Shown here: piece by piece, positions 1-64,000 of the stretch
How positions within the stretch are numbered: the first letter of the stretch is position 1
Layout: each line of letters opens with the position of its first letter
Source of the DNA: Marsupella aquatica
Lineage: Eukaryota > Plantae > Marchantiophyta
DNA: 64,000 nucleotides
Reading direction: 5' to 3'
NCBI GenBank assembly: GCA_973895155.1
Contig: OZ316898.1
Coordinates: 8,543,079 to 8,607,078 of the forward strand
Notes under the pieces: model-generated
The model's database searches: none
What the model saw: only the letters and a program-made list of their open reading frames with translations
Told to the model about the DNA's origin: nothing
Translations under genes and position numbers: made by a program

Positions 1-1741
1 ACAGATCGGTGCATCCAGACAAGATGCACCAGTTTGAGTTAGGTTTGTTCAAAACTTTCATTGGAATTTTGAAAGATATGGCAAGTGAAACTCCTAGAGT
101 TACTTTTAAACAAAAGCCACTTGAGATCTTGGATGAAAGGATGACAGTGATTGGAGATAACCATCGATATCCAGAGTTCAGATTACTGGCATGCAAAGGA
201 AGGACAGGCTATTTCACATCTAGTGCAACATTTCAAGCATTCGAGCACAGATCTGTGCTTCAAGTTATCATACCATTGTTATTGGGAGTCTATCCAAATA
301 CTGTCGTCCAAGTTGCTATTAGCATGTGGAAATGGTATTCTGTTGCTTTCAGGACCAACGAGCATACAGAGGAGACACTTTCTAAAATGGATGCATTAAT
401 GTCTGAGTAAGTATCTTTTTGATTTACCTTGCTAAAAGACATGTTGGAATCACAAATGATGTTTATGATGAATTCATTTTAACACCAGACTTAATTTTGC
501 AAGATACTAATGTTCATATTTGGTTGTTCATAGGATGGTGAGGAAATTGATTACTGTTGTAGGGAGATATCAAAAATCAGAGTTTGAGATTGTTAAGATT
601 CACGCAATGAATCATCTTTCTGACTCCATTAGGAGATCTGGGATTCCGTGTGAATATTCTACCAACCTGTACGAGCATCTGCACATTTTGTTAATGAAAA
701 TTCCATACCGTGCTAGTAACAAGAAAGATTTTGCAAAGCAAATGACCCGGCATCACCAGAGATTGCTCGCTATTGGCAGAAAGACTTCTACATCCGTCGA
801 GGTTGAAGTCTCTCATGATAGGGAAACAACCTTGGACAAAGTATGTTTCAAAATGGATGCAAGATGCATGTTGAATTTCATTTGTGCAAGGTTTCCATAA
901 ACTTTGAACTCATTTGTTGGCCAGGTATAAGCAGCTATTTTGCTGTGATTTGCAGGTGTGAAAACAGGAGAAAATATTCTCATGGGCTCAAGAATTTGCT
1001 TCCAAATGGAATGGCTACAAAGGCTTCCCGAAGACATACCTTCAAGTGGAAGAGAACTGTTACATGCACAACCAGAGATCAAAGCGAATCTGATAATCAC
1101 TCTAGAAACGTACTCTAGAGAAAATGATTTACAGAAGTTGAAGGTACACATTTGTCTTGTGATATTGCATTTATTTAACTACAATTGTCAATGACATCAA
1201 ATATTAAGCTTTTAGACTCTTTGGCTGCACATTAACATATTTATCCTTCCCTCTTGGATGACAGGTACTTGAAGTGAAGAACGGGGTGGCTATCCCAGCA
1301 GGAGTTGGAGAAAGACTTGCAGACTGGCCTATGATTGCCCGGGCAACACCAGCATTCCATGGGAGTCCATATTTTAGCGATGTGATGATTCAAATGGAGG
1401 CAGAAGGGGATGAACCCTTGACTGAGTATGCGCAAATGAGATTGCTATTTTCGTGTGAAGTCGCTTCAACTAATGGAGATGTTGGGAGGAGAGAACTTGC
1501 TTTGGTAAGGTGGTATGATTGCAGCAAGAGACCAGAAAGAATTACTAGTTGTGTCATCTTCCGACCTGTTTCTGAAATTTTCAATGTGCAGAGCTCAAGA
1601 GATTCTTCCTCTTCAAGGAGACGGCGTAGAGATCCCTATGCCATCATTCCCATTGCCAACATCCTAAAAGCTGTCCAGCTAATTCCGTATTTTGGCATGG
1701 GGGAGCAAAGCCAATTTTTGGTGAATCATTTTAAGTTTTGA
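1..1741 (+). mobile_element. Plavaka-type transposase gene, 3' part, intron-containing, probably degenerate
   Basis: Motifs DKMHQFELGLFK and KIHAMNHLSDSIRRSG..EYSTNLYEHLH..MKIPYRASNKKD resemble Plavaka transposases. GT-AG exons are about <1-406, 534-840, ~956-1143 and 1265-1741. The phase at the ~956 acceptor does not fit, suggesting a frameshift. Confidence 0.75.
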
Positions 1742-2646
1742 ATTTGCAGCAGTAGGGAAATCATTGTTGTGACCTGTGAAGGGATAGCGGTAGGTTTAGC
1801 CCGTAGCTGGGTCTTTCACGGATCCTTCATCTTTGCACCTGATCAGAGCAGTGTCGTTGTGCCAGGAGATCATGTGCAGGTTGGGGCTCACTGTCTTCCC
1901 ATAAACCTTATATTCACACTTTTTGGATGTGTAGGAAAGGAAGACTCAGGCTCTCTTCCATGATTTTTTTGTTCATTTTTGTTCATTTTGGCTGTGAGGC
2001 TCATTCCGGCCATTTTTTTGTACTTCGATGTAATTTCTGGTCCTCTCACCTTGATCAATGACAGGAGAATGGATTGACAATATTGTACATGCAGATAAGT
2101 GAGTTGGCAGACACAGCAGCAGTGGGCAGTGCCATGTCAAGCACTAGGAGTAGTCTAGGTAGACTTTAGTGGTTCTTAGTCAGCTAGCAGTTGCAGGAGA
2201 CATGCGAAGTGCAGCATTTAAAAGGATTGCATGTGTAATCATGGTTGGATTAGTTCTTAACTTCCTCAATTACAAGAAGAAGCCCAGTTCAAAAATAGGA
2301 AGACTTTGAGAGAGGACAAGTAAAAATTTTGCCCGAGGAGCTTTGGTTTGAACTATTTGCTATTGTAAACCACAATCCACAATCACAATCCATCTGAAGG
2401 AGGTAGGTTTCGTAAGTTCTGTCCCATTCTGTCCCATAAGTAAACATATGGTAATTATTTAACCGTGTTATGTACCATTATTGATTGAAATGCACGTTGT
2501 GTGGTCTACAAGGAAACCATACAATCCCTATTTTGATTTCACCTTTCTTGTTGGAACCAGCTTTTGTTTAAGTCTAGAGAATTTAGACATGGGTCCTTGA
2601 CCCCCAAAATGATGTCAACTTTAAACTATCAATGACCAGAGCATCA

Positions 2647-2667
2647 CCTAAACCCTAAACCCTAAAC
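2647..2667. repeat. Three interstitial plant telomeric repeats (CCCTAAA)
   Basis: cctaaaccctaaaccctaaac. Confidence 0.6.
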
Positions 2668-2699
2668 ATCAAATCTCAACCTGTGAACAGAGCAGCACT

Positions 2700-3415
2700 T
2701 TTCAATGATTGAAAGTACAATGATCCATCATTGAAATGACAATGAATGAATTGTTGAAGAGGCTGAAATTAAATAACCAGGACATGATGAAATGGTGATG
2801 AAATAACAATGAATCAAGGATATGAAATGACAATGAATGACTGTCGAAGAGGCAATGAAATAATAAGGAAATGATGGAATGCTAATGAAATAACAACAAT
2901 GAAATCATGATGAAATGACATTGATATGACAATGAATTATTGTAAACATATCTACAATGAAACAACAATGATTGATCATTGAAAAGCCAATGAGTCAGCA
3001 TTGAGGTGATAATGATTTATATGTGCAAATAAGTTTACTTAAAAATGGAAACATGGTGATTCAATCATTGCAATGACAATGAATAAGCATTGAAAGGACA
3101 ATGATTTTTCAATGAAACCATGTATACTTAACAGTTGAAACTTGCTGATTCAAGGCTGATGTAACATTGAACTAATGATGAAATAATACTGATCTGACAA
3201 CAATGAAACATCATGAAATCATTGCATATTATTGTAACAATGAAAGAACACTGAAAATACAATGAATAGTCACTGATGCAATCAAGGAAAAATACAAGGC
3301 AATGATTCAACATGTAATCCTCAAATAAGCAATGATGATTGGTCAGCATGATAGGCACAATGTTACAACATTGTTTCATTGTCGTACCCCGCACAGGTTT
3401 TTTCAACAATGATTA
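2700..3415. repeat. CAATGA/TCATTG-rich degenerate repeat, possibly the subterminal region of the Plavaka element
   Basis: Many caatga, aatgaa and cattg motifs in both orientations; no credible ORF. Confidence 0.6.
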
Positions 3416-4122
3416 CACAACAAATAACTAGCACCCCAATTTCCTGATGTAACGTCGATGACTCCCATCAACTCCTTTGCATTAAAGACTAATTGAATCT
3501 GAAATTTCCATAACTGGAAATTTGATCCTAAAAACTTTGTAATGTGGGAAACGTCTTTGATCTCGGGTTTGCTACCCGTTGCTCTATCCATCTCTCTCTA
3601 TTGCTAAGCAAAACTGAACTGTTCAAGTGAACAGCAGAGTTACACTTAGGCTACGACCATGATGTGGGCCCATAACTTGTTGGAGTATTTACAGTAAAGT
3701 AAATGCTTGTATTATTGAGAAATGGGCTCAAGGCTTTATATCGTAGAGCCAAGTAAACAACATGACACATGGCATACTATAAGATTGCATGGCCTACTGC
3801 ATCCCCCATATATCGATGCATGCAACATGATTTAGTGGATACATCAAATCTAACCTACTCTATCTACTCTTCCACGTGTACGCAATCAACTCTAATGCGG
3901 TGCGGCGCCTATTATGGTGTGGCGCGGGCTATCAACTCAATTGCAGTGCGGCACCTATTATGGTGCAGTGCGGCTCGGCACAATTCTAAATAAACTGCTA
4001 TGCTAAATAAACAACACGTAGTCTAATCAGATATTATTCTGATCGGGACACCTCTACGTGATTATAGTGATGAATCAGATCAACATAAGTCATGCTATGT
4101 AGTGAGTCACGTACTTTCAACA
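3403..4122 (-). mobile_element. Truncated Ty1/Copia element: 5' LTR (3678-4122), PBS (3664-3677), gag N-terminus (3403-3591)
   Basis: On the minus strand the LTR reads TGTTGAAAG...CCAACA and is followed at once by AGTTATGGGCCCAC, a copia-type half-tRNA-Met PBS. The downstream peptide ITKFLGSNFQLWKFQIQLVFNAKELMGVID is a typical Copia gag start. Confidence 0.8.
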
Positions 4123-4359
4123 TATACATATCATGTACATATCATCCCCAGATAGGATAAAATATGTTCTTTTTGGTTTCAAATGTTTACAGAAATAAAC
4201 ATTTTATTTACATTCAAGTTTTTCAATATTGAAAGCTATTATCTGATTCTTTAAATTTAATTAATTTTTCATTTTGGTCAGGTTTGGGCAGCTACGGGCA
4301 GCTCAAGCAGAGGCAATTGAAATTAGAAGGCATAGGTTTGGGTAAGATATGGGCAACAG

Positions 4360-5950
4360 TCGCGGAACTCGACTACATTAACACTTAGCTCCGACGTCGT
4401 TGACTCCGACGCCGAGCTCCTTTATGGTCCAGGCCCGGATAGGCCATCCGGGGAGGACTTAGCACGGGGAGACTTGTGGGCAATGAGACGTGGCACTAGC
4501 GAGGCAAGGGGCCAAGCTTGGGACACACATTAAGGACTTGGACTGGCCTATGGCTGGTCGGGTCAAGGGCAAATGGGTCGGGCTCAAGGATGGCCGTCCG
4601 GACCATCGGATGGGCTTTGAGTTCTGAGGGCTTGGGAGTGAGCTCCTCTTGGGCCCAAGGCCAATGAAGTTGATGCCATTGGCAACGGACGCTTGGGGCG
4701 CAAGTTGTGGCCCGATCCGGATTGGGCCGGTCTTGGGCCCCGAGCGGAAATCAGACCTGAGGGCCTAGGCATGAGCACTGGGTTGGCCCGGTCACAACGG
4801 GCTAAGGCACTCCGCTTGCGGATGCCTATCAAGAAAGTTATGGGCGTTGCCAGTTGGTGGCGTGCCCATTATGCGCGATGGGATCCGGGTTGGGGGCCAA
4901 ATGTTTAGGGACCAAAGTTGGTCCGGGGGTAGCAGGTCTCCAAAAACATATATGAGGGGAGTGGTGTCTCCCTGGGGGTTAAGGTCGAGTCGAAGTCGTG
5001 AGCCGCGGCGGTCACGACACTAAGGGAAATCGCCAAACGGAAATGGCGATATCTTTCCAACGGGAAATCCGTTGGAAGACTTCCTGGGTTCGTTGAAAAG
5101 CTCTTGAGGAAGACTACGCCCTACTGAGCCCAGATGGGTCCGGGGGTGCCATGGATTCTCGTGGTTTGTGGGTGTTAGCTCACCCGCTTGCCAAATCCTG
5201 TCGAACAGCAGCCAAGCCGCGTTCAGCCTTCCAAGGGAGCTTGCGTTGGGGAGGGAAGGCCAAGTAGGTATGGAGGCTAAGTCCCAAGGGTGCTTGATCC
5301 CTAGACCATCAGTGGGGCGAACCGGGAGCGGTTGCTAGAATCGGGGCCGTTCTGGTCCCGACGTGTTGGGACGAGCTTGGGACAAGCTTTAGGACAAGCT
5401 ACGCTATTTGGGCCATGAGCATGTCCTGAGGTCAGGGCGGTCAGTTGGTGATGGATAGGTATGAAGGGGAACCTGGGCCGCGCCCAAGGAAGGAGTTGTC
5501 CTGGACGGACAATGGGCGTGGGTTCTGGTTCCGGCTTATGACATTGGGAGGACCTATCGCTGACCTATTTACCAACGTTTGTTGAGCTTGAGTGTGTATG
5601 CTAGACTTGGCGAGTTCTAGATCCGGAGGGGTTACTTACCGAGGTGCTTGGTTGCTTGTGCAGACAGTGAGGACCGTTGAATAACGGTCGTGTAGGTGAG
5701 CAAGTGTGGTTTCGTATAGGAGGGGCCGCAGGTCGTGCTAGAGGCACTTGGATGCTTGCTCGAGGTATTCCGTGGAGACGTTCGGACACCAAGGGCACTT
5801 AGGTGCAAGTGCTGGGATTGGTGAGGGCGCTGGGTGGCTAGGTCCACCACTGCAACTCAAGCAAGACAATTGAGATTAAAAGGAGTAGGGTTCAATATGA
5901 AAGTGCCAGAAAATCATATTTTTAAAGAAGTTTTAAAGAAGGGTTACACT
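4360..5950. mobile_element. GC-rich non-coding retroelement/LTR-like fragment
   Basis: Abrupt GC rise; purine tract GAGGGGAGTGG then TG near 4955-4966; ends GGGTTACA near 5948; no coding signal; no TSD found. Confidence 0.35.
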
Positions 5951-6249
5951 GGCTCATGCCTTTGTTGAGTTTGTAAGCTGAAGAAGTGATTTTTGGCCAG
6001 ATCGGGTGTTAAAGTGGTAGATGATTATGGTGAACATGCACAAGTTGCTATTTGCAAAACTAGATTCTATTCCACCTGGGGTTAGCTTACTAAGTATCTA
6101 CTTAGCTCTAAAATAGTCCTTTACCACTAGTACTAAGTAACTTTATTGTTGCGAAATGAACACTACGTGCTTAGGAGTTCACTTTTCGGGGATATATTGC
6201 CCTATATCTTGACTAGAGAACCTGGAGCTGCGGGGCTGTCCTCCATTTG

Positions 6250-9200
6250 TTCATATTTTGATGAACACCATGTTCTCGTTGTCCAGCGAGAGGTCCGTTT
6301 AAGTAGAGAAGTCCGAGTTTACCAAGTTTTGAGGCAAATATCTGAGTTTTTGTTCATATTTTGATGAACAGCATGTTCTCTTTGTCCTGCGAGAGGTCCG
6401 CCGTGTAAGTATAGAAGTCCGAGTTTACCAGGTTTTGAGGCAAATATCTGAGTTAGGACCTGGCACTTTGATGCAAAAGGAAGTATAGTGTCGGTGACAG
6501 CATTTCCATGCTACGAACAATCTAGAGCCAGTATTAGCAACGTTCTGGGTCGTTCGTGGCTTGGGAGATTGCTGTCACCAGTACCATTTTCCTTTTGCCT
6601 CAGGTGCCAAGATTTCCCTCGATCCGTGGAGTTTACTGGCAGCAAAGTGGAGGAGCGTCAGTGCATGAGAGTTCCACAAGCAGCAAGCTCGACGCTCATC
6701 GATGCCCGCATGGCCACTCAAATATGTCGTGCTTCGTCATTGAAAAGGTAACGCAGCTTCCAGATTGCGTGACTTTCGGTAAATGATTGACACACTTAAG
6801 AAGCGATCTTAGATCGAGCATCGATGCTAGTTTCACCGTTATAACTCCGCACCTGACGCAGGGTCGAATGGAAGAAGTCCTGGTGCACCTGGCTAAGGGG
6901 CTCGATCGCGTAGAACAATTATACGTGCTGCCGTTCTAGCTGCAGCCCACCGAAGTCGTCAATGCATGCAATCTATCCTTTCAGCGTGACCGAGAAGGAT
7001 CACATCGAGATACATTGACTAAAGCGGCGAGATGTCATCCATCTGTTCCAATCAATTTAATATCGAACGGCATGTTCTCTTTGTCCAGCGAGAGGTCCGT
7101 GGAAGTAGAGAAGTCCGAGTTTACCAGGCTTTGAGGCAAACATCGGAGTTAGGACCTGGCACTTTGATGCAAAAGGAAGTATAGTGTCGGTGACAGCATT
7201 TCCATGCTACGAACAATCTAGAGCCAGTATTAGCAACGTTCTGGGTCGTTCGTGGCTTGGGAGATTGCTGTCACCAGCTCCATTTTCCTTTTGCCTCAGG
7301 TGCCAAGATTTCCCTCGATCCGTGGAGTTTACTGCCAGCAAAGTGGAGGAGCGTCAGTGCGAGTCCCACAAGCAGCAAGCTCGACGCTCATCGATGCCCG
7401 CAAGGCAACTCAAATATGTCGTGCTCGGGTCGTGCTTCGTCATTGGAAAGGCATCGCAGCTTCCAGATTGCTGGACTTTCTGTAAACGATTGACAGACTT
7501 AAGTAGCGATCTTAGATGGAGCACCGATGCTAGTTTCACCGTTATATCTCTGCGTCTGACGCATGCAGGGTCAAATGGAAGAAGTCCTGGTGCACCTGCG
7601 TCCTACAAGCAGCAAGCTCGACGCCTCCCGCAACCCAAACTTGTTGTTCTTGGTCATTGAAAGGTAAATTGCAGCTTCCAGATTGGGGGTCTTTCTGTAA
7701 ATGATCGATTGACAGACTTAACAAGTGATCTGTAATATGTGGTATTAATTGATCATATATATAGTGAGCATTATTAGAGGGGCGGGCTATCTCATATCTT
7801 ATTCGATTAACCGGATCTAGTTTAAAACTTATTAAATGCCCAGATCGATCAGTTACCTTCCCGCAAAATATATTATGTACGCATGTAATGGGTGATTGCG
7901 TTAAACCAGAGCATCGATCCTAGTTCACAGTTCTAACACCGCAACTGACGCAGGCTCGAATGGAAGATCGAAGTGCTGGACCACCTGGTATGGCTAAGGG
8001 GCTCGTGTAGAGTTCTTCGGAATGATTCTCGCGCAGTTTTCCAGCCCTCCGAAGTCCACAATACATACAATCTACCGTTTCAGCAGGAGCCAGAAGGATC
8101 ACAGTCATCGAGAATCACTGGAGCGGCGAGATGTCCTCTCAATTCCGTCCACATACCTCTCGCTAGACAAAGAGAGCATGCCGGTTATCATATATATGTT
8201 GGAACGGATGGATGACATCTCGCCGCTCCAGTCAATCTATCTCGACGTGATGCTTCTGCCTCCTGCTCAAAGTGTATATAGATTGCAATCATTGAATTGT
8301 GGACTTCGGAGGGCTGCAGAACGGCAGGAGAATTGTTTCGAAGATCTCTGCACGAGCCTAGATAGAGCCTTAGTTACTCGGCCGGCCAAGTGGGCCATGC
8401 AGGACTTCTTTAATATATTCGATTCTGCGGTGTTAAAAATTGTGAAACTAGCATCGCTTCTCTAAGATCGCTTGTTAATGAAGCCTGTCAATCATTTACA
8501 AAAGGCCCCGCAATTTGGAAACTTCGATACCTTTTCAATGACGAAGCACGAAATATTTGGGTTGCATTGCGGGGATGAGCGCCGAGCTTGCTAGCTGCTT
8601 GTGGGACTCTTAGTGACGCTCTTCCACTTTGCTAGCAGTAAGCTCCACGGATCGAGGGAAACCTTTGGCACTTGAGGCAAAAAGAAGATCAGTGCCGGCG
8701 ACCAGTCTCTCAAGCGACGAACAAATCCGAACGCTGTAATATATCATAGCGGCTCGGAGTTGTGCGTGGCTTAGAAACTGTTGTTGATCGCTGACACTTA
8801 ACTTCGTTTTGCCGAACGAATGGACGACATCCTGATCTAGTAGAGAGGTCCGAGTCTAGCTACTAGGTTCTGATCGAGGCAAACATCGGTTTTATGATCG
8901 ACCTGGCACTTGAGGCAAAACGAAGTTAAGTGTCGATCAGTGACAGGAGTTTCCATGCGACAAACAAATCAGAGCCAGAATATAATAGCAACGTTGTGAT
9001 TTGTCTGTTGCCTGGAACATTTCTGCTGCCGGCACTGGTCATCTTATTGCCTCAAGTGCCAAAGGATTTACTTGATCCGTGGAGTTTACTGCCAGCAAAG
9101 CGGAGTCCGAGCGTCGATCAGTAAGAGTCCTACAAGCAGCAAGCTCGACGCTCCCCGCAGCCCAAACATGTCGTGCTTAATTCGTAATTGAAAAGGTATT

Positions 9201-9305
9201 GCAGCTTCCAGATTGCGGGGCTTTCTGGAAATGATTGACAGACTTAACAAGCGATCTTAGAGCAGCGATGGCCGGTGCCGGTGCGTAGTTTTACAGTTCT
9301 AACAT
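6250..9305. repeat. Cluster of diverged ~0.7 kb repeat copies in direct and inverted orientation
   Basis: Direct copies at ~6355-7040, ~7070-7600, ~7600-7725 (partial), ~7910-8150 and ~8840-9305. Inverted copy at ~8270-8830. ORFs 6488 and 7184 are near-identical translations. Confidence 0.85.
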
Positions 9306-9606
9306 TTCCATTGACATTTACAATAGAAAAGTAGTACCAATCTGAACCTGAGCAAAAGGAGTTGCTGAACATTATGTCACCACCATGCCGTGACCATAAT
9401 AATATATTAAACCATCAACGCCAGACTGAGATCGAACTAGTCAAGTTAATCTTGCTGCAACTGATTGTGTGCGAGGTGTGGGAGCATTCGGTTCACTCGA
9501 CATTAACCTGCAGGTATGGAATCCTCTAGACAGTTTGTTCAATGGCGCGCTGCTATACTCCTCTCGAAAGAAGGGGCCGATATTTGGTTGCCAATCCGCG
9601 CTTCAG

Positions 9607-9719
9607 GTTCAACATGTCACTGGCGAGCAATGCTTTGAAACGGTTAATATATAAATCGCTTAATTAACATGCGATTGATTAACCCTTTCAAAACATTTAT
9701 CGCCAGTGACATGCTGAAC
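9607..9719. other. Long imperfect hairpin (candidate pre-miRNA or tiny fold-back element)
   Basis: gttcaacatgtcactggcgagcaatgctttgaaacggttaat pairs with attaaccctttcaaaacatttatcgccagtgacatgctgaac. Confidence 0.55.
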
Positions 9720-10052
9720 AGTTAATCAATCGCACGTTAATCAATCAATCGTTTAAAAGTCCTGGCCGTTGCAGCAGGTTTGTTCGCGCGGTTTAGCTTC
9801 TTTCTTTTGAATTTCATTTGTCGCGCGTAGGCAGGCCTAGATAGACATCAGAGCGATATTGGCAAGTTATTTTTGACCAAGAGAGCTAAATTATGTGAGC
9901 TGATTGGAGAAGAACTTGGAATAGCCGATATTTATGAATAGCCAACTTATTCAAAACACAGTGTTTGCATGTACGTAGATGCCATCCGCCAGTCAGAGAT
10001 AATCCATTGCGACAAAGCTTTATGGAATGCAAGACACATCCCTTTGCAAGAC

Positions 10053-10153
10053 ACATCCCTGTACGTACTTTCGTAGATGGCAAACGAGATGGCAAAGGCA
10101 AACCAGTTCTAACCTCCTTTGCCATCGATCTACGAAACTACATACAGGGATGT
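10053..10153. other. Second long imperfect hairpin (candidate pre-miRNA)
   Basis: acatccctgtacgtactttcgtagat pairs with atctacgaaactacatacagggatgt (2 mismatches in 26), plus an inner stem gatggcaaagg/cctttgccatc. Confidence 0.55.
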
Positions 10154-11645
10154 AATTAAGTGTTCCGGCCATTTCAAGACAACCTTCTTCTTATCATTGT
10201 CCCTCCTCTTAGTTCTTCTCATCGTCATTGTGTTCTCGATCACGTTCACCAGGATCCCTTAATTTCTGACGGGTGATGTACAACGAGACCGATGTTGTCT
10301 AAGTTAATCACAATTATCTACTCTGCTCGTGGTTTGCGGATTGTTGGTACATTTTCGTGAATAGATGAGACTGTAGTTAGCTTCTGAGAACATTCTTGCA
10401 TTGAAAAACTATTTACTCTAGTGTCAATTTTGATGACGTAAAGTATGTTCAAAACTTCTGATGACTCTAGCTTCCGAGCTCAAGTACGTGTGAATAGAAC
10501 TTTTTTCCGTAGTCCAACTTGAGCTATGGAGATCGACCACCTAGGCATTTGAACGTATATCCTGTACGTACGTGACAAAGGCCCTCTCCCACGTTGTATG
10601 TAAGGCTGTCACTGGCGCATAATTTCGGAAATGGCTACATCCAAGAACGTACATTCGAAAGAAACAATGTAGTTCTCTTCAGACTGATGATGACCATGCA
10701 CTCAATAAGCATTTAAGCACATCGATCTCCCCAGGTGGAGTGTAGGGATTCCTTTGAATTTCTACCCTCGCAATGGAATAATTCAAATTGTCGAGGTCGA
10801 AGGAGAGAAAGTACAACTTGAATGTCAGCAGGAGTACTAGTAACATGCAATATGCCACGGGGTCTCATTTTTTTGGAGTTTTTCAAATCTTTTATTGATA
10901 CAGTCCTCGATCACGCAAATACATATTTCAGAAAAGGACCAGCATCCGTTCGACTACAATTAGGGGTTGATCAAAATACCAGCACACAGAAGCTTACATC
11001 TTCATACAAAATACCTATCTTCAGACTAGCTAGCCAGCTAGCCCGCTGCACGAGGCTCGGTAGGAAATCTGCTTGTTAATCGCTCGTAGTCCATGGAATC
11101 CATGGCTACCCAACTCTACTACAATGAAAATATAGCTAGCTTCACAGAGAGCAGCTTGGGGCGAACAGTTCTAATTCTCCTCATAATTATGTTGCCTCAT
11201 GTTGCACCAACTGTCTGCAATTGCGGCAGGCTGCAGCGCGCTAGTTGCATCAATATCTGACAAGAAACTGATGGATACCGATATGTTCCCAACTAAGCTC
11301 AGTCAGCCTGTAGGCACAATCATGAAGAGATTCGAGCAAGGAGGTAGCATGATACTCACCAACCAGAGTTAACATTGCAAGGTCTCGCAATGTTACCAGA
11401 AATCGGATGGAATAACACACATTCGGCGAAGCTCATTATCCGAACGTTCGAGCTCATTATAGGTACACCAAAGTAAATTCCAGGTATCAAAGCTAATCAA
11501 TCGCCCATTTGCCAGAACCTGAAATTGGCACTATATATATATATATATGGCTTCTTGATAGATGTTGCCCTTCTCAAAGCCTCCCTGTTACTGTCGTCAT
11601 GCATCTTATTGTTGAGACGGCTCCCTCACCCACTTTCTTTCCCGC

Positions 11646-14600
11646 TCAGTTGCCACGATGGATGGGCAGATTCTCAGCTGTAAACCAAACATAGATTAGA
11701 AGAAATTCTTTCATTTTCTTCAACTCCGGCTTCAACCCCTTTAATGTATAAAACACTGCACTGTATAATAGGGCACAATGTCTGAGACAATACACTCACT
11801 GTAATGTGCATTCAGAAGCAATTCAACATGATCGAAGCTATCTTGCTGACTTCGCATTGTCTCTCCCTACAATTTCAGTGCTCTACTCAAAGCTAAAGTA
11901 AAACACTGTTCATGCATTTACACTGTTCATGCAATCATAATTTTTTATGAGATCGAGGCCAGTCTAATCTGGAGCCCTGATCTACAACTGTGAATTGTTT
12001 GATTTGAAACCTGCGTATAGTTTGACAAGCCACACTAACTATCACTGACCCGAGTTTAATTTAAATTTCTCCTGATCGATTGAAGTACGGTTCATGAGCA
12101 CTGATCCTTAAAGAGTGAACGTCAGACCAAAGGCTTCCGGAAAGCAAAAGTACCTGCTTCTCCGTTCGAATTGTGCATATTCATTTCCGCTGCAGCGGTC
12201 ATCTGGTCAGATTTCATGTGCATCATCTCTGAATTGTCTACCATCTCTTGGTCCATCGGCAGGACTCCATTCTTCGGAGTCCAGTTCGATCCAGTGTGGG
12301 TCATTTCTGAATCGTCCCTATGTCCCATCATTTCTGAATCCCTTCGACTCATGTGCATAGTTCCGGAGGTGCTGCGGCAGTCCGCTCCATTCATGCATGA
12401 ACTTTGGCCATCAATGATCTTCTCATCACTATGTCCCATGAATTCTGAATCCCTTGGGCTCAAGTACATGATCTCGGAGGTACTCCTGCAGTCTGCCCCA
12501 TTAGTGCATGAACTTCGGCCAGTGATTTCCTGAGCATGCCTACGTTCCATTATTTCTGACTCGTCCCTACGTCCGATCATTTCTGAATTCCTCCCGCTCA
12601 TGTGCACGGCCCCGGAGGTCCTCTGGCAGTCAACTCCATTGGTACATGAACTTGCGCCAGTGATCTCCGCGGTGGACCTGGTCAAGCGGTTCGAGGTCGA
12701 GCCCCGCATGTTTGAACTCCTCCTTTCCGCATCAATAGGACCAAAATGCCCATCTCGGCTGGCCTCCATAGCCCCGGCAGCTGTAGATTTGGTCATTCCT
12801 TGGTTGGCCATCGGCGAGGTCTCCTGTGTGTTAGCCATCTTCTTTGCAGCTTCATTTATTGCGGAGGTCGTTCTCTCCATCTTCACCCACTTTGGAGATG
12901 AGATTATCTCTCGATCATTTCGCGTGCGATGCTGTCTTGCCGCCATGGGTTCCTCATTCTGGGCGATATTTGTGTGACAGTCACCGTTGCTGCAGGAGCT
13001 CATTCTCCCTCGTGTTGTTGATTGCATCGTTTCCATCGATCGGGCGTTGTTGTCGGCCTCGGCCATGCGACAGTCAGCTCCTCCAAGTCTGCAAGAACTG
13101 AGCGATAAGTCATGATTTCTCTGGGAGATGTGCATTTTCTGAGAGCCTTGAAGTTCTCCATCAATAGCAGCGTCGCAGTCAGCTCCATTCATTCCGGAGC
13201 ATCTTTCTGCTGCTGTAGAGGAGTCAATTGAATCAGCTTCGGAGTTCCCCGATTGTGAGCCCATATTCATCTCGGCATCTGAACGCCTAGAGCTAAGGGG
13301 CATGGTTTCGTGCTCCATGGCTCTTGAATCCGTCCTATGGCCGACCCCACGGCGATCGCTGCTGCTGCGACAGTCTTTTCCTTGGCAGAAAGTTGAAGAT
13401 GATTGCTGCCGTTCCATCATGTTTCCGATCATTGACCGAGCTGCGTTCGAGTTTCGCATTGTGTGAGAATTAGCACTCGTCTGCTCCCAGCCTTGCATGT
13501 TGGCAGAGTTTGTCGTCCTCTCCAAGTCTCCCCTCCTGGGGAGAGTGTTCATTTGTTCTGCATCTCCCATCGTCTCTGATCCAAGTCCCTTCTCGCCGTC
13601 AAGATTATTGTGCATCTGACCTGACTCCATCATATTGTTAGCGTCTCTTGTGCTTTCTAGGTCTCTCCTCCCCTCGGAGGTCCTAGCGCTGTACGAGTCT
13701 TGCATCATTTCTGATTGCTCGTCCTGAGCATTTCCAAGGGCGGCACTCCTCCATGATTCGGAATTTCTCAAATTCGCCGCAGATTCTCCGACTCTGTTTT
13801 GGTCCATCATCTGGTTCGAGTCCCTCCTACTCTCAGAGTTCAGCATTTCCTCCAAGTGTCGACTTGACCTCTCATGGACCTCCATTGTATCCATTTGTTG
13901 CGAGGTCCTCATGTTGTGAGAGTCTTTCAACCCATCTGAGTCCATCATCCTGTCCGAGTTTGGTATGATCTGAGAGTCTCTCATGCTGTGGGTGTAGCTC
14001 ATTCCTTCCGAGTCTATCATGTTCTGCGAATCTCTCATTCCGTCCGAGGCTATCATTCTGTGCGAGTCTCTCATCGACATATCAGAGTCTATCATTCCCT
14101 GTGAGTCTCTCATCTTCTGTGAGCCTGAGCTCAATCTCTCCGAGGCTCTGGATCTATCCGAATCAATGTCTCTCATCTTTTCTGCGCTCCACTCTGCTCT
14201 AGACTGTGACTCCTGTCTGGTCCGTTGTGACTCCCTCAATCTCTGTGGGTTTCTGATTCTCTTATCAATATCACTCATTGTATCTGCTGAGTCTGTGATC
14301 CTCTCCGAGTCACTCATCCTGTCCATTCTAGGGTCGTTCATTTTCTCCAACTCACTCAGATGTCTATGTGCCGCGTCTCTCATCCATTCGGACTTCTCCC
14401 TCATCCTGTCGGAGTCTCTCAGGGACGTCTGATCCTCTCTGTGTCTGTTGGAGTGTAGACTTGAATGCTCCATATTCATATTTTTGAGCTCAGAGTCCCT
14501 CACCCACTCGGAGTTGTCGTCATGATTAGCCATCTTCTGGTCAGAACTCTTCGCCAATGCAGCGGCTGAGTCCATGAAGCTTAGGCTGTTCGTCGACTTA

Positions 14601-14839
14601 GCTGACTGGTGCATCTTGTCAAGATCTTGCTCCATTGTACTCCTCGTTTGGCAGCTCTCTCTTCCGGCGCATGCATTGGTCGACGCAGTAGTACCGGATG
14701 GTTGAGCTGCGCCGTCCAGCAGGTCCGTGCGCCCCATATTGCGACTAGTCGCATTGCAGGATGGGAAGGACAGGCCCAGCAACAGAGTGGTAAGCAACAG
14801 ACCCTCGAAAAGTACCGAGAGACGACTGCGAGTCGCCAT
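11646..14839 (-). CDS. Secreted low-complexity Met/Ser/Arg/Asp-rich protein with eight Cys-loop motifs, function unknown
   Basis: 905-codon open frame with a hydrophobic signal peptide (LSVLFEGLLLTTLLLGLSFPSCNA). Probable donor GCAG|GTACTT at 12154/12153 and acceptor ctaatctatgtttggtttacag at 11678 give a last exon 11677-11646 (..AENLPIHRGN*). If unspliced, the stop is at 12122. Confidence 0.8.
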
Positions 14840-17800
14840 CGTTGCAATTCAATGCAAGTCTCCGGAGCACAAGGCCTACCAAGACAGTCTCGTAAAGTAG
14901 AGATGGTTTGTTGATTCCAGTGACCCTGGAGCTGCTAGAATCCGAGGACACCCCTCAAATGCTGGTGTTGGATCTCACTACATTGTCAGCTTTATATGTG
15001 TTTTTCTAGCGGAGACTGCGGGAGAGCTGTCTCATGAATTACCAACTGTTGGTTGCCCAGCTTGAAGCCTGCACTACAGCAGCTGCAGTTCAACGTACTG
15101 TCCACAGGCAGCAAGGGCGGCTGGTCCAACTGCCCGGACGGACGAGCTCGACATAGTACAATCGTGCGAAACGGGCGACTCATGAGTTTAGATCTTTGTG
15201 CCACTTGGAAATTCCATATTGTTCCTACCGCAGTCACCCATTCCACGCGTACATAATATTGTGGGAAGCCAACTGATCTGGGCATCTAATTAAGGTTTAG
15301 AGTTGAGTCGGGCAATCGAACATATAAGACATTTTAGATAGCCCGCCCCTCTAATAATGCTCAACAATATGGTCAATTTGATACGAGGAAACCCTCAAAT
15401 CAAATCAGACCTAATCTTCGAACCTAGCTTTTTGTTTGGTCAGTCCTAGCTAGGTACCTGATCGAGTTTTGCTTGTTCCCTGGTCTAGCCGAAATCCAAA
15501 GCCGCAAGCAAGCAGGGTTTTGGTGTCCTTGAGCTTCAGTTGCTTACAGGCACAAGGCAAATAGACATCCGGCTGAGGATTCATTTGGCCACTTCTGGCT
15601 CAAGGTGCACTCTACAGATGAAATTGATCAGCTACTTAGCTTGATAGGATGTCTGTGGAACCGTATTTTTAGTTTTGAGGCCGGTGCTCGGTTAAAAAAA
15701 TTTCAGAAGTGGTTTTGTATAATTCTGTAAGAGTCTGCATACCAATTACTCTGTCGTAGTTTGATTTCCGGGCCTCTGTAATCTATTTCTTGCTCTGAAG
15801 ACCATCCTCTCTTAATAAAAATCCGGCAAAAGTCATGAATGCATTCGAACGGAAGCGAGAGTTTGCGAGAAAAGTTTTTAACTCCGTAATTGATTTCGAG
15901 AACCAATTATTTTCTTCCACGTAAACGCGCATAAGGAATGCACTATAGGCAGCTTTCTGACTCTGGGTGAATTATGTAATCCGGACCAAAAACCCTGTCA
16001 AGTACCACTAATTGAGCGCGTCTTGCGTGTTTCTTTGCAATAGCTAGCGGGATCATCGAATTTAACTCCATCAAGTTTCCCACCATAGAATTCGACACGC
16101 GGAACTTTTGATATTTATGCTTGAGACGCTTTTTATTTAGCACTTTCTGCTTACAATTGGACGACGAGCCGAATGTATACAACGAAAGTATCAGGGATTT
16201 ATAATGAACTACCCTAGCTATATTGCCTGGTTGGCCAATTACATCATCATCACCCCAGGTTAAGCTGGAAGAGAATTTATACATATTCAGCTTCTCCCGC
16301 AGGTATAAAGTTCATCTCTTGTTGAATTTCTTCTTCGCTTTCGAGCCCTATCGCAATCGAAAACCAAATTCTCTTTATGCATCAAGAAAATTGCTCAATC
16401 TGGCTAGAGGCAAGCGACCTGTGATCAAACGACCAGATTGGGTACGTACAGTACAAATCGTCTATCCCAGATTTCAACCAAATGAATCCCAACGAACCGA
16501 AGAATCGACATCCCAATTAGACACGAATGCAAAATACAGTAGATCCTACCTGCATCACTCAATTTTACCAACCAGTTTCACATATCTCGACGAGTTCTTC
16601 GTCCTGATTCATCTCAGATATTCTCTTTCCTGCAAGGTACGAGTCTCAAAATACCTCACCTAGTCTGTTATACCGTACCTCGATCACGCACAGTCTACCA
16701 TTGACGTCAGCTCGCTTGAGATTGGTGCGGCGATTATGCACAACAGATCGGTACGTCGAACTGTAGACCAGCTAGCTACTGAACAGTACCGGAACAACCG
16801 TGTCTTGTTGACGTCAGCTCAAATGCTGAATGTATGTTTCAATTCAGAACCTGCACAGGCTCCCCACTGTCAGACTGTGCCCCCGAGGCCCCGAGTGTCT
16901 ATCTTCTAATCGTGACTAATGTAGTGTGGACTTGGTTCACATTCAAGGAGTCTAGCTAGTACTAATCTTGGACCACGTACTGAGATATGTCAACTGCAAT
17001 CCGGATAGGGAACAGCACTGTAGATAGGGAACACCCATCTAATGACAGACTACCGTATATGGCTTGTAATTGCTCTCCAATTCGTAGAATCTCTTCAAGA
17101 ATATTTTGCTTTACGTACGACCGCCCAAATGGGTTACTTTCGTTTTGCGATCGGTAATGAATCCAAACCAGCGCAAGTTCACTTGATATATCACCCACGT
17201 GGATAGTTAAGACAGGAACGATCTAGCTGCGTAATCCAGTTACGTTAGCACGTATGGATCCAGAGAAGTCATGGACATTTCGGTACTCACAGGTTGAATA
17301 TGTTCCAGAACCAAACCGGGACACAGGTTCCTTGCCTTGTAAGTAAACTTCATTCGGGAAGAGGGCGGAGATCCTGCCGGATTTCCCAAATTTTCTTGTT
17401 TAAGGTAGGTTTTCAGTTACTTGTGGTTCGGTGTCGACAGCCCAAATAGAGTGGAACAGCTGGCAAATTGGGCACATGCAGGTAACTCGCCTAGCTTATT
17501 CTCGGTGCAGTACATACTGCCGGGATCCAGCAGAATATATTCTAATATGGCTTTCACAAGCACGTATGAGATATATTACATGCAGTCAGGTACTGCGAAT
17601 TCGGTCTCGACCATGTGTATCCATGGAATAGCTGGCTGAGCATTGTGGTGGTTCAGAACAAGAATTGAAATTGGTGAATGTAAACCTACAGTCAGGTGGC
17701 CCACGTGTGTCCATTCTCGAGTTACCCTAAACTGGCAGCCAGGGCCAGCTTCAAGAAACTACAGTTGAAGGAGTAAACTTTTCCAAGTACTTTTTTTGTA

Positions 17801-17913
17801 CATTTAATCGACATACAGTCATACATTCAGATCTAAATAACTACAATTCCTCAGGAAAACTATGGTAGTAGTTCGTCAGGATCTGGAGTAGTATACGATT
17901 ACTATTATCATAG

Positions 17914-19762
17914 ATGGCTGGTGCTCAGCGTGACCTGTCAGTTGTTCTTCGGACGCTGCTGACCTTCTCACTGCTCCTGGCAGGCACAGGGAGTGCACAA
18001 CATGGGGAGGCCACTTTAAACCGCCATGAGGCAAGTTCGATTATGAGTAGTCGACGCCTAGGAGTCGACGCATTCTCAAGGTCTATGGGGCGCCTGCATT
18101 CGGATTTAGGCTTAGTAGCAGCAAGGGTGAGAGATTTGGGCAGCTTATCGGGTAAATTGACAACCGATGACACACATCATGGTCGCGTCCTTCAAGCAGA
18201 TAGTCCTGTCAAGGATTTTGAATCATTGACAAGAGGAAGCGTCCACATGAATCGTGATTCAGAAGTAAGGAAAACTTCTTCAAATTCATCAGGGCAACCT
18301 CAGCAGGTGAGAACTAGCTGGTGGGGCTCATGGAGAGGCTACAATAAAGTTAGCAATCAATCATTGTACGTGCTGTATGAAAATAGATCCAGATCGTGAC
18401 CAAAGGATTTAATTAAACTGGAAAGTTTAAGAAATTGAACGGTTATCTTTCAGTAATTTTGTCTTCTTTGCAACACTCTCGATCGATCCTGGCTGGAGGA
18501 CTTTCGTCTTTCCATGCATTACAATCATTGTAATGACCTCACAGCTGATCGACAGGTGTCCAAACTATGAAAGAAAAATGATTTGAAAGCTGTGGAGTCA
18601 ATCTTGCAAAAACATGCAGCTGCTGCAGACAGAGGCTTTAGTGAATAAATAGTTTGTAAGCTTGGCATCGACACGGAATGCACGTTTAAATTCTAGAACG
18701 CTATACCGTAGAGCTGGAGGTTTAAACCGATCGACCAGGGGTGTCTCAAGTACTGGAATCGATCGCTAACCTAGATGAGAGACTTATGGCCTCAAACTAA
18801 CGTATAAACTCTCAATTGCTTGCATAGCTTTCATCACAAATGAAATAAATATACATCACAATGACCACAAACTGGAATTTTGACTGATTGAATAGAATTT
18901 TCGAATGATGGCCAATGTACAAAAACAGAGACTAAAGTTCCGGTTTGCCATGTGTGGACTGGAAGGTTCTCATGCGTGATATCTATGAACCCAAACAAAT
19001 GACTCTCTGTCCTCAGTACTTGAACATGTTCATTGGCCGGGACCCTGTAATCCAATTTGTAGCTGAGATAGACAATGAGGCTTTGATTTTTGTCTCAGCT
19101 TGATTGGGCCTGCAAATTAAATGCTGTTTCAAATGGCTTATAGTACTGTAGTTGTTCTCGATCAATTACGTACAACGTAAGCTAAAACAAATTCTTGACC
19201 ATCGATTCGAACTGTAACTGTTCTGATCTCCTCGATCAAACTTAGTATCTTTGAAACAAAACTGATATGTACGTAGACTGAGCATTGATCATTTCGATTG
19301 AATCTAATCGGTTGAAATGTGATCCCGGATGTGATGACTGTACTTCAGTTATGCGAATACACGGTGATTATTCAGACTGGAAATCAGGATGGAGCGGGCA
19401 CGGATTCAGACATTCGAGTCCTTCTGTCAAGCAAAACTGGCGAGCAGGTGTACTTCAAGAATCTTCAAAATGGGCACAAGACGTTCGAGAGAGGGCACAG
19501 GGACACTTTTGTGTTCCCAGACCGACCTTGCGTCGCCGATATCTGTCAAATGGTGCTCTACACCGATGACTACGGCCCCTTCAGCGAGTGGTTTGTCGTC
19601 AGCCTCAGCTACAAGGTTGCTCCAATAATTCTCGACCCAAGAATGGGGTCAGGGGGCATTCTGCAAGAGAAGGAGTGGTGGATTAACGAGTGGCTGCCGA
19701 AGAACGACGACGACAGTGAGGAGCTTTACACCATCCGCGACGATTGTGGGAGCACTCCATGA
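17914..19762 (+). CDS. Secreted PLAT/LH2-domain protein (plant PLAT/ATS3-like), 2 exons: 17914-18306 and 19349-19762
   Basis: Signal peptide; phase-0 intron CAG|gtgaga ... ttcag|TTA; PLAT signature CEYTVIIQTG..GAGTDSDI...FERGHRDTF...IC....D..G....WFV. Confidence 0.85.
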
Positions 19763-21439
19763 ATGAATTAATCTTCAGTTGCGTCCACTGTCTTTGTAGT
19801 GTAGAGCCGAGTACCTTAGACCTAACTTGGTTTGAGTATATGAATAGTCATTTTAGCTTGCTTCCAGACTTTACATCTGTCCCACTTAATTAAATCTTTC
19901 CCAGCCAAAGGGATTTCTTAGTCACTCTACTTTTAGTGAAAAATGGAGCTTGAGTTTTACCAGACCTTTCAGTTTGTTCTGCACTAGGGGCTGTAGTTAT
20001 TTTGCCCTTAAGTAATGGGTTTCTCAAGCATTTTGCATTTTGGTCTCCTCTTTATTGGGTCTGGCTAGACATTTTTGCTCTTTCCCAACATGATCGATAT
20101 GTATTATTTAAATGATGTTCCCATGTAGTGAGCCCAGTGAACCATGCAACCCCATGACCCTAACACCTTTCACACTTTCACTCATTGGCACCTTTCTTGT
20201 TTTTGATTTCAACGAAGATAATTATGACCTTCAATATCTCTTTTGATATAGGATGGAGCCTGCTTTTTGGAGGCCGCTACTTTTCTAACCAGTATAATAT
20301 CAATAGCTAGTTTAATTAATACTTGAGAGATTTGTATAACTATCAATTTTGAAAGATTAGTCAGGGGATTAGTCCATGACTCATTGGATGTCCAAACTTT
20401 GCACTTCACAACAATTTTGAGCGTCTAACTTTCACACAATATTTCCCTCTATATCCCTGATGGAATCTTGAGCGCATGCATTTTGTGGATATTTTAGAAT
20501 CAAACGACTTGAAAAGACCTTCCAACGAGTCTAATAGCCTCAAATTAATTGAAAATTGAGAGAGGGGTCAGTGACACTTTTCAAAGATGATTATTGCTAC
20601 CTAAAATGTGGTCATAGTGTTGTAAGTAGCATGCTACCTATATATATATCTTTCATCAGTGAGTGTAGTATGTAGTATCATGTAATATATGGGAAAAGGG
20701 TTTTATTGCTATCCCTCCTGGTCACTTGCCAGATGCTGTTCTAGCATTTTGGCAAACATGAAGCCAGGTACATCCAAGCCCGTATATAACTAGCTGACAC
20801 AGCCAAACATGAGGGCAAGCATGAGGGCGCCCATTCAACAAAAGAACACATTTTCCAGCATATTGTCATACAAAGGTTTTCAGGCTGCTGCTTTTTGAAT
20901 TTAATTTAATTTCTCACCATTTCCCAAAACAGCCTGCATGTTTTTGTAGCCCACTGTACCATTTTTGGAACCTCACATTCTTGTGTTGATTTTTTAATCA
21001 ACAACTAAAATATACAATCTCCCATTCTGCCAATTGTCTGTTTCACAAAGCAGAAAAAGAGGGACAAATCCTGGTTTGTCCTGAAAACTAACATCTTTCT
21101 GTGCCCAGGGAAGGGGAGGTGTTTTTTTTATCCCTCCTTTTATTGTTGTGCAATCATCAATGCCTTGGACCTTGTGATCATTGTCACCCATCTCATGCTC
21201 CTGCAAACTCTCCCACAGTCTTGCCCTTCTTGGCGATTGCAACATGAACATCAACGACAATGACAATGTCTTTGTAACAACTTGCTTACAACCATTCAAC
21301 CAATATTACTACACTTCTGTGACCACAACATGACTGTGCTGATGGACGATGCAGATCACACAAAATCAGCAACAACCCCAATGGCCAGAGTGACAAGTTC
21401 CCACTTGATCAGTTGAAATTAAAGAACAATTGACTAGTT

Positions 21440-22185
21440 GAACCTGTTAGCGGGAACCGGAAGCTAGCCCGCCACAACAATTTAAGGGGGGGAGGCACAA
21501 AAAGGGTGAGGGCGGCGCCCTATTTTACCCAAAATGACACTTTTGGCACATTTTTTAGCTCCAATAGCACACACTGCGCCTGTCAGTTTTCCCTGCTTCT
21601 GCTGCGACGTTTGGTGCTTAGGCTTGACGTTTTTATGAGTAAACTGCCTTGACATTTTTATCAAGTAAATTGCCTCGACATTTTTTGTTGCTATGACTTC
21701 CTGTCTTCTTATCACGAGCTCTGTCACCGAGCATTCCTGCAAGCACTTTGTCATCAAGCACTCTGCCATTGTTTGTCACCAGCTCAAGCACGAGCTGAGC
21801 TCCGTCTGTCCACCTTGCTCCAAGCACTCATAGTTGTGTTTACATTGTGTGTACAACGTGCTTAAACAGGAATCTAGGTTTCTCCCGTAAATAGTCATAA
21901 ATTGTCCTTTGCGGGCACTGCGACTTTGTTCCTTACAGTCACATACGTGCAACTTGGGTACCCTATTATGAAGATGTCAAACAAAGTTTATGTATAAAAT
22001 TGACTAGACTCCGAGCCTGATATTAGGTGTATCCCAATGGTTCAAAGTTCTGCCTAACAACCAGGTGATTTTGGGTTCAAATCTTGGTGGAGAACTTTTG
22101 GCTCTTGCCACTCAAAAAAGAAATTAAAAAAGGCTTTTGAGGGCCAGAAATCATGGCAGGAACTCGGGTTCCCGCTAACAGGTTC
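21440..22185. mobile_element. Non-autonomous TIR DNA transposon (746 bp) with 4-bp TSD
   Basis: Perfect 19-bp TIR GAACCTGTTAGCGGGAACC; AGTT on both flanks (21436-21439 and 22186-22189). Confidence 0.8.
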
Positions 22186-25100
22186 AGTTCCACAACCACA
22201 ACATTACCAAAATGATAACCCGGCCACACAGACAACCTACTTAGTTGTATTGAAAATTGTGCAACCCACATATGTTGGGCTCAAAAGTCTACTTCTGTCC
22301 TACAGTGTCTTCTTTGCCTCAAAGCTAGACACATGGACCCTTGCATTGATGATAGCTTGGTTTGGCCAGCTCAGTCAATGTGGTTCAATCTTCCTAGGCT
22401 CGTCCTCAATGTCTTTTTCTATGATGGCTGCTCTGACTATCATCATTCAAGAGTGTGGTCTTCTTGTTAAAGAGCATCAACAGTCTCTAACCACTCTTAC
22501 TTGTAAGCTTTATATACGGCTCAGATCTTTGTTAAAGCACAACTGCCTATGTATAAGGGGAAACTGTCCAAAACTTCTCCCTTTTTCCACATTCGACTGG
22601 CTTCTTTCCTCTGATGTGCAAGTCTGCTCTTGACCACCATTTTGGGAAAGAATTACGGAACATTCATAGTGAAATTTGGATCCTATGGGTAACCAGTAGC
22701 TCTTGAAGGTGTGGTGAAACCACACAATTTCAGTTTCTCTATAATTTTGCTTCGGAATTCCCTAGGGAATTCTGGCTCTCTAATTGCTATGTGATTAAAG
22801 CAAAGTGCTAAGCAGTCAAATTACTCATCTGGTTGCCATAAGATTATGCTCTCGGGGAGTTCACTTAGTTATATATTGAATGTATGTTTTTGGGATGCCC
22901 TGTGGAATCTATACTTAATTAGTTTAAATAACTAAGCCTACTTTATAAAAATGTATTTGATGAATATTCCTATTATCAATGTTAAATGACCTACTATCTG
23001 TAGTAAAGGTGGTAAAAATTTAATTTAGAGAATGTTCTCTGTCCTTGGGTTTATGGGCAGCTAGCTAGCACCCAATTTCAATTTCTACAAATAAGGAATA
23101 TGAAGGTTTTTTTTTTTGTTTTTTTTTGGGGGGGGTGGGGTTAGCGGTTTTATTGAGTGCCCATTGAGTGATTTCCAATTAGGTCCTTGACATAGAGTAC
23201 CTAGTCCAATAAACAACTCATTAAAACCATTGAATGCTTCATGGTTTGATTGGGGATTTGATCTACCAAGAACAGTCAATCTCCCACTTCCTCATAAAAC
23301 TAGTTCTTATCCACCACTCGGGGCCTGTATGAGCTATACTCAAACCTTCCTGCAAGCCCTTCTGAGCATCACCCTTATAAAACACCTAAACACTCTTCAT
23401 ATTTGTTTCATATCAGCATTAATTTATATACTTTTCCTTCATTATTTTCAGTGCTCTTTGATCACACATTGCCAACTAGGAAATTGACGATGGAGATGCA
23501 ATTCAAGGCTTTCAAATTGCAACTTTTGAGCAAAGAATCTTTAGGATTAGATATGAAGGCTACATTGATTTGGAAGAGGTGGAGTGACCATTGAACACAA
23601 CCTTTGGACCCCTCAATCATATATGTCAACTGAAGACTTGACTCATTGCAATCATATATTTTGATAGGTTTGGTTCATATAGGTTCAATCTACTAAGTTT
23701 GGTCAGTCTAGAGGAAGTTGCAGATAGGTTCCCCTCTCAAACACAGATCAAGGTACCTTTGTATTAAAGATTGGTTTAATAGGTAAACATTAAAGATCCC
23801 ATTCTGGTCAGGTCTGAGACTTTCTTCTCCTCTTACCTTATGGGCTTGTCCATCAGAGGCACATTGCAAATGTAGTCAAGGCAGCAGACTTTTGCAAGTT
23901 TGCCTTGGATCTCTCAATCTCCACTATAGAATTATGGTCTCTTGCCAATGTTCACTATACAAAACAGTAAGAGGCCACTTGGTGTGAAAGTTTTTGTATC
24001 CTAATTGGTCAACTAAAGCGGGTCCTTGACTTATTGTCTGTTTGTGCTAGCTTGTCTGTCTGATCAAGGGGACGACCTGATTTCTAGTTGACACATTTAT
24101 GATTGTGTATCTTGTGATGTACACTTTTTAGTATCCTCTTACTTAGGAGTTTATTTCTTTCTGGTGTATTGCCCAGTGTTTTGGCTTTGATGTTGGGTGG
24201 ATTCCTATGGGAAGATAGTAGCACAAGTGTCCGGTCATTTTTGTAAAGTGCCCCTCATAAATGTAGTTTCCTAGCAATGTGAGTGGTCGTATGCAGCAAT
24301 CACAAGAATTCCACTTTGTTTGCAGCGAACACAAGAATTCCCACTTGTGGTTACTTCTTAATGGACTTCTCTATATTTTACACTCCATCCAGCTCCCCCT
24401 TATCTAAAGCCAAAGCAACCCAAACACCCAAAAAGAGGAAAAACTCTTTTTTTTTGGTTGAAATTAAGGTAGGCTTAGTCAATACTCTTATGTACTGTCT
24501 AGTTTTTTGGAAATATAGTGGTATATCATCTAATAAAATGCTATCAAAAGTAAGTTTACTGTCTAGTGACTGTGAAGCCTTTAGCTAGACCGTGACTCTG
24601 GGGGTACAACTATGGTGGGGTGGAACTAGAAATGGGCACCATGATATTGTCATCTAGATTTATAAACAAAGCTTGAGTTGAGCATTCAGGCCCGCATTCA
24701 GGCCAGTACACATAAATGCAGAATCTCCCCCCAAATTGGTGAAAGGTGACAAAACAATAAAAGTTATTGCAGCAAGTGCTTTCTGTAGAGTATGTCCACC
24801 TGTTGCTTGGTTTCTTTACGCAATACAATAAATCTCTGTATTCACACAGTAATTTTACCACAATGTATTGCATTGATGGGGTAAAGGGCAAGCTCACAGG
24901 TTACTGGCAAGTTTCTATTCTCTTCAAATGTGCGCTGTTGGATGGATTTTGGAAAACCCACTGAGTAATGAATCCAAAAAGCATGAATAAGCTATAGTGC
25001 CTCTCAAATCAAGATCAAGAGGGGGTTCAAGTAACTATAAAGCCCACTGAGTAAACTGAATATGCAATAACTGTTTAGTAACCCAGTTGGCTTGATGTTA

Positions 25101-26599
25101 TTGGGTTTGGTCACCTTAGCGTTACACTAACCCAGTAAGAGCACTTCAACCAGTGCAGGCCAAAAGCCCTGCCATCTGGGAGTTTAGCAAGCAGGTGAAG
25201 TGTCCATGCATCTGGGTTTGTTACAGGTCCAATAAGCTTACTCACCCGTCCCGCCTTTTGCACTCATCAAAAACTGTGGGCAAGCCATGGGTGCTTTGAC
25301 TACACTGGCCAGTGCAGACATTACATAGAATGTAAGTGGGGCAATTGCTGCTGGGGGGCATTGCTATTTTCTATCTGCCTTGGCTGGCTGTGTCCATCGT
25401 TCTTGTGGAACCCAAACTGCGCATGCAGACCTTGGGAGGGAAAAATCCTGGGCCACAGCATTAGGGCATCTCAACCCTATAGGTTTTTGGGCTCTGGTCA
25501 CCCAGATGCCTGGGGTCGCTTCCCAAAAATGAACACCGGGACCCAAAACCAGGTGCTCCAAAAACGGGGGTGCCTCGAACCTAAATTAAGTCAGTCCATG
25601 ACAGACATAGTGTAAGTCCGGATCATTAAAAAACCCAGTAAGAAATTTGCCGTAAACAACTCGGTGGGCCGACCACCGATTCCAGCGACCTGCTTCACAA
25701 ACGTACCGGGTGTCCATCAGGAATGAAACAGTATCTTTGAAATGCCCTATTGGGGTGCAAGGACCAGGGAACAGTGCAGGTTAAAAAGCCGGGTACTCAC
25801 TCCCAGCCAGCCCAGGCAGGAGGCAGGTGGGAGGGCTCTAACAGGTGGATATGCTCTGAGGTCCTACCCGGGTGCCTTGAACAGAGGTGGCACCATTATT
25901 ACCAACTCCGTTCCTATCCACTACTGTACCGTATGTACTACTGCAGTTGCCCTGAAATCCTGAATTCTCTCGAGTCCTTTTAGTTGACGGGGTTTTGGGC
26001 TTTTTGGACTTGGCTTTTTTACTCTCTAATCAGCTGAAGGAGAAGAAAGAGCAGCCGGGCAATCACTCACTCGTGCTTTCTTTCATTCATGAGAAGCCCG
26101 AGGTAGCCCTGCCAAAGTGCCACTTCTCTCACTGTAGAAGAAGACTCGTCAGCTACATCAAAACGGTCGAAACGAGTTGGGTCGTTTTGGATCCTTTCCT
26201 GTAAGCCTGCCATTCCCTTTCCCGAGTACTCTGTGAAGACTCTCACCTCGTCTCCCACTCCTCCCATCCCGAACCGTTTGTTGCACCTTGATTTGGCTGT
26301 GGACTTCAGGTTGCCTGGTGGGTCGTCGTGATCATCATCATCTTTTTCTGCTCCTTCATCATTCACGGCCAGCTTTTTCTTCGTTTTCTTGCAATTGTGC
26401 TTCTGCCCTCTCCAGAACTCACTTTGTGGAGACGAGCGTTTCCTGGGTTCAATTGTATGAATTCCAGTTTTGTAATCAGCTCTGCGATTTGTCATCTATA
26501 GAACTCTAGTCCTCGTCTTTTCTGGGTCGATCGGACGGTCAATCGGTCCAGTCACTGGTTGGTTTATTGGGAGTAAGCAGAGGTCCTAGGAGAAGCAAC

Positions 26600-29500
26600 A
26601 TGGAAGTGTGTGCGAGCTCGTTGTCCGGATCACTACAATTACCAGCTTCTGCAAGGTTTTTGCGCAATCGCGCAGCAGAATTGGGATGGCGACAGCGGAG
26701 CCAGGCTTTGGGATGGCCGAGGAAAGGAAATTCGTCGAGAGGACGTAGAGGCACGGCTGCTAGATGCGAGGGCAACGGCGCAGGGGTGGCTGAAGGGCCC
26801 GATTTGAGCGTGACGATCAATGGCCTGCATCTCCCGAATCCATTTGTCATTGGGTCGGGACCTCCGGGCACGAACTACACCGTGATGAAACGTGCATTTG
26901 ATGAAGGTTGGGGCGGTGTCATTGCAAAAACTGTGAGCTATCACACCTGCATTTCGTATGTGTGATTTGGTCATTCTTAGTCTTACACCTTAGCGTAATC
27001 CCCTGTCGTTGACATGTGGTAGATGAGTTCCCTTCCTGGCAACTTCAGATCTCAGTGCATGTTATAGGTCTAGAGAGTTCAGGGGGTTCGGTTTACATCA
27101 TCCTGGTGGGTCTGAGAGAATGCCTGGTGCCATGCCCCTTTCATTAGAATTGCCTATAGGTCTAGTGTCCGAAGCTATTAGCCCCCCTGTGTGGTACACC
27201 TCGTGGTGGTGGATCTAAACAGAATGCACCTTGAGTCCCTCCTCTTACTGAAATCAAAACCGTCTCGCAAAATTGAAGTACAAAAATCGATGCAATGGGA
27301 CAGGAGGTCAAATACCCAAACGGTTGCTGCCAGAGAGAGACTTGACCTTAAATGACTCTCATTTTCTACTATCATTTCTGATATGTTGTCATATTGAAGC
27401 AACGGGAGTGTCAAGTTTTTGAAAAGGATGCGAGAGGCTTAACGATTTGAAATACTTGTCCTGTTCTTCTCATCCATTTACTCATTGTTTATCTTAAGAG
27501 AAAGAGAATATGTATGAAACAAATGAATAACTTTACCGTGCTGGAATGCAGGTCTCCCTTGATTCCTCAAAGGTAGTGAATGTGACACCTCGCTACGCCA
27601 AATTGCGAGGCCCCAACACCAGGGAGGTCATAGGATGGGAGAATATCGAACTTATCAGTGATCGGCCATTTGAGACGATGCTGGAGGAGATGCACAAGCT
27701 GAAGCAAGAGTATCCTGATCGCATTCTTATCGCTTCTATTATGGAGGAATACAACAAGGCAGCGTGGGAAGAGGTTATTGAGCGAGTGGAAGAGGCTGGC
27801 GTGGTAAGTGATAGAACCTTGTCCCCGCCTAGATTCCAATGAGCTTAGTGAGAACTACGCAATTGATATTGTTTCGAAGACTGTAAGTGAAGCTTTGGGT
27901 AGATGAGCTTAGTGTGGTTGCCCTCCATTCCTCTCGAAGGTACTCTAGAGAGCTGAGAAGTTAAAAAAAGACTCAAGTTCTGAGAAGTCCTAGAAGAGGC
28001 ACTTTGGTTGTCGTTTTCGTCTAGAGACCCACTATCCTAACGCGTGGGATAGGCTGTGTTTTCTGTGTGCTTGTGGTTCATATTGCTCAATGTGAAGCTT
28101 ATTAACATAGGCGTCTAGTTTTCCTCTCGCCTAGTACGTAATTAAAGTGAAAAAGAGAGTTACGAAGAACGTGTCACTTAAGGAAAGTTGTCTGGTTAGG
28201 ATGCCTTGGAGATCAACTTTTCATGTCCTCATGGGATGCCAGAACGTAAAATGGGAATGGCAATGGGTCAAGATTGCGAGCTTCTGGATGAAGTTTGTGG
28301 TTGGATCAACAAGAAAGCTTCTGTACCTGTTTGGGCGAAGATGACTCCCAACATCACAGACATAACTCAGGTATACGTCCATCAGGTTCCTTGCCTCATT
28401 TTAGAACGCGTCGGTTATTGAAATACTGTTGCCAGAGCGTTGCCACAAACTATTTACATTGAGATGTTGGTTTAGCATCTTGGATATTGTAAGAATTTAT
28501 CTCTGCACTGTGCGAGCTTGGGTTTTTGTGGTCATCCAAGATTATGACAGTGTGCTTCATTTGAAATCAGTTGTTGCGGATATGAATCAAGTTTTGAGTA
28601 TCTTGTTCTCTTGTCATGTCTTCACCAGCCAGCCAGGACAGCCTTGCTTGGGGGCTGCGAAGGTGTGGCGGCAATCAACACAATAACTAGTGTGATGGGC
28701 ATCAATCTTCGAACCTTACGCCCAGAACCCTGCGTCGAAGGGTAAGCCGTTTCGAACTTAAAACAAAACTTGGAAAAAATAGGGGAACCTGACTCATCTC
28801 CAGAGTTCAAGAGATTGAATGCAACACTTTTGTATATGATTCCGGCCTTTCCGTTTTGTAAGTGAGCTTTGAGAAGGGTGACTTGAGGGTAAACGCCAAG
28901 CAGAAGGCTGTGGTGACCCATATATGGTTGTCTGGCAGATACTCTACTCCTGGTGGCTATTCGTCGAAAGCTGTAAGGCCAATAGCGCTTGCAAAAGTAA
29001 TGTCTATTGCGCAGATGATACGGAAGGAATTTCCAAACTCAGATATCTCCCTTTCAGGGATTGGAGGTGTAGAAACAGGAAATGATGCAGCGGAGTTCAT
29101 TCTCCTGGGGGCAAACTCTGTGCAGGTGATTCCTTTCCCTTCTGGCATTTAAGGAAGTTAGGACAGTCTGGGTCATCGGCTGTGATTGGCTTGTCGATGA
29201 ACCCCAGGCTCAAGCCCCACAATCCTGTTTACAATAACACGGTTTCTTGCAAATGTAGCAAGTAAGCTAGTGAGCTCAATCTGCGGACGGGGAAACCTTT
29301 TCATGACTAGTCTTTTGCGGGAGAAACTAATTTTTATCAAAATGGTGATGGTCTGCAGGTATGCACGGGAGTGATGATGCATGGCTATGGCCTCGTGAAG
29401 AAGTTATGTACAGAGCTTCAAGACTTCATGAAAGTACACCAATTCACATCCATTGAGGACTTTCGAGGGTAACGACCTGGCAATTCGTAGACATTTAAGA

Positions 29501-30100
29501 ATTTGACAAACTACTGTGGCTACAACTCTGAGCTAGTGTTGTTGGTTGAATGTCATGAAATCAGGTTTGGGGATCCGTTCACCCAGCAGAGTGGACTGAT
29601 ATTGCACTTTGAAGTAACTCTGAACAAACAGTTGTTGTCTGGTCGATAAATCCCATTTTGTTAGTGCCTCACTGAGTCTCAAATGTGACTTGAACTTGGG
29701 CAGGCTTGATGCATAAAACGAAGAACAAATAGGTCTAGAGTAGAGACAGAATAACGAACCTTAAACCTGAAAGAGGCCTAGTTAATGTAGCTTCCTTCTC
29801 GCTATTTGTAGAATATCTCTCTCAAGATTGGGTATCGGTCATTACGTAGTGCCCGATTGTCTCAGTCAGGCTTGGAGGAAGATTGATTTGTTAAGATTAT
29901 TCAGTTCTCTTCATTCGAAAGTAACCTGTTCTCTGACGTCGTATATATGCAGTGCCTCCCTGGAATACTTCACAACACATTCAGAGCTGGTGCGAATGCA
30001 GCGAGAAGCAAGGTCTATCCGAAGAGGGCTTGCTTCAGACAAGGACTGGACAGGGGAAGGCTTTGTGAATCAGACAGAGACTATGGTATCAAACAGCTAA
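26600..30100 (+). CDS. PYD1: Dihydropyrimidine dehydrogenase (NADP+), plastid-targeted, 7 exons
   Basis: Exons 26600-26932, 27552-27803, 28200-28370, 28629-28741, 28939-29125, 29359-29468, 29953-30100. Motifs NPFVIGSGPPGTN, GWENIELISDRP, EINFSCPHG, AKMTPN, GGYSSKAVRPIAL, SGIGGVE. Ser/Arg-rich transit peptide. Confidence 0.96.
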
Positions 30101-31973
30101 AGCAGAGCACATAGGAGATGGGAGGGTCAATCATTAAGTTTTTTAAATTCTGATATCTCGGCCGCAAGTTTACTATTGAACAGCCTGAGCTTTGCACAAA
30201 GTAAGCAGGGCCTGCATAGTTATCTAGACATTGTTAATCAAGCTCTATTGTGTACAGATGGAAATTTGTAGATAACAAAAGCCTGCAAAGACGGCTAGAA
30301 GCTGCGAGTGGAGCAGGTTGTATCTTCTGTGGAAGGGCAATGCCCTGCCCTTCAGTGCTATAACTGTGAATAAGCCATTGAACTCTATACTGCATTACAA
30401 ACTGAGCCCAAATTGATCTTTCAGAAAAGGAGATCAAGAGCCGCTGCACCGAATAGTTACCTGAAATCTGCTTTTTTGTGATGGTTTACTGCTCTTGCTG
30501 TCTCCTTAATCCATGCTCAGGAAATTGTGCAACTTTGGATAGCCTATGCTCCTCGTCGGCCACTTCAAGCACTTACTTTAATTGTAGGATCCAGGCTCTG
30601 GTGCAGTGGATACGCCGGGCCAGTGAGGTTATGCAGAGAAGATGTATAATCTTTCCCTTGATTGAAGGTCGTAAGTTGCGGTTGCTATACCAAAACGTGA
30701 CCGTCACAATTTCATTGGCGTCTCTATGAATCAGCATAAATTCGACCCGAAATTTGTTCTTTGACCAAATTTTGGCCAACCTTGTTTGCTACTCCTGGTA
30801 ACAGCTTGCTTTGGTAGATCTAATTTCCTTTAGGTCAAATCAAACCTGATGCTCTCTGGGTCAAACGAGATGACCTGCACACGCACATGCCTTAATACAG
30901 CCGTGAACTCTTACACCCCTCCACTGAACTAGGTGTCTCCAAAGACAACTCAAGCCTCTCGAATTGCAGTAAGGTTCAAGGTATAAAGTGACTGATAGCA
31001 ATGGTGATATGGAGGATTTGGGATTCTCTATAATACTCGTCTGTTCTCCAGCAACAACCCGGAGAGCAAGAAGGAGATGCCTCTGTGATTCAAATGATAA
31101 TATTACTGAGAAATTATTATCATGCCACATCTTTGCATCCAATGGTAGGGATTTCCCTCAAGTAACTTGGCATGCTTCAAAACAAACACACCAACAATAA
31201 CAGACCTCAACACTTAAACCACACCTGCCCACATAAAAGCCTCATTCCATGCCTCCCTACTCACCATAAAAGGTGTAGCACTCTCCACCTTTTGTGGGGC
31301 ACTTGCCAATAATTGGTGTTGCATTCACAAAAATTTGTGGAACTCAAAGTCCATTCTTGCACCTGTGCTGCATTGTACAATGATCACTATATTCATTAAA
31401 ACTGAAATTATAAAGGATATAGGGAAATTTGGCGATTTAAAAACATAGTTTTATGCATGAAAATTGTAAATTTGGAAGATGAAAAATGAAAATTCAAGCA
31501 TCATTAAATGTAAATTGGGGACAAAAAAATGAAATTTTGGGAAAGTAAAATATTAAATTGGATGATATTAAAAAACATTTGGGTGATAAAAGTGTTCATT
31601 TGGTTGGAAAATAGATAGAATCTAGTAATAACATATAAGCTTGGATAGCATCTATATTCAAAACATTTAGCTTGAGTAAGATATCTAACTAAGCACCAAT
31701 ACAATGGAATGACTATAGTGTCTAGACAAAGTTAACTAGGATGATATCCAACCTACTAGAAGGAATGAAATGGCATCATTTTCTAGAATTAAAATATACT
31801 AAGACAAATAAAATAATAATTATAAGAAAGTCCATTCAATAGCTTTGAGAGATCATAGAGTATTAATTTGATTGTCTTGTTCTCTCACTTTAGACCAACG
31901 CATGGAAATCAACTCGACCCTCTTAATCACAAGTCATTTGAGTGGAGACTTGTAACCTACGAGTTCTATCAAT

Positions 31974-34813
31974 CTACTCATCAATTATACCTTCCATGTA
32001 AATTTTGAGAGTTTTCAAAACATTCTTAGAAATTATCAAACCTCTATCCATAATATTTTGTTCTTTAGCACCTGACTTAAACCCATACATTGCAGAATTT
32101 GCAAACTTCCAACTTTGAGTAACATTGTCAAACCCAGGATCCAGCTCCCAAGTCTTAGTGGTTTGAAAGCAACGTTCATATCGAACATCGTTCATTTGAA
32201 TCAATCGTGGTACAGGATGAATGCTTTCACACTCCCAAACCTCAGCCATCAACCCCAAGAGGGTAGCAACCTCTTTGTATCTGACCTGTTTGGATACTTG
32301 AGAAAATAATGCATCCACGTCTTCATGGGTGTGGCCAACCATGAGGAATGACATTTGCACAGTTTCAAACACCCCCTGCTAACAAGCTCAGTGCAAAATG
32401 CCATCACATATTGATTTTTGTTATCTTTCCCTGAATTGTCCATCTGCAACGTTAGGTGCCTTGGTAAGGGCTTGAAAGAGCCCCTAGTAGTCTCAGGATC
32501 ATCCTTAGAACCAACATCCACTATGCTTGACTTTTTAGTCTCCTGACCATCTTCAATGCCTTGAAATCGAACAATTGAAACATTTTTGGGTTCCAAGTAA
32601 CCGGCCAGAAATGCTTCAAAGTCTAGAAGGGACTGAAATATTGGCCTAGTTGCATTCCAATTCAATCCCTCAAGAAGGTCTCCAGTTTTGTCTCCTATGT
32701 AATCTTCCAAATCTCGGAGGCATTTGGCCAAAGATGTCACGGTAAAGTCTGCATCTCCAGGCCAAAGTCCAGTCAAACTGAAATGTGCATACACTCCAGG
32801 ATCTCTTCCATGGGTTAACATCCCAGTAAGAGCAATAGGCAAAGGCTGACCACTACCAGAAAGGGATTTTGGAGTGGGGACCAACCTGGGGATCCAAGTC
32901 TTGGCTTGATCCATCTTATCGTGAATAATGCAAAGATAGCTTTGAGGATCCTTCTTTGCAAGAACCCTATGAGCATAGTAAACATATATTCTTGACATTT
33001 GTTCATGAAGATGTCGCGCTCTTTTCTCTTCAATCTCTGCACGCTCTTTTTTTCTCTTCTCCCACATCAATTGATCTTTGAACTCAGTGCAAAATGTGCA
33101 CTTGGCAAATGCACTTCCCTTGTGAAAGTCAAAATTATCAAATGAGTTTTTCCAGATGTTGTACATAGTAACTTCAGTAACCTTAGCAAACCCATCTAAT
33201 TCCATCTTGGTAAACACCTCTTGGAAAATCTCCTTCTTAGTAAAACAAGATGGGAGCCGATATTCAATAGTGTCAGTGCCGTTGGACCCACCATAGGGAA
33301 GATGTGGCATTGGTTCCCCATTTTGGATTAAAATGGACTCCAACAAGGCGCGAGCGTGCAAAGTGCTTGATCGTGTCTTCCGTTGTCCCTGATTTCCATG
33401 GAAACCAATTGTGCAACCAGCTTCGTATTGATTTTTGTAGTCATAGTACTTTGTTGTACTGAACCCATGCATTTTAATAAATGCATCTTTACAAACCACA
33501 CGTCCCTTTAGAACAAAAAATCCCTTTCTCTTGACTTGCTCCTCTCTACACCCAAAGAGACTAAAGATGTGACTTGTTTTGTTGTCACTTGACATTCCAT
33601 GGTATTCCCTCCTCATTGCCTCTAAGTCCTCCCTGGGCATGTTCAAGCAACACTTCAGCTTGCAACAACCTTCTCTTTGGATGGAATCAATGGACTCCTC
33701 GTTAATTTTCAAAAGTGCCCTCGACTCCAAATGCCTTTTCTTCCTCTCCTCAATATCAACTTTTGTCCTCCTAATGAAATTGTATGGTCTTTTTGTAGGT
33801 TTACCATCACCATCCGAATCCGGATCGCCCTTAGTTCGACCCAACTCCATCCACTTCTCTGAAACTTCCTCAAGGATATCCCCAAGAAACCTTTGAGACG
33901 AAATCAATAGAAGGGATTTGATTTCCCACCTCACCAAGCCAGGGGTACCAACACGGATATTTGGAAATAATCCGGGTTCATTGATATTCACAACAGCAAC
34001 ACCAACATGATCTGCACCAAGAAGTTCATCGTCAACGGCACCTGTTTCAAATGGGACCGTGATAACACCTGTTGCAACCTTTCGACAACGAGAAGCGTCA
34101 TACAAATCAACCTCCTCCGCCATCCAGTTGGAACGTAGTGTAAAATTTTTTAATGGAAGATCATTGAAAATATTTGAACTACCAAACACGCCAAAATTTT
34201 GTAGAGTGCCCTTTCTAGAAACATGCGCAACATCCCAGATAACCCAGGTATGCAAGGCCTCTTCTATTGTATCAGCTCCAGGGTGCGAGTATGGCAATTT
34301 TTGATTTCCCTTAACAATATCAGATATTCTTATACTGATGCGACCAACCCCGAGTGTTTCAGTATGACAAATATCCATCGGATTTGTCTTGAAAACGACT
34401 CCATTTGCAACCAACTGATCAAAAATGAACATCTGAACTTCATCTCCTTCCTTGAACACGTCCTCTTCAACCCTTGCATCAATTTTGGATTTATCATTTC
34501 TAGCATCTCCAGCCAAAGAGAAATCATCGACATTGATTCTTCGGCGCTGAGTTGATGACCTCAAGTATGCCAATGCACAATCCCAAATCACGCAGGAGTC
34601 AATTGCCTCAGCCAATGTAGAAAATTTGGGCGAAGGAAATGGAAGTTGACACGATCCATCAAAACACTTTTCGATCAATACCCCAATTCGATTGTCCCCT
34701 AGACAAATGTTCTGTATAGTATCCTGGGGGTCAACCTTTTGAACTATCCCAATTGCCGTTTCAAATCCATCGATCACCAATGACACTTCATCTCCTCGTG
34801 TAAAATTGATCAT
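31974..34813 (-). pseudogene. DDE transposase with three N-terminal Tnp1/En-Spm-like domains; frameshifted near 32375
   Basis: Motifs CCKLKC, VCKDAFIKMHG, KCTFC..FK, IIHDKMDQAKT, LQMDNSGKDNKN, then SFLMVGHTHEDVDALFS in the next frame. The shift lies in a G-run. The C-terminus looks truncated. Confidence 0.85.
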
Positions 34814-34940
34814 GATAGCGGACTATCTGTATTCAAATAAAGTTAGAAATTGTTAAGTTCCCCATGTTACAATCATGTTTCAAAATCTGGACTCTCCTCC
34901 AAAAAATATTGTAAAATCACTCAAAACCCTAAATACATTC

Positions 34941-35275
34941 AAGTCGGGTCAGAATTATTTCGACCCTCCTCCAACATTATGTCTTGAAATGATTGAATTG
35001 ACTAAACATTTACAAGTCGGGTCGGAATTATTTCGACCCTCCTCCAACAAATGTCTTGAAATGATTGAATTGACTAAACATTTACAAGTTGGGTCGGAAT
35101 TATTTCGACCCTCTTCCAACAATATGTCTTAAAATGATTGAATTGACTAAACATTTACAAGTCGGGTCGGAATTATTTTGACCCTCCTACAACAATATGT
35201 CTTAAAATGATTTAATTGACTAAACATTGATAAGTTGGGTCGGAATTATTTCGATCCTACTCCAACTATTAAGTT
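34941..35275. repeat. ~73-bp tandem repeat x5 with palindromic core GGGTCGGAATTATTTCGACCC
   Basis: Units start at 34941, 35014, 35086, 35159 and 35232; an inverted partial copy lies at ~35361-35389; immediately upstream of the transposase ATG. Confidence 0.9.
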
Positions 35276-36859
35276 GAAATTATGTCAAAACTATTTGTGA
35301 AACTATCTTGCTTATGCTTTTATATACCAGTTTAAAATGCTAGTTAAGATGACATAGTCAGGTCGACACGAAATAATTCCGACCCACTTCTAGAAACTAT
35401 GTTAGTAATCACATAAAGGGGTACAGTAAGTTCTACACATGCTAGACTGTGGATAAAGGTCTAGAATGAGTAAAATATATGATCTAGAACCTAATGTGTA
35501 AATCTTAATCTAGGTTTGGCTTAAAGGTATTGAATTAGATGTAGTTGAGCTAGTACTTCTAAGATAAATAAATAAAATCACTAACCTGCTCCGCAATATA
35601 TCTCTGTCCACCCTTGTACAAGCTAAATGGGTACCTTGGATGCCAGCATTGTAACTCTTAGCACCACAGTGCTCACCAGTGCCCTTACTAAACCTTGCAT
35701 TCAACCATGATGACCTAAACAAGGCACTCGGACAGAGGAGAGTCAGTGATCGTACCAATCACTGTCTAAATGACAATGAACCAAAAAATGGATTGTGGGA
35801 GGTCTATACTCAGTTTGAGAGGCAAAAAGCCCACACATTACCCAGCACACGAGTGGACACCAACAGATCGGGCACGGGTGGATGAGGCACGCACCCAGCA
35901 CACAAGTAGACATCGGATAGGGTGTCAGCCAATCACTCACGAGTGATAGGTGAGTTGCGAGCACACACCGCTGACAGCTCAGAAGTTTAAAATTGGTAGG
36001 TGAGTCGCGAGTGGTCGTGAGTGGTCACACCATCGGTGACTCACGATCACATGCACCGAGGAGGGTCTCCATCATTGGCGCGCATTGATGCCTCCGTACC
36101 CTCTCGGATCCTTGCCTCCTCGAACTCCTCGCTCGCAGGGGGTATAGGAAGGCAGGCCTTGCGCTTGAGGCCTCATTTCCTTGCCTCCCTCTTGCCTCCT
36201 CTCTCGTCTCCTCACTCCTTGCCTCCCTCTTGCCTCGCTCTAGGGCTTTTGTTTTTGCCTCGCTCTTGGGATTTGTTTTCCGCCTCGCTCTAAGGCTTTT
36301 ATTTCCGCCTTGCTCCCTTCCCTTTTGGGTCACTCCCTCGATCATTGTTTGCCTGTTAGTGCCCTCTTGCAGCCTGTGGCATTCTCCATTGCTGCCATGT
36401 GTCATCTTAAATCTCACTCGCCCCTTACAATGTCTACTTCCTCCAGTTCTGAAGCTTCCACCACCTCCGCCAGTTCTCAAGAGTCATTGAACTTCAATTA
36501 TAACTCTCTATATGAATATGACCCTGAAGACCCGGATGTCCAAAAATTGGTTAACAATGCGTTGGAGGCGTCAAAGAAAGCCCAGTTAACTTTTCCACGT
36601 AAGGCACCACCTGCTTCAACTTCTGGGCGAGGCAACTTTACTTTAATTTGGATTTCAAACTTCTTATTAGGAAAATTTCTATATTCCTTTGCAGTCGCCT
36701 CGCCCCAAGGTCGAGGCGACGTCTACTTCATTCTAGATTTCTTGTTGCTCCGAAGGCGTATTGGACCTTGTATCTTACATTAATAAAGGATCTTTAGCTA
36801 TATTCTATTTTTTGCCTCGCTCTTGGGGCGAGGCGATGTCGTTTGCATTCCTCAAATGT

Positions 36860-37305
36860 AGTCTGCATTCCCAGAAGTTGCCTCGCCCTTGGGGCGAGGC
36901 GATGTTATCTGCATTCCTAGATGTTGTCTGCATTCCCAGAAGTTGCCTCACCCTTGGGGCGAGGCGATGTCCTCTACATTCCTAAATTATGCTTTTCCAG
37001 AAGTTGCCTCGCCCTTGGGGCGAGACGATGTCCTCTGCATTCCTAAATGTTGTCTGCTTTCCAGAAGTTGCCTCGCCCTTGGGGCGAGGCGATGTCCTCT
37101 GCATTCCTAAATGTTGTCTGCTTTCCAGAAGTTGCCTCGCCCTTGGGGCGAGGCGATGTCCTCTGCATTCCTAAATGTTGTCTGCTTTCCAGAAGTTGCC
37201 TCGCCCTTGGGGCGAGGCGATGTTGTCTGCATTCCTAAATGTTGTTTGCTTTCCTAGAAGTTGCCTCGCCCTTGGGGCGAGGCGATGTCGTCTACATTCC
37301 TAAAT
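36860..37305. repeat. 64-bp tandem repeat (~7 units) with GC hairpin TTGCCTCGCCCTTGGGGCGAGGCGA
   Basis: Near-identical units within the first cargo-gene intron; the same palindrome is dispersed at ~36695, 36812, 37381, 43728, 43793 and 43887. Confidence 0.9.
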
Positions 37306-37714
37306 AATGTTTGATTGCTTGGATGAGGTAGCAGGGCTAATTGCACTAGGAGCAAAGAAGATTTTGCAATCTTCTATTTGTCGCCTCGCCCCAAGGGCGA
37401 GGCACCTTGAAAGTTTTCCACATGTCAATGTTAAAAATATGATGCTGACCATTTTGTTTTCAATGTTTCTTACCAGGAAAAAATCTTGAGAAGCCGGAGT
37501 TAAATATTATGGACGAGGATATCAAGGACTTTGTTTTCCCTGACCAAGATACTCCAGGATTTAGATGGGCACTAGAAGTTGGGGTGTCGGCGGAAGGCAG
37601 TCTCTTGATTTGTTTCAAGGGCCTCACAAGTCAATTGAATGACCGCAAGACAATTGTTACTCTAGGTCCAGTCGTCCTTGTGAACACGGACAACAACCGC
37701 AATGCAACGATTAT

Positions 37715-40700
37715 TGTGGTGCGTCCCATGGCTCCCTAAACCCAAGAAACCCCCCAGCTCAAGCCGATTCCCGCAGGTTTCGTGCTTGGCGAGGCCGTTT
37801 CCGCGGCTTAGCGGCATGGGACGCTGCTAACCTTCTACTACTACTATTAACATTTTACACACATATACTGGACAGATCCTTCATCGGGTCATGAGATACG
37901 TAGCCGGCCTAATATAGGCCTTCCCCTGTCTTCCCCTGTCTTCTTGTTAGGTATGTTTGGATTCCGCCGCCGGAATGATCCCCAATAGGCTTGGTTAAGC
38001 CACTAAGACCTCTCTCAGCTCGACACATCCAACTCTCACTCCCCTGCTTACCTTCCTTCCTTCTGTTGATGTGGGCACTCTTCACACAAGTTAATGCGAC
38101 ACACAAATAGCAAAATGACTCATTCTGACTGAGTCATACCATGCACTTGCCATACAAACAGTACATCTCATACACAAGTTCTGCGAACTAAGCCGTGAGG
38201 CCAACTCTATTCAGCTCTTAGGCATGAGGAAACATGAATATACACAAGGGTCACTGTATGACTAACCGAGAGCTTCTCGTACTACTTGATCCCAGCCCGG
38301 CTGGTGCAAACTAAAAACTTGCTAAAGAAGAGGCCCTGAGCTCCCCGCTGCCCAGGTACTTATCCTGGTAGTGGATCCGCCATTCTTTGCATCGTAAGCC
38401 TAATCTACCTGACAGTAATCTACTTGCCCGAATCTACCTATGTACAGCAAGGCAGGAGCACAAGTGTTGCTCCTACCAGTGGGACCGCAATCCCACTAAG
38501 CTAAGTGTCAGGGCCGCTCCTGGTTCTGATCCTAATCCTAAACGTGGAGATCCGCGCCCGCCCTGCCCACTCACGCCTCCTCCCTCCACGTCCGCCCTCC
38601 CTAAAAGGAACGGCGCCCTTGCACCGTCACGACACCAGTGGTGGATCCTCAATGGACGCCCCCAACACTTCCTCCTCAGCCACTGCCGTTGGCCCGCCTA
38701 CTGACAGATTACCTGCCCTTGACCGAGTCAACTCTCCATCGGCCTGACTGGGTCCACCTTCGGCTTCAGCCTCGACACCGGCCTCGGCAATACCCACGGC
38801 TTCGGCCTCAGCCACTCCCACGGCTTCGGCTTCAGCCACTCCCTCGGCTTCGGCCTCCCCTTCCCCTAGGGTAGTTGGATCCTTAGCCGTGACCCTGTCT
38901 GGGGTCGGTGCTGGGTCTACCTCCTTGATCACCACGGCCTGTGAAGTCGTATTACTCCTTGACCCTGAAGGTTTCCGCTTCTTCTTCGTTGGTGGCTCGG
39001 CAGCTGGTCCCTTCCCCTTCCCACTTACTTCCGGCACTGGTGCAGTTGACGCGGCTTGTCCTTCGGCAATTACCACCCCTGGTAACTGGTTTGTCCCAAC
39101 GGGAGATGGACCTGCTGCAGCTAAGCATTTAAATACTGCGGCTTGTTTCTTCAGCCGCTCTGTTTGGTTGTCGGCCCGCCGCTGTAGGTTCTCCATCTTC
39201 CTCGTGATTTCCTCCAACTCCTCTTGGGTTTCATCCAGGTCCTTACATGCCCCCTCCAGCTCGTTTTTGGCCTCCTCCTGCTCCCTGTGGGCTTCCTCCA
39301 ATTCCTTCTTCAAGGTAGCCCTCTCCTCCTGGGTTGCTCTTAGCTCCTTGTCGAGCTCTGCAATGATGACAGACTCCATCTGGTTCATCTTGGCGTAAGT
39401 CTGTTCGAGCATCTCGTCCTTCTCCCTTAGGTCGGCCTTGAAGCTGGCCGTCAGGGACGCAAGCTCCTGCTGCAGCGCCATAATCCCTTGATAGGATTTC
39501 CCTAACTCGACCTCCTTCTGCTCAAGGGCTCCGCGGATTTTCTCGAGCTCCCCTTTCAACGCCCATTCCTTTCTTTGGGTCTCCGCCATGGCCCGGCTGT
39601 TGGCTGTTATGTGGGCCTCCTCTGTATTCTTCAGCTCTTGCTTCCACTTCTCCCTCTCTTTGATCGTGTCGGCCAACTCTTCCTGCGTCTGAGTCAGTTT
39701 ATCCTTGATATTCTGATTATCAGCCTGCGCGGTGTCCAACTGCCCCTGCATGATGTTCAGCTCATGTCGTTTAATCCGCAGTTCATCTTGGGCTTTCTTG
39801 GCCGCCCTTAGATCTTCAATCTCGGCTTCCATCCTCCTAAGCCGCCGAATGACCTCGTCCTTCTTGCTTCTCTCTAAAGCCACCGCTTCTTCTAATTGGT
39901 GCTTCTCCAACTGCTCCCTATGGAAAAAGGGTCCTATCTCCAACTCCTCTCCAAAGATGCCGAGCGCAAGTTCCCCACACATCTCACCATACTCCATGGC
40001 TCTATTCTTAGCGTAGGTGGAGTAAGTAGAAGTGATCGGCATCGCCCATCGTGGCCTCTGCTCCCAAGCCGTCCTGCGGATCTCTTCAATCGTGGCTAGA
40101 GGTTTGCTTCCTTTTTCGGCTAGCCGCCTGATGTCCTCCGGCCAATCTCCTCCTGGTAAATCCTTTTCCTTAGCCAGGGCGGCCTCTTCCTCCTGCTTGA
40201 TTCGCTCCTGAAATTCCTGCACCGTCTGTTTTATGCCGTTGAAGCTCGGGGGAGCAACATCTGGTGGGGGAGACTCAGGGCTACTCTGCTGGTTGGGGTC
40301 CCCTTGCACTACCCTTGGAAGTGTGGGGACAAACCGGCCACAGGTCCTTACTCCTGGAACGTGATGGTCCGACCCATAGCCGGAATTATCATGGCTGCAG
40401 TCCTCCACTGCCTCCTCTACCTCTTGGACGTCCGGCTTCTCCCTCTCCTCTTCGTCGGTAGGAGCTTCAGGCAATTCTGCCTCAGATTCGAAGCTTGAGG
40501 TTCCCACGTACATTCGAACACCTGGCTTGGATTCCGGCCTGATTCTCTCCTTGTCTCCAGCAAAGGGGTTTTCTCTTGTGAGCCGGTGTAGGCCTACCTC
40601 TGTAGTAGTGTCCTGCATTGTTGCCGTTGCCGTTGTTGTTGCCGATGCCGATTTCTTTTCTTTCTCCAGTAGTTTCAGCAGACTCTGCATGCCTGGTTGC

Positions 40701-42365
40701 TGCATCGGCAAGTCTTCCTTCTTGGGCCTAAACACCTGCTCGATCGTAGGACTAACAGGTGGTTGAGGCTTCTCAGCCAACGGCCTCGGCGTTGGAGCTT
40801 CCTCGGGTGCCCTTACCTGCAAGGGAAGTACCGGGGCAAAAGTCTAACCTCTGGCATACCGGCACAACAGCAGCATGTGATAGCCAAGCCGCGACACGCT
40901 CCCCATGCCGATTACCTGCTGCTCCTCCTTTAAGGTCTTCTTCAATTGGTTGAGGAGGTACCCGTTGTAGTCCCGGCTTGGGTCTGGCCTTTCTGCCAGA
41001 TAGACCTGTGCCTTGCCGATCTCTGCCCTCGACAAGTTACAATGCATGGTCACCCGCAAGAAGTCGATCATCTCTCCTATGTGCGGGTTGGTGCAGGTGT
41101 TCCGGAAGAAGCCATTCTTCGTTGATGGCCCGGGGAACGACCGGAACTCCTTGTCAGGCAAGGTCTTCCTGGTATCAACTTTGGTCTTATTGCCTATCGG
41201 CAAGCCAAACACTTCGGCTGTTACCTTGGGAGTAAGATAGAAATCCTTCCCATATATCCTCGTGCAATTGGTCTCGGGTTCCCATGACCCCACGAATTCT
41301 AATAGGTCTGACTCCGGTACCTCCGGCTTCAGCCATGGTAATCTTACAAAGGCCTCCAAGCCAGATCCGGCCATGAAGCCTTGGTACTTCTTGGTCTGCA
41401 TGGCCGTAAAGCATGCATCCTCCTCCCGTGCAAAATGTAGTTGCACCTCCACCGGTAGGGTTGCCGCCCAGCCCTTCCAGGTGTCATCCCTGGTTGGAAT
41501 GGCCTTGATGGGATCGACCTCCTCCTCTTCGGCTTCTCCCTGCCTCCTGCTCTGCTGCTCGGCTGGCCTCTTTGGTGCCGCCGACCTCGTTCTTTTTGCC
41601 GGGGTGGCTTCATCGTTGACGGCTCCCTTCCTCTTCATCTCTGCTGTCGTGGAGGTTTCTCCTAGCACCGTTGCCTGGGTCCACCTTTCCGTGCTACCCT
41701 TTAATTCCCAGTGTATGTCGTTGCAGTTCTTGATGGCCTCTCGGATGCCGACGACGCTGTCTTTGCAAAACAGAAGATCGTCGAGTTGATTGGAAGTAGG
41801 CGTCCACAGGAACTCGTCCTTGATGAGTTCGCCTCCTAAGAAAGCCGTCTTCTGCAGCTCCCACAATCGAGCGAGCTCCTGCCGTTCTCGAGCTGCCCTT
41901 TCTGACTCCTCGTCCTCGTAAGTCTTGATGTACTCAGTTGCCCGTTCGAACAGGCATCCCCAGAAATGTGCCGCTTGATTGACGTTGCTCATACCCTCCT
42001 TAGGTCGATCGTCGGTATCTACTCTCTCCCCGAGTGCTTGCCTAAGCAGCTGACAGTAGTTGGCCTCCCGTAGTCGTCTGCCTAGTTCGTGCTCGCAAAT
42101 GAGCCACCATCTCCTGCAAGCGCTCCTTACCCCTCTCCTCTGCCGGTCCTTCTTCCCGTTGATCCTTCCTAGCCGCCGACGCTTAACGCGCCCTAACCCT
42201 AATCGGGTTTTCACCCTCAGCCTTACCTCCGGCCTCGGCCCGGGTTCCATGGTTGCCCCTAATTGTTTATATTTTCCTTGTTTTGTCACTATACTAAGGT
42301 GTTCCTAGGGTGCCTTCCTGCTTTACCCACTTAACCGGCCGAGTGATTCCTGTCTAGGCATCACA
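37715..42365. mobile_element. Nested 4651-bp insertion with TG...CA ends and 5-bp TSD (giant solo-LTR-like)
   Basis: ATTAT|TGTGGTGC ... GCATCACA|ATTAT. Removing it restores the host frame (..NATIIVESNEKSQWMRLLV..). GC content is visibly higher than the flanks. Confidence 0.88.
38627..42289 (-). pseudogene. ~1200-codon ORF inside the nested insert (plant-transposon/PMD-like segment + long coiled coil), split by one in-frame TAG
   Basis: The 481-aa and 731-aa ORFs are in the same frame, separated by TAG (40846-40844) and 7 sense codons. LLEFVGSW..RIYGKDFYLTPKVTAEVFGLP resembles retrotransposon accessory ORFs. The C-terminal half has E/K/L heptads. Confidence 0.65.
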
Positions 42366-45300
42366 ATTATTGTTGAGTCCAATGAGAAATCTCAGTGGAT
42401 GAGACTTCTAGTGCCAATAAAACTCTACTCGACTTTACTGAATGTTGAGTGGATGGCTCGATTGGAGATAAGCGTAGCTGATATGGGATTCTTCCTAGAT
42501 GGAGTAACAATTGATCAGATGTTTGAGAAGACGCGTTCTCAAATAAGTGGAGTTGACCTAGTGTTTGGATTTCTCTACGTAAAGAAGCACATGCATGACA
42601 ATGCGGACAGTGTGGACCCTCCATCTACTTGGATAGTTCAAAGGATGATTGATAAGGCATATTTTTCATACGAGCAAGCAATCGACAAGAGTTTCATTTT
42701 TTGTCCAGAGTTTCAAGAGGCCGCGTGCCGGACGTGGATTTCAGAGATGAAGAAAAAAGAAGCAAAGCATAAGGCAAAGGAGAGAAAGAAGACAGTGGAA
42801 AGAAGTGCGCAATCAAAGACAGAGAAGAAACGAAAGCTTCAAGAGCCGGTTGTTCAACAAGAGAAACAATCTGGGAGTTCACGCCGTAAGAAGATGGCTA
42901 AAAAAAATGAAGATGATGAGGGCCCCCAAAAAATGCAAACAAAGAAGGCAAAGGTTGCGAAATCAAAACCAATGTCAGGGTCGACTTCAAACTTTGTCTT
43001 GCATCCAGAGGATGATATGTGTCCGACAGAAGGACCCAAAGAAGATGATGTGCTCAAAGGCCAAGAGGTTTTGCGTAACATTGAGCAGTATTATACTTTT
43101 GGCATCCGCAAAGTTTTTGATATTCCTGTAAAAAGTATTAATCCGCCATCGGCCGTTTTTGTATATCGAATGTTCAATCTTTCGTATGCAATGGAGATAT
43201 CAAAGTCTATGATGAAAAACCTGGACAGGAACCACAAGTTGCTGATTTGATTCTGTATCGCGAGAGCACTAAACAGTTGCTTCATTATGACAACACACCT
43301 CAGGATAGGAAAGAGTTTTTGATTGGTGTGAAGAAGCATGAGATCCAATTCCTTGCCATCAGTGGCCAGCATTCTGCAAGAGCTGCCCAATGGATCCAAG
43401 GGTGGGCCGAGACTGACGCCAAGCTGACAAATCTTGCCAACAAACTAAAGTATAGGAAAGCAAGGATCCTATCTGACCTCACTCCGAAGACAATTTTGGT
43501 TGAGCATTCAAGTTTATCGAATGCTGTCAATGATACTATGCAATTTAAGTCTTGTTTTTTAGAGACTATTGTTCATGCACGAAGGCAGTTTGAGGAGTGC
43601 GGGAAACCGCCGCGTCCAGGGATTGGGACCAATCAAAATACAGACAGGAAAAACTATCAGGTACATGTTGGAGCAACGCAAACTATTCTTGATCCGCTTT
43701 GTTTAAAGATTGTCAATGGTAGAGGTTTGCCTCGCCCCAAGGGCGAGGCTGCCTTTTCTTGTTTTCCTTGGTTAGAAGATTAAAGCAAATGTTTGCCTCG
43801 CCCTCAGGGTGAGGCAACCTAGACTAGTCTCTCTAAGAATAATTCCCTAGTTCCGTTTCAGTCAATTGCGGTTAGATGTAGAGGTTCGCCACGCCCTTGG
43901 GGCGAGGCGGCTTAGCCTGTTTCAAACATAGGTATAAATTTTCTAACATATGCATTGTACCCTGAAACTAATGTCAAGTCCATTGGATATGCAGGATTGG
44001 TTTGCCCTGGCAAAGGTTACAATGGGGAAGTCAAGCCTAAAGAGCATTTATTGGTTACTTTTTGCCGAAGATGAGCTCTTTGAATTATGGCGGAACGTGT
44101 GTGCAAAATGGTTGAGTGGGAAGCTCCAAGACGGGGCTGGTGGGTATGGAGGGCCAAGACCCCCAAAATTGATCACTCCCGGTACCTTTCGATGCTTTGA
44201 AGGAGAGATTAGTAGCAAACAGATAATTGAGATCTTGAAGGACGTTGAAGAGGAGCGTGTCTTGCTGAAGAAGGATATCACCAACAAATCAGAGCTTGTC
44301 GCAATGGGAGACTTGGCCCTTACAATCAAGATAATGTCCAAATTGAGAATAGTCATTATTGGCTATTTCGTGGAAAAGTATCGTGAGAAGTTTCCTGTTG
44401 GCACATCTTGGGAGTCTCTGGTGATATTGTTGCCTTCCTTGAAATCTGAGCTTGAGATGACAAAATTGAGGAGAGCAGCGGGTGAGGTTTACCTCAACAA
44501 TTCATTGAAGAAGAATGTGATCAAGGAGAGTTTCCCACAAAGTCTGATGGTCAGACTAGATGGGTTGTATTGTAAAGAATTTGGTGGGATTGGTCGTTCT
44601 CGCATGGAGCCTTTCTTGACATTTTTTAGTGAGAATTTGATGAAGACGACCGTGCCGGAAATGCTACAAGAGCCTTCACCTTTGTGTCCTCTTGCCATTG
44701 TTGACTTCAGTAGGCTCCGACAACATGTTTGGACCGATGCTGAAATTATTGCATTACTGCAATACATTGTGGATCTTCCAAGAAATCCAACAATTGTTGT
44801 TGTCATGACTGTGCATCTGGGGCCACTTGCTGCAAACATTTTGAGTGCCCTTAGGAAATTGCAACATGAAAAGGGAATGGACATCCACGTCGACTACGGG
44901 AGCTATCGACGGAGTGATACACCAGTTCCAGAGGGCTTACTTTTCAGTTGTGGTATGGAGGAGATAATCTTTGCAGGAATCACCACTGAGGAGAAATTTG
45001 ATTGGAAGCAAGTGTTCAGGCCTGGATTTAATTGCCAATTTTCTTACAATTCGGCGATCGACCCTGATTTCCAAGTGGAAGACAAGACGGAGAAGCGAGA
45101 TAAGAATAAGAGTAAGACAAGTAAGGAGACAGAGACTGAGTCAACTTTGGCATTTCACATTGGAGATTTCTTACGAAAGGCTCCCATGTTTGAGATGGTG
45201 GGAAGTAGAGGTGGCTTTGTGAATATTCACGCTAAGCCAAAATGTATGCTGCAGAGTATTATTGAATTTTTTTCGGCTGAAGGGGAGACTATACTTGACT

Positions 45301-48300
45301 TTTTCTCGGGAGGACAGGTTATGAAGGTGTCATTGTTGTGTTTCAGAGAAAGCTTTGCGTATTCAGACACTGAGGATGAATATGATTTCACTCAGGCATA
45401 TGGAAGGGTTCTCTACGAGAAAGTTCCTTCCATAATGAGTGACCGGATGGGCGGTTCCAAATTTGGTAGAGCCCGCGATGGGGTTTCCGAGCATGTTGGT
45501 GCCAAAGAAGGCGTAGACCAGGGCGAAGATGATATTGAGGAAGGAGAATTGGGTCACGACACAGACGACAGGGTCACCCGAAATTTGGATGAACGTGGAA
45601 CACAAGTGGTAGGTATTCCCTAATTTGGTGTGGGGTTGGCTGATGTTGTGGGTCGACCTGAGGGCGACCCACCAAGAAATCCCTTTGCCGGTGTAGAGAA
45701 TTGGATGCACCAATCGGACCCAGATCTTACATCGTCCACATCGGACGCACATTGGAAGGCAACCGCAGATGGTCTAGGCAATATTGACGCAGTAGAATTG
45801 GGAGAAATGTCAGACATTGCGCTTGCAAAGGAGGATGATCGTCAAGTACCTGAGACCGCTGCAAATGAAGAAGAGAAGGCAGGTGCTTCAAATCCTCCCC
45901 TGTCTCCTCTATATTGCTCATCAGAGACTAAATTGGTTTTTACAAGTGCTTCTACAGGAAGCCCCATAGTATTATCATTTTCACAAAATTCTGGATCCGA
46001 GATCGGCAGGACTGGATATATGAAAATAGTCCGTCCTGCAACTCATTTTATATGGAGAAATGGACCAAAGGTTGGAATGATAGAATCACTAGACGATGCT
46101 CCAAAGATAATGGCAAAATCAGATTACAAAAAACTGAACTTGAGACTGAGCCCAATTTTTGCACCCCCATCCTTTGAAGAGCAACTTCCCAGTGATATCA
46201 ATTCCGAGATACAGAGTGTTCTAGGTGATCAAACAATAGATGAATTTGGGCCCTTTCTTTGGTTCTTGGTATTTTAATGACAATCTAAGCTTTATCTTTG
46301 TAATAATATACTTTTTTACAAACCAAAGTTCCGTCGTAGAATCTCCTTCCTCAAAGGATTTTGTTGGCATTCCCTCGGAAAGCGTTGCTGTGGAGGAAGG
46401 GTTTGACCCAGGTATACTTTGGATCTAAAAAATGGCAATTGAATGTAATTAATGTTTTTCTACGAGGGTCGCCCCAGGGTCGTTCCTCTCTACTTCAAAT
46501 GCTATAACAAAGTTTGTTTGATTTCAAATTTTGAGAGTTTTCCTCCATAGTAATTGTTTAAACTTTGAGTCGCATTGACTAAGGGCTTATGTTAATGTTT
46601 CCAGAATTCACTCCAATACTACACTCTCCGATCCGGCGAAAGCTCTTGGTTCTTGACCTTAACAAGATTTGTTGGGATTGCATTAAGACCAGAAGCTCAG
46701 GACCATGGCGAAATCAGACAAGTTTACGTGGTGTGCACTGGGGGAGACGTGGAGGGTTTAATTTCATGTATGTGGAGCGCCCATACCTCCACCAATTTCT
46801 ATATGCAGCTTTCATGGTTTTTGACGTCGCAATTTGGACCTGTGCAAGGAGGCCAAAAACAATGGACTTAATGGAGTTGATTTTCACTGAGGAGGAGCGA
46901 CAGAAGTTCAAGTTTGTCTTTACTCAAGAAGATACCTTTGATAGTTGCATCCAAAGGCCAGATATAACAGATGGGAAGGCCAATTTACTTCTGAAGAATT
47001 TGCAAACCATTTAGGACCGTTTTCCAGAAAAATATGATGCTTCTAATACAGTTCTTATTGATGATTCTCCATTGAAGGCATTTTTGAATTATGACGTGAA
47101 TGGATTGTTTCCAAATCCATTTACTCACACAGCTTCAAATGACACTTTTTTGCCCGAGATATTATGGCCGTATCTTTGCAAATTGAGAAAGGCTTACTGC
47201 GTTCAACATTATATCACTGTCAACAATCCAAAGTGGTCTGTTTTCAATTTATTAACAAGCAAGGAGGATCATGCTGCCATCTATGCTCTTTTGGAATAGA
47301 AATGGGGAGATTGTCGTTGTATCCATAGGGAGTTTGGAACCATCTTGGATGTGACTCCTGAAGAGATTCCTTGGGACGGAAAGAACGAGGTGCAGCATTA
47401 CCCACCACTGGAGACGTGGACCACGGATGAGATCGAAGAAACTGCAAACGCAATACTTGGAGACAACTATTCTGGTCCTCATACACAAAATAGAAGGCAT
47501 TTTATTTGGAAAGTTCTCAGAACTAGGGATCTCACCAATAAGTTTAAGAACCACCATGCGAGAGATACTTGCAACCGTGACATCCGTTATGATAAATCAG
47601 GAAGCAGACTTTCTTGTTCAAATGAGTTTTATCTTGATCATTAGGAGATAGGGTTGCTCTAGTGCCTACCCTGAATTGTACATTCATATTATGTCTTGAA
47701 AGGATATGTTTTGAACATGTAGGATAAAGTAAATAATTAGGATATATGCTTAGTGTGAGGCTCTCACTGGACTGGACAATTTAATAATTATATAGTGGGT
47801 CAATCTCATTTTGACCCTTGATTTATGACCATCTATATTTTTTAATTTATAGATGGTCTGAGTGGTATTGGCCTCTGATTTTTGGACTAAATTAAATTTA
47901 CTCTAATTTTTAAATTAATTAGAATATATGATTTAAGTTATTATTAAACATTTGGGTGAAAAAAAAACAAAATTTTGGGCGTTCAAAAGTGTATATTTGG
48001 GCTGAAAAAAATTAGCTTTTGGGAATGCTTTAATAGAAATTTGGCCTGAAAAAAAATAACTTTAGGGTTCATCTTATGGACTTTTAAAAGTACGGTTTTA
48101 ATGAATATAGTGATAATGAGAGCTCTTTTTATAGGTGTACTTGTGGGTTAAGTAACCTTGCAAGCATCAAAATAGACTCACCAACAATAACTTATCTCAA
48201 AATCACTAAGCACACAATCCCATCAAATTGTATTTATTGATAGGTGTATGCTCTTTTAAGTATGGTAAAGAATGCATTTATTGTTAAGCATAGACGACAA

Positions 48301-48528
48301 TCGCAATGACAAGCCCATGAACCATCTAATGCACAAGTAATCGACACATAGAGATATGTAGTTCACCTCAGCTTGAGGCTACGTCCATGAGAACACATGA
48401 GTGCTTTACTGCACTCTAGGCCCGTCGGCAGCCATACTAAGTCTCTGCAATACAAGATCTTTCTATCTCTCAACTATATCCATAAGAATTAGCCTGAGTT
48501 CCTTTTACCAAGCAAACACCACTTGAGA

Positions 48529-48747
48529 TAGAGTGTGTAGCCTAGTTAACCTAACCTAGTCTACTACCAAGATAAGCCATAACTATGGCTACAATGATGG
48601 GTCCCATTGCAAGTTACAAGACTAATTGTAGACTGTAACCATAAGATTGTAACCGTAGTTAGAGTGTCTAGCCTAGTAACCTAACCTAGTCTTAGGGCAG
48701 AATGCCTAACACTTACATAGATGGGTCCCATTGCAAGTTACAAGACT
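48529..48747. repeat. Imperfect ~125-bp direct duplication
   Basis: tagagtgt..agcctag..aacctaacctagtct ... atgggtcccattgcaagttacaagact occurs twice. Confidence 0.75.
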
Positions 48748-49644
48748 TTTCATTGTACAAATTATTCTCTTATTGATAAGTGCACAATTCTATGGCAGTG
48801 CACCAGTGTTTCCTTTCTGTGCAAACCTTTGCACATTTTGTACCCCGTGAAGTTGGTTGCAAATCCCACAGACACTCTTCAAAATAGTTTGAGATTATTT
48901 GCCAAAATCAACAGTCCAGATCTAACTAACTGTAAATAGAACTAATGGTCATAATATGACCGGGCATACAGTTTCTTTGCTACTTGGAGGCTTATGAGCT
49001 CGCCATATATAAGTCCCCCTGCCCAAAATCAAAATCAAACCCTGGTCTTCACTTGTCACATGGTGCAAACCCCCATTTAGTGCACACTCAAGTCTTCTTT
49101 CCAGGAGTGTGCACATAGTTAGGGTGGCTTTCCAAGATGTTGATAGCCCTTCCAGACTTTTTTGGGGTCTCCATGATGTGATGAGGGCCATCTATTGGGG
49201 ATAAATTGCTCATTTTCACTTTACCAAAAGTTGGAGACACTTTGCTTATGTGGAGCATTTTTTTTTGTCCCAGATTTTAAACCACCTCTCTTGAAGGTCT
49301 CTTCATTTGATCACTTGGTCCTATATTGAGTCTTTTACACTAAAAACAGACCCACATGCCCCTCATCAGATCTTCTCTTGTTAGAAAAAAAAGTGCCTGA
49401 ACCCTGTGACTTCTAGGTGGAGTGGGCTCCCCAACTTCTAGTCTAGCAAATAATTCCAGTACCATTTGCTCCAGTCCATTTACAAGACACTGGGGTCATA
49501 AAATGATTTGAAACTCTCCTTTTGCACGGACACACTATTAAATGACCCAGATATATTAGTTGTGGTAAAAAATCACTCGAACTGCCCCCAAGGTACTTTA
49601 ATGAGCCACTAGCCATGACAAAAACATGGTTCCACAAGTTAAAT

Positions 49645-49990
49645 CATTTTTAGTAATTTTTCCTGAAATTGAGGAGCAAAGCCTCACAATAGAGGAGAGG
49701 AATGGGAAAAAAAGGAGAAGTCTCCACAAATTTCACTATTTTTAGTAATTTTTCCTGAAATTGAGGAGCAAAACCTCACAATAGAGGAGAGGAATGGGAA
49801 AAAAAAGGAGAAGTCTCCACAAATTTCATTATTTTTAGTATTTTTTCCTGAAATTGAGGAGAAAAACCTCACAATAGAGGAGAGAAATGGAAAAAAAAAA
49901 GAAAAAATCTCCACAAATTTCAATTTTTTTTTGAATTTTTTCCTGAAATTGAGGAGCAAAGCCTCACAATAGAGGAGAGGAATGGGTCCA
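49645..49990. repeat. Tandem repeat, 4 copies of ~92 bp, upstream of MetRS
   Basis: tttttcctgaaattgaggagcaaagcctcacaatagaggagaggaatggg repeated at ~49657, 49748, 49841 and 49936. Confidence 0.88.
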
Positions 49991-50811
49991 AGACTTCTCC
50001 TTTTATATGGTCAGTGGGAGAGAGAGGAATGGGAAAAATCTTTGGACAATTCTCCTCTTTTATATGGCTAGTGGCGGTTTTAAAGCCACCCTCAGAGAGG
50101 GCCGGCTGTACGCGAAGCAAGGGTTAATTAAGGAAAGTTGAGACAGTGGGGTCGAATGAGGGTTTAAGAAGGTGTGTCGAGGGTTCCAGAGTACGTCGAT
50201 TCGAGGGTTTACAAAAAGACTCTCGAGTGCATGAGCGTCAATTCTCTCGTTGCAGTGCACGATTTCTGCACTTTCTAGGACAGGCGAGAACTCACGGAAG
50301 TAACGCGCGGACCTTCACCCTACTACTACTACTACTGCACTCTCCGCTGTCCAAGGTATGGTGGCCCTGCTCGCTCCGTGATCCGTATCGTTGCTGTAGT
50401 CTGGTTGAAACAGATATGGGAAAAAAATTCATCCGGTGGCATGGCGTGCTCGGTATGACGCTTTGTGGTGGAAATTTCAATATCGTGGTCTTGTTTAGTA
50501 GATTGGAAAACCTCTTGTAGCTTTCGCTTGCTCGTTGAGGTCCTCTGTCGTACAAATTTCAATAGTGTCTTTGTTAACAGAGCCGTGAGGTCGACGTCAA
50601 GTTTGCCTCCCCCACCCTCCCTTCTGTCTGAGCGGCAGGGGGGAGAGACTGGATGATTGTTGGAAAAGTGGCGTTGCTCGAGAGAAGCACGAACAGTTGG
50701 AGAGATAGACTCTGAATAAAGACTTCGGAGCAGTGTCGTTCGTGCTCAGAAATCCCGGGGCTTCGCGAGCTAAGATCAGTGTGAAAGCACGGGTCTTTGA
50801 AGGAGGCAGTC

Positions 50812-53800
50812 ATGGGGGATTCTACTGTCACTGGGCTACGGGCGCTTGCAATTGATGGAGGACGTGCTGCTGCAGCTGAGGGTGCAGCAGGGCCGGCTCT
50901 CCAGACTAGGCAGGAGCGAGAGATTAGGGTTCCCATTCCGGGCAAGAGGAACGTGCTTGTGACCAGTGCATTGCCTTACGTGAACAACGTGCCGCATTTG
51001 GGAAATATTATCGGATGTAAGTGCCTTACCAGCGGGTCAAGTTTTGCTTCATGGGTCGGATCGTTTGTTATGAATTGCATAGTGAAAGGCTGGCGGTTTC
51101 CTCTGGACTTATTCGAGCATGTTTTGGCATCCATTGCAGGTGTACTTTCAGCAGATGTGTACGCCAGATATTGTAGAAGACGGGGCTACAATGTGATCTA
51201 CATGTGCGGAACCGATGAATATGGTACAGCTACAGAGACAAAGGCTGTTGAAGAAGGAATAACCCCGAAAGAAATTTGCGACAAGTAAGTTGTGGCTATC
51301 TCGAAGTTCTTCAAGTTATAGATGGAGCTTTCTGACCTCATTAAAATTGATTTCGAGAGTAGCTGTTTAAGCAAACAGCAGCTCTTGGACTGTTCTACAT
51401 GTCTCTATCGCTGGATTTTACCTGAAACCCCACAGAACTATGGTCCACTTGTGGTGCCTGAAATGATTCAACAGGCAAGGATGGTCATTGACCACTTCAT
51501 TAGTGACCTCGATTTTCTCTTGCAGGTATCACGCAGTTCATAAGGACATTTATGAGTGGTTCGATATTGACTTTGACAAATTTGGTCGAACATCTACACC
51601 TCAACAAACAGAGATTTGCCAGGCTATATTTCAAAGACTTCTTGAAAAGAACCGCCTGCTGGAAGATGTTATGGAACAGGTGATGACTTCTCCATAATAA
51701 GGCCTTGTGAAAAAGTTCAGAAGGATTTGTCGAACATGGAGACGACAGCCGATACTCGAATATGAGGATGTTTACGGTTGACGCTTACTAGTCGATATCA
51801 TCAACCGTTATGTGATAGGATACGTAGGACCTTAGCATTTGTTTGTTATTAATCAGTACTGGTGGTCTGTGACAGCCCTACTGTGACACCTGCAAACGCT
51901 TCCTGGCTGATAGATTTGTGGAAGGTACTTGTCCGAATGTTGGCTGTGGTTATGATGGCGCAAGAGGAGATCAGTGTGACAATTGTGGCAAGCTCCTCAA
52001 TGCTGCTGATCTCATCAACCCTAGATGCAAGGTAATCTCACCCTCAATATTCTCGTCTTCAAGTACCATTTTTGTCCAGCCTTGTGCATATAAATTAATG
52101 CATTACAGCCAAACATACAAATGCTGTTTATCAACTTGAACGGTCCAAGTTCTGACCATACCCATGTCTATGTACAGATTTGCGGTAATCCTCCACGAAT
52201 TCGTGAAACAGAGCATTTATTTCTAGATCTTCCTCAACTAAAGGATAAGCTGGAGGAGTACGTGAGCAACACATCAGTTGTTGGAGGCTGGAGTCAGAAC
52301 TCAGTACAGACAACACATGCATGGATCCGGGACGGCTTGAAGCCTCGCTGTATCACCAGAGATCTGAAGTGGGGTGTCCCTGTCCCTCTCGAGAAATACA
52401 AAGAGAAGGTAAACTTTCTTAATGTTAATTTTAAATGAATCTTCTAAAGTCGAACATTATGCGTTAGGTTTAGATGCTAACTTTGTTGCGCCAATTCTGA
52501 TATTCTAGCTGCTCCTTGTTGCAGGTTTTTTATGTATGGTTTGACGCACCTATTGGGTACATATCCATCACTGCAAATTACACTTCAGAATGGGATAAGT
52601 GGTGGAAATCACCCAAGGATGTTGAACTTGTTCAGTTCATGGGAAAAGACAATGTGCCGTTTCACACGGTATGATTACCTTCGATAACTCACCTTCTACT
52701 TAACAGTTCGGCAAGTCGCGGAATTGTAACTTCATGTGTTGATATTACGTCGAATTACCAACCTTCCATGTCACAGAAATGAACGTTTCGCATTAGAATG
52801 AGTAATACTGAAAATATTTAGGGACATTTTAATTGTCTTGTGATCTTACACACTGCTAATTGCCGACAAACATGTGTTGCACAGGTCATTTTTCCTTGCA
52901 CTCTTATTGGCACAGATGATCCATGGACACTGATGAGGACAATCAGTGTCACCGAGTATTTGAACTATGAGTCAGGTTGGTTTGATTTCTTGTACACTGT
53001 CTGAGACTTGGTCAATTTGTTTGAAGCGTCCATAATATACAGTGCAGTACTCTATTTCCTTACCAGGAGACTTGAGCCATCTTAAGGGTCCAGTATAGTC
53101 TAGTCTGACAACGATTTTTGCATGTGACTCACCTCCGTTCAGAATGTCCCTTGATTTGGAGGACATTTCTCTAGATTTTGACCGTTGATTAACTCAGTGT
53201 TTGATATCATGCAGGCAAGTTTTCCAAAAGTAGAGGTGTGGGTGTATTTGGGAATGATGTAAAGTCCACCAATATCCCTGTTGAAGTGTGGAGATATTAC
53301 CTTTTGACCAATCGACCGGAGGTATGTATTTTATCACGTCAAGCTCTTGAATTTAATTACACCTCCCCACTAAGAACCAAATCGACCTTGTTGATGTATT
53401 TTCTTGTCTTACGCCAGATGTTGTCTCAATAGAACTTTCTTGGGAGCAATAGCTGACTTGATGTACTTACTGTTACACGCTGAAGCCGTTCAACTTGGAT
53501 ATAATGAATCCGATGTAGAGTGAGCCCTCTCTTTAGTGCCAACATCCATTCTATGATCTCTCCTCTGCAAGCTGTGTCACTGTCCCGTTGCTCACCGTTA
53601 CTCCAGTTCCTTCAGCATCCCATACGGAGAAAATGCGCTGAACTCGGTGCTGACAGCCTCAACAGTCAGTTGGTTCTCAGCCGAGAGAGCCAACTGACTG
53701 CACACCCGACACATCCTCCACCCTCTAGAGCATTTATTTGTTTCTCTGACACACCCGGCTTAGCTAAGCGCAACCCTAGATCTTGAAAACAATGACTTGG

Positions 53801-56800
53801 CTTTATTGTGTCACCTACGCTCATCAGAGAGTTATCTTTGAGCTTGCACGAGTCCGAAATACCTGAGTATGACCTTAGTTACCTGAAGTTACTTAGCAAA
53901 ACAGAAATATTTAGGTGTCTGTCATCGTGTGTATAGTATTTGAACTTGAAGCCTTATATCGAAGATTGCTTGGGTATTTTCTTTGCAGGTATCTGATACG
54001 TTGTTCACATGGGCGGACTTGCAAGCCAAGCAAAATAATGAATTGCTGAAAAATCTTGGCAACTTTGTCCATCGCACTCTCTCTTTCCTCGTAAAACCTA
54101 TAGGTAATACACGAGGAAGTTTTTGTGTCCGTTGCTCACGTTTGGCTTGCGTATGAAGGAGAGTTAAAAGTTTAGGAGAACCTAAAGAGCTTGGGGTGCA
54201 CACTATTTGCAGGTGAAGGATACGGTGGAGTAATTCCAGAAATATCAGGAGCTGAGTCACATGAGTTAACAGCATCATTTGGGTCTAAAGTAGGTGATCT
54301 GGTGAAAGAATATGTAGAAGCAATGGAGAAGGTACGACACACCATTGTACACTCAAGCCGTGAGCTCTTCTGTGATGTCCGGGCAGCTTATGCTAAGCTT
54401 TGATAAGTCAGAAGTTGTTGAGCACCTCGTGTCAGTATCGCTATCTCATTGCCGTGTTACTCTTGGGCAGGTAAAGTTGAAACAGGGACTCAGGACAGCA
54501 ATGAACATCTCAAGTTTAGGCAATCTATATCTTCAGGTATCTTGATCTAACCCCGAAGTTCACCCCCACAATTTGGGAGAAAGAAAGAAACATATATCTC
54601 TTTTTCTTCAAGTTTGAAACATCTTTAGATACAGAACCTGGCATTTATATCCGGTGATTGCATCATATAGGAAGAAGCTGGTTTAATGAGCTATATTACA
54701 AGTGTATGCTACATTTGGCGAGTACAAGTGGTCTGTAGCTTTTTAAGGGCATCCCTGACAGCAAAGCATGTAGATTTGCTGAAGGAAGACCATTTTCTGG
54801 ATCTATGTTTTCGTTCAAGGTGTTCTGATACGGGCATGGGTGAAAACAGGATAGCAAGTTCTGGAAGCTCTACAAAGAAGACCCACCTGCCTGTGGAATA
54901 GTTATCAAGACATCTGTTGGACTAGTACATCTTCTTGCCACTTTGTTGGAGCCTTTCATACCCTCATTTTCACACAAGGTAAAAATTTATATTCAGATGT
55001 GTCAGTTTCGTGTAATCGCAGGGTAAATGATTGGGACTTCGGGAATGCGTGTGACAAGTGTGATGCTCATGGTTCTCATGTTTCCTGTTGGAATACCCAT
55101 TTTGGTCCTAGCAATCAGAGAATGTTTCAGATTGCATTTCAGGAGAGTTTATCATTTGGAAGTTCTTGGAAGCATTAAAGTGCGTTTTTATTCTATATGA
55201 TGAAGGCAAATGACTTTCTTGCTCGCTTTGCAGGTGCTACAGCAACTGAATCTCCCACCGTCATCCTTAACCTTGAGTGACGAGAATGGGGATATTGAGA
55301 GGGCGTCCAAGCCTTGGAATCTGGTCCCAGCACATCACCGAATTGGTGTACCATTTCCTGTGTTTTTCGAGCTGGTGAGAAAATCAATTGATCCAATTCT
55401 TTGTTATAAAACTTGGTTCTGGCATAGCCCATTTGATTGGAGTGACTGGGGAGTACAGCAGTGCCTATCAAAGGCTGGAGTCCAATTGTGGGAAATTGTG
55501 GCTGAGATATGAGTTTCTAACCTCACATTCTTGGCTGATTCACTGGCCTGAGCTTGTTAGGCCTTGTGAGAGAAGGTAAATGAGATCCCGCAGTGCGGTA
55601 AATGGCTTTGTATTGGCAGATCTGATCACATGATTTTGCACTAGGATTTCGCCTGGTATCATATATTCTAATTCATGAGCTTCGTAATGTTTCGTTGGAC
55701 TCGTCATAACAGAAGGATGAAGAGGTGGAAACATATCGCGCGAAGTTCGCCGGTAGCCAAGCAGATCGGGCTGCTGCGGCTGCTGCATCTGGAAACACAG
55801 GTCTGAAGATACTGAACAGGAGCTTCCCCTTAATATGTCCTTGAAGGCATGTGGCAATAGTTGAACTATGAAGATGACTAGCCCAGTTGTTGTTTGAGAA
55901 CCCCAAGAGCTATGATCGATATGCAAGCTTCTTCCTAGATCGCATCCTCAATATTAGACAGTTAAACGGAGCTTGAGCAGGCAGGTGTGTAAAAGATACG
56001 CCTGAGATGCCAGAACTTTCGAAATTGCGTTCTTAAGATCAAGTACGACCGCATGAGATAAGAAACTGCTCAATTCGAGTTGTTAGTGTGATCACTGGTA
56101 TAGATTACCTGGTATTTCAATACTACGCAAATGTTGTTCGTTAAGTCAGTGTGAGTTCTGAGATGTGGTTGGCTTCTTTGTGCTTGCATGATATCTTCAA
56201 AGCCGCCACACCGTCAGTAACTCCAGGAGAAGCAAAGAAGGGTCCAAAACCTTCGAAAGGTGGGGAGACGAAAGGAAAGAAGGCCACAACAGAGGTCAAG
56301 GATGCTCCTATCGATGTTACTAGATTGGATATAAGGGTTGGAGTGATCACTAAGGTTCAAAAACATCCAGATGCTGACTCCCTGTACGTGGAGGAAATTG
56401 ATGTCGGAGAATCGGCTCCCAGAACTGTTGTCAGTGGCCTTGTGAAGTTCATCCCTATTGATGAGATGCAGGTCAGCTTCTTACAGTTCCCTACACTCTT
56501 TTAGGTATTTTTACTTGATTTTGCAGGCAGTAGCTCTTGTGCTCATGTGAAATAGTACATTGATATGTTTTTCTTGCGATGTACAGAATAAGAGCATATG
56601 TGTTTTATGCAACCTCAAACCTGCAAAAATGAGGGGAATAACGTCACAGGCTATGGTGTTAGCAGCGTCCAATGCAGATCACACCCAGGTATACGCCTGA
56701 TCCGCTGATAGAAGAATCTAGTCCCCTGATGTTGCTCACGTAGGTTTTTTGTGGTTGGCAAACTTAATCTGCAATTAAATATGTTGGCTGAACCCTCATC

Positions 56801-57147
56801 AAGAGTATTGTGGGAGAAATATCGTGCATTCAAATGTAATGTAGTATGATTAGCGGAACGAAAATGTGAGTCAAGTTTGTAATTGTTGATGGTTTCTCAT
56901 CCACTCTAATCTGCAGGTCGAGCTAGTTGTTCCTCCAAAAGGCGCTAAAGTTGGTGAACGACTCACATTCCCCGGTTATGAGGGCGAGCCAGATGAACTT
57001 CTGAATCCTAAGAAAAAAGTTTGGGAGGCTGTTCAGCTGGATCTCCACACCACGGATGATCTTGTAGCCGTCTACAAAGGAGCCCCCTTCACCACGACTG
57101 CTGGCGTTTGCAAAGTGTCTTCAATAAAGAGTGGAGCCATAAGATAG
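50812..57147 (+). CDS. MetRS: Methionyl-tRNA synthetase, cytosolic type, with C-terminal EMAP-II-like tRNA-binding domain, ~17 exons
   Basis: [21 protein letters not shown], Zn knuckles, [38 protein letters not shown]; C-terminal [31 protein letters not shown]; canonical GT-AG junctions. Confidence 0.96.
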
Positions 57148-59007
57148 TATTAACAAGACAGGTCTGTTGTGAATATTTTTCCGGATGTTCACGCAGATTT
57201 AAATTTTGGGTCTATCAACATTCATATAGGTTATTATGAGAAGTACACATTTTGCGACACGGCATAGAGTATGGCAACATGTCTATAAATTGGCTCTAGA
57301 CACATGGATAAAAATGCTGATCTATTTAATGAGAAATTGTAAATTAATTCGGCAGTTGTATCCATGGCAAACACCTCAAGCAGTCGGACTCATTCGAGTT
57401 ATCATTGTCGCAGTTTTCTCGTCTTTCCAAAACATTCCTTTCCAGAATAAAAGATGGAAATGTTTCTTATTTTACCGAGGGATAGAAAATGCCCCTCATT
57501 GACTTTGTTGTATTATCCTTTGCTTGTACAAAACTATAACTGTACGTATCTCAATAGCGCCGCAACCAGAAGAAACGTTCATTCTGATCAGAAACTTCAG
57601 GTCTGTACCTTTCCTTTGCTTTTTGGGGGTTGAGTTGCTGTATTTATTGGGGATAGCACATGTGATACAGACCTAGTTTTGAATTAGTAAAAATTCTATA
57701 ACTCCTATTATTATTACTACTCCCTAGCAAGTGTGGGCTGAAGACGGACACTACTGTGCGCTGTAGAAGGACAATATAGTTGTCTGTCTGTCCGCAAGAG
57801 TTGGCTGTAGACGGACAATAGTGTTGTCTGTCTGACCATCTGTGTGCAGGGTTATGTGGCTGAGTCTATGATGTTGGGTTAATTACATCGTTGGCTACTG
57901 ACTCCATGTTTGAGCTCATTTTTGTCGTCTGAAATCTGGTAGTCGAAGGAATTAGAGTATTCAGTCCTTCTGACAGGAAGAGTCTCCGCTTTCGCTCACG
58001 TTGCTGAGTCTGTGATGTCGGGTTTATTGTCCGGTTGGCTACTGAGTCTCTACGTCTATGACTGGCGAGATGTCACCAGTTGGTCATTTTCTCTCATCAT
58101 GATCTGAAGGAGAAAACAATCAGACTAAACTAAACCGGCAACGTATGATCCAGTTGACAAATAGGTGCTATCTGCTTGTCTAGTGATTGAGCTTGACAAC
58201 AAACGAGGCAGCGTGCTATTCATTCACTGACGATTGCGATGTCTAGGAATTGAGAAACAAGTCATGCCCAGATGACTACTCTTCCGCTTTCGACCAATTG
58301 TGTGATGGCGCAATTGGATGGAAGCGTGTAGCAGGACGTGGACGGAGAGCTTAGCGACGATGTTCACCTGTTGACTGTAGGGTAGAATTTAGAGTGGGAA
58401 GATTAGATTTGACACAGGTAGTCGTGCGTTCGATTACGTTTTGGTCCTTTCATTCTGTTGTTCTCGTGGTTGTTGGGGTCTATTGGACAGCTAGTGAACA
58501 TAGCGGAAGGATTAGAATGGCCGCGATGTTATACAGATTTTGTGCTTCCGTTTCTTTTGGCGGCCTCTACAGTTTCTGTCACAGCCCTGAGGGGGCTTAT
58601 TTTAGTTAAAGCTGGCACGGGTGTCTCCTTGTGTCAAACTACATTTCGCTTCGGCGGTAGTAGTTTCACGCCTGGGATCCCTTAGTTTTGGTAACAGCAT
58701 CTAATTCTGTGCCATGAATGCTACTCAATTATTTCAGCACAAAATTTTATGTGTGTAGGTTGTCTGCTTTGGTTTCTCAGGAGTGTCGTTTACTGGCTCG
58801 TTTGACTCGATGGCCCTTTTCTGCGCCGCACTCTATTGCAATAGAGTAGGGGTGAAACTGGCTCCTCCATCAGAATGGGTCTTTAGTTTTGCACATTGTT
58901 GCAATGAGTGAGCTTAGGTAATGGAATGTCTTCGGAAAAAGTGTGGTAGTGATTCGAATCATTGGAGCTGCTGCCTTCGTATTCTTCATTCTCCAGTCTG
59001 ATATGAT

Positions 59008-59195
59008 TGTATGGTCGGAGATACTGTTGTACAACAGAAACCTGTGAATTCCACAGAGATTTGGTTGTATGGTCGGAGACACTGCTGTACAACACAAACC
59101 TATGAATTCCCCAGACAAGACAGAACTGCACATTGAACCTGTACAACACAAACCTGTGAATTCCCCAGACAAGACACAGAACTGCACATTGAACG
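59008..59195. repeat. Short compound tandem repeat (~55-58 bp units)
   Basis: gtacaacac/gaaacctg/atgaattcc occurs three times with duplicated flanks. Confidence 0.7.
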
Positions 59196-59554
59196 GATTA
59201 ATTCCTGGCAATATCTGTCGAAATGCCATGAGCACGATGGGTTTGAATAAATCGAAGGAGTGAGAAACATGGGAAGAAAAGTAAAGCAAAGAATTTTGTT
59301 AGGAGATGCACTAGATCCAACTGGAAAACATACAGTTCCGGGTGTTACGTGGCTGAAACCCGGACGTGAACGGTCGAGGGATGGGCAAAAATTAAACCAT
59401 TCTTTGGGCAAAGGTAGGCTAATTTGTCGTCTTCACGATAAGATAAGCTTCACGATAAGATGGACTGGTAAAGTACTGGACTGACAGTTTCCCCTTTTAA
59501 AATAAATATAAAGTGCTGTAGTGCAGTGACGTTATCCGGAATTCTTCAGTTTTT

Positions 59555-62500
59555 CGAATTGACGGGGTTTTGGGCTTTGCTTTTATTTTCTATCAGCGGA
59601 AGAAGAAGACAGCAATCACTAACTCTATGGAAATAAGCAACACTCAGAGGTGTCACCGGGGTGCGAAGCACGAGCCAGCCCAGCCAAAGTGCCAATCCTT
59701 CCACTCCTGAAGAGTTATCAGTAATTAATTAAGAGAGTTATCCTTTCTAGCCTGCCATCCCCCCTCCCAGGTGCTCTTTTCAGCCTCGCACCTCCTGTCC
59801 ATTCCTCCCATCTAGAACCGTTTGTTGCACCTTCATTTCGAACTAGCTCTGGCATTCAGGGATCCAGCTGGGTCGTCATCATCTTCTTCTTTTCCTTCTT
59901 GCAGTTGTGCTTCTCCCATCTCCATAGCTCACGGTGCTTTCACGAGCGTTTTCGGCATTGAATTGTATGAAATCGAGTTTTGTAATCAGCTCTGCGATTT
60001 GTCATCTACAGAGTCCTCGTCCTGATTCTTTCTGGGTCGATCGGTCAGTCTGTCCGATCACTGGTTGGTTTATTGGGAGTAAGAAAAGGTCATAGGAGTA
60101 GCTAACATGGAACTGTGTGCGAGCTCGTTGTCCGGATCACTTCAATTACCAGCGTCTGCAAGAATTCTTCGCAATCTCGCGTCAGGATTGGGATTGAGAC
60201 ATCGGAGCCAGGCGTTTGGATGGTCGAGGAAAGGAAGTTCTTGCAGAGGAAGAGGAGGCATGGCGGCCAGATGCGAGGGCAACGGCGCAAGGGTGGCTAA
60301 CGGGCCCGATTTGAGCGTGACCGTCAGTGGCCTACGTTTTTCGAATCCGTTCGTCATCCGGTCAGGGCCTCCGGGCACGAACTATACCGTGATGAAACGT
60401 GCATTTGATGAAGGTTGGAGCGGCGTCATTGCGAAAACTGTGAGCCATCACACCTGCATTTTGTATTAGTATTTTGTTCACTCTTGGTCTTAGACCTTAG
60501 CGCAATCCCCTGTCGTTGACATATGGTTGATGAGTTCCCTACCTGGGAGCACGCGAGAGCTTCAGATCTCACTGCGTATTATCGGTCTAGAGAGTCCAAA
60601 GGGGTTTGTTCCACATCATGGTGCTGGGTTTAGTGAGAATGTCCTGCGCCCATGCCCCTTTCAGTAAAAAAATGCCTTTTACTTGCAAATTTAAAATGGT
60701 TCCATGGTAGATGGGTTCCCTACCTGGCAACAGGCCAGAGCTTCAGAGGTCAAACGGGTGGTTCCAACCCAAGCTGATGGGTCTGGAGAAAACGCGTTGT
60801 GCCCAATTCCCCTTCCATCAAAAAATTAAGTTTTACTATCGTACGTGCGTTCCCTGCTTTGCATCAGGTCAGGAATTTCGGAACTCACTCTGTACTACAG
60901 GGTCTAGTGTCCGAAGTGGTAGTTACCACTCGTGCTGGAGGGTGTTAGACAGACCCTTGAGTCCCTCCCCTGATTGAATTAAGACCGTCTGCAAACTGGA
61001 AGTACTCTAATTGAAGCAAGAGGATAGGAAGTCAAATACTCAAAAGGGTGCTGTGAGAGAGAGGCTAGATCCGAAATTCTGTCATTTTATTCGTTCGTCT
61101 ATCAATTTGTTCTCATGTTGAAGCAACGAACGGGAGTTTCAAATATCCAAAAAGGCTGATACCATAGAGAATGTTAACCCTTTTTTCTGCTTTTCTGTTC
61201 TTCTGGCTCTGTCTGGGTGACCTAAGACGGTGGTGTTTTAGCTTGCACGAGTCCGAAGTACCTGAGTATCACTTTGTTACCTGAAGTTAGCAAACACAGA
61301 ATTATTGACGTTCATGTTGTTTAAACGACAAAGAGGTAATTGTTTTCCGTCACAAATCCGAACGAAAACCCAGACAACCGTCTCTAAAAAGCATAACAGA
61401 ATCCCAAATTGGGTTCAAAATTTCTAGGGTATGCCATTTTTTAGGAGACTTCAGTTGTCTGTCATCGTTCCATGTGTGTAATACTTGAACTTGAACCCAT
61501 ACATTGAAGATCTTTCGGGTATTTTCTTTGCAGGTATCTGATACGTTGTTCACATGGTCAGATTTGCAAGCCAAGCAAAATAATGAATTGCTGAAAAATC
61601 TTGGCAACTTTGTCCATCGCTCTCTCTCGTTCCTCATAAAACCTTTAGGTAATACACGTGGAATGTTTTATGTCCGTCGCTCGTGTTTTACTTACTTATT
61701 GGATGAGGAAGTTAAAACTTCAGGAGAACCTAAAGAGCGCGGGTTGCACATTGTTTGCAGGTGAAGGATATGATGTAGATATTGTCCCAGCACATCACCA
61801 AATTGGTGTCCCATTTCCTGTCGTTTTCGAGCTGGTAAGCAAGTAACTTGATCCAATTCTTTGTTATAACACTTGGTGAGAGCAGCTACTAGAGCTGCCG
61901 CAGTGTGGAGTGGCTTTTTATTGGCAGAACTGATCTCATGATCTTGCACGAACCGCCTGGTATCATATTTTCTAACTCATGAGCTTTGTAATGATTTACT
62001 GGACTCGTCATCACAGAAGGATGAAGAGGTGGATATTTATCCCACGAAGTTCGCCGGTAGCCAAGCAGATCGGTCTGTTGCGGCTGCTGCATCTGGAAAC
62101 CCAGGTCTGTGAAGAGATTGAAAAGGAACCTCCCTTTAATATGTCTGTAAAGGCATGTTGCAATAGTTTAACCATGGGAGATGCTTAGCCCAGTTCTTAT
62201 TTGAGAATCCCCAGAGCTAAGATGTACATAGAAGCTTCCTTGGGCGTATGCCAATATTACAAAGCTAAACTGACATTTATCACGTAGGTTTGTCAAGGAT
62301 ACGCCGGGAATACCAGAACATTTAAAGTTTCGTTCTTAAGATCTAGTACGACCGAATGAGATAAGAAACTACCCAATTCGAGTTTTCAGTATTATCACTG
62401 GTGTAAATTCTTTGATATTGTCAATATTGTGGTGTTTCTAGTCGTTGAGTCCGTGTGAGTTCTGAGATATGGTTGTCTTCTTTGGGCTTTGCATGATGGC

Positions 62501-63720
62501 TTCAAATCACATATACAGCCACACCGTCAGTAGCTCCAGGAGAAGTGAATGAGGGTTCAAAATCTTCAAAAGGTGGGGAGACGCAAGGAAAGAAGGCTAC
62601 ACCAGAGGTCAAGATTGCTCCTATCGATGTTACTAGATTGGACATAAGGGTGGGAGTGATCACTAAGGTTCAGAAACATCCAGATGCTGACTCCCTGTAT
62701 GTAGAGGAAATTGATGTGGGAGAGTCGGCCCCCAGAACTGTTGTTAGTGGGCTCGTGAAGTTCATTCCTATTGATGAGCTGCAGGTCCGCCTCTTCCAAT
62801 TCCCTACACTCCATTTTATTCAGGTCGTTTTACTTGATTTTGCAGGGAGTAGCTCTTGTGCTCGTGTAAGCTAGTCCATTGATATGTGTTTCTTGCAATG
62901 TACAGAATTTGACCGTATGCGTTTTGTGCAACCTCAAACCTGTAAAAATGAGGGGAATAGTGTCACATGCTATGGTGTTAGCAGCGTCCAATGCCGATCA
63001 CACCCAGGTATACGCCTGATCTGGTCATAATGTACTCCTCTAGACGTAGTTGTTGCTCGTTCGTAAACTCTTGTGAGATCTTCTCTCTCATGAGTAATGT
63101 GGACGTATTACATATTCTGAATTCAATTCTGGTAGTAGTGAAACAAAAATGTGAATCAAATCTGCAACTATTGATGATGTATCATGCACTCTGATCTTCA
63201 GGTCGAGCTAGTTGTTCCTCCAGAAGGAGCTCAAGTTGGTGAACGAATCACGTTCCCTGGTTATGAGGGCGAGCCAGATCAACTCCTGAATCCTAAGAAA
63301 AAGGTTTGGGAGGCTGTTCAGGCAGATCTCCACACCACAGATGATCTTGTGGCCGTCTACAAACACACCCCCTTTACCACAACTGCTGGCGTTTGCAAAG
63401 TGCCTTCAATAAAGAGTGGAGCCATAAGATAGTCTTGACAGGACAGGTCTGTTGGATATCTTTTCGGATGTTCGTGCAGATTATAATTTTGGATCTATCA
63501 TCATTGATATAGGTTTTCTGAGAAGTACACATTTAGGAACACGGCACAGAGGATTGCCCACTTGTCTATATTGGCACCGCACAAATGGACAACAATTCAG
63601 TTCTAATTCTTTAATAAGAAAGCTTATTCTGCAATTCTATTCAATCCAAACACCGCAAGCTGTGGGAGTCGCTGTGGAGTTATCATGCCTTCTGTCTTGT
63701 TTAGAAAATATTCCTTGCAA
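59555..63720 (+). repeat. Diverged, internally deleted segmental duplicate of the PYD1-MetRS block
   Basis: ~59555-61150 matches ~25982-27425 (PYD1 upstream, exon 1, intron 1); ~61240-61770 matches ~53840-54222; ~61780-63720 matches ~55322-57470. Introns are retained. Confidence 0.93.
60107..63432 (+). CDS. Candidate chimeric gene (402 aa): PYD1 exon 1 with transit peptide fused to MetRS fragments and the complete tRNA-binding domain
   Basis: Exons 60107-60439, 61534-61648, 61761-61834, 62017-62104, 62519-62784, 62906-63007 and 63202-63432 total 1209 nt; all GT-AG, phases compatible, no internal stop. Confidence 0.6.
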
Positions 63721-64000
63721 GCACAAAAGACGGAAATGTGTTTTAGTTTGGAAATGGAAGCCCTGTTGGACTTCCACATTTACCAAAATGTTTGGACAGA
63801 CTATTGCGACCGGGATGAACTGCAGCAAAACCCTCATTTCTGCTCATATAGTACAAATTACGTAATTGAGTGGAATGTGGCAAGGAAACTGGTCAAGCTT
63901 GGAAATGTGTAGGCCTCTCAATTCTTATTGACTCACTGGAAAGAACTTTTGCAAGTCATTTCATCTTCTTTGGAAAGATCTAAGAGTGAAATGTGACTAG

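What the first reader, a model, noticed from the sequence alone, without database searches (positions are those of the whole stretch)
60107..63432. New chimeric gene from a deleted duplication: plastid transit-peptide exon + MetRS tRNA-binding domain, still in frame
Seen: the duplicate lost PYD1 exons 2-7 and most of the MetRS catalytic core, yet the remainder splices into an uninterrupted 402-aa ORF. A second ~1.1-kb deletion fused two MetRS exons in frame ([25 protein letters not shown], 61761-61834). The acceptor before 62519 differs from the parent but keeps the phase. Introns carry many substitutions and indels, whereas the seven exons have no stop or frameshift. Established: free-standing EMAP-II/Trbp111/Arc1p-type OB domains are general tRNA-binding cofactors. 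Inference: a lineage-specific, possibly plastid-targeted tRNA-binding protein expressed from the duplicated PYD1 promoter.
Basis: partly seen in the sequence, partly recalled or inferred. Interest (0 to 1): 0.78.

Follow-up and report, generated by a model that had tools for sequence, protein, structure and literature searches.

The report
Liverwort fusion gene retargets tRNA-binding domain
In a leafy liverwort, copied pieces of two neighbouring genes are joined into one unbroken reading frame whose tRNA-binding part shows signs of being kept by selection, and which would likely send that domain into plastids, re-creating a protein design that plants already own; no RNA data show yet that it is expressed.

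Summary
Seven GT-AG exons (60107-63432) give a 402-aa frame: PYD1 exon 1, two remnants of cytosolic MetRS, and its whole C-terminal EMAPII-like OB domain. Both parents lie upstream, same strand. Nearest proteins are from Calypogeia fissa (91-93%). Non-coding parts have diverged 19% with 46 indels; no exon has a stop or frameshift. Constraint is focused on the OB domain: its first 56 codons carry 12 silent changes and 1 replacement, and no invariant OB residue changed on the chimera's branch, while the PYD1 and MetRS remnants drift. A second, ~5% divergent chimera copy in another study shows 6 silent: 1 replacement in OB exons, so selection likely acted after the fusion. The CCA-binding/deacylase triad (K303, R308, S312) is kept; the basic linker is weakened. 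Best reading (0.5): a translated, plastid-targeted stand-alone tRNA 3'-end-binding protein. Expression and targeting are untested. The route (fusion gene, borrowed transit peptide) is known, and plants already carry an old family of presequence + OB proteins, so this is an independent re-invention, not a new kind of system.

The parts
59535..60106 (+). Copied PYD1 upstream region and 5' leader (likely promoter of the chimera)
   Evidence: Aligns to 25957-26599 in two blocks, 72% and about 81% identity; promoter activity untested
60107..60439 (+). Exon 1 = PYD1 exon 1 copy: predicted transit peptide (about aa 1-56) plus 55-aa enzyme remnant with invariant residues lost (P79S, G85R, G105S, N74S)
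60440..61533 (+). Hybrid intron: PYD1 intron 1 homology to 61158, MetRS intron 8 homology from 61236; fusion point lies between
   Evidence: bridged with 0 differences by contigs of runs X1 (60389-61546) and X2 (61105-61546)
61534..61648 (+). Exon 2 = MetRS exon 9 copy (end of catalytic domain, PF09334 positions 362-390)
61761..61834 (+). Exon 3 = MetRS exon 10 start fused to exon 13 end across a 1093-nt deletion
62017..62104 (+). Exon 4 = MetRS exon 14 copy, drifting (R183P in a conserved stretch; 7 replacements, 1 silent)
62519..62784 (+). Exon 5: new in-phase acceptor, linker (3 Lys lost) and first part of the OB domain (aa 237-292: 12 silent, 1 replacement)
62906..63007 (+). Exon 6: OB strand with K303, M307, R308, S312, M315 kept; six neighbouring residues changed
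63202..63432 (+). Exon 7: EMAPII-type C-terminal subdomain and the native MetRS stop
   Evidence: 1euj 90-165, E 2e-21
63433..63749 (+). Copied MetRS 3' flank
   Evidence: about 80% identity to 57148-57473
26600..30100 (+). Parent 1: intact PYD1 (dihydropyrimidine dehydrogenase, PF01180 relatives)
   Evidence: 405 of 437 aa identical to C. fissa
50812..57147 (+). Parent 2: intact cytosolic methionyl-tRNA synthetase
   Evidence: 752 of 826 aa identical to C. fissa

Best explanation
The locus is a chimeric gene made from copies of the neighbouring PYD1 and MetRS genes; it is likely transcribed from the copied PYD1 promoter and translated, and its predicted transit peptide would carry a stand-alone EMAPII-like OB domain into plastids, where it would likely bind tRNA 3' (CCA) ends. 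Shown: anatomy, parentage, loss of both enzymes' catalytic parts, an open frame, constraint on the OB domain, a second divergent copy. Inferred: the middle ~180 residues are a spacer kept only in frame; the OB domain is the selected part; selection went on after the fusion. Predicted only: expression, plastid (or dual organelle) import, and a role as tRNA chaperone, synthetase helper or weak Ala/Gly/Ser-tRNA deacylase.
For: Frame open at 19% non-coding divergence. OB aa 237-292: 12 silent, 1 replacement, 11.7 replacements expected if the chimera's branch alone were neutral, P 1e-4 (best of 9 segments; about 1e-3 corrected); whole OB 19.5 against 34 expected, P 0.006. The silent differences exclude gene conversion. 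Of 76 near-invariant OB positions 1 differs from the parent, and there the chimera matches C. fissa; 6 of 77 such positions changed outside the OB (Fisher 0.028 counting 0, 0.12 counting 1). Transit peptide, PYD1 remnant, exon 4 and linker carry as many replacements as full-length neutrality predicts, which leaves little time as full-length working duplicates. Second copy in runs X3/X4: OB exon variants 6 silent: 1 replacement (P 0.001-0.003 against neutral; 0.02-0.03 if 3 unlisted differences were all replacements), exon 1 variants 1: 5. K303/R308/S312 have the spacing of Arc1p K269/R274/S278 and MCP1 K326/R331/S335. First 56 aa: 1 acidic, 9 basic, 10 Ser/Thr; Arabidopsis PYD1-GFP is plastidic (PMC2713857).
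Against: No transcript or protein evidence exists in my calls. The chimera's branch has three times the parent's amino-acid changes (34 against 11, 14 ambiguous). Exon 6, which holds the binding motif, has dN/dS 0.83 with 8 replacements, and exon 7 is not significantly below neutral on its own (P 0.15). The linker lost 3 of 8 Lys (net +4 to +1) and the OB 3 Lys, whereas Arc1p needs its basic middle domain to bind tRNA and MCP1 loses about 21-fold activity without it. The old plant family has Arg and Lys at positions 305 and 311 in 69 of 70 members; the chimera has Val at both. The second-copy counts are small, come from contigs that drop variants, and the exon 1 list is incomplete. Targeting rests on composition and on an Arabidopsis full-length fusion.
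Confidence: 0.5

Rival explanations
1. A decaying duplicate. The copied PYD1 and MetRS worked as full-length genes for a time, which explains the low dN/dS; the deletions came later, fell in phase by chance, and the frame has not yet been hit.
For: A neutral copy compared with a constrained parent gives pairwise dN/dS near 0.5 anyway; measured 0.35-0.43 overall. In-phase joints are likely by chance. If neutrality began late (0.025 changes per site) the frame survives in 3-13% of simulations with indels. Invariant residues are lost outside the OB.
Against: Non-OB parts have drifted as if neutral for the whole branch, yet carry no frameshift. Constraint differs by domain, which decay does not predict. 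Variants between the two chimera copies are still mostly silent in the OB. A lost acceptor was replaced in phase.
Confidence: 0.17
2. A translated gene whose product works outside plastids: cytosolic (from the new in-frame ATG at codon 52 or by failed import) or mitochondrial, acting beside the AIMP1-like scaffold or in tRNA traffic.
For: T52M created an in-frame ATG in a good context (GGCATGGCG). Exon 1 variants between copies are mostly replacements. The domain comes from a cytosolic enzyme. Arg/Ser-rich presequences are often ambiguous between organelles (recalled).
Against: The first ATG has A at -3 and G at +4 as in the parent; the N-terminus has stayed acid-poor and lost one Glu. There is no GST-like or coiled-coil scaffold domain.
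Confidence: 0.15
3. A translated, organelle-targeted gene whose OB fold is kept for another ligand (other RNA, single-stranded DNA or a protein); the changes around the CCA pocket and the loss of Lys mark a shift away from tRNA.
For: Six changes in aa 294-313, three to hydrophobic residues, while aa 237-292 are frozen; net charge falls.
Against: All residues named as CCA contacts are kept; Val305 is common in the family (21 of 86 motif matches among 150 representatives) and equals Arc1p V271 by spacing; His313 occurs in plant MetRS.
Confidence: 0.15
4. An assembly artefact.
For: Runs X1 and X2 may be the source of the assembly and so not independent.
Against: The copy differs from its parents by about 19% in non-coding DNA; contigs identical to it occur in 4 of 4 laid runs from 2 studies, and a second divergent copy exists.
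Confidence: 0.01

Closest known systems
Old Archaeplastida family of presequence + stand-alone EMAPII-like OB proteins (PF01588 only, about 240-290 aa; probably includes Arabidopsis At3g59980, recalled, not tested)
   Same: Acid-poor N-terminal extension (62 of 70 members with at most 2 acidic residues in aa 2-51), single C-terminal OB domain, K/R/S triad, no Lys-rich linker. Found in glaucophytes, green algae, Sphagnum, a fern and flowering plants.
   Different: Not orthologous: the chimera's OB is 91% identical to its MetRS parent and 51% on average to this family; it lacks the family's Arg305 and Lys311 and carries about 180 extra residues of enzyme remnants.
Arc1p / AIMP1 (p43, EMAPII) / T. 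brucei MCP1 / Arabidopsis AIMP1L At2g40660
   Same: Same monomeric OB plus pseudo-dimer subdomain (best PDB hits 4r3z, 1euj, 1fl0, 4r1j); CCA-contact and deacylase residues kept (PMC11286949, PMC12021450).
   Different: Those are cytosolic scaffolds with a GST-like or helical N-domain and a Lys-rich linker (PMC6683005 for the plant one). The chimera has neither scaffold domain nor a strong basic linker.
Transit-peptide capture from a duplicated nuclear gene (SOD1-rpl32 of Malpighiales)
   Same: First exon(s) of a plastid-targeted gene supply promoter side and transit peptide to an unrelated domain (PMC8018952, passages read).
   Different: There the passenger is a plastid gene moved to the nucleus and GFP import was shown; here it is a domain cut from a cytosolic enzyme, with no lost plastid gene to replace as far as tested.
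Young fusion genes from duplicated neighbours (Oryza type I-A; Drosophila tandem duplications with secondary deletions)
   Same: Both parents intact in the same region; copy fused. Oryza: 310 fusion genes, 2 of 35 expressed type I cases with parents in one region (PMC9199173). Secondary deletions affect 8-17% of duplications in Drosophila (PMC4069613).
   Different: Order parent 1 - parent 2 - chimera needs deletions or template switches, not a simple tandem breakpoint; this case is older (dS about 0.2) and shows domain-specific constraint.

Membership tests
Trbp111/EMAPII-like tRNA-binding OB domain (PF01588) | Pfam score above the curated cut-off | tested here: met
   Exon 5 piece 50.2 bits, exon 6 piece 38.1 bits, cut-off 27
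Trbp111/EMAPII-like tRNA-binding OB domain (PF01588) | EMAPII-type C-terminal subdomain | tested here: met
   Exon 7 matches EMAPII 1euj residues 90-165, E 2e-21
Trbp111/EMAPII-like tRNA-binding OB domain (PF01588) | CCA-contact residues (Arc1p K269, R274, S278, M273, M281, D226/S227) | tested here: met
   K303, R308, S312, M307, M315 by identical spacing; D261/S262 by motif. Arc1p alignment itself was not displayed.
Trbp111/EMAPII-like tRNA-binding OB domain (PF01588) | Binds tRNA | not testable with these tools
   needs a binding assay
Arc1p/AIMP1/MCP1 synthetase-complex scaffolds | N-terminal GST-like or helical scaffold domain | tested here: not met
   N-terminal part is PYD1 exon 1 plus MetRS remnants; no such Pfam hit on any exon
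Arc1p/AIMP1/MCP1 synthetase-complex scaffolds | Lys-rich linker before the OB | tested here: inconclusive
   5 Lys, net +1, against 8 Lys, net +4 in the parent
Methionyl-tRNA synthetase | HIGH and KMSKS motifs (HLGN, KFSKS in the parent) | tested here: not met
   Both present in the parent, both absent from the chimera
PYD1 dihydropyrimidine dehydrogenase | Complete PF01180 barrel with invariant GSGPP motif | tested here: not met
   Only aa 57-111 remain; G85R, P79S, G105S
Old plant presequence + OB family | Acid-poor N-terminal extension and single C-terminal OB | tested here: met
Old plant presequence + OB family | Common descent and family residues Arg305, Lys311 | tested here: not met
   51% mean identity against 91% to the MetRS parent; Val at both positions
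Functional chimeric gene | Two identifiable parents and an intact frame | tested here: met
Functional chimeric gene | Purifying selection after the fusion | tested here: met
   For the OB domain only; small counts
Functional chimeric gene | Spliced transcript | not testable with these tools
   No RNA holder listed
Plastid-targeted protein | Import into plastids | not testable with these tools
   Composition only; no targeting predictor on hand

The most novel reading that the evidence does not exclude
A tRNA-binding domain was cut out of a cytosolic synthetase and sent to plastids, where it now does the job of the old plant presequence + OB protein (possibly replacing a lost copy) as a tRNA 3'-end chaperone or Ala/Gly/Ser-tRNA proofreader: the same design built twice, with both parents still next door. 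Two or three of its changes (I296V, E353Q, L342I) and its less basic linker move toward that family.
Probability: 0.15. Interest if true: 0.72.

Novelty: new member of a known kind. Interest (0 to 1): 0.45.

Why it matters
It is a clean, dated example of domain shuffling in a bryophyte with both parents intact within 35 kb, and with selection visibly sorting the useful domain from the leftover spacer. It repeats in miniature how stand-alone EMAPII/Arc1p-type proteins and synthetase-fused ones may interconvert. If it is imported and active, it gives a natural test of what an organellar stand-alone OB protein does (tRNA chaperone or deacylase), a question open for the old plant family, for which my searches found no functional paper.

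Tried and rejected
No whole genome is held for this window, so copy number elsewhere and presence of the old presequence + OB gene could not be checked. No RNA holder listed among 5 runs; this is no evidence on expression. All 4 laid runs cover introns, so they are DNA. A break in run X4 at 62658-62661 looked like an insertion in exon 5; both sides read GATC-GATC and another loose end at 63000 reads GATC-AATC, the pattern of Hi-C ligation joints (recalled), so I rejected it; X1 and X3 cross the site unbroken. Gene conversion as the cause of OB conservation: rejected, silent sites differ at 27%. Pairwise dN/dS below 1 as proof of function: rejected as insufficient and replaced by branch and domain tests. 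A tree to date the duplication after the C. fissa split was unresolved. No protein with both PYD1 exon 1 and an OB domain among 120 listed of 368 hits, 120 listed of 2143 or the best 150 of 8884 representatives. No liverwort is named among the 120 listed of 907 hits for the old family; the list is cut, so this says nothing. ESM Atlas gave only PF01588 clusters. Three look-ups of earlier scan findings returned nothing. No structure prediction of the spliced protein was made.
Full report
Observation. A self-comparison of the window shows 59.5-63.75 kb as a mosaic copy of two upstream regions on the same strand: 25957-27430 and 53837-57473. The first is the 5' end of an intact 7-exon PYD1 gene (26600-30100), the second the 3' half of an intact 17-exon cytosolic MetRS gene (50812-57147). 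The copy splices, by predicted GT-AG sites, into 402 codons without a stop. Residues 1-111 are PYD1 exon 1; 112-153 are MetRS 412-453; 158-402 are MetRS 585-830. A 1093-nt deletion joins MetRS exons 10 and 13 in frame, and the acceptor at 62519 is new but in phase. The HIGH and KMSKS equivalents are gone.

Origin. The nearest proteins are from the leafy liverwort Calypogeia fissa, 91% (MetRS) and 93% (PYD1) identical to the parents. In both C. fissa gene sets the two accessions are two numbers apart, so the genes were likely neighbours before the copy was made; about 20 kb of repeat-rich, transposon-like DNA now lies between them. The order PYD1 - MetRS - chimera cannot come from a single tandem breakpoint; it needs duplication plus deletions or a copy with template switches. 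Sequence alone does not tell these apart. The tree does not resolve whether the duplication is younger than the split from C. fissa (support 38/11); no chimera is annotated among the listed hits.

Is it real DNA? Five public runs hold the stretch, none on record as RNA. Four were laid: contigs identical to the window bridge the first joint in X1 and X2 and the second in X1; X3 and X4, from another study, hold identical pieces and cover all 30 bins. X1 and X2 may be the assembly's source. X3 and X4 also hold a second chimera-type copy differing by about 4-6% in non-coding parts (17 differences in 304 nt, 22 in 349). It shares chimera-specific exon 1 and exon 6 states; that it shares both joints is inferred from continuous summed depth and from indels on both sides of the first joint, not from one listed contig. 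Whether it is an allele, homeolog or paralog is unknown.

Selection. Non-coding parts differ from the parents at 364 of 1943 nt with 46 indels. Neutral drift for half of that left the frame open in 0 of 4000 simulations, or 2 of 4000 at a third of the indel rate. Pairwise dN/dS is 0.35-0.43, which alone proves little, since a dead copy against a live parent gives about 0.5. Polarised with C. fissa, 34 replacements fall on the chimera, 11 on the parents, 14 are ambiguous. By segment: transit peptide, PYD1 remnant, exon 4 and linker carry about as many replacements as a fully neutral branch predicts; OB residues 237-292 carry 12 silent changes and 1 replacement (11.7 expected, P 1e-4, best of 9 segments), and that one is on the parent's side; exon 6 has dN/dS 0.83; exon 7 0.34 (P 0.15 alone); the whole OB 19.5 against 34 (P 0.006). 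Among positions at least 95% conserved in 64 MetRS or 54 PYD1 hits, 6 of 77 outside the OB changed and 1 of 76 inside, that one matching C. fissa. Between the two chimera copies, the 7 listed OB exon variants are 6 silent and 1 replacement (up to 3 more near contig ends are unlisted); the 6 listed exon 1 variants are 1 silent and 5 replacements, from a table with 295 rows hidden (Fisher 0.029). The indels listed for the OB stretch are intronic; of 26 indel rows, 12 were shown and none is in an exon. Contigs drop variants, so these counts are partial. Together: the frame and the OB fold are kept, the rest drifts, and this seems to have gone on after the fusion.

Mechanism. The OB part passes PF01588 and matches human EMAPII/AIMP1 best, including the C-terminal subdomain. 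Trbp111 and Arc1p bind the tRNA 3' CA end; Arc1p uses K269, R274, S278 and needs its basic middle domain (PMC11286949: abstract and passages). T. brucei MCP1 and Arc1p deacylate Ala-tRNA through the same three residues; without GST domain and linker about 1/21 of the rate remains (PMC12021450: abstract, passages, sections 16 and 22). The chimera keeps K303, R308, S312, M307, M315 and D261/S262, but its linker lost 3 of 8 Lys. Arabidopsis PYD1-GFP is plastidic (PMC2713857, passages); the chimera's first 56 residues keep transit-peptide-like composition and the parent's ARCE motif (reading ARCE as a cleavage site is recalled). About 570 nt of PYD1 upstream DNA were copied. I therefore favour an expressed, plastid-targeted, weak stand-alone tRNA 3'-end binder (0.5). 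Each of expression, import and binding is untested.

Comparison with what is known. It is not a MetRS, not a PYD1 and not an Arc1p/AIMP1 scaffold; the plant scaffold is At2g40660 (PMC6683005, passages). A search with a plant MetRS C-domain turned up a family of 240-290-aa proteins with an acid-poor extension and one OB domain in glaucophytes, green algae, Sphagnum, a fern and flowering plants; 9 of 120 listed hits also carry GatC. At3g59980 probably belongs here (recalled); one proteomics table lists a peptide of it starting at residue 76 (PMC5947142, passage). The chimera has the same design but a separate origin and lacks the family's Arg305 and Lys311. The route is familiar: fusion genes are frequent in Oryza (PMC9199173, abstract and section 10), secondary deletions in tandem duplicates are common in Drosophila (PMC4069613, passages), and transit peptides have been captured from duplicated genes (PMC8018952, passages). 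Ten searches of the open library listed no paper whose title or opening abstract describes a PYD1-MetRS fusion or a function for the organellar family; subscription papers and supplements were not seen.

Verdict. A real and likely functional young-to-middle-aged chimeric gene, a new member of a known kind. Interest 0.45: clean and testable, with a convergence angle, but no expression data and no new type of system.

Noticed in passing
window 62906-62968: Six amino-acid changes (K294L, S295T, I296V, A305V, T311V, Q313H) cluster around the CCA-binding motif while the preceding 56 codons are frozen; relaxed constraint or a ligand shift.
   Followed up: partly
window 60260-60262: T52M made a second in-frame ATG in a good context just before the predicted cleavage site; could give a cytosolic form.
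   Followed up: no
window 62014-62019 and 55710-55715: Tandem CAG-AAG acceptor in both chimera and parent; either choice keeps the frame (one Lys more or less).
   Followed up: no
window 60523-60566 / 60704-60747 and 61307-61449: In the hybrid intron, a 44-nt local duplication (86%) and a 143-nt block with no counterpart elsewhere in the window.
   Followed up: partly
window 30100-50800: Repeat-rich block between the parents: 857-aa frame 32249-34822 (-) with a DUF7869 hit, several long frames with no Pfam hit, and arrays of 64-, 73- and 93-nt units with palindromic cores; looks transposon-like.
   Followed up: partly
window 12122-14848 (-): 908-codon open frame rich in Met, Ser, Arg, Asp with a hydrophobic N-terminal stretch like a signal peptide and no Pfam hit.
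   Followed up: partly
proteins P0401, P0431, P0447, P0456, P0463, P0470, P0474, P0490, P0500: 9 of 120 listed hits, the named ones green algal, join the GatC family (PF02686) to the tRNA-binding OB domain, hinting at a role of the organellar OB family with the Glu-tRNA(Gln) amidotransferase.
   Followed up: no
proteins P0121, P0241: C. fissa cytosolic MetRS models carry about 100 extra N-terminal residues that look like a presequence; the same frame upstream of 50812 in the window has stops.
   Followed up: partly
runs X2, X4: Loose ends at GATC sites suggest Hi-C libraries; such joints mimic insertions with a 4-nt target duplication.
   Followed up: yes
window 6200-9300: Nested direct and inverted copies of a roughly 500-nt repeat.
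   Followed up: no
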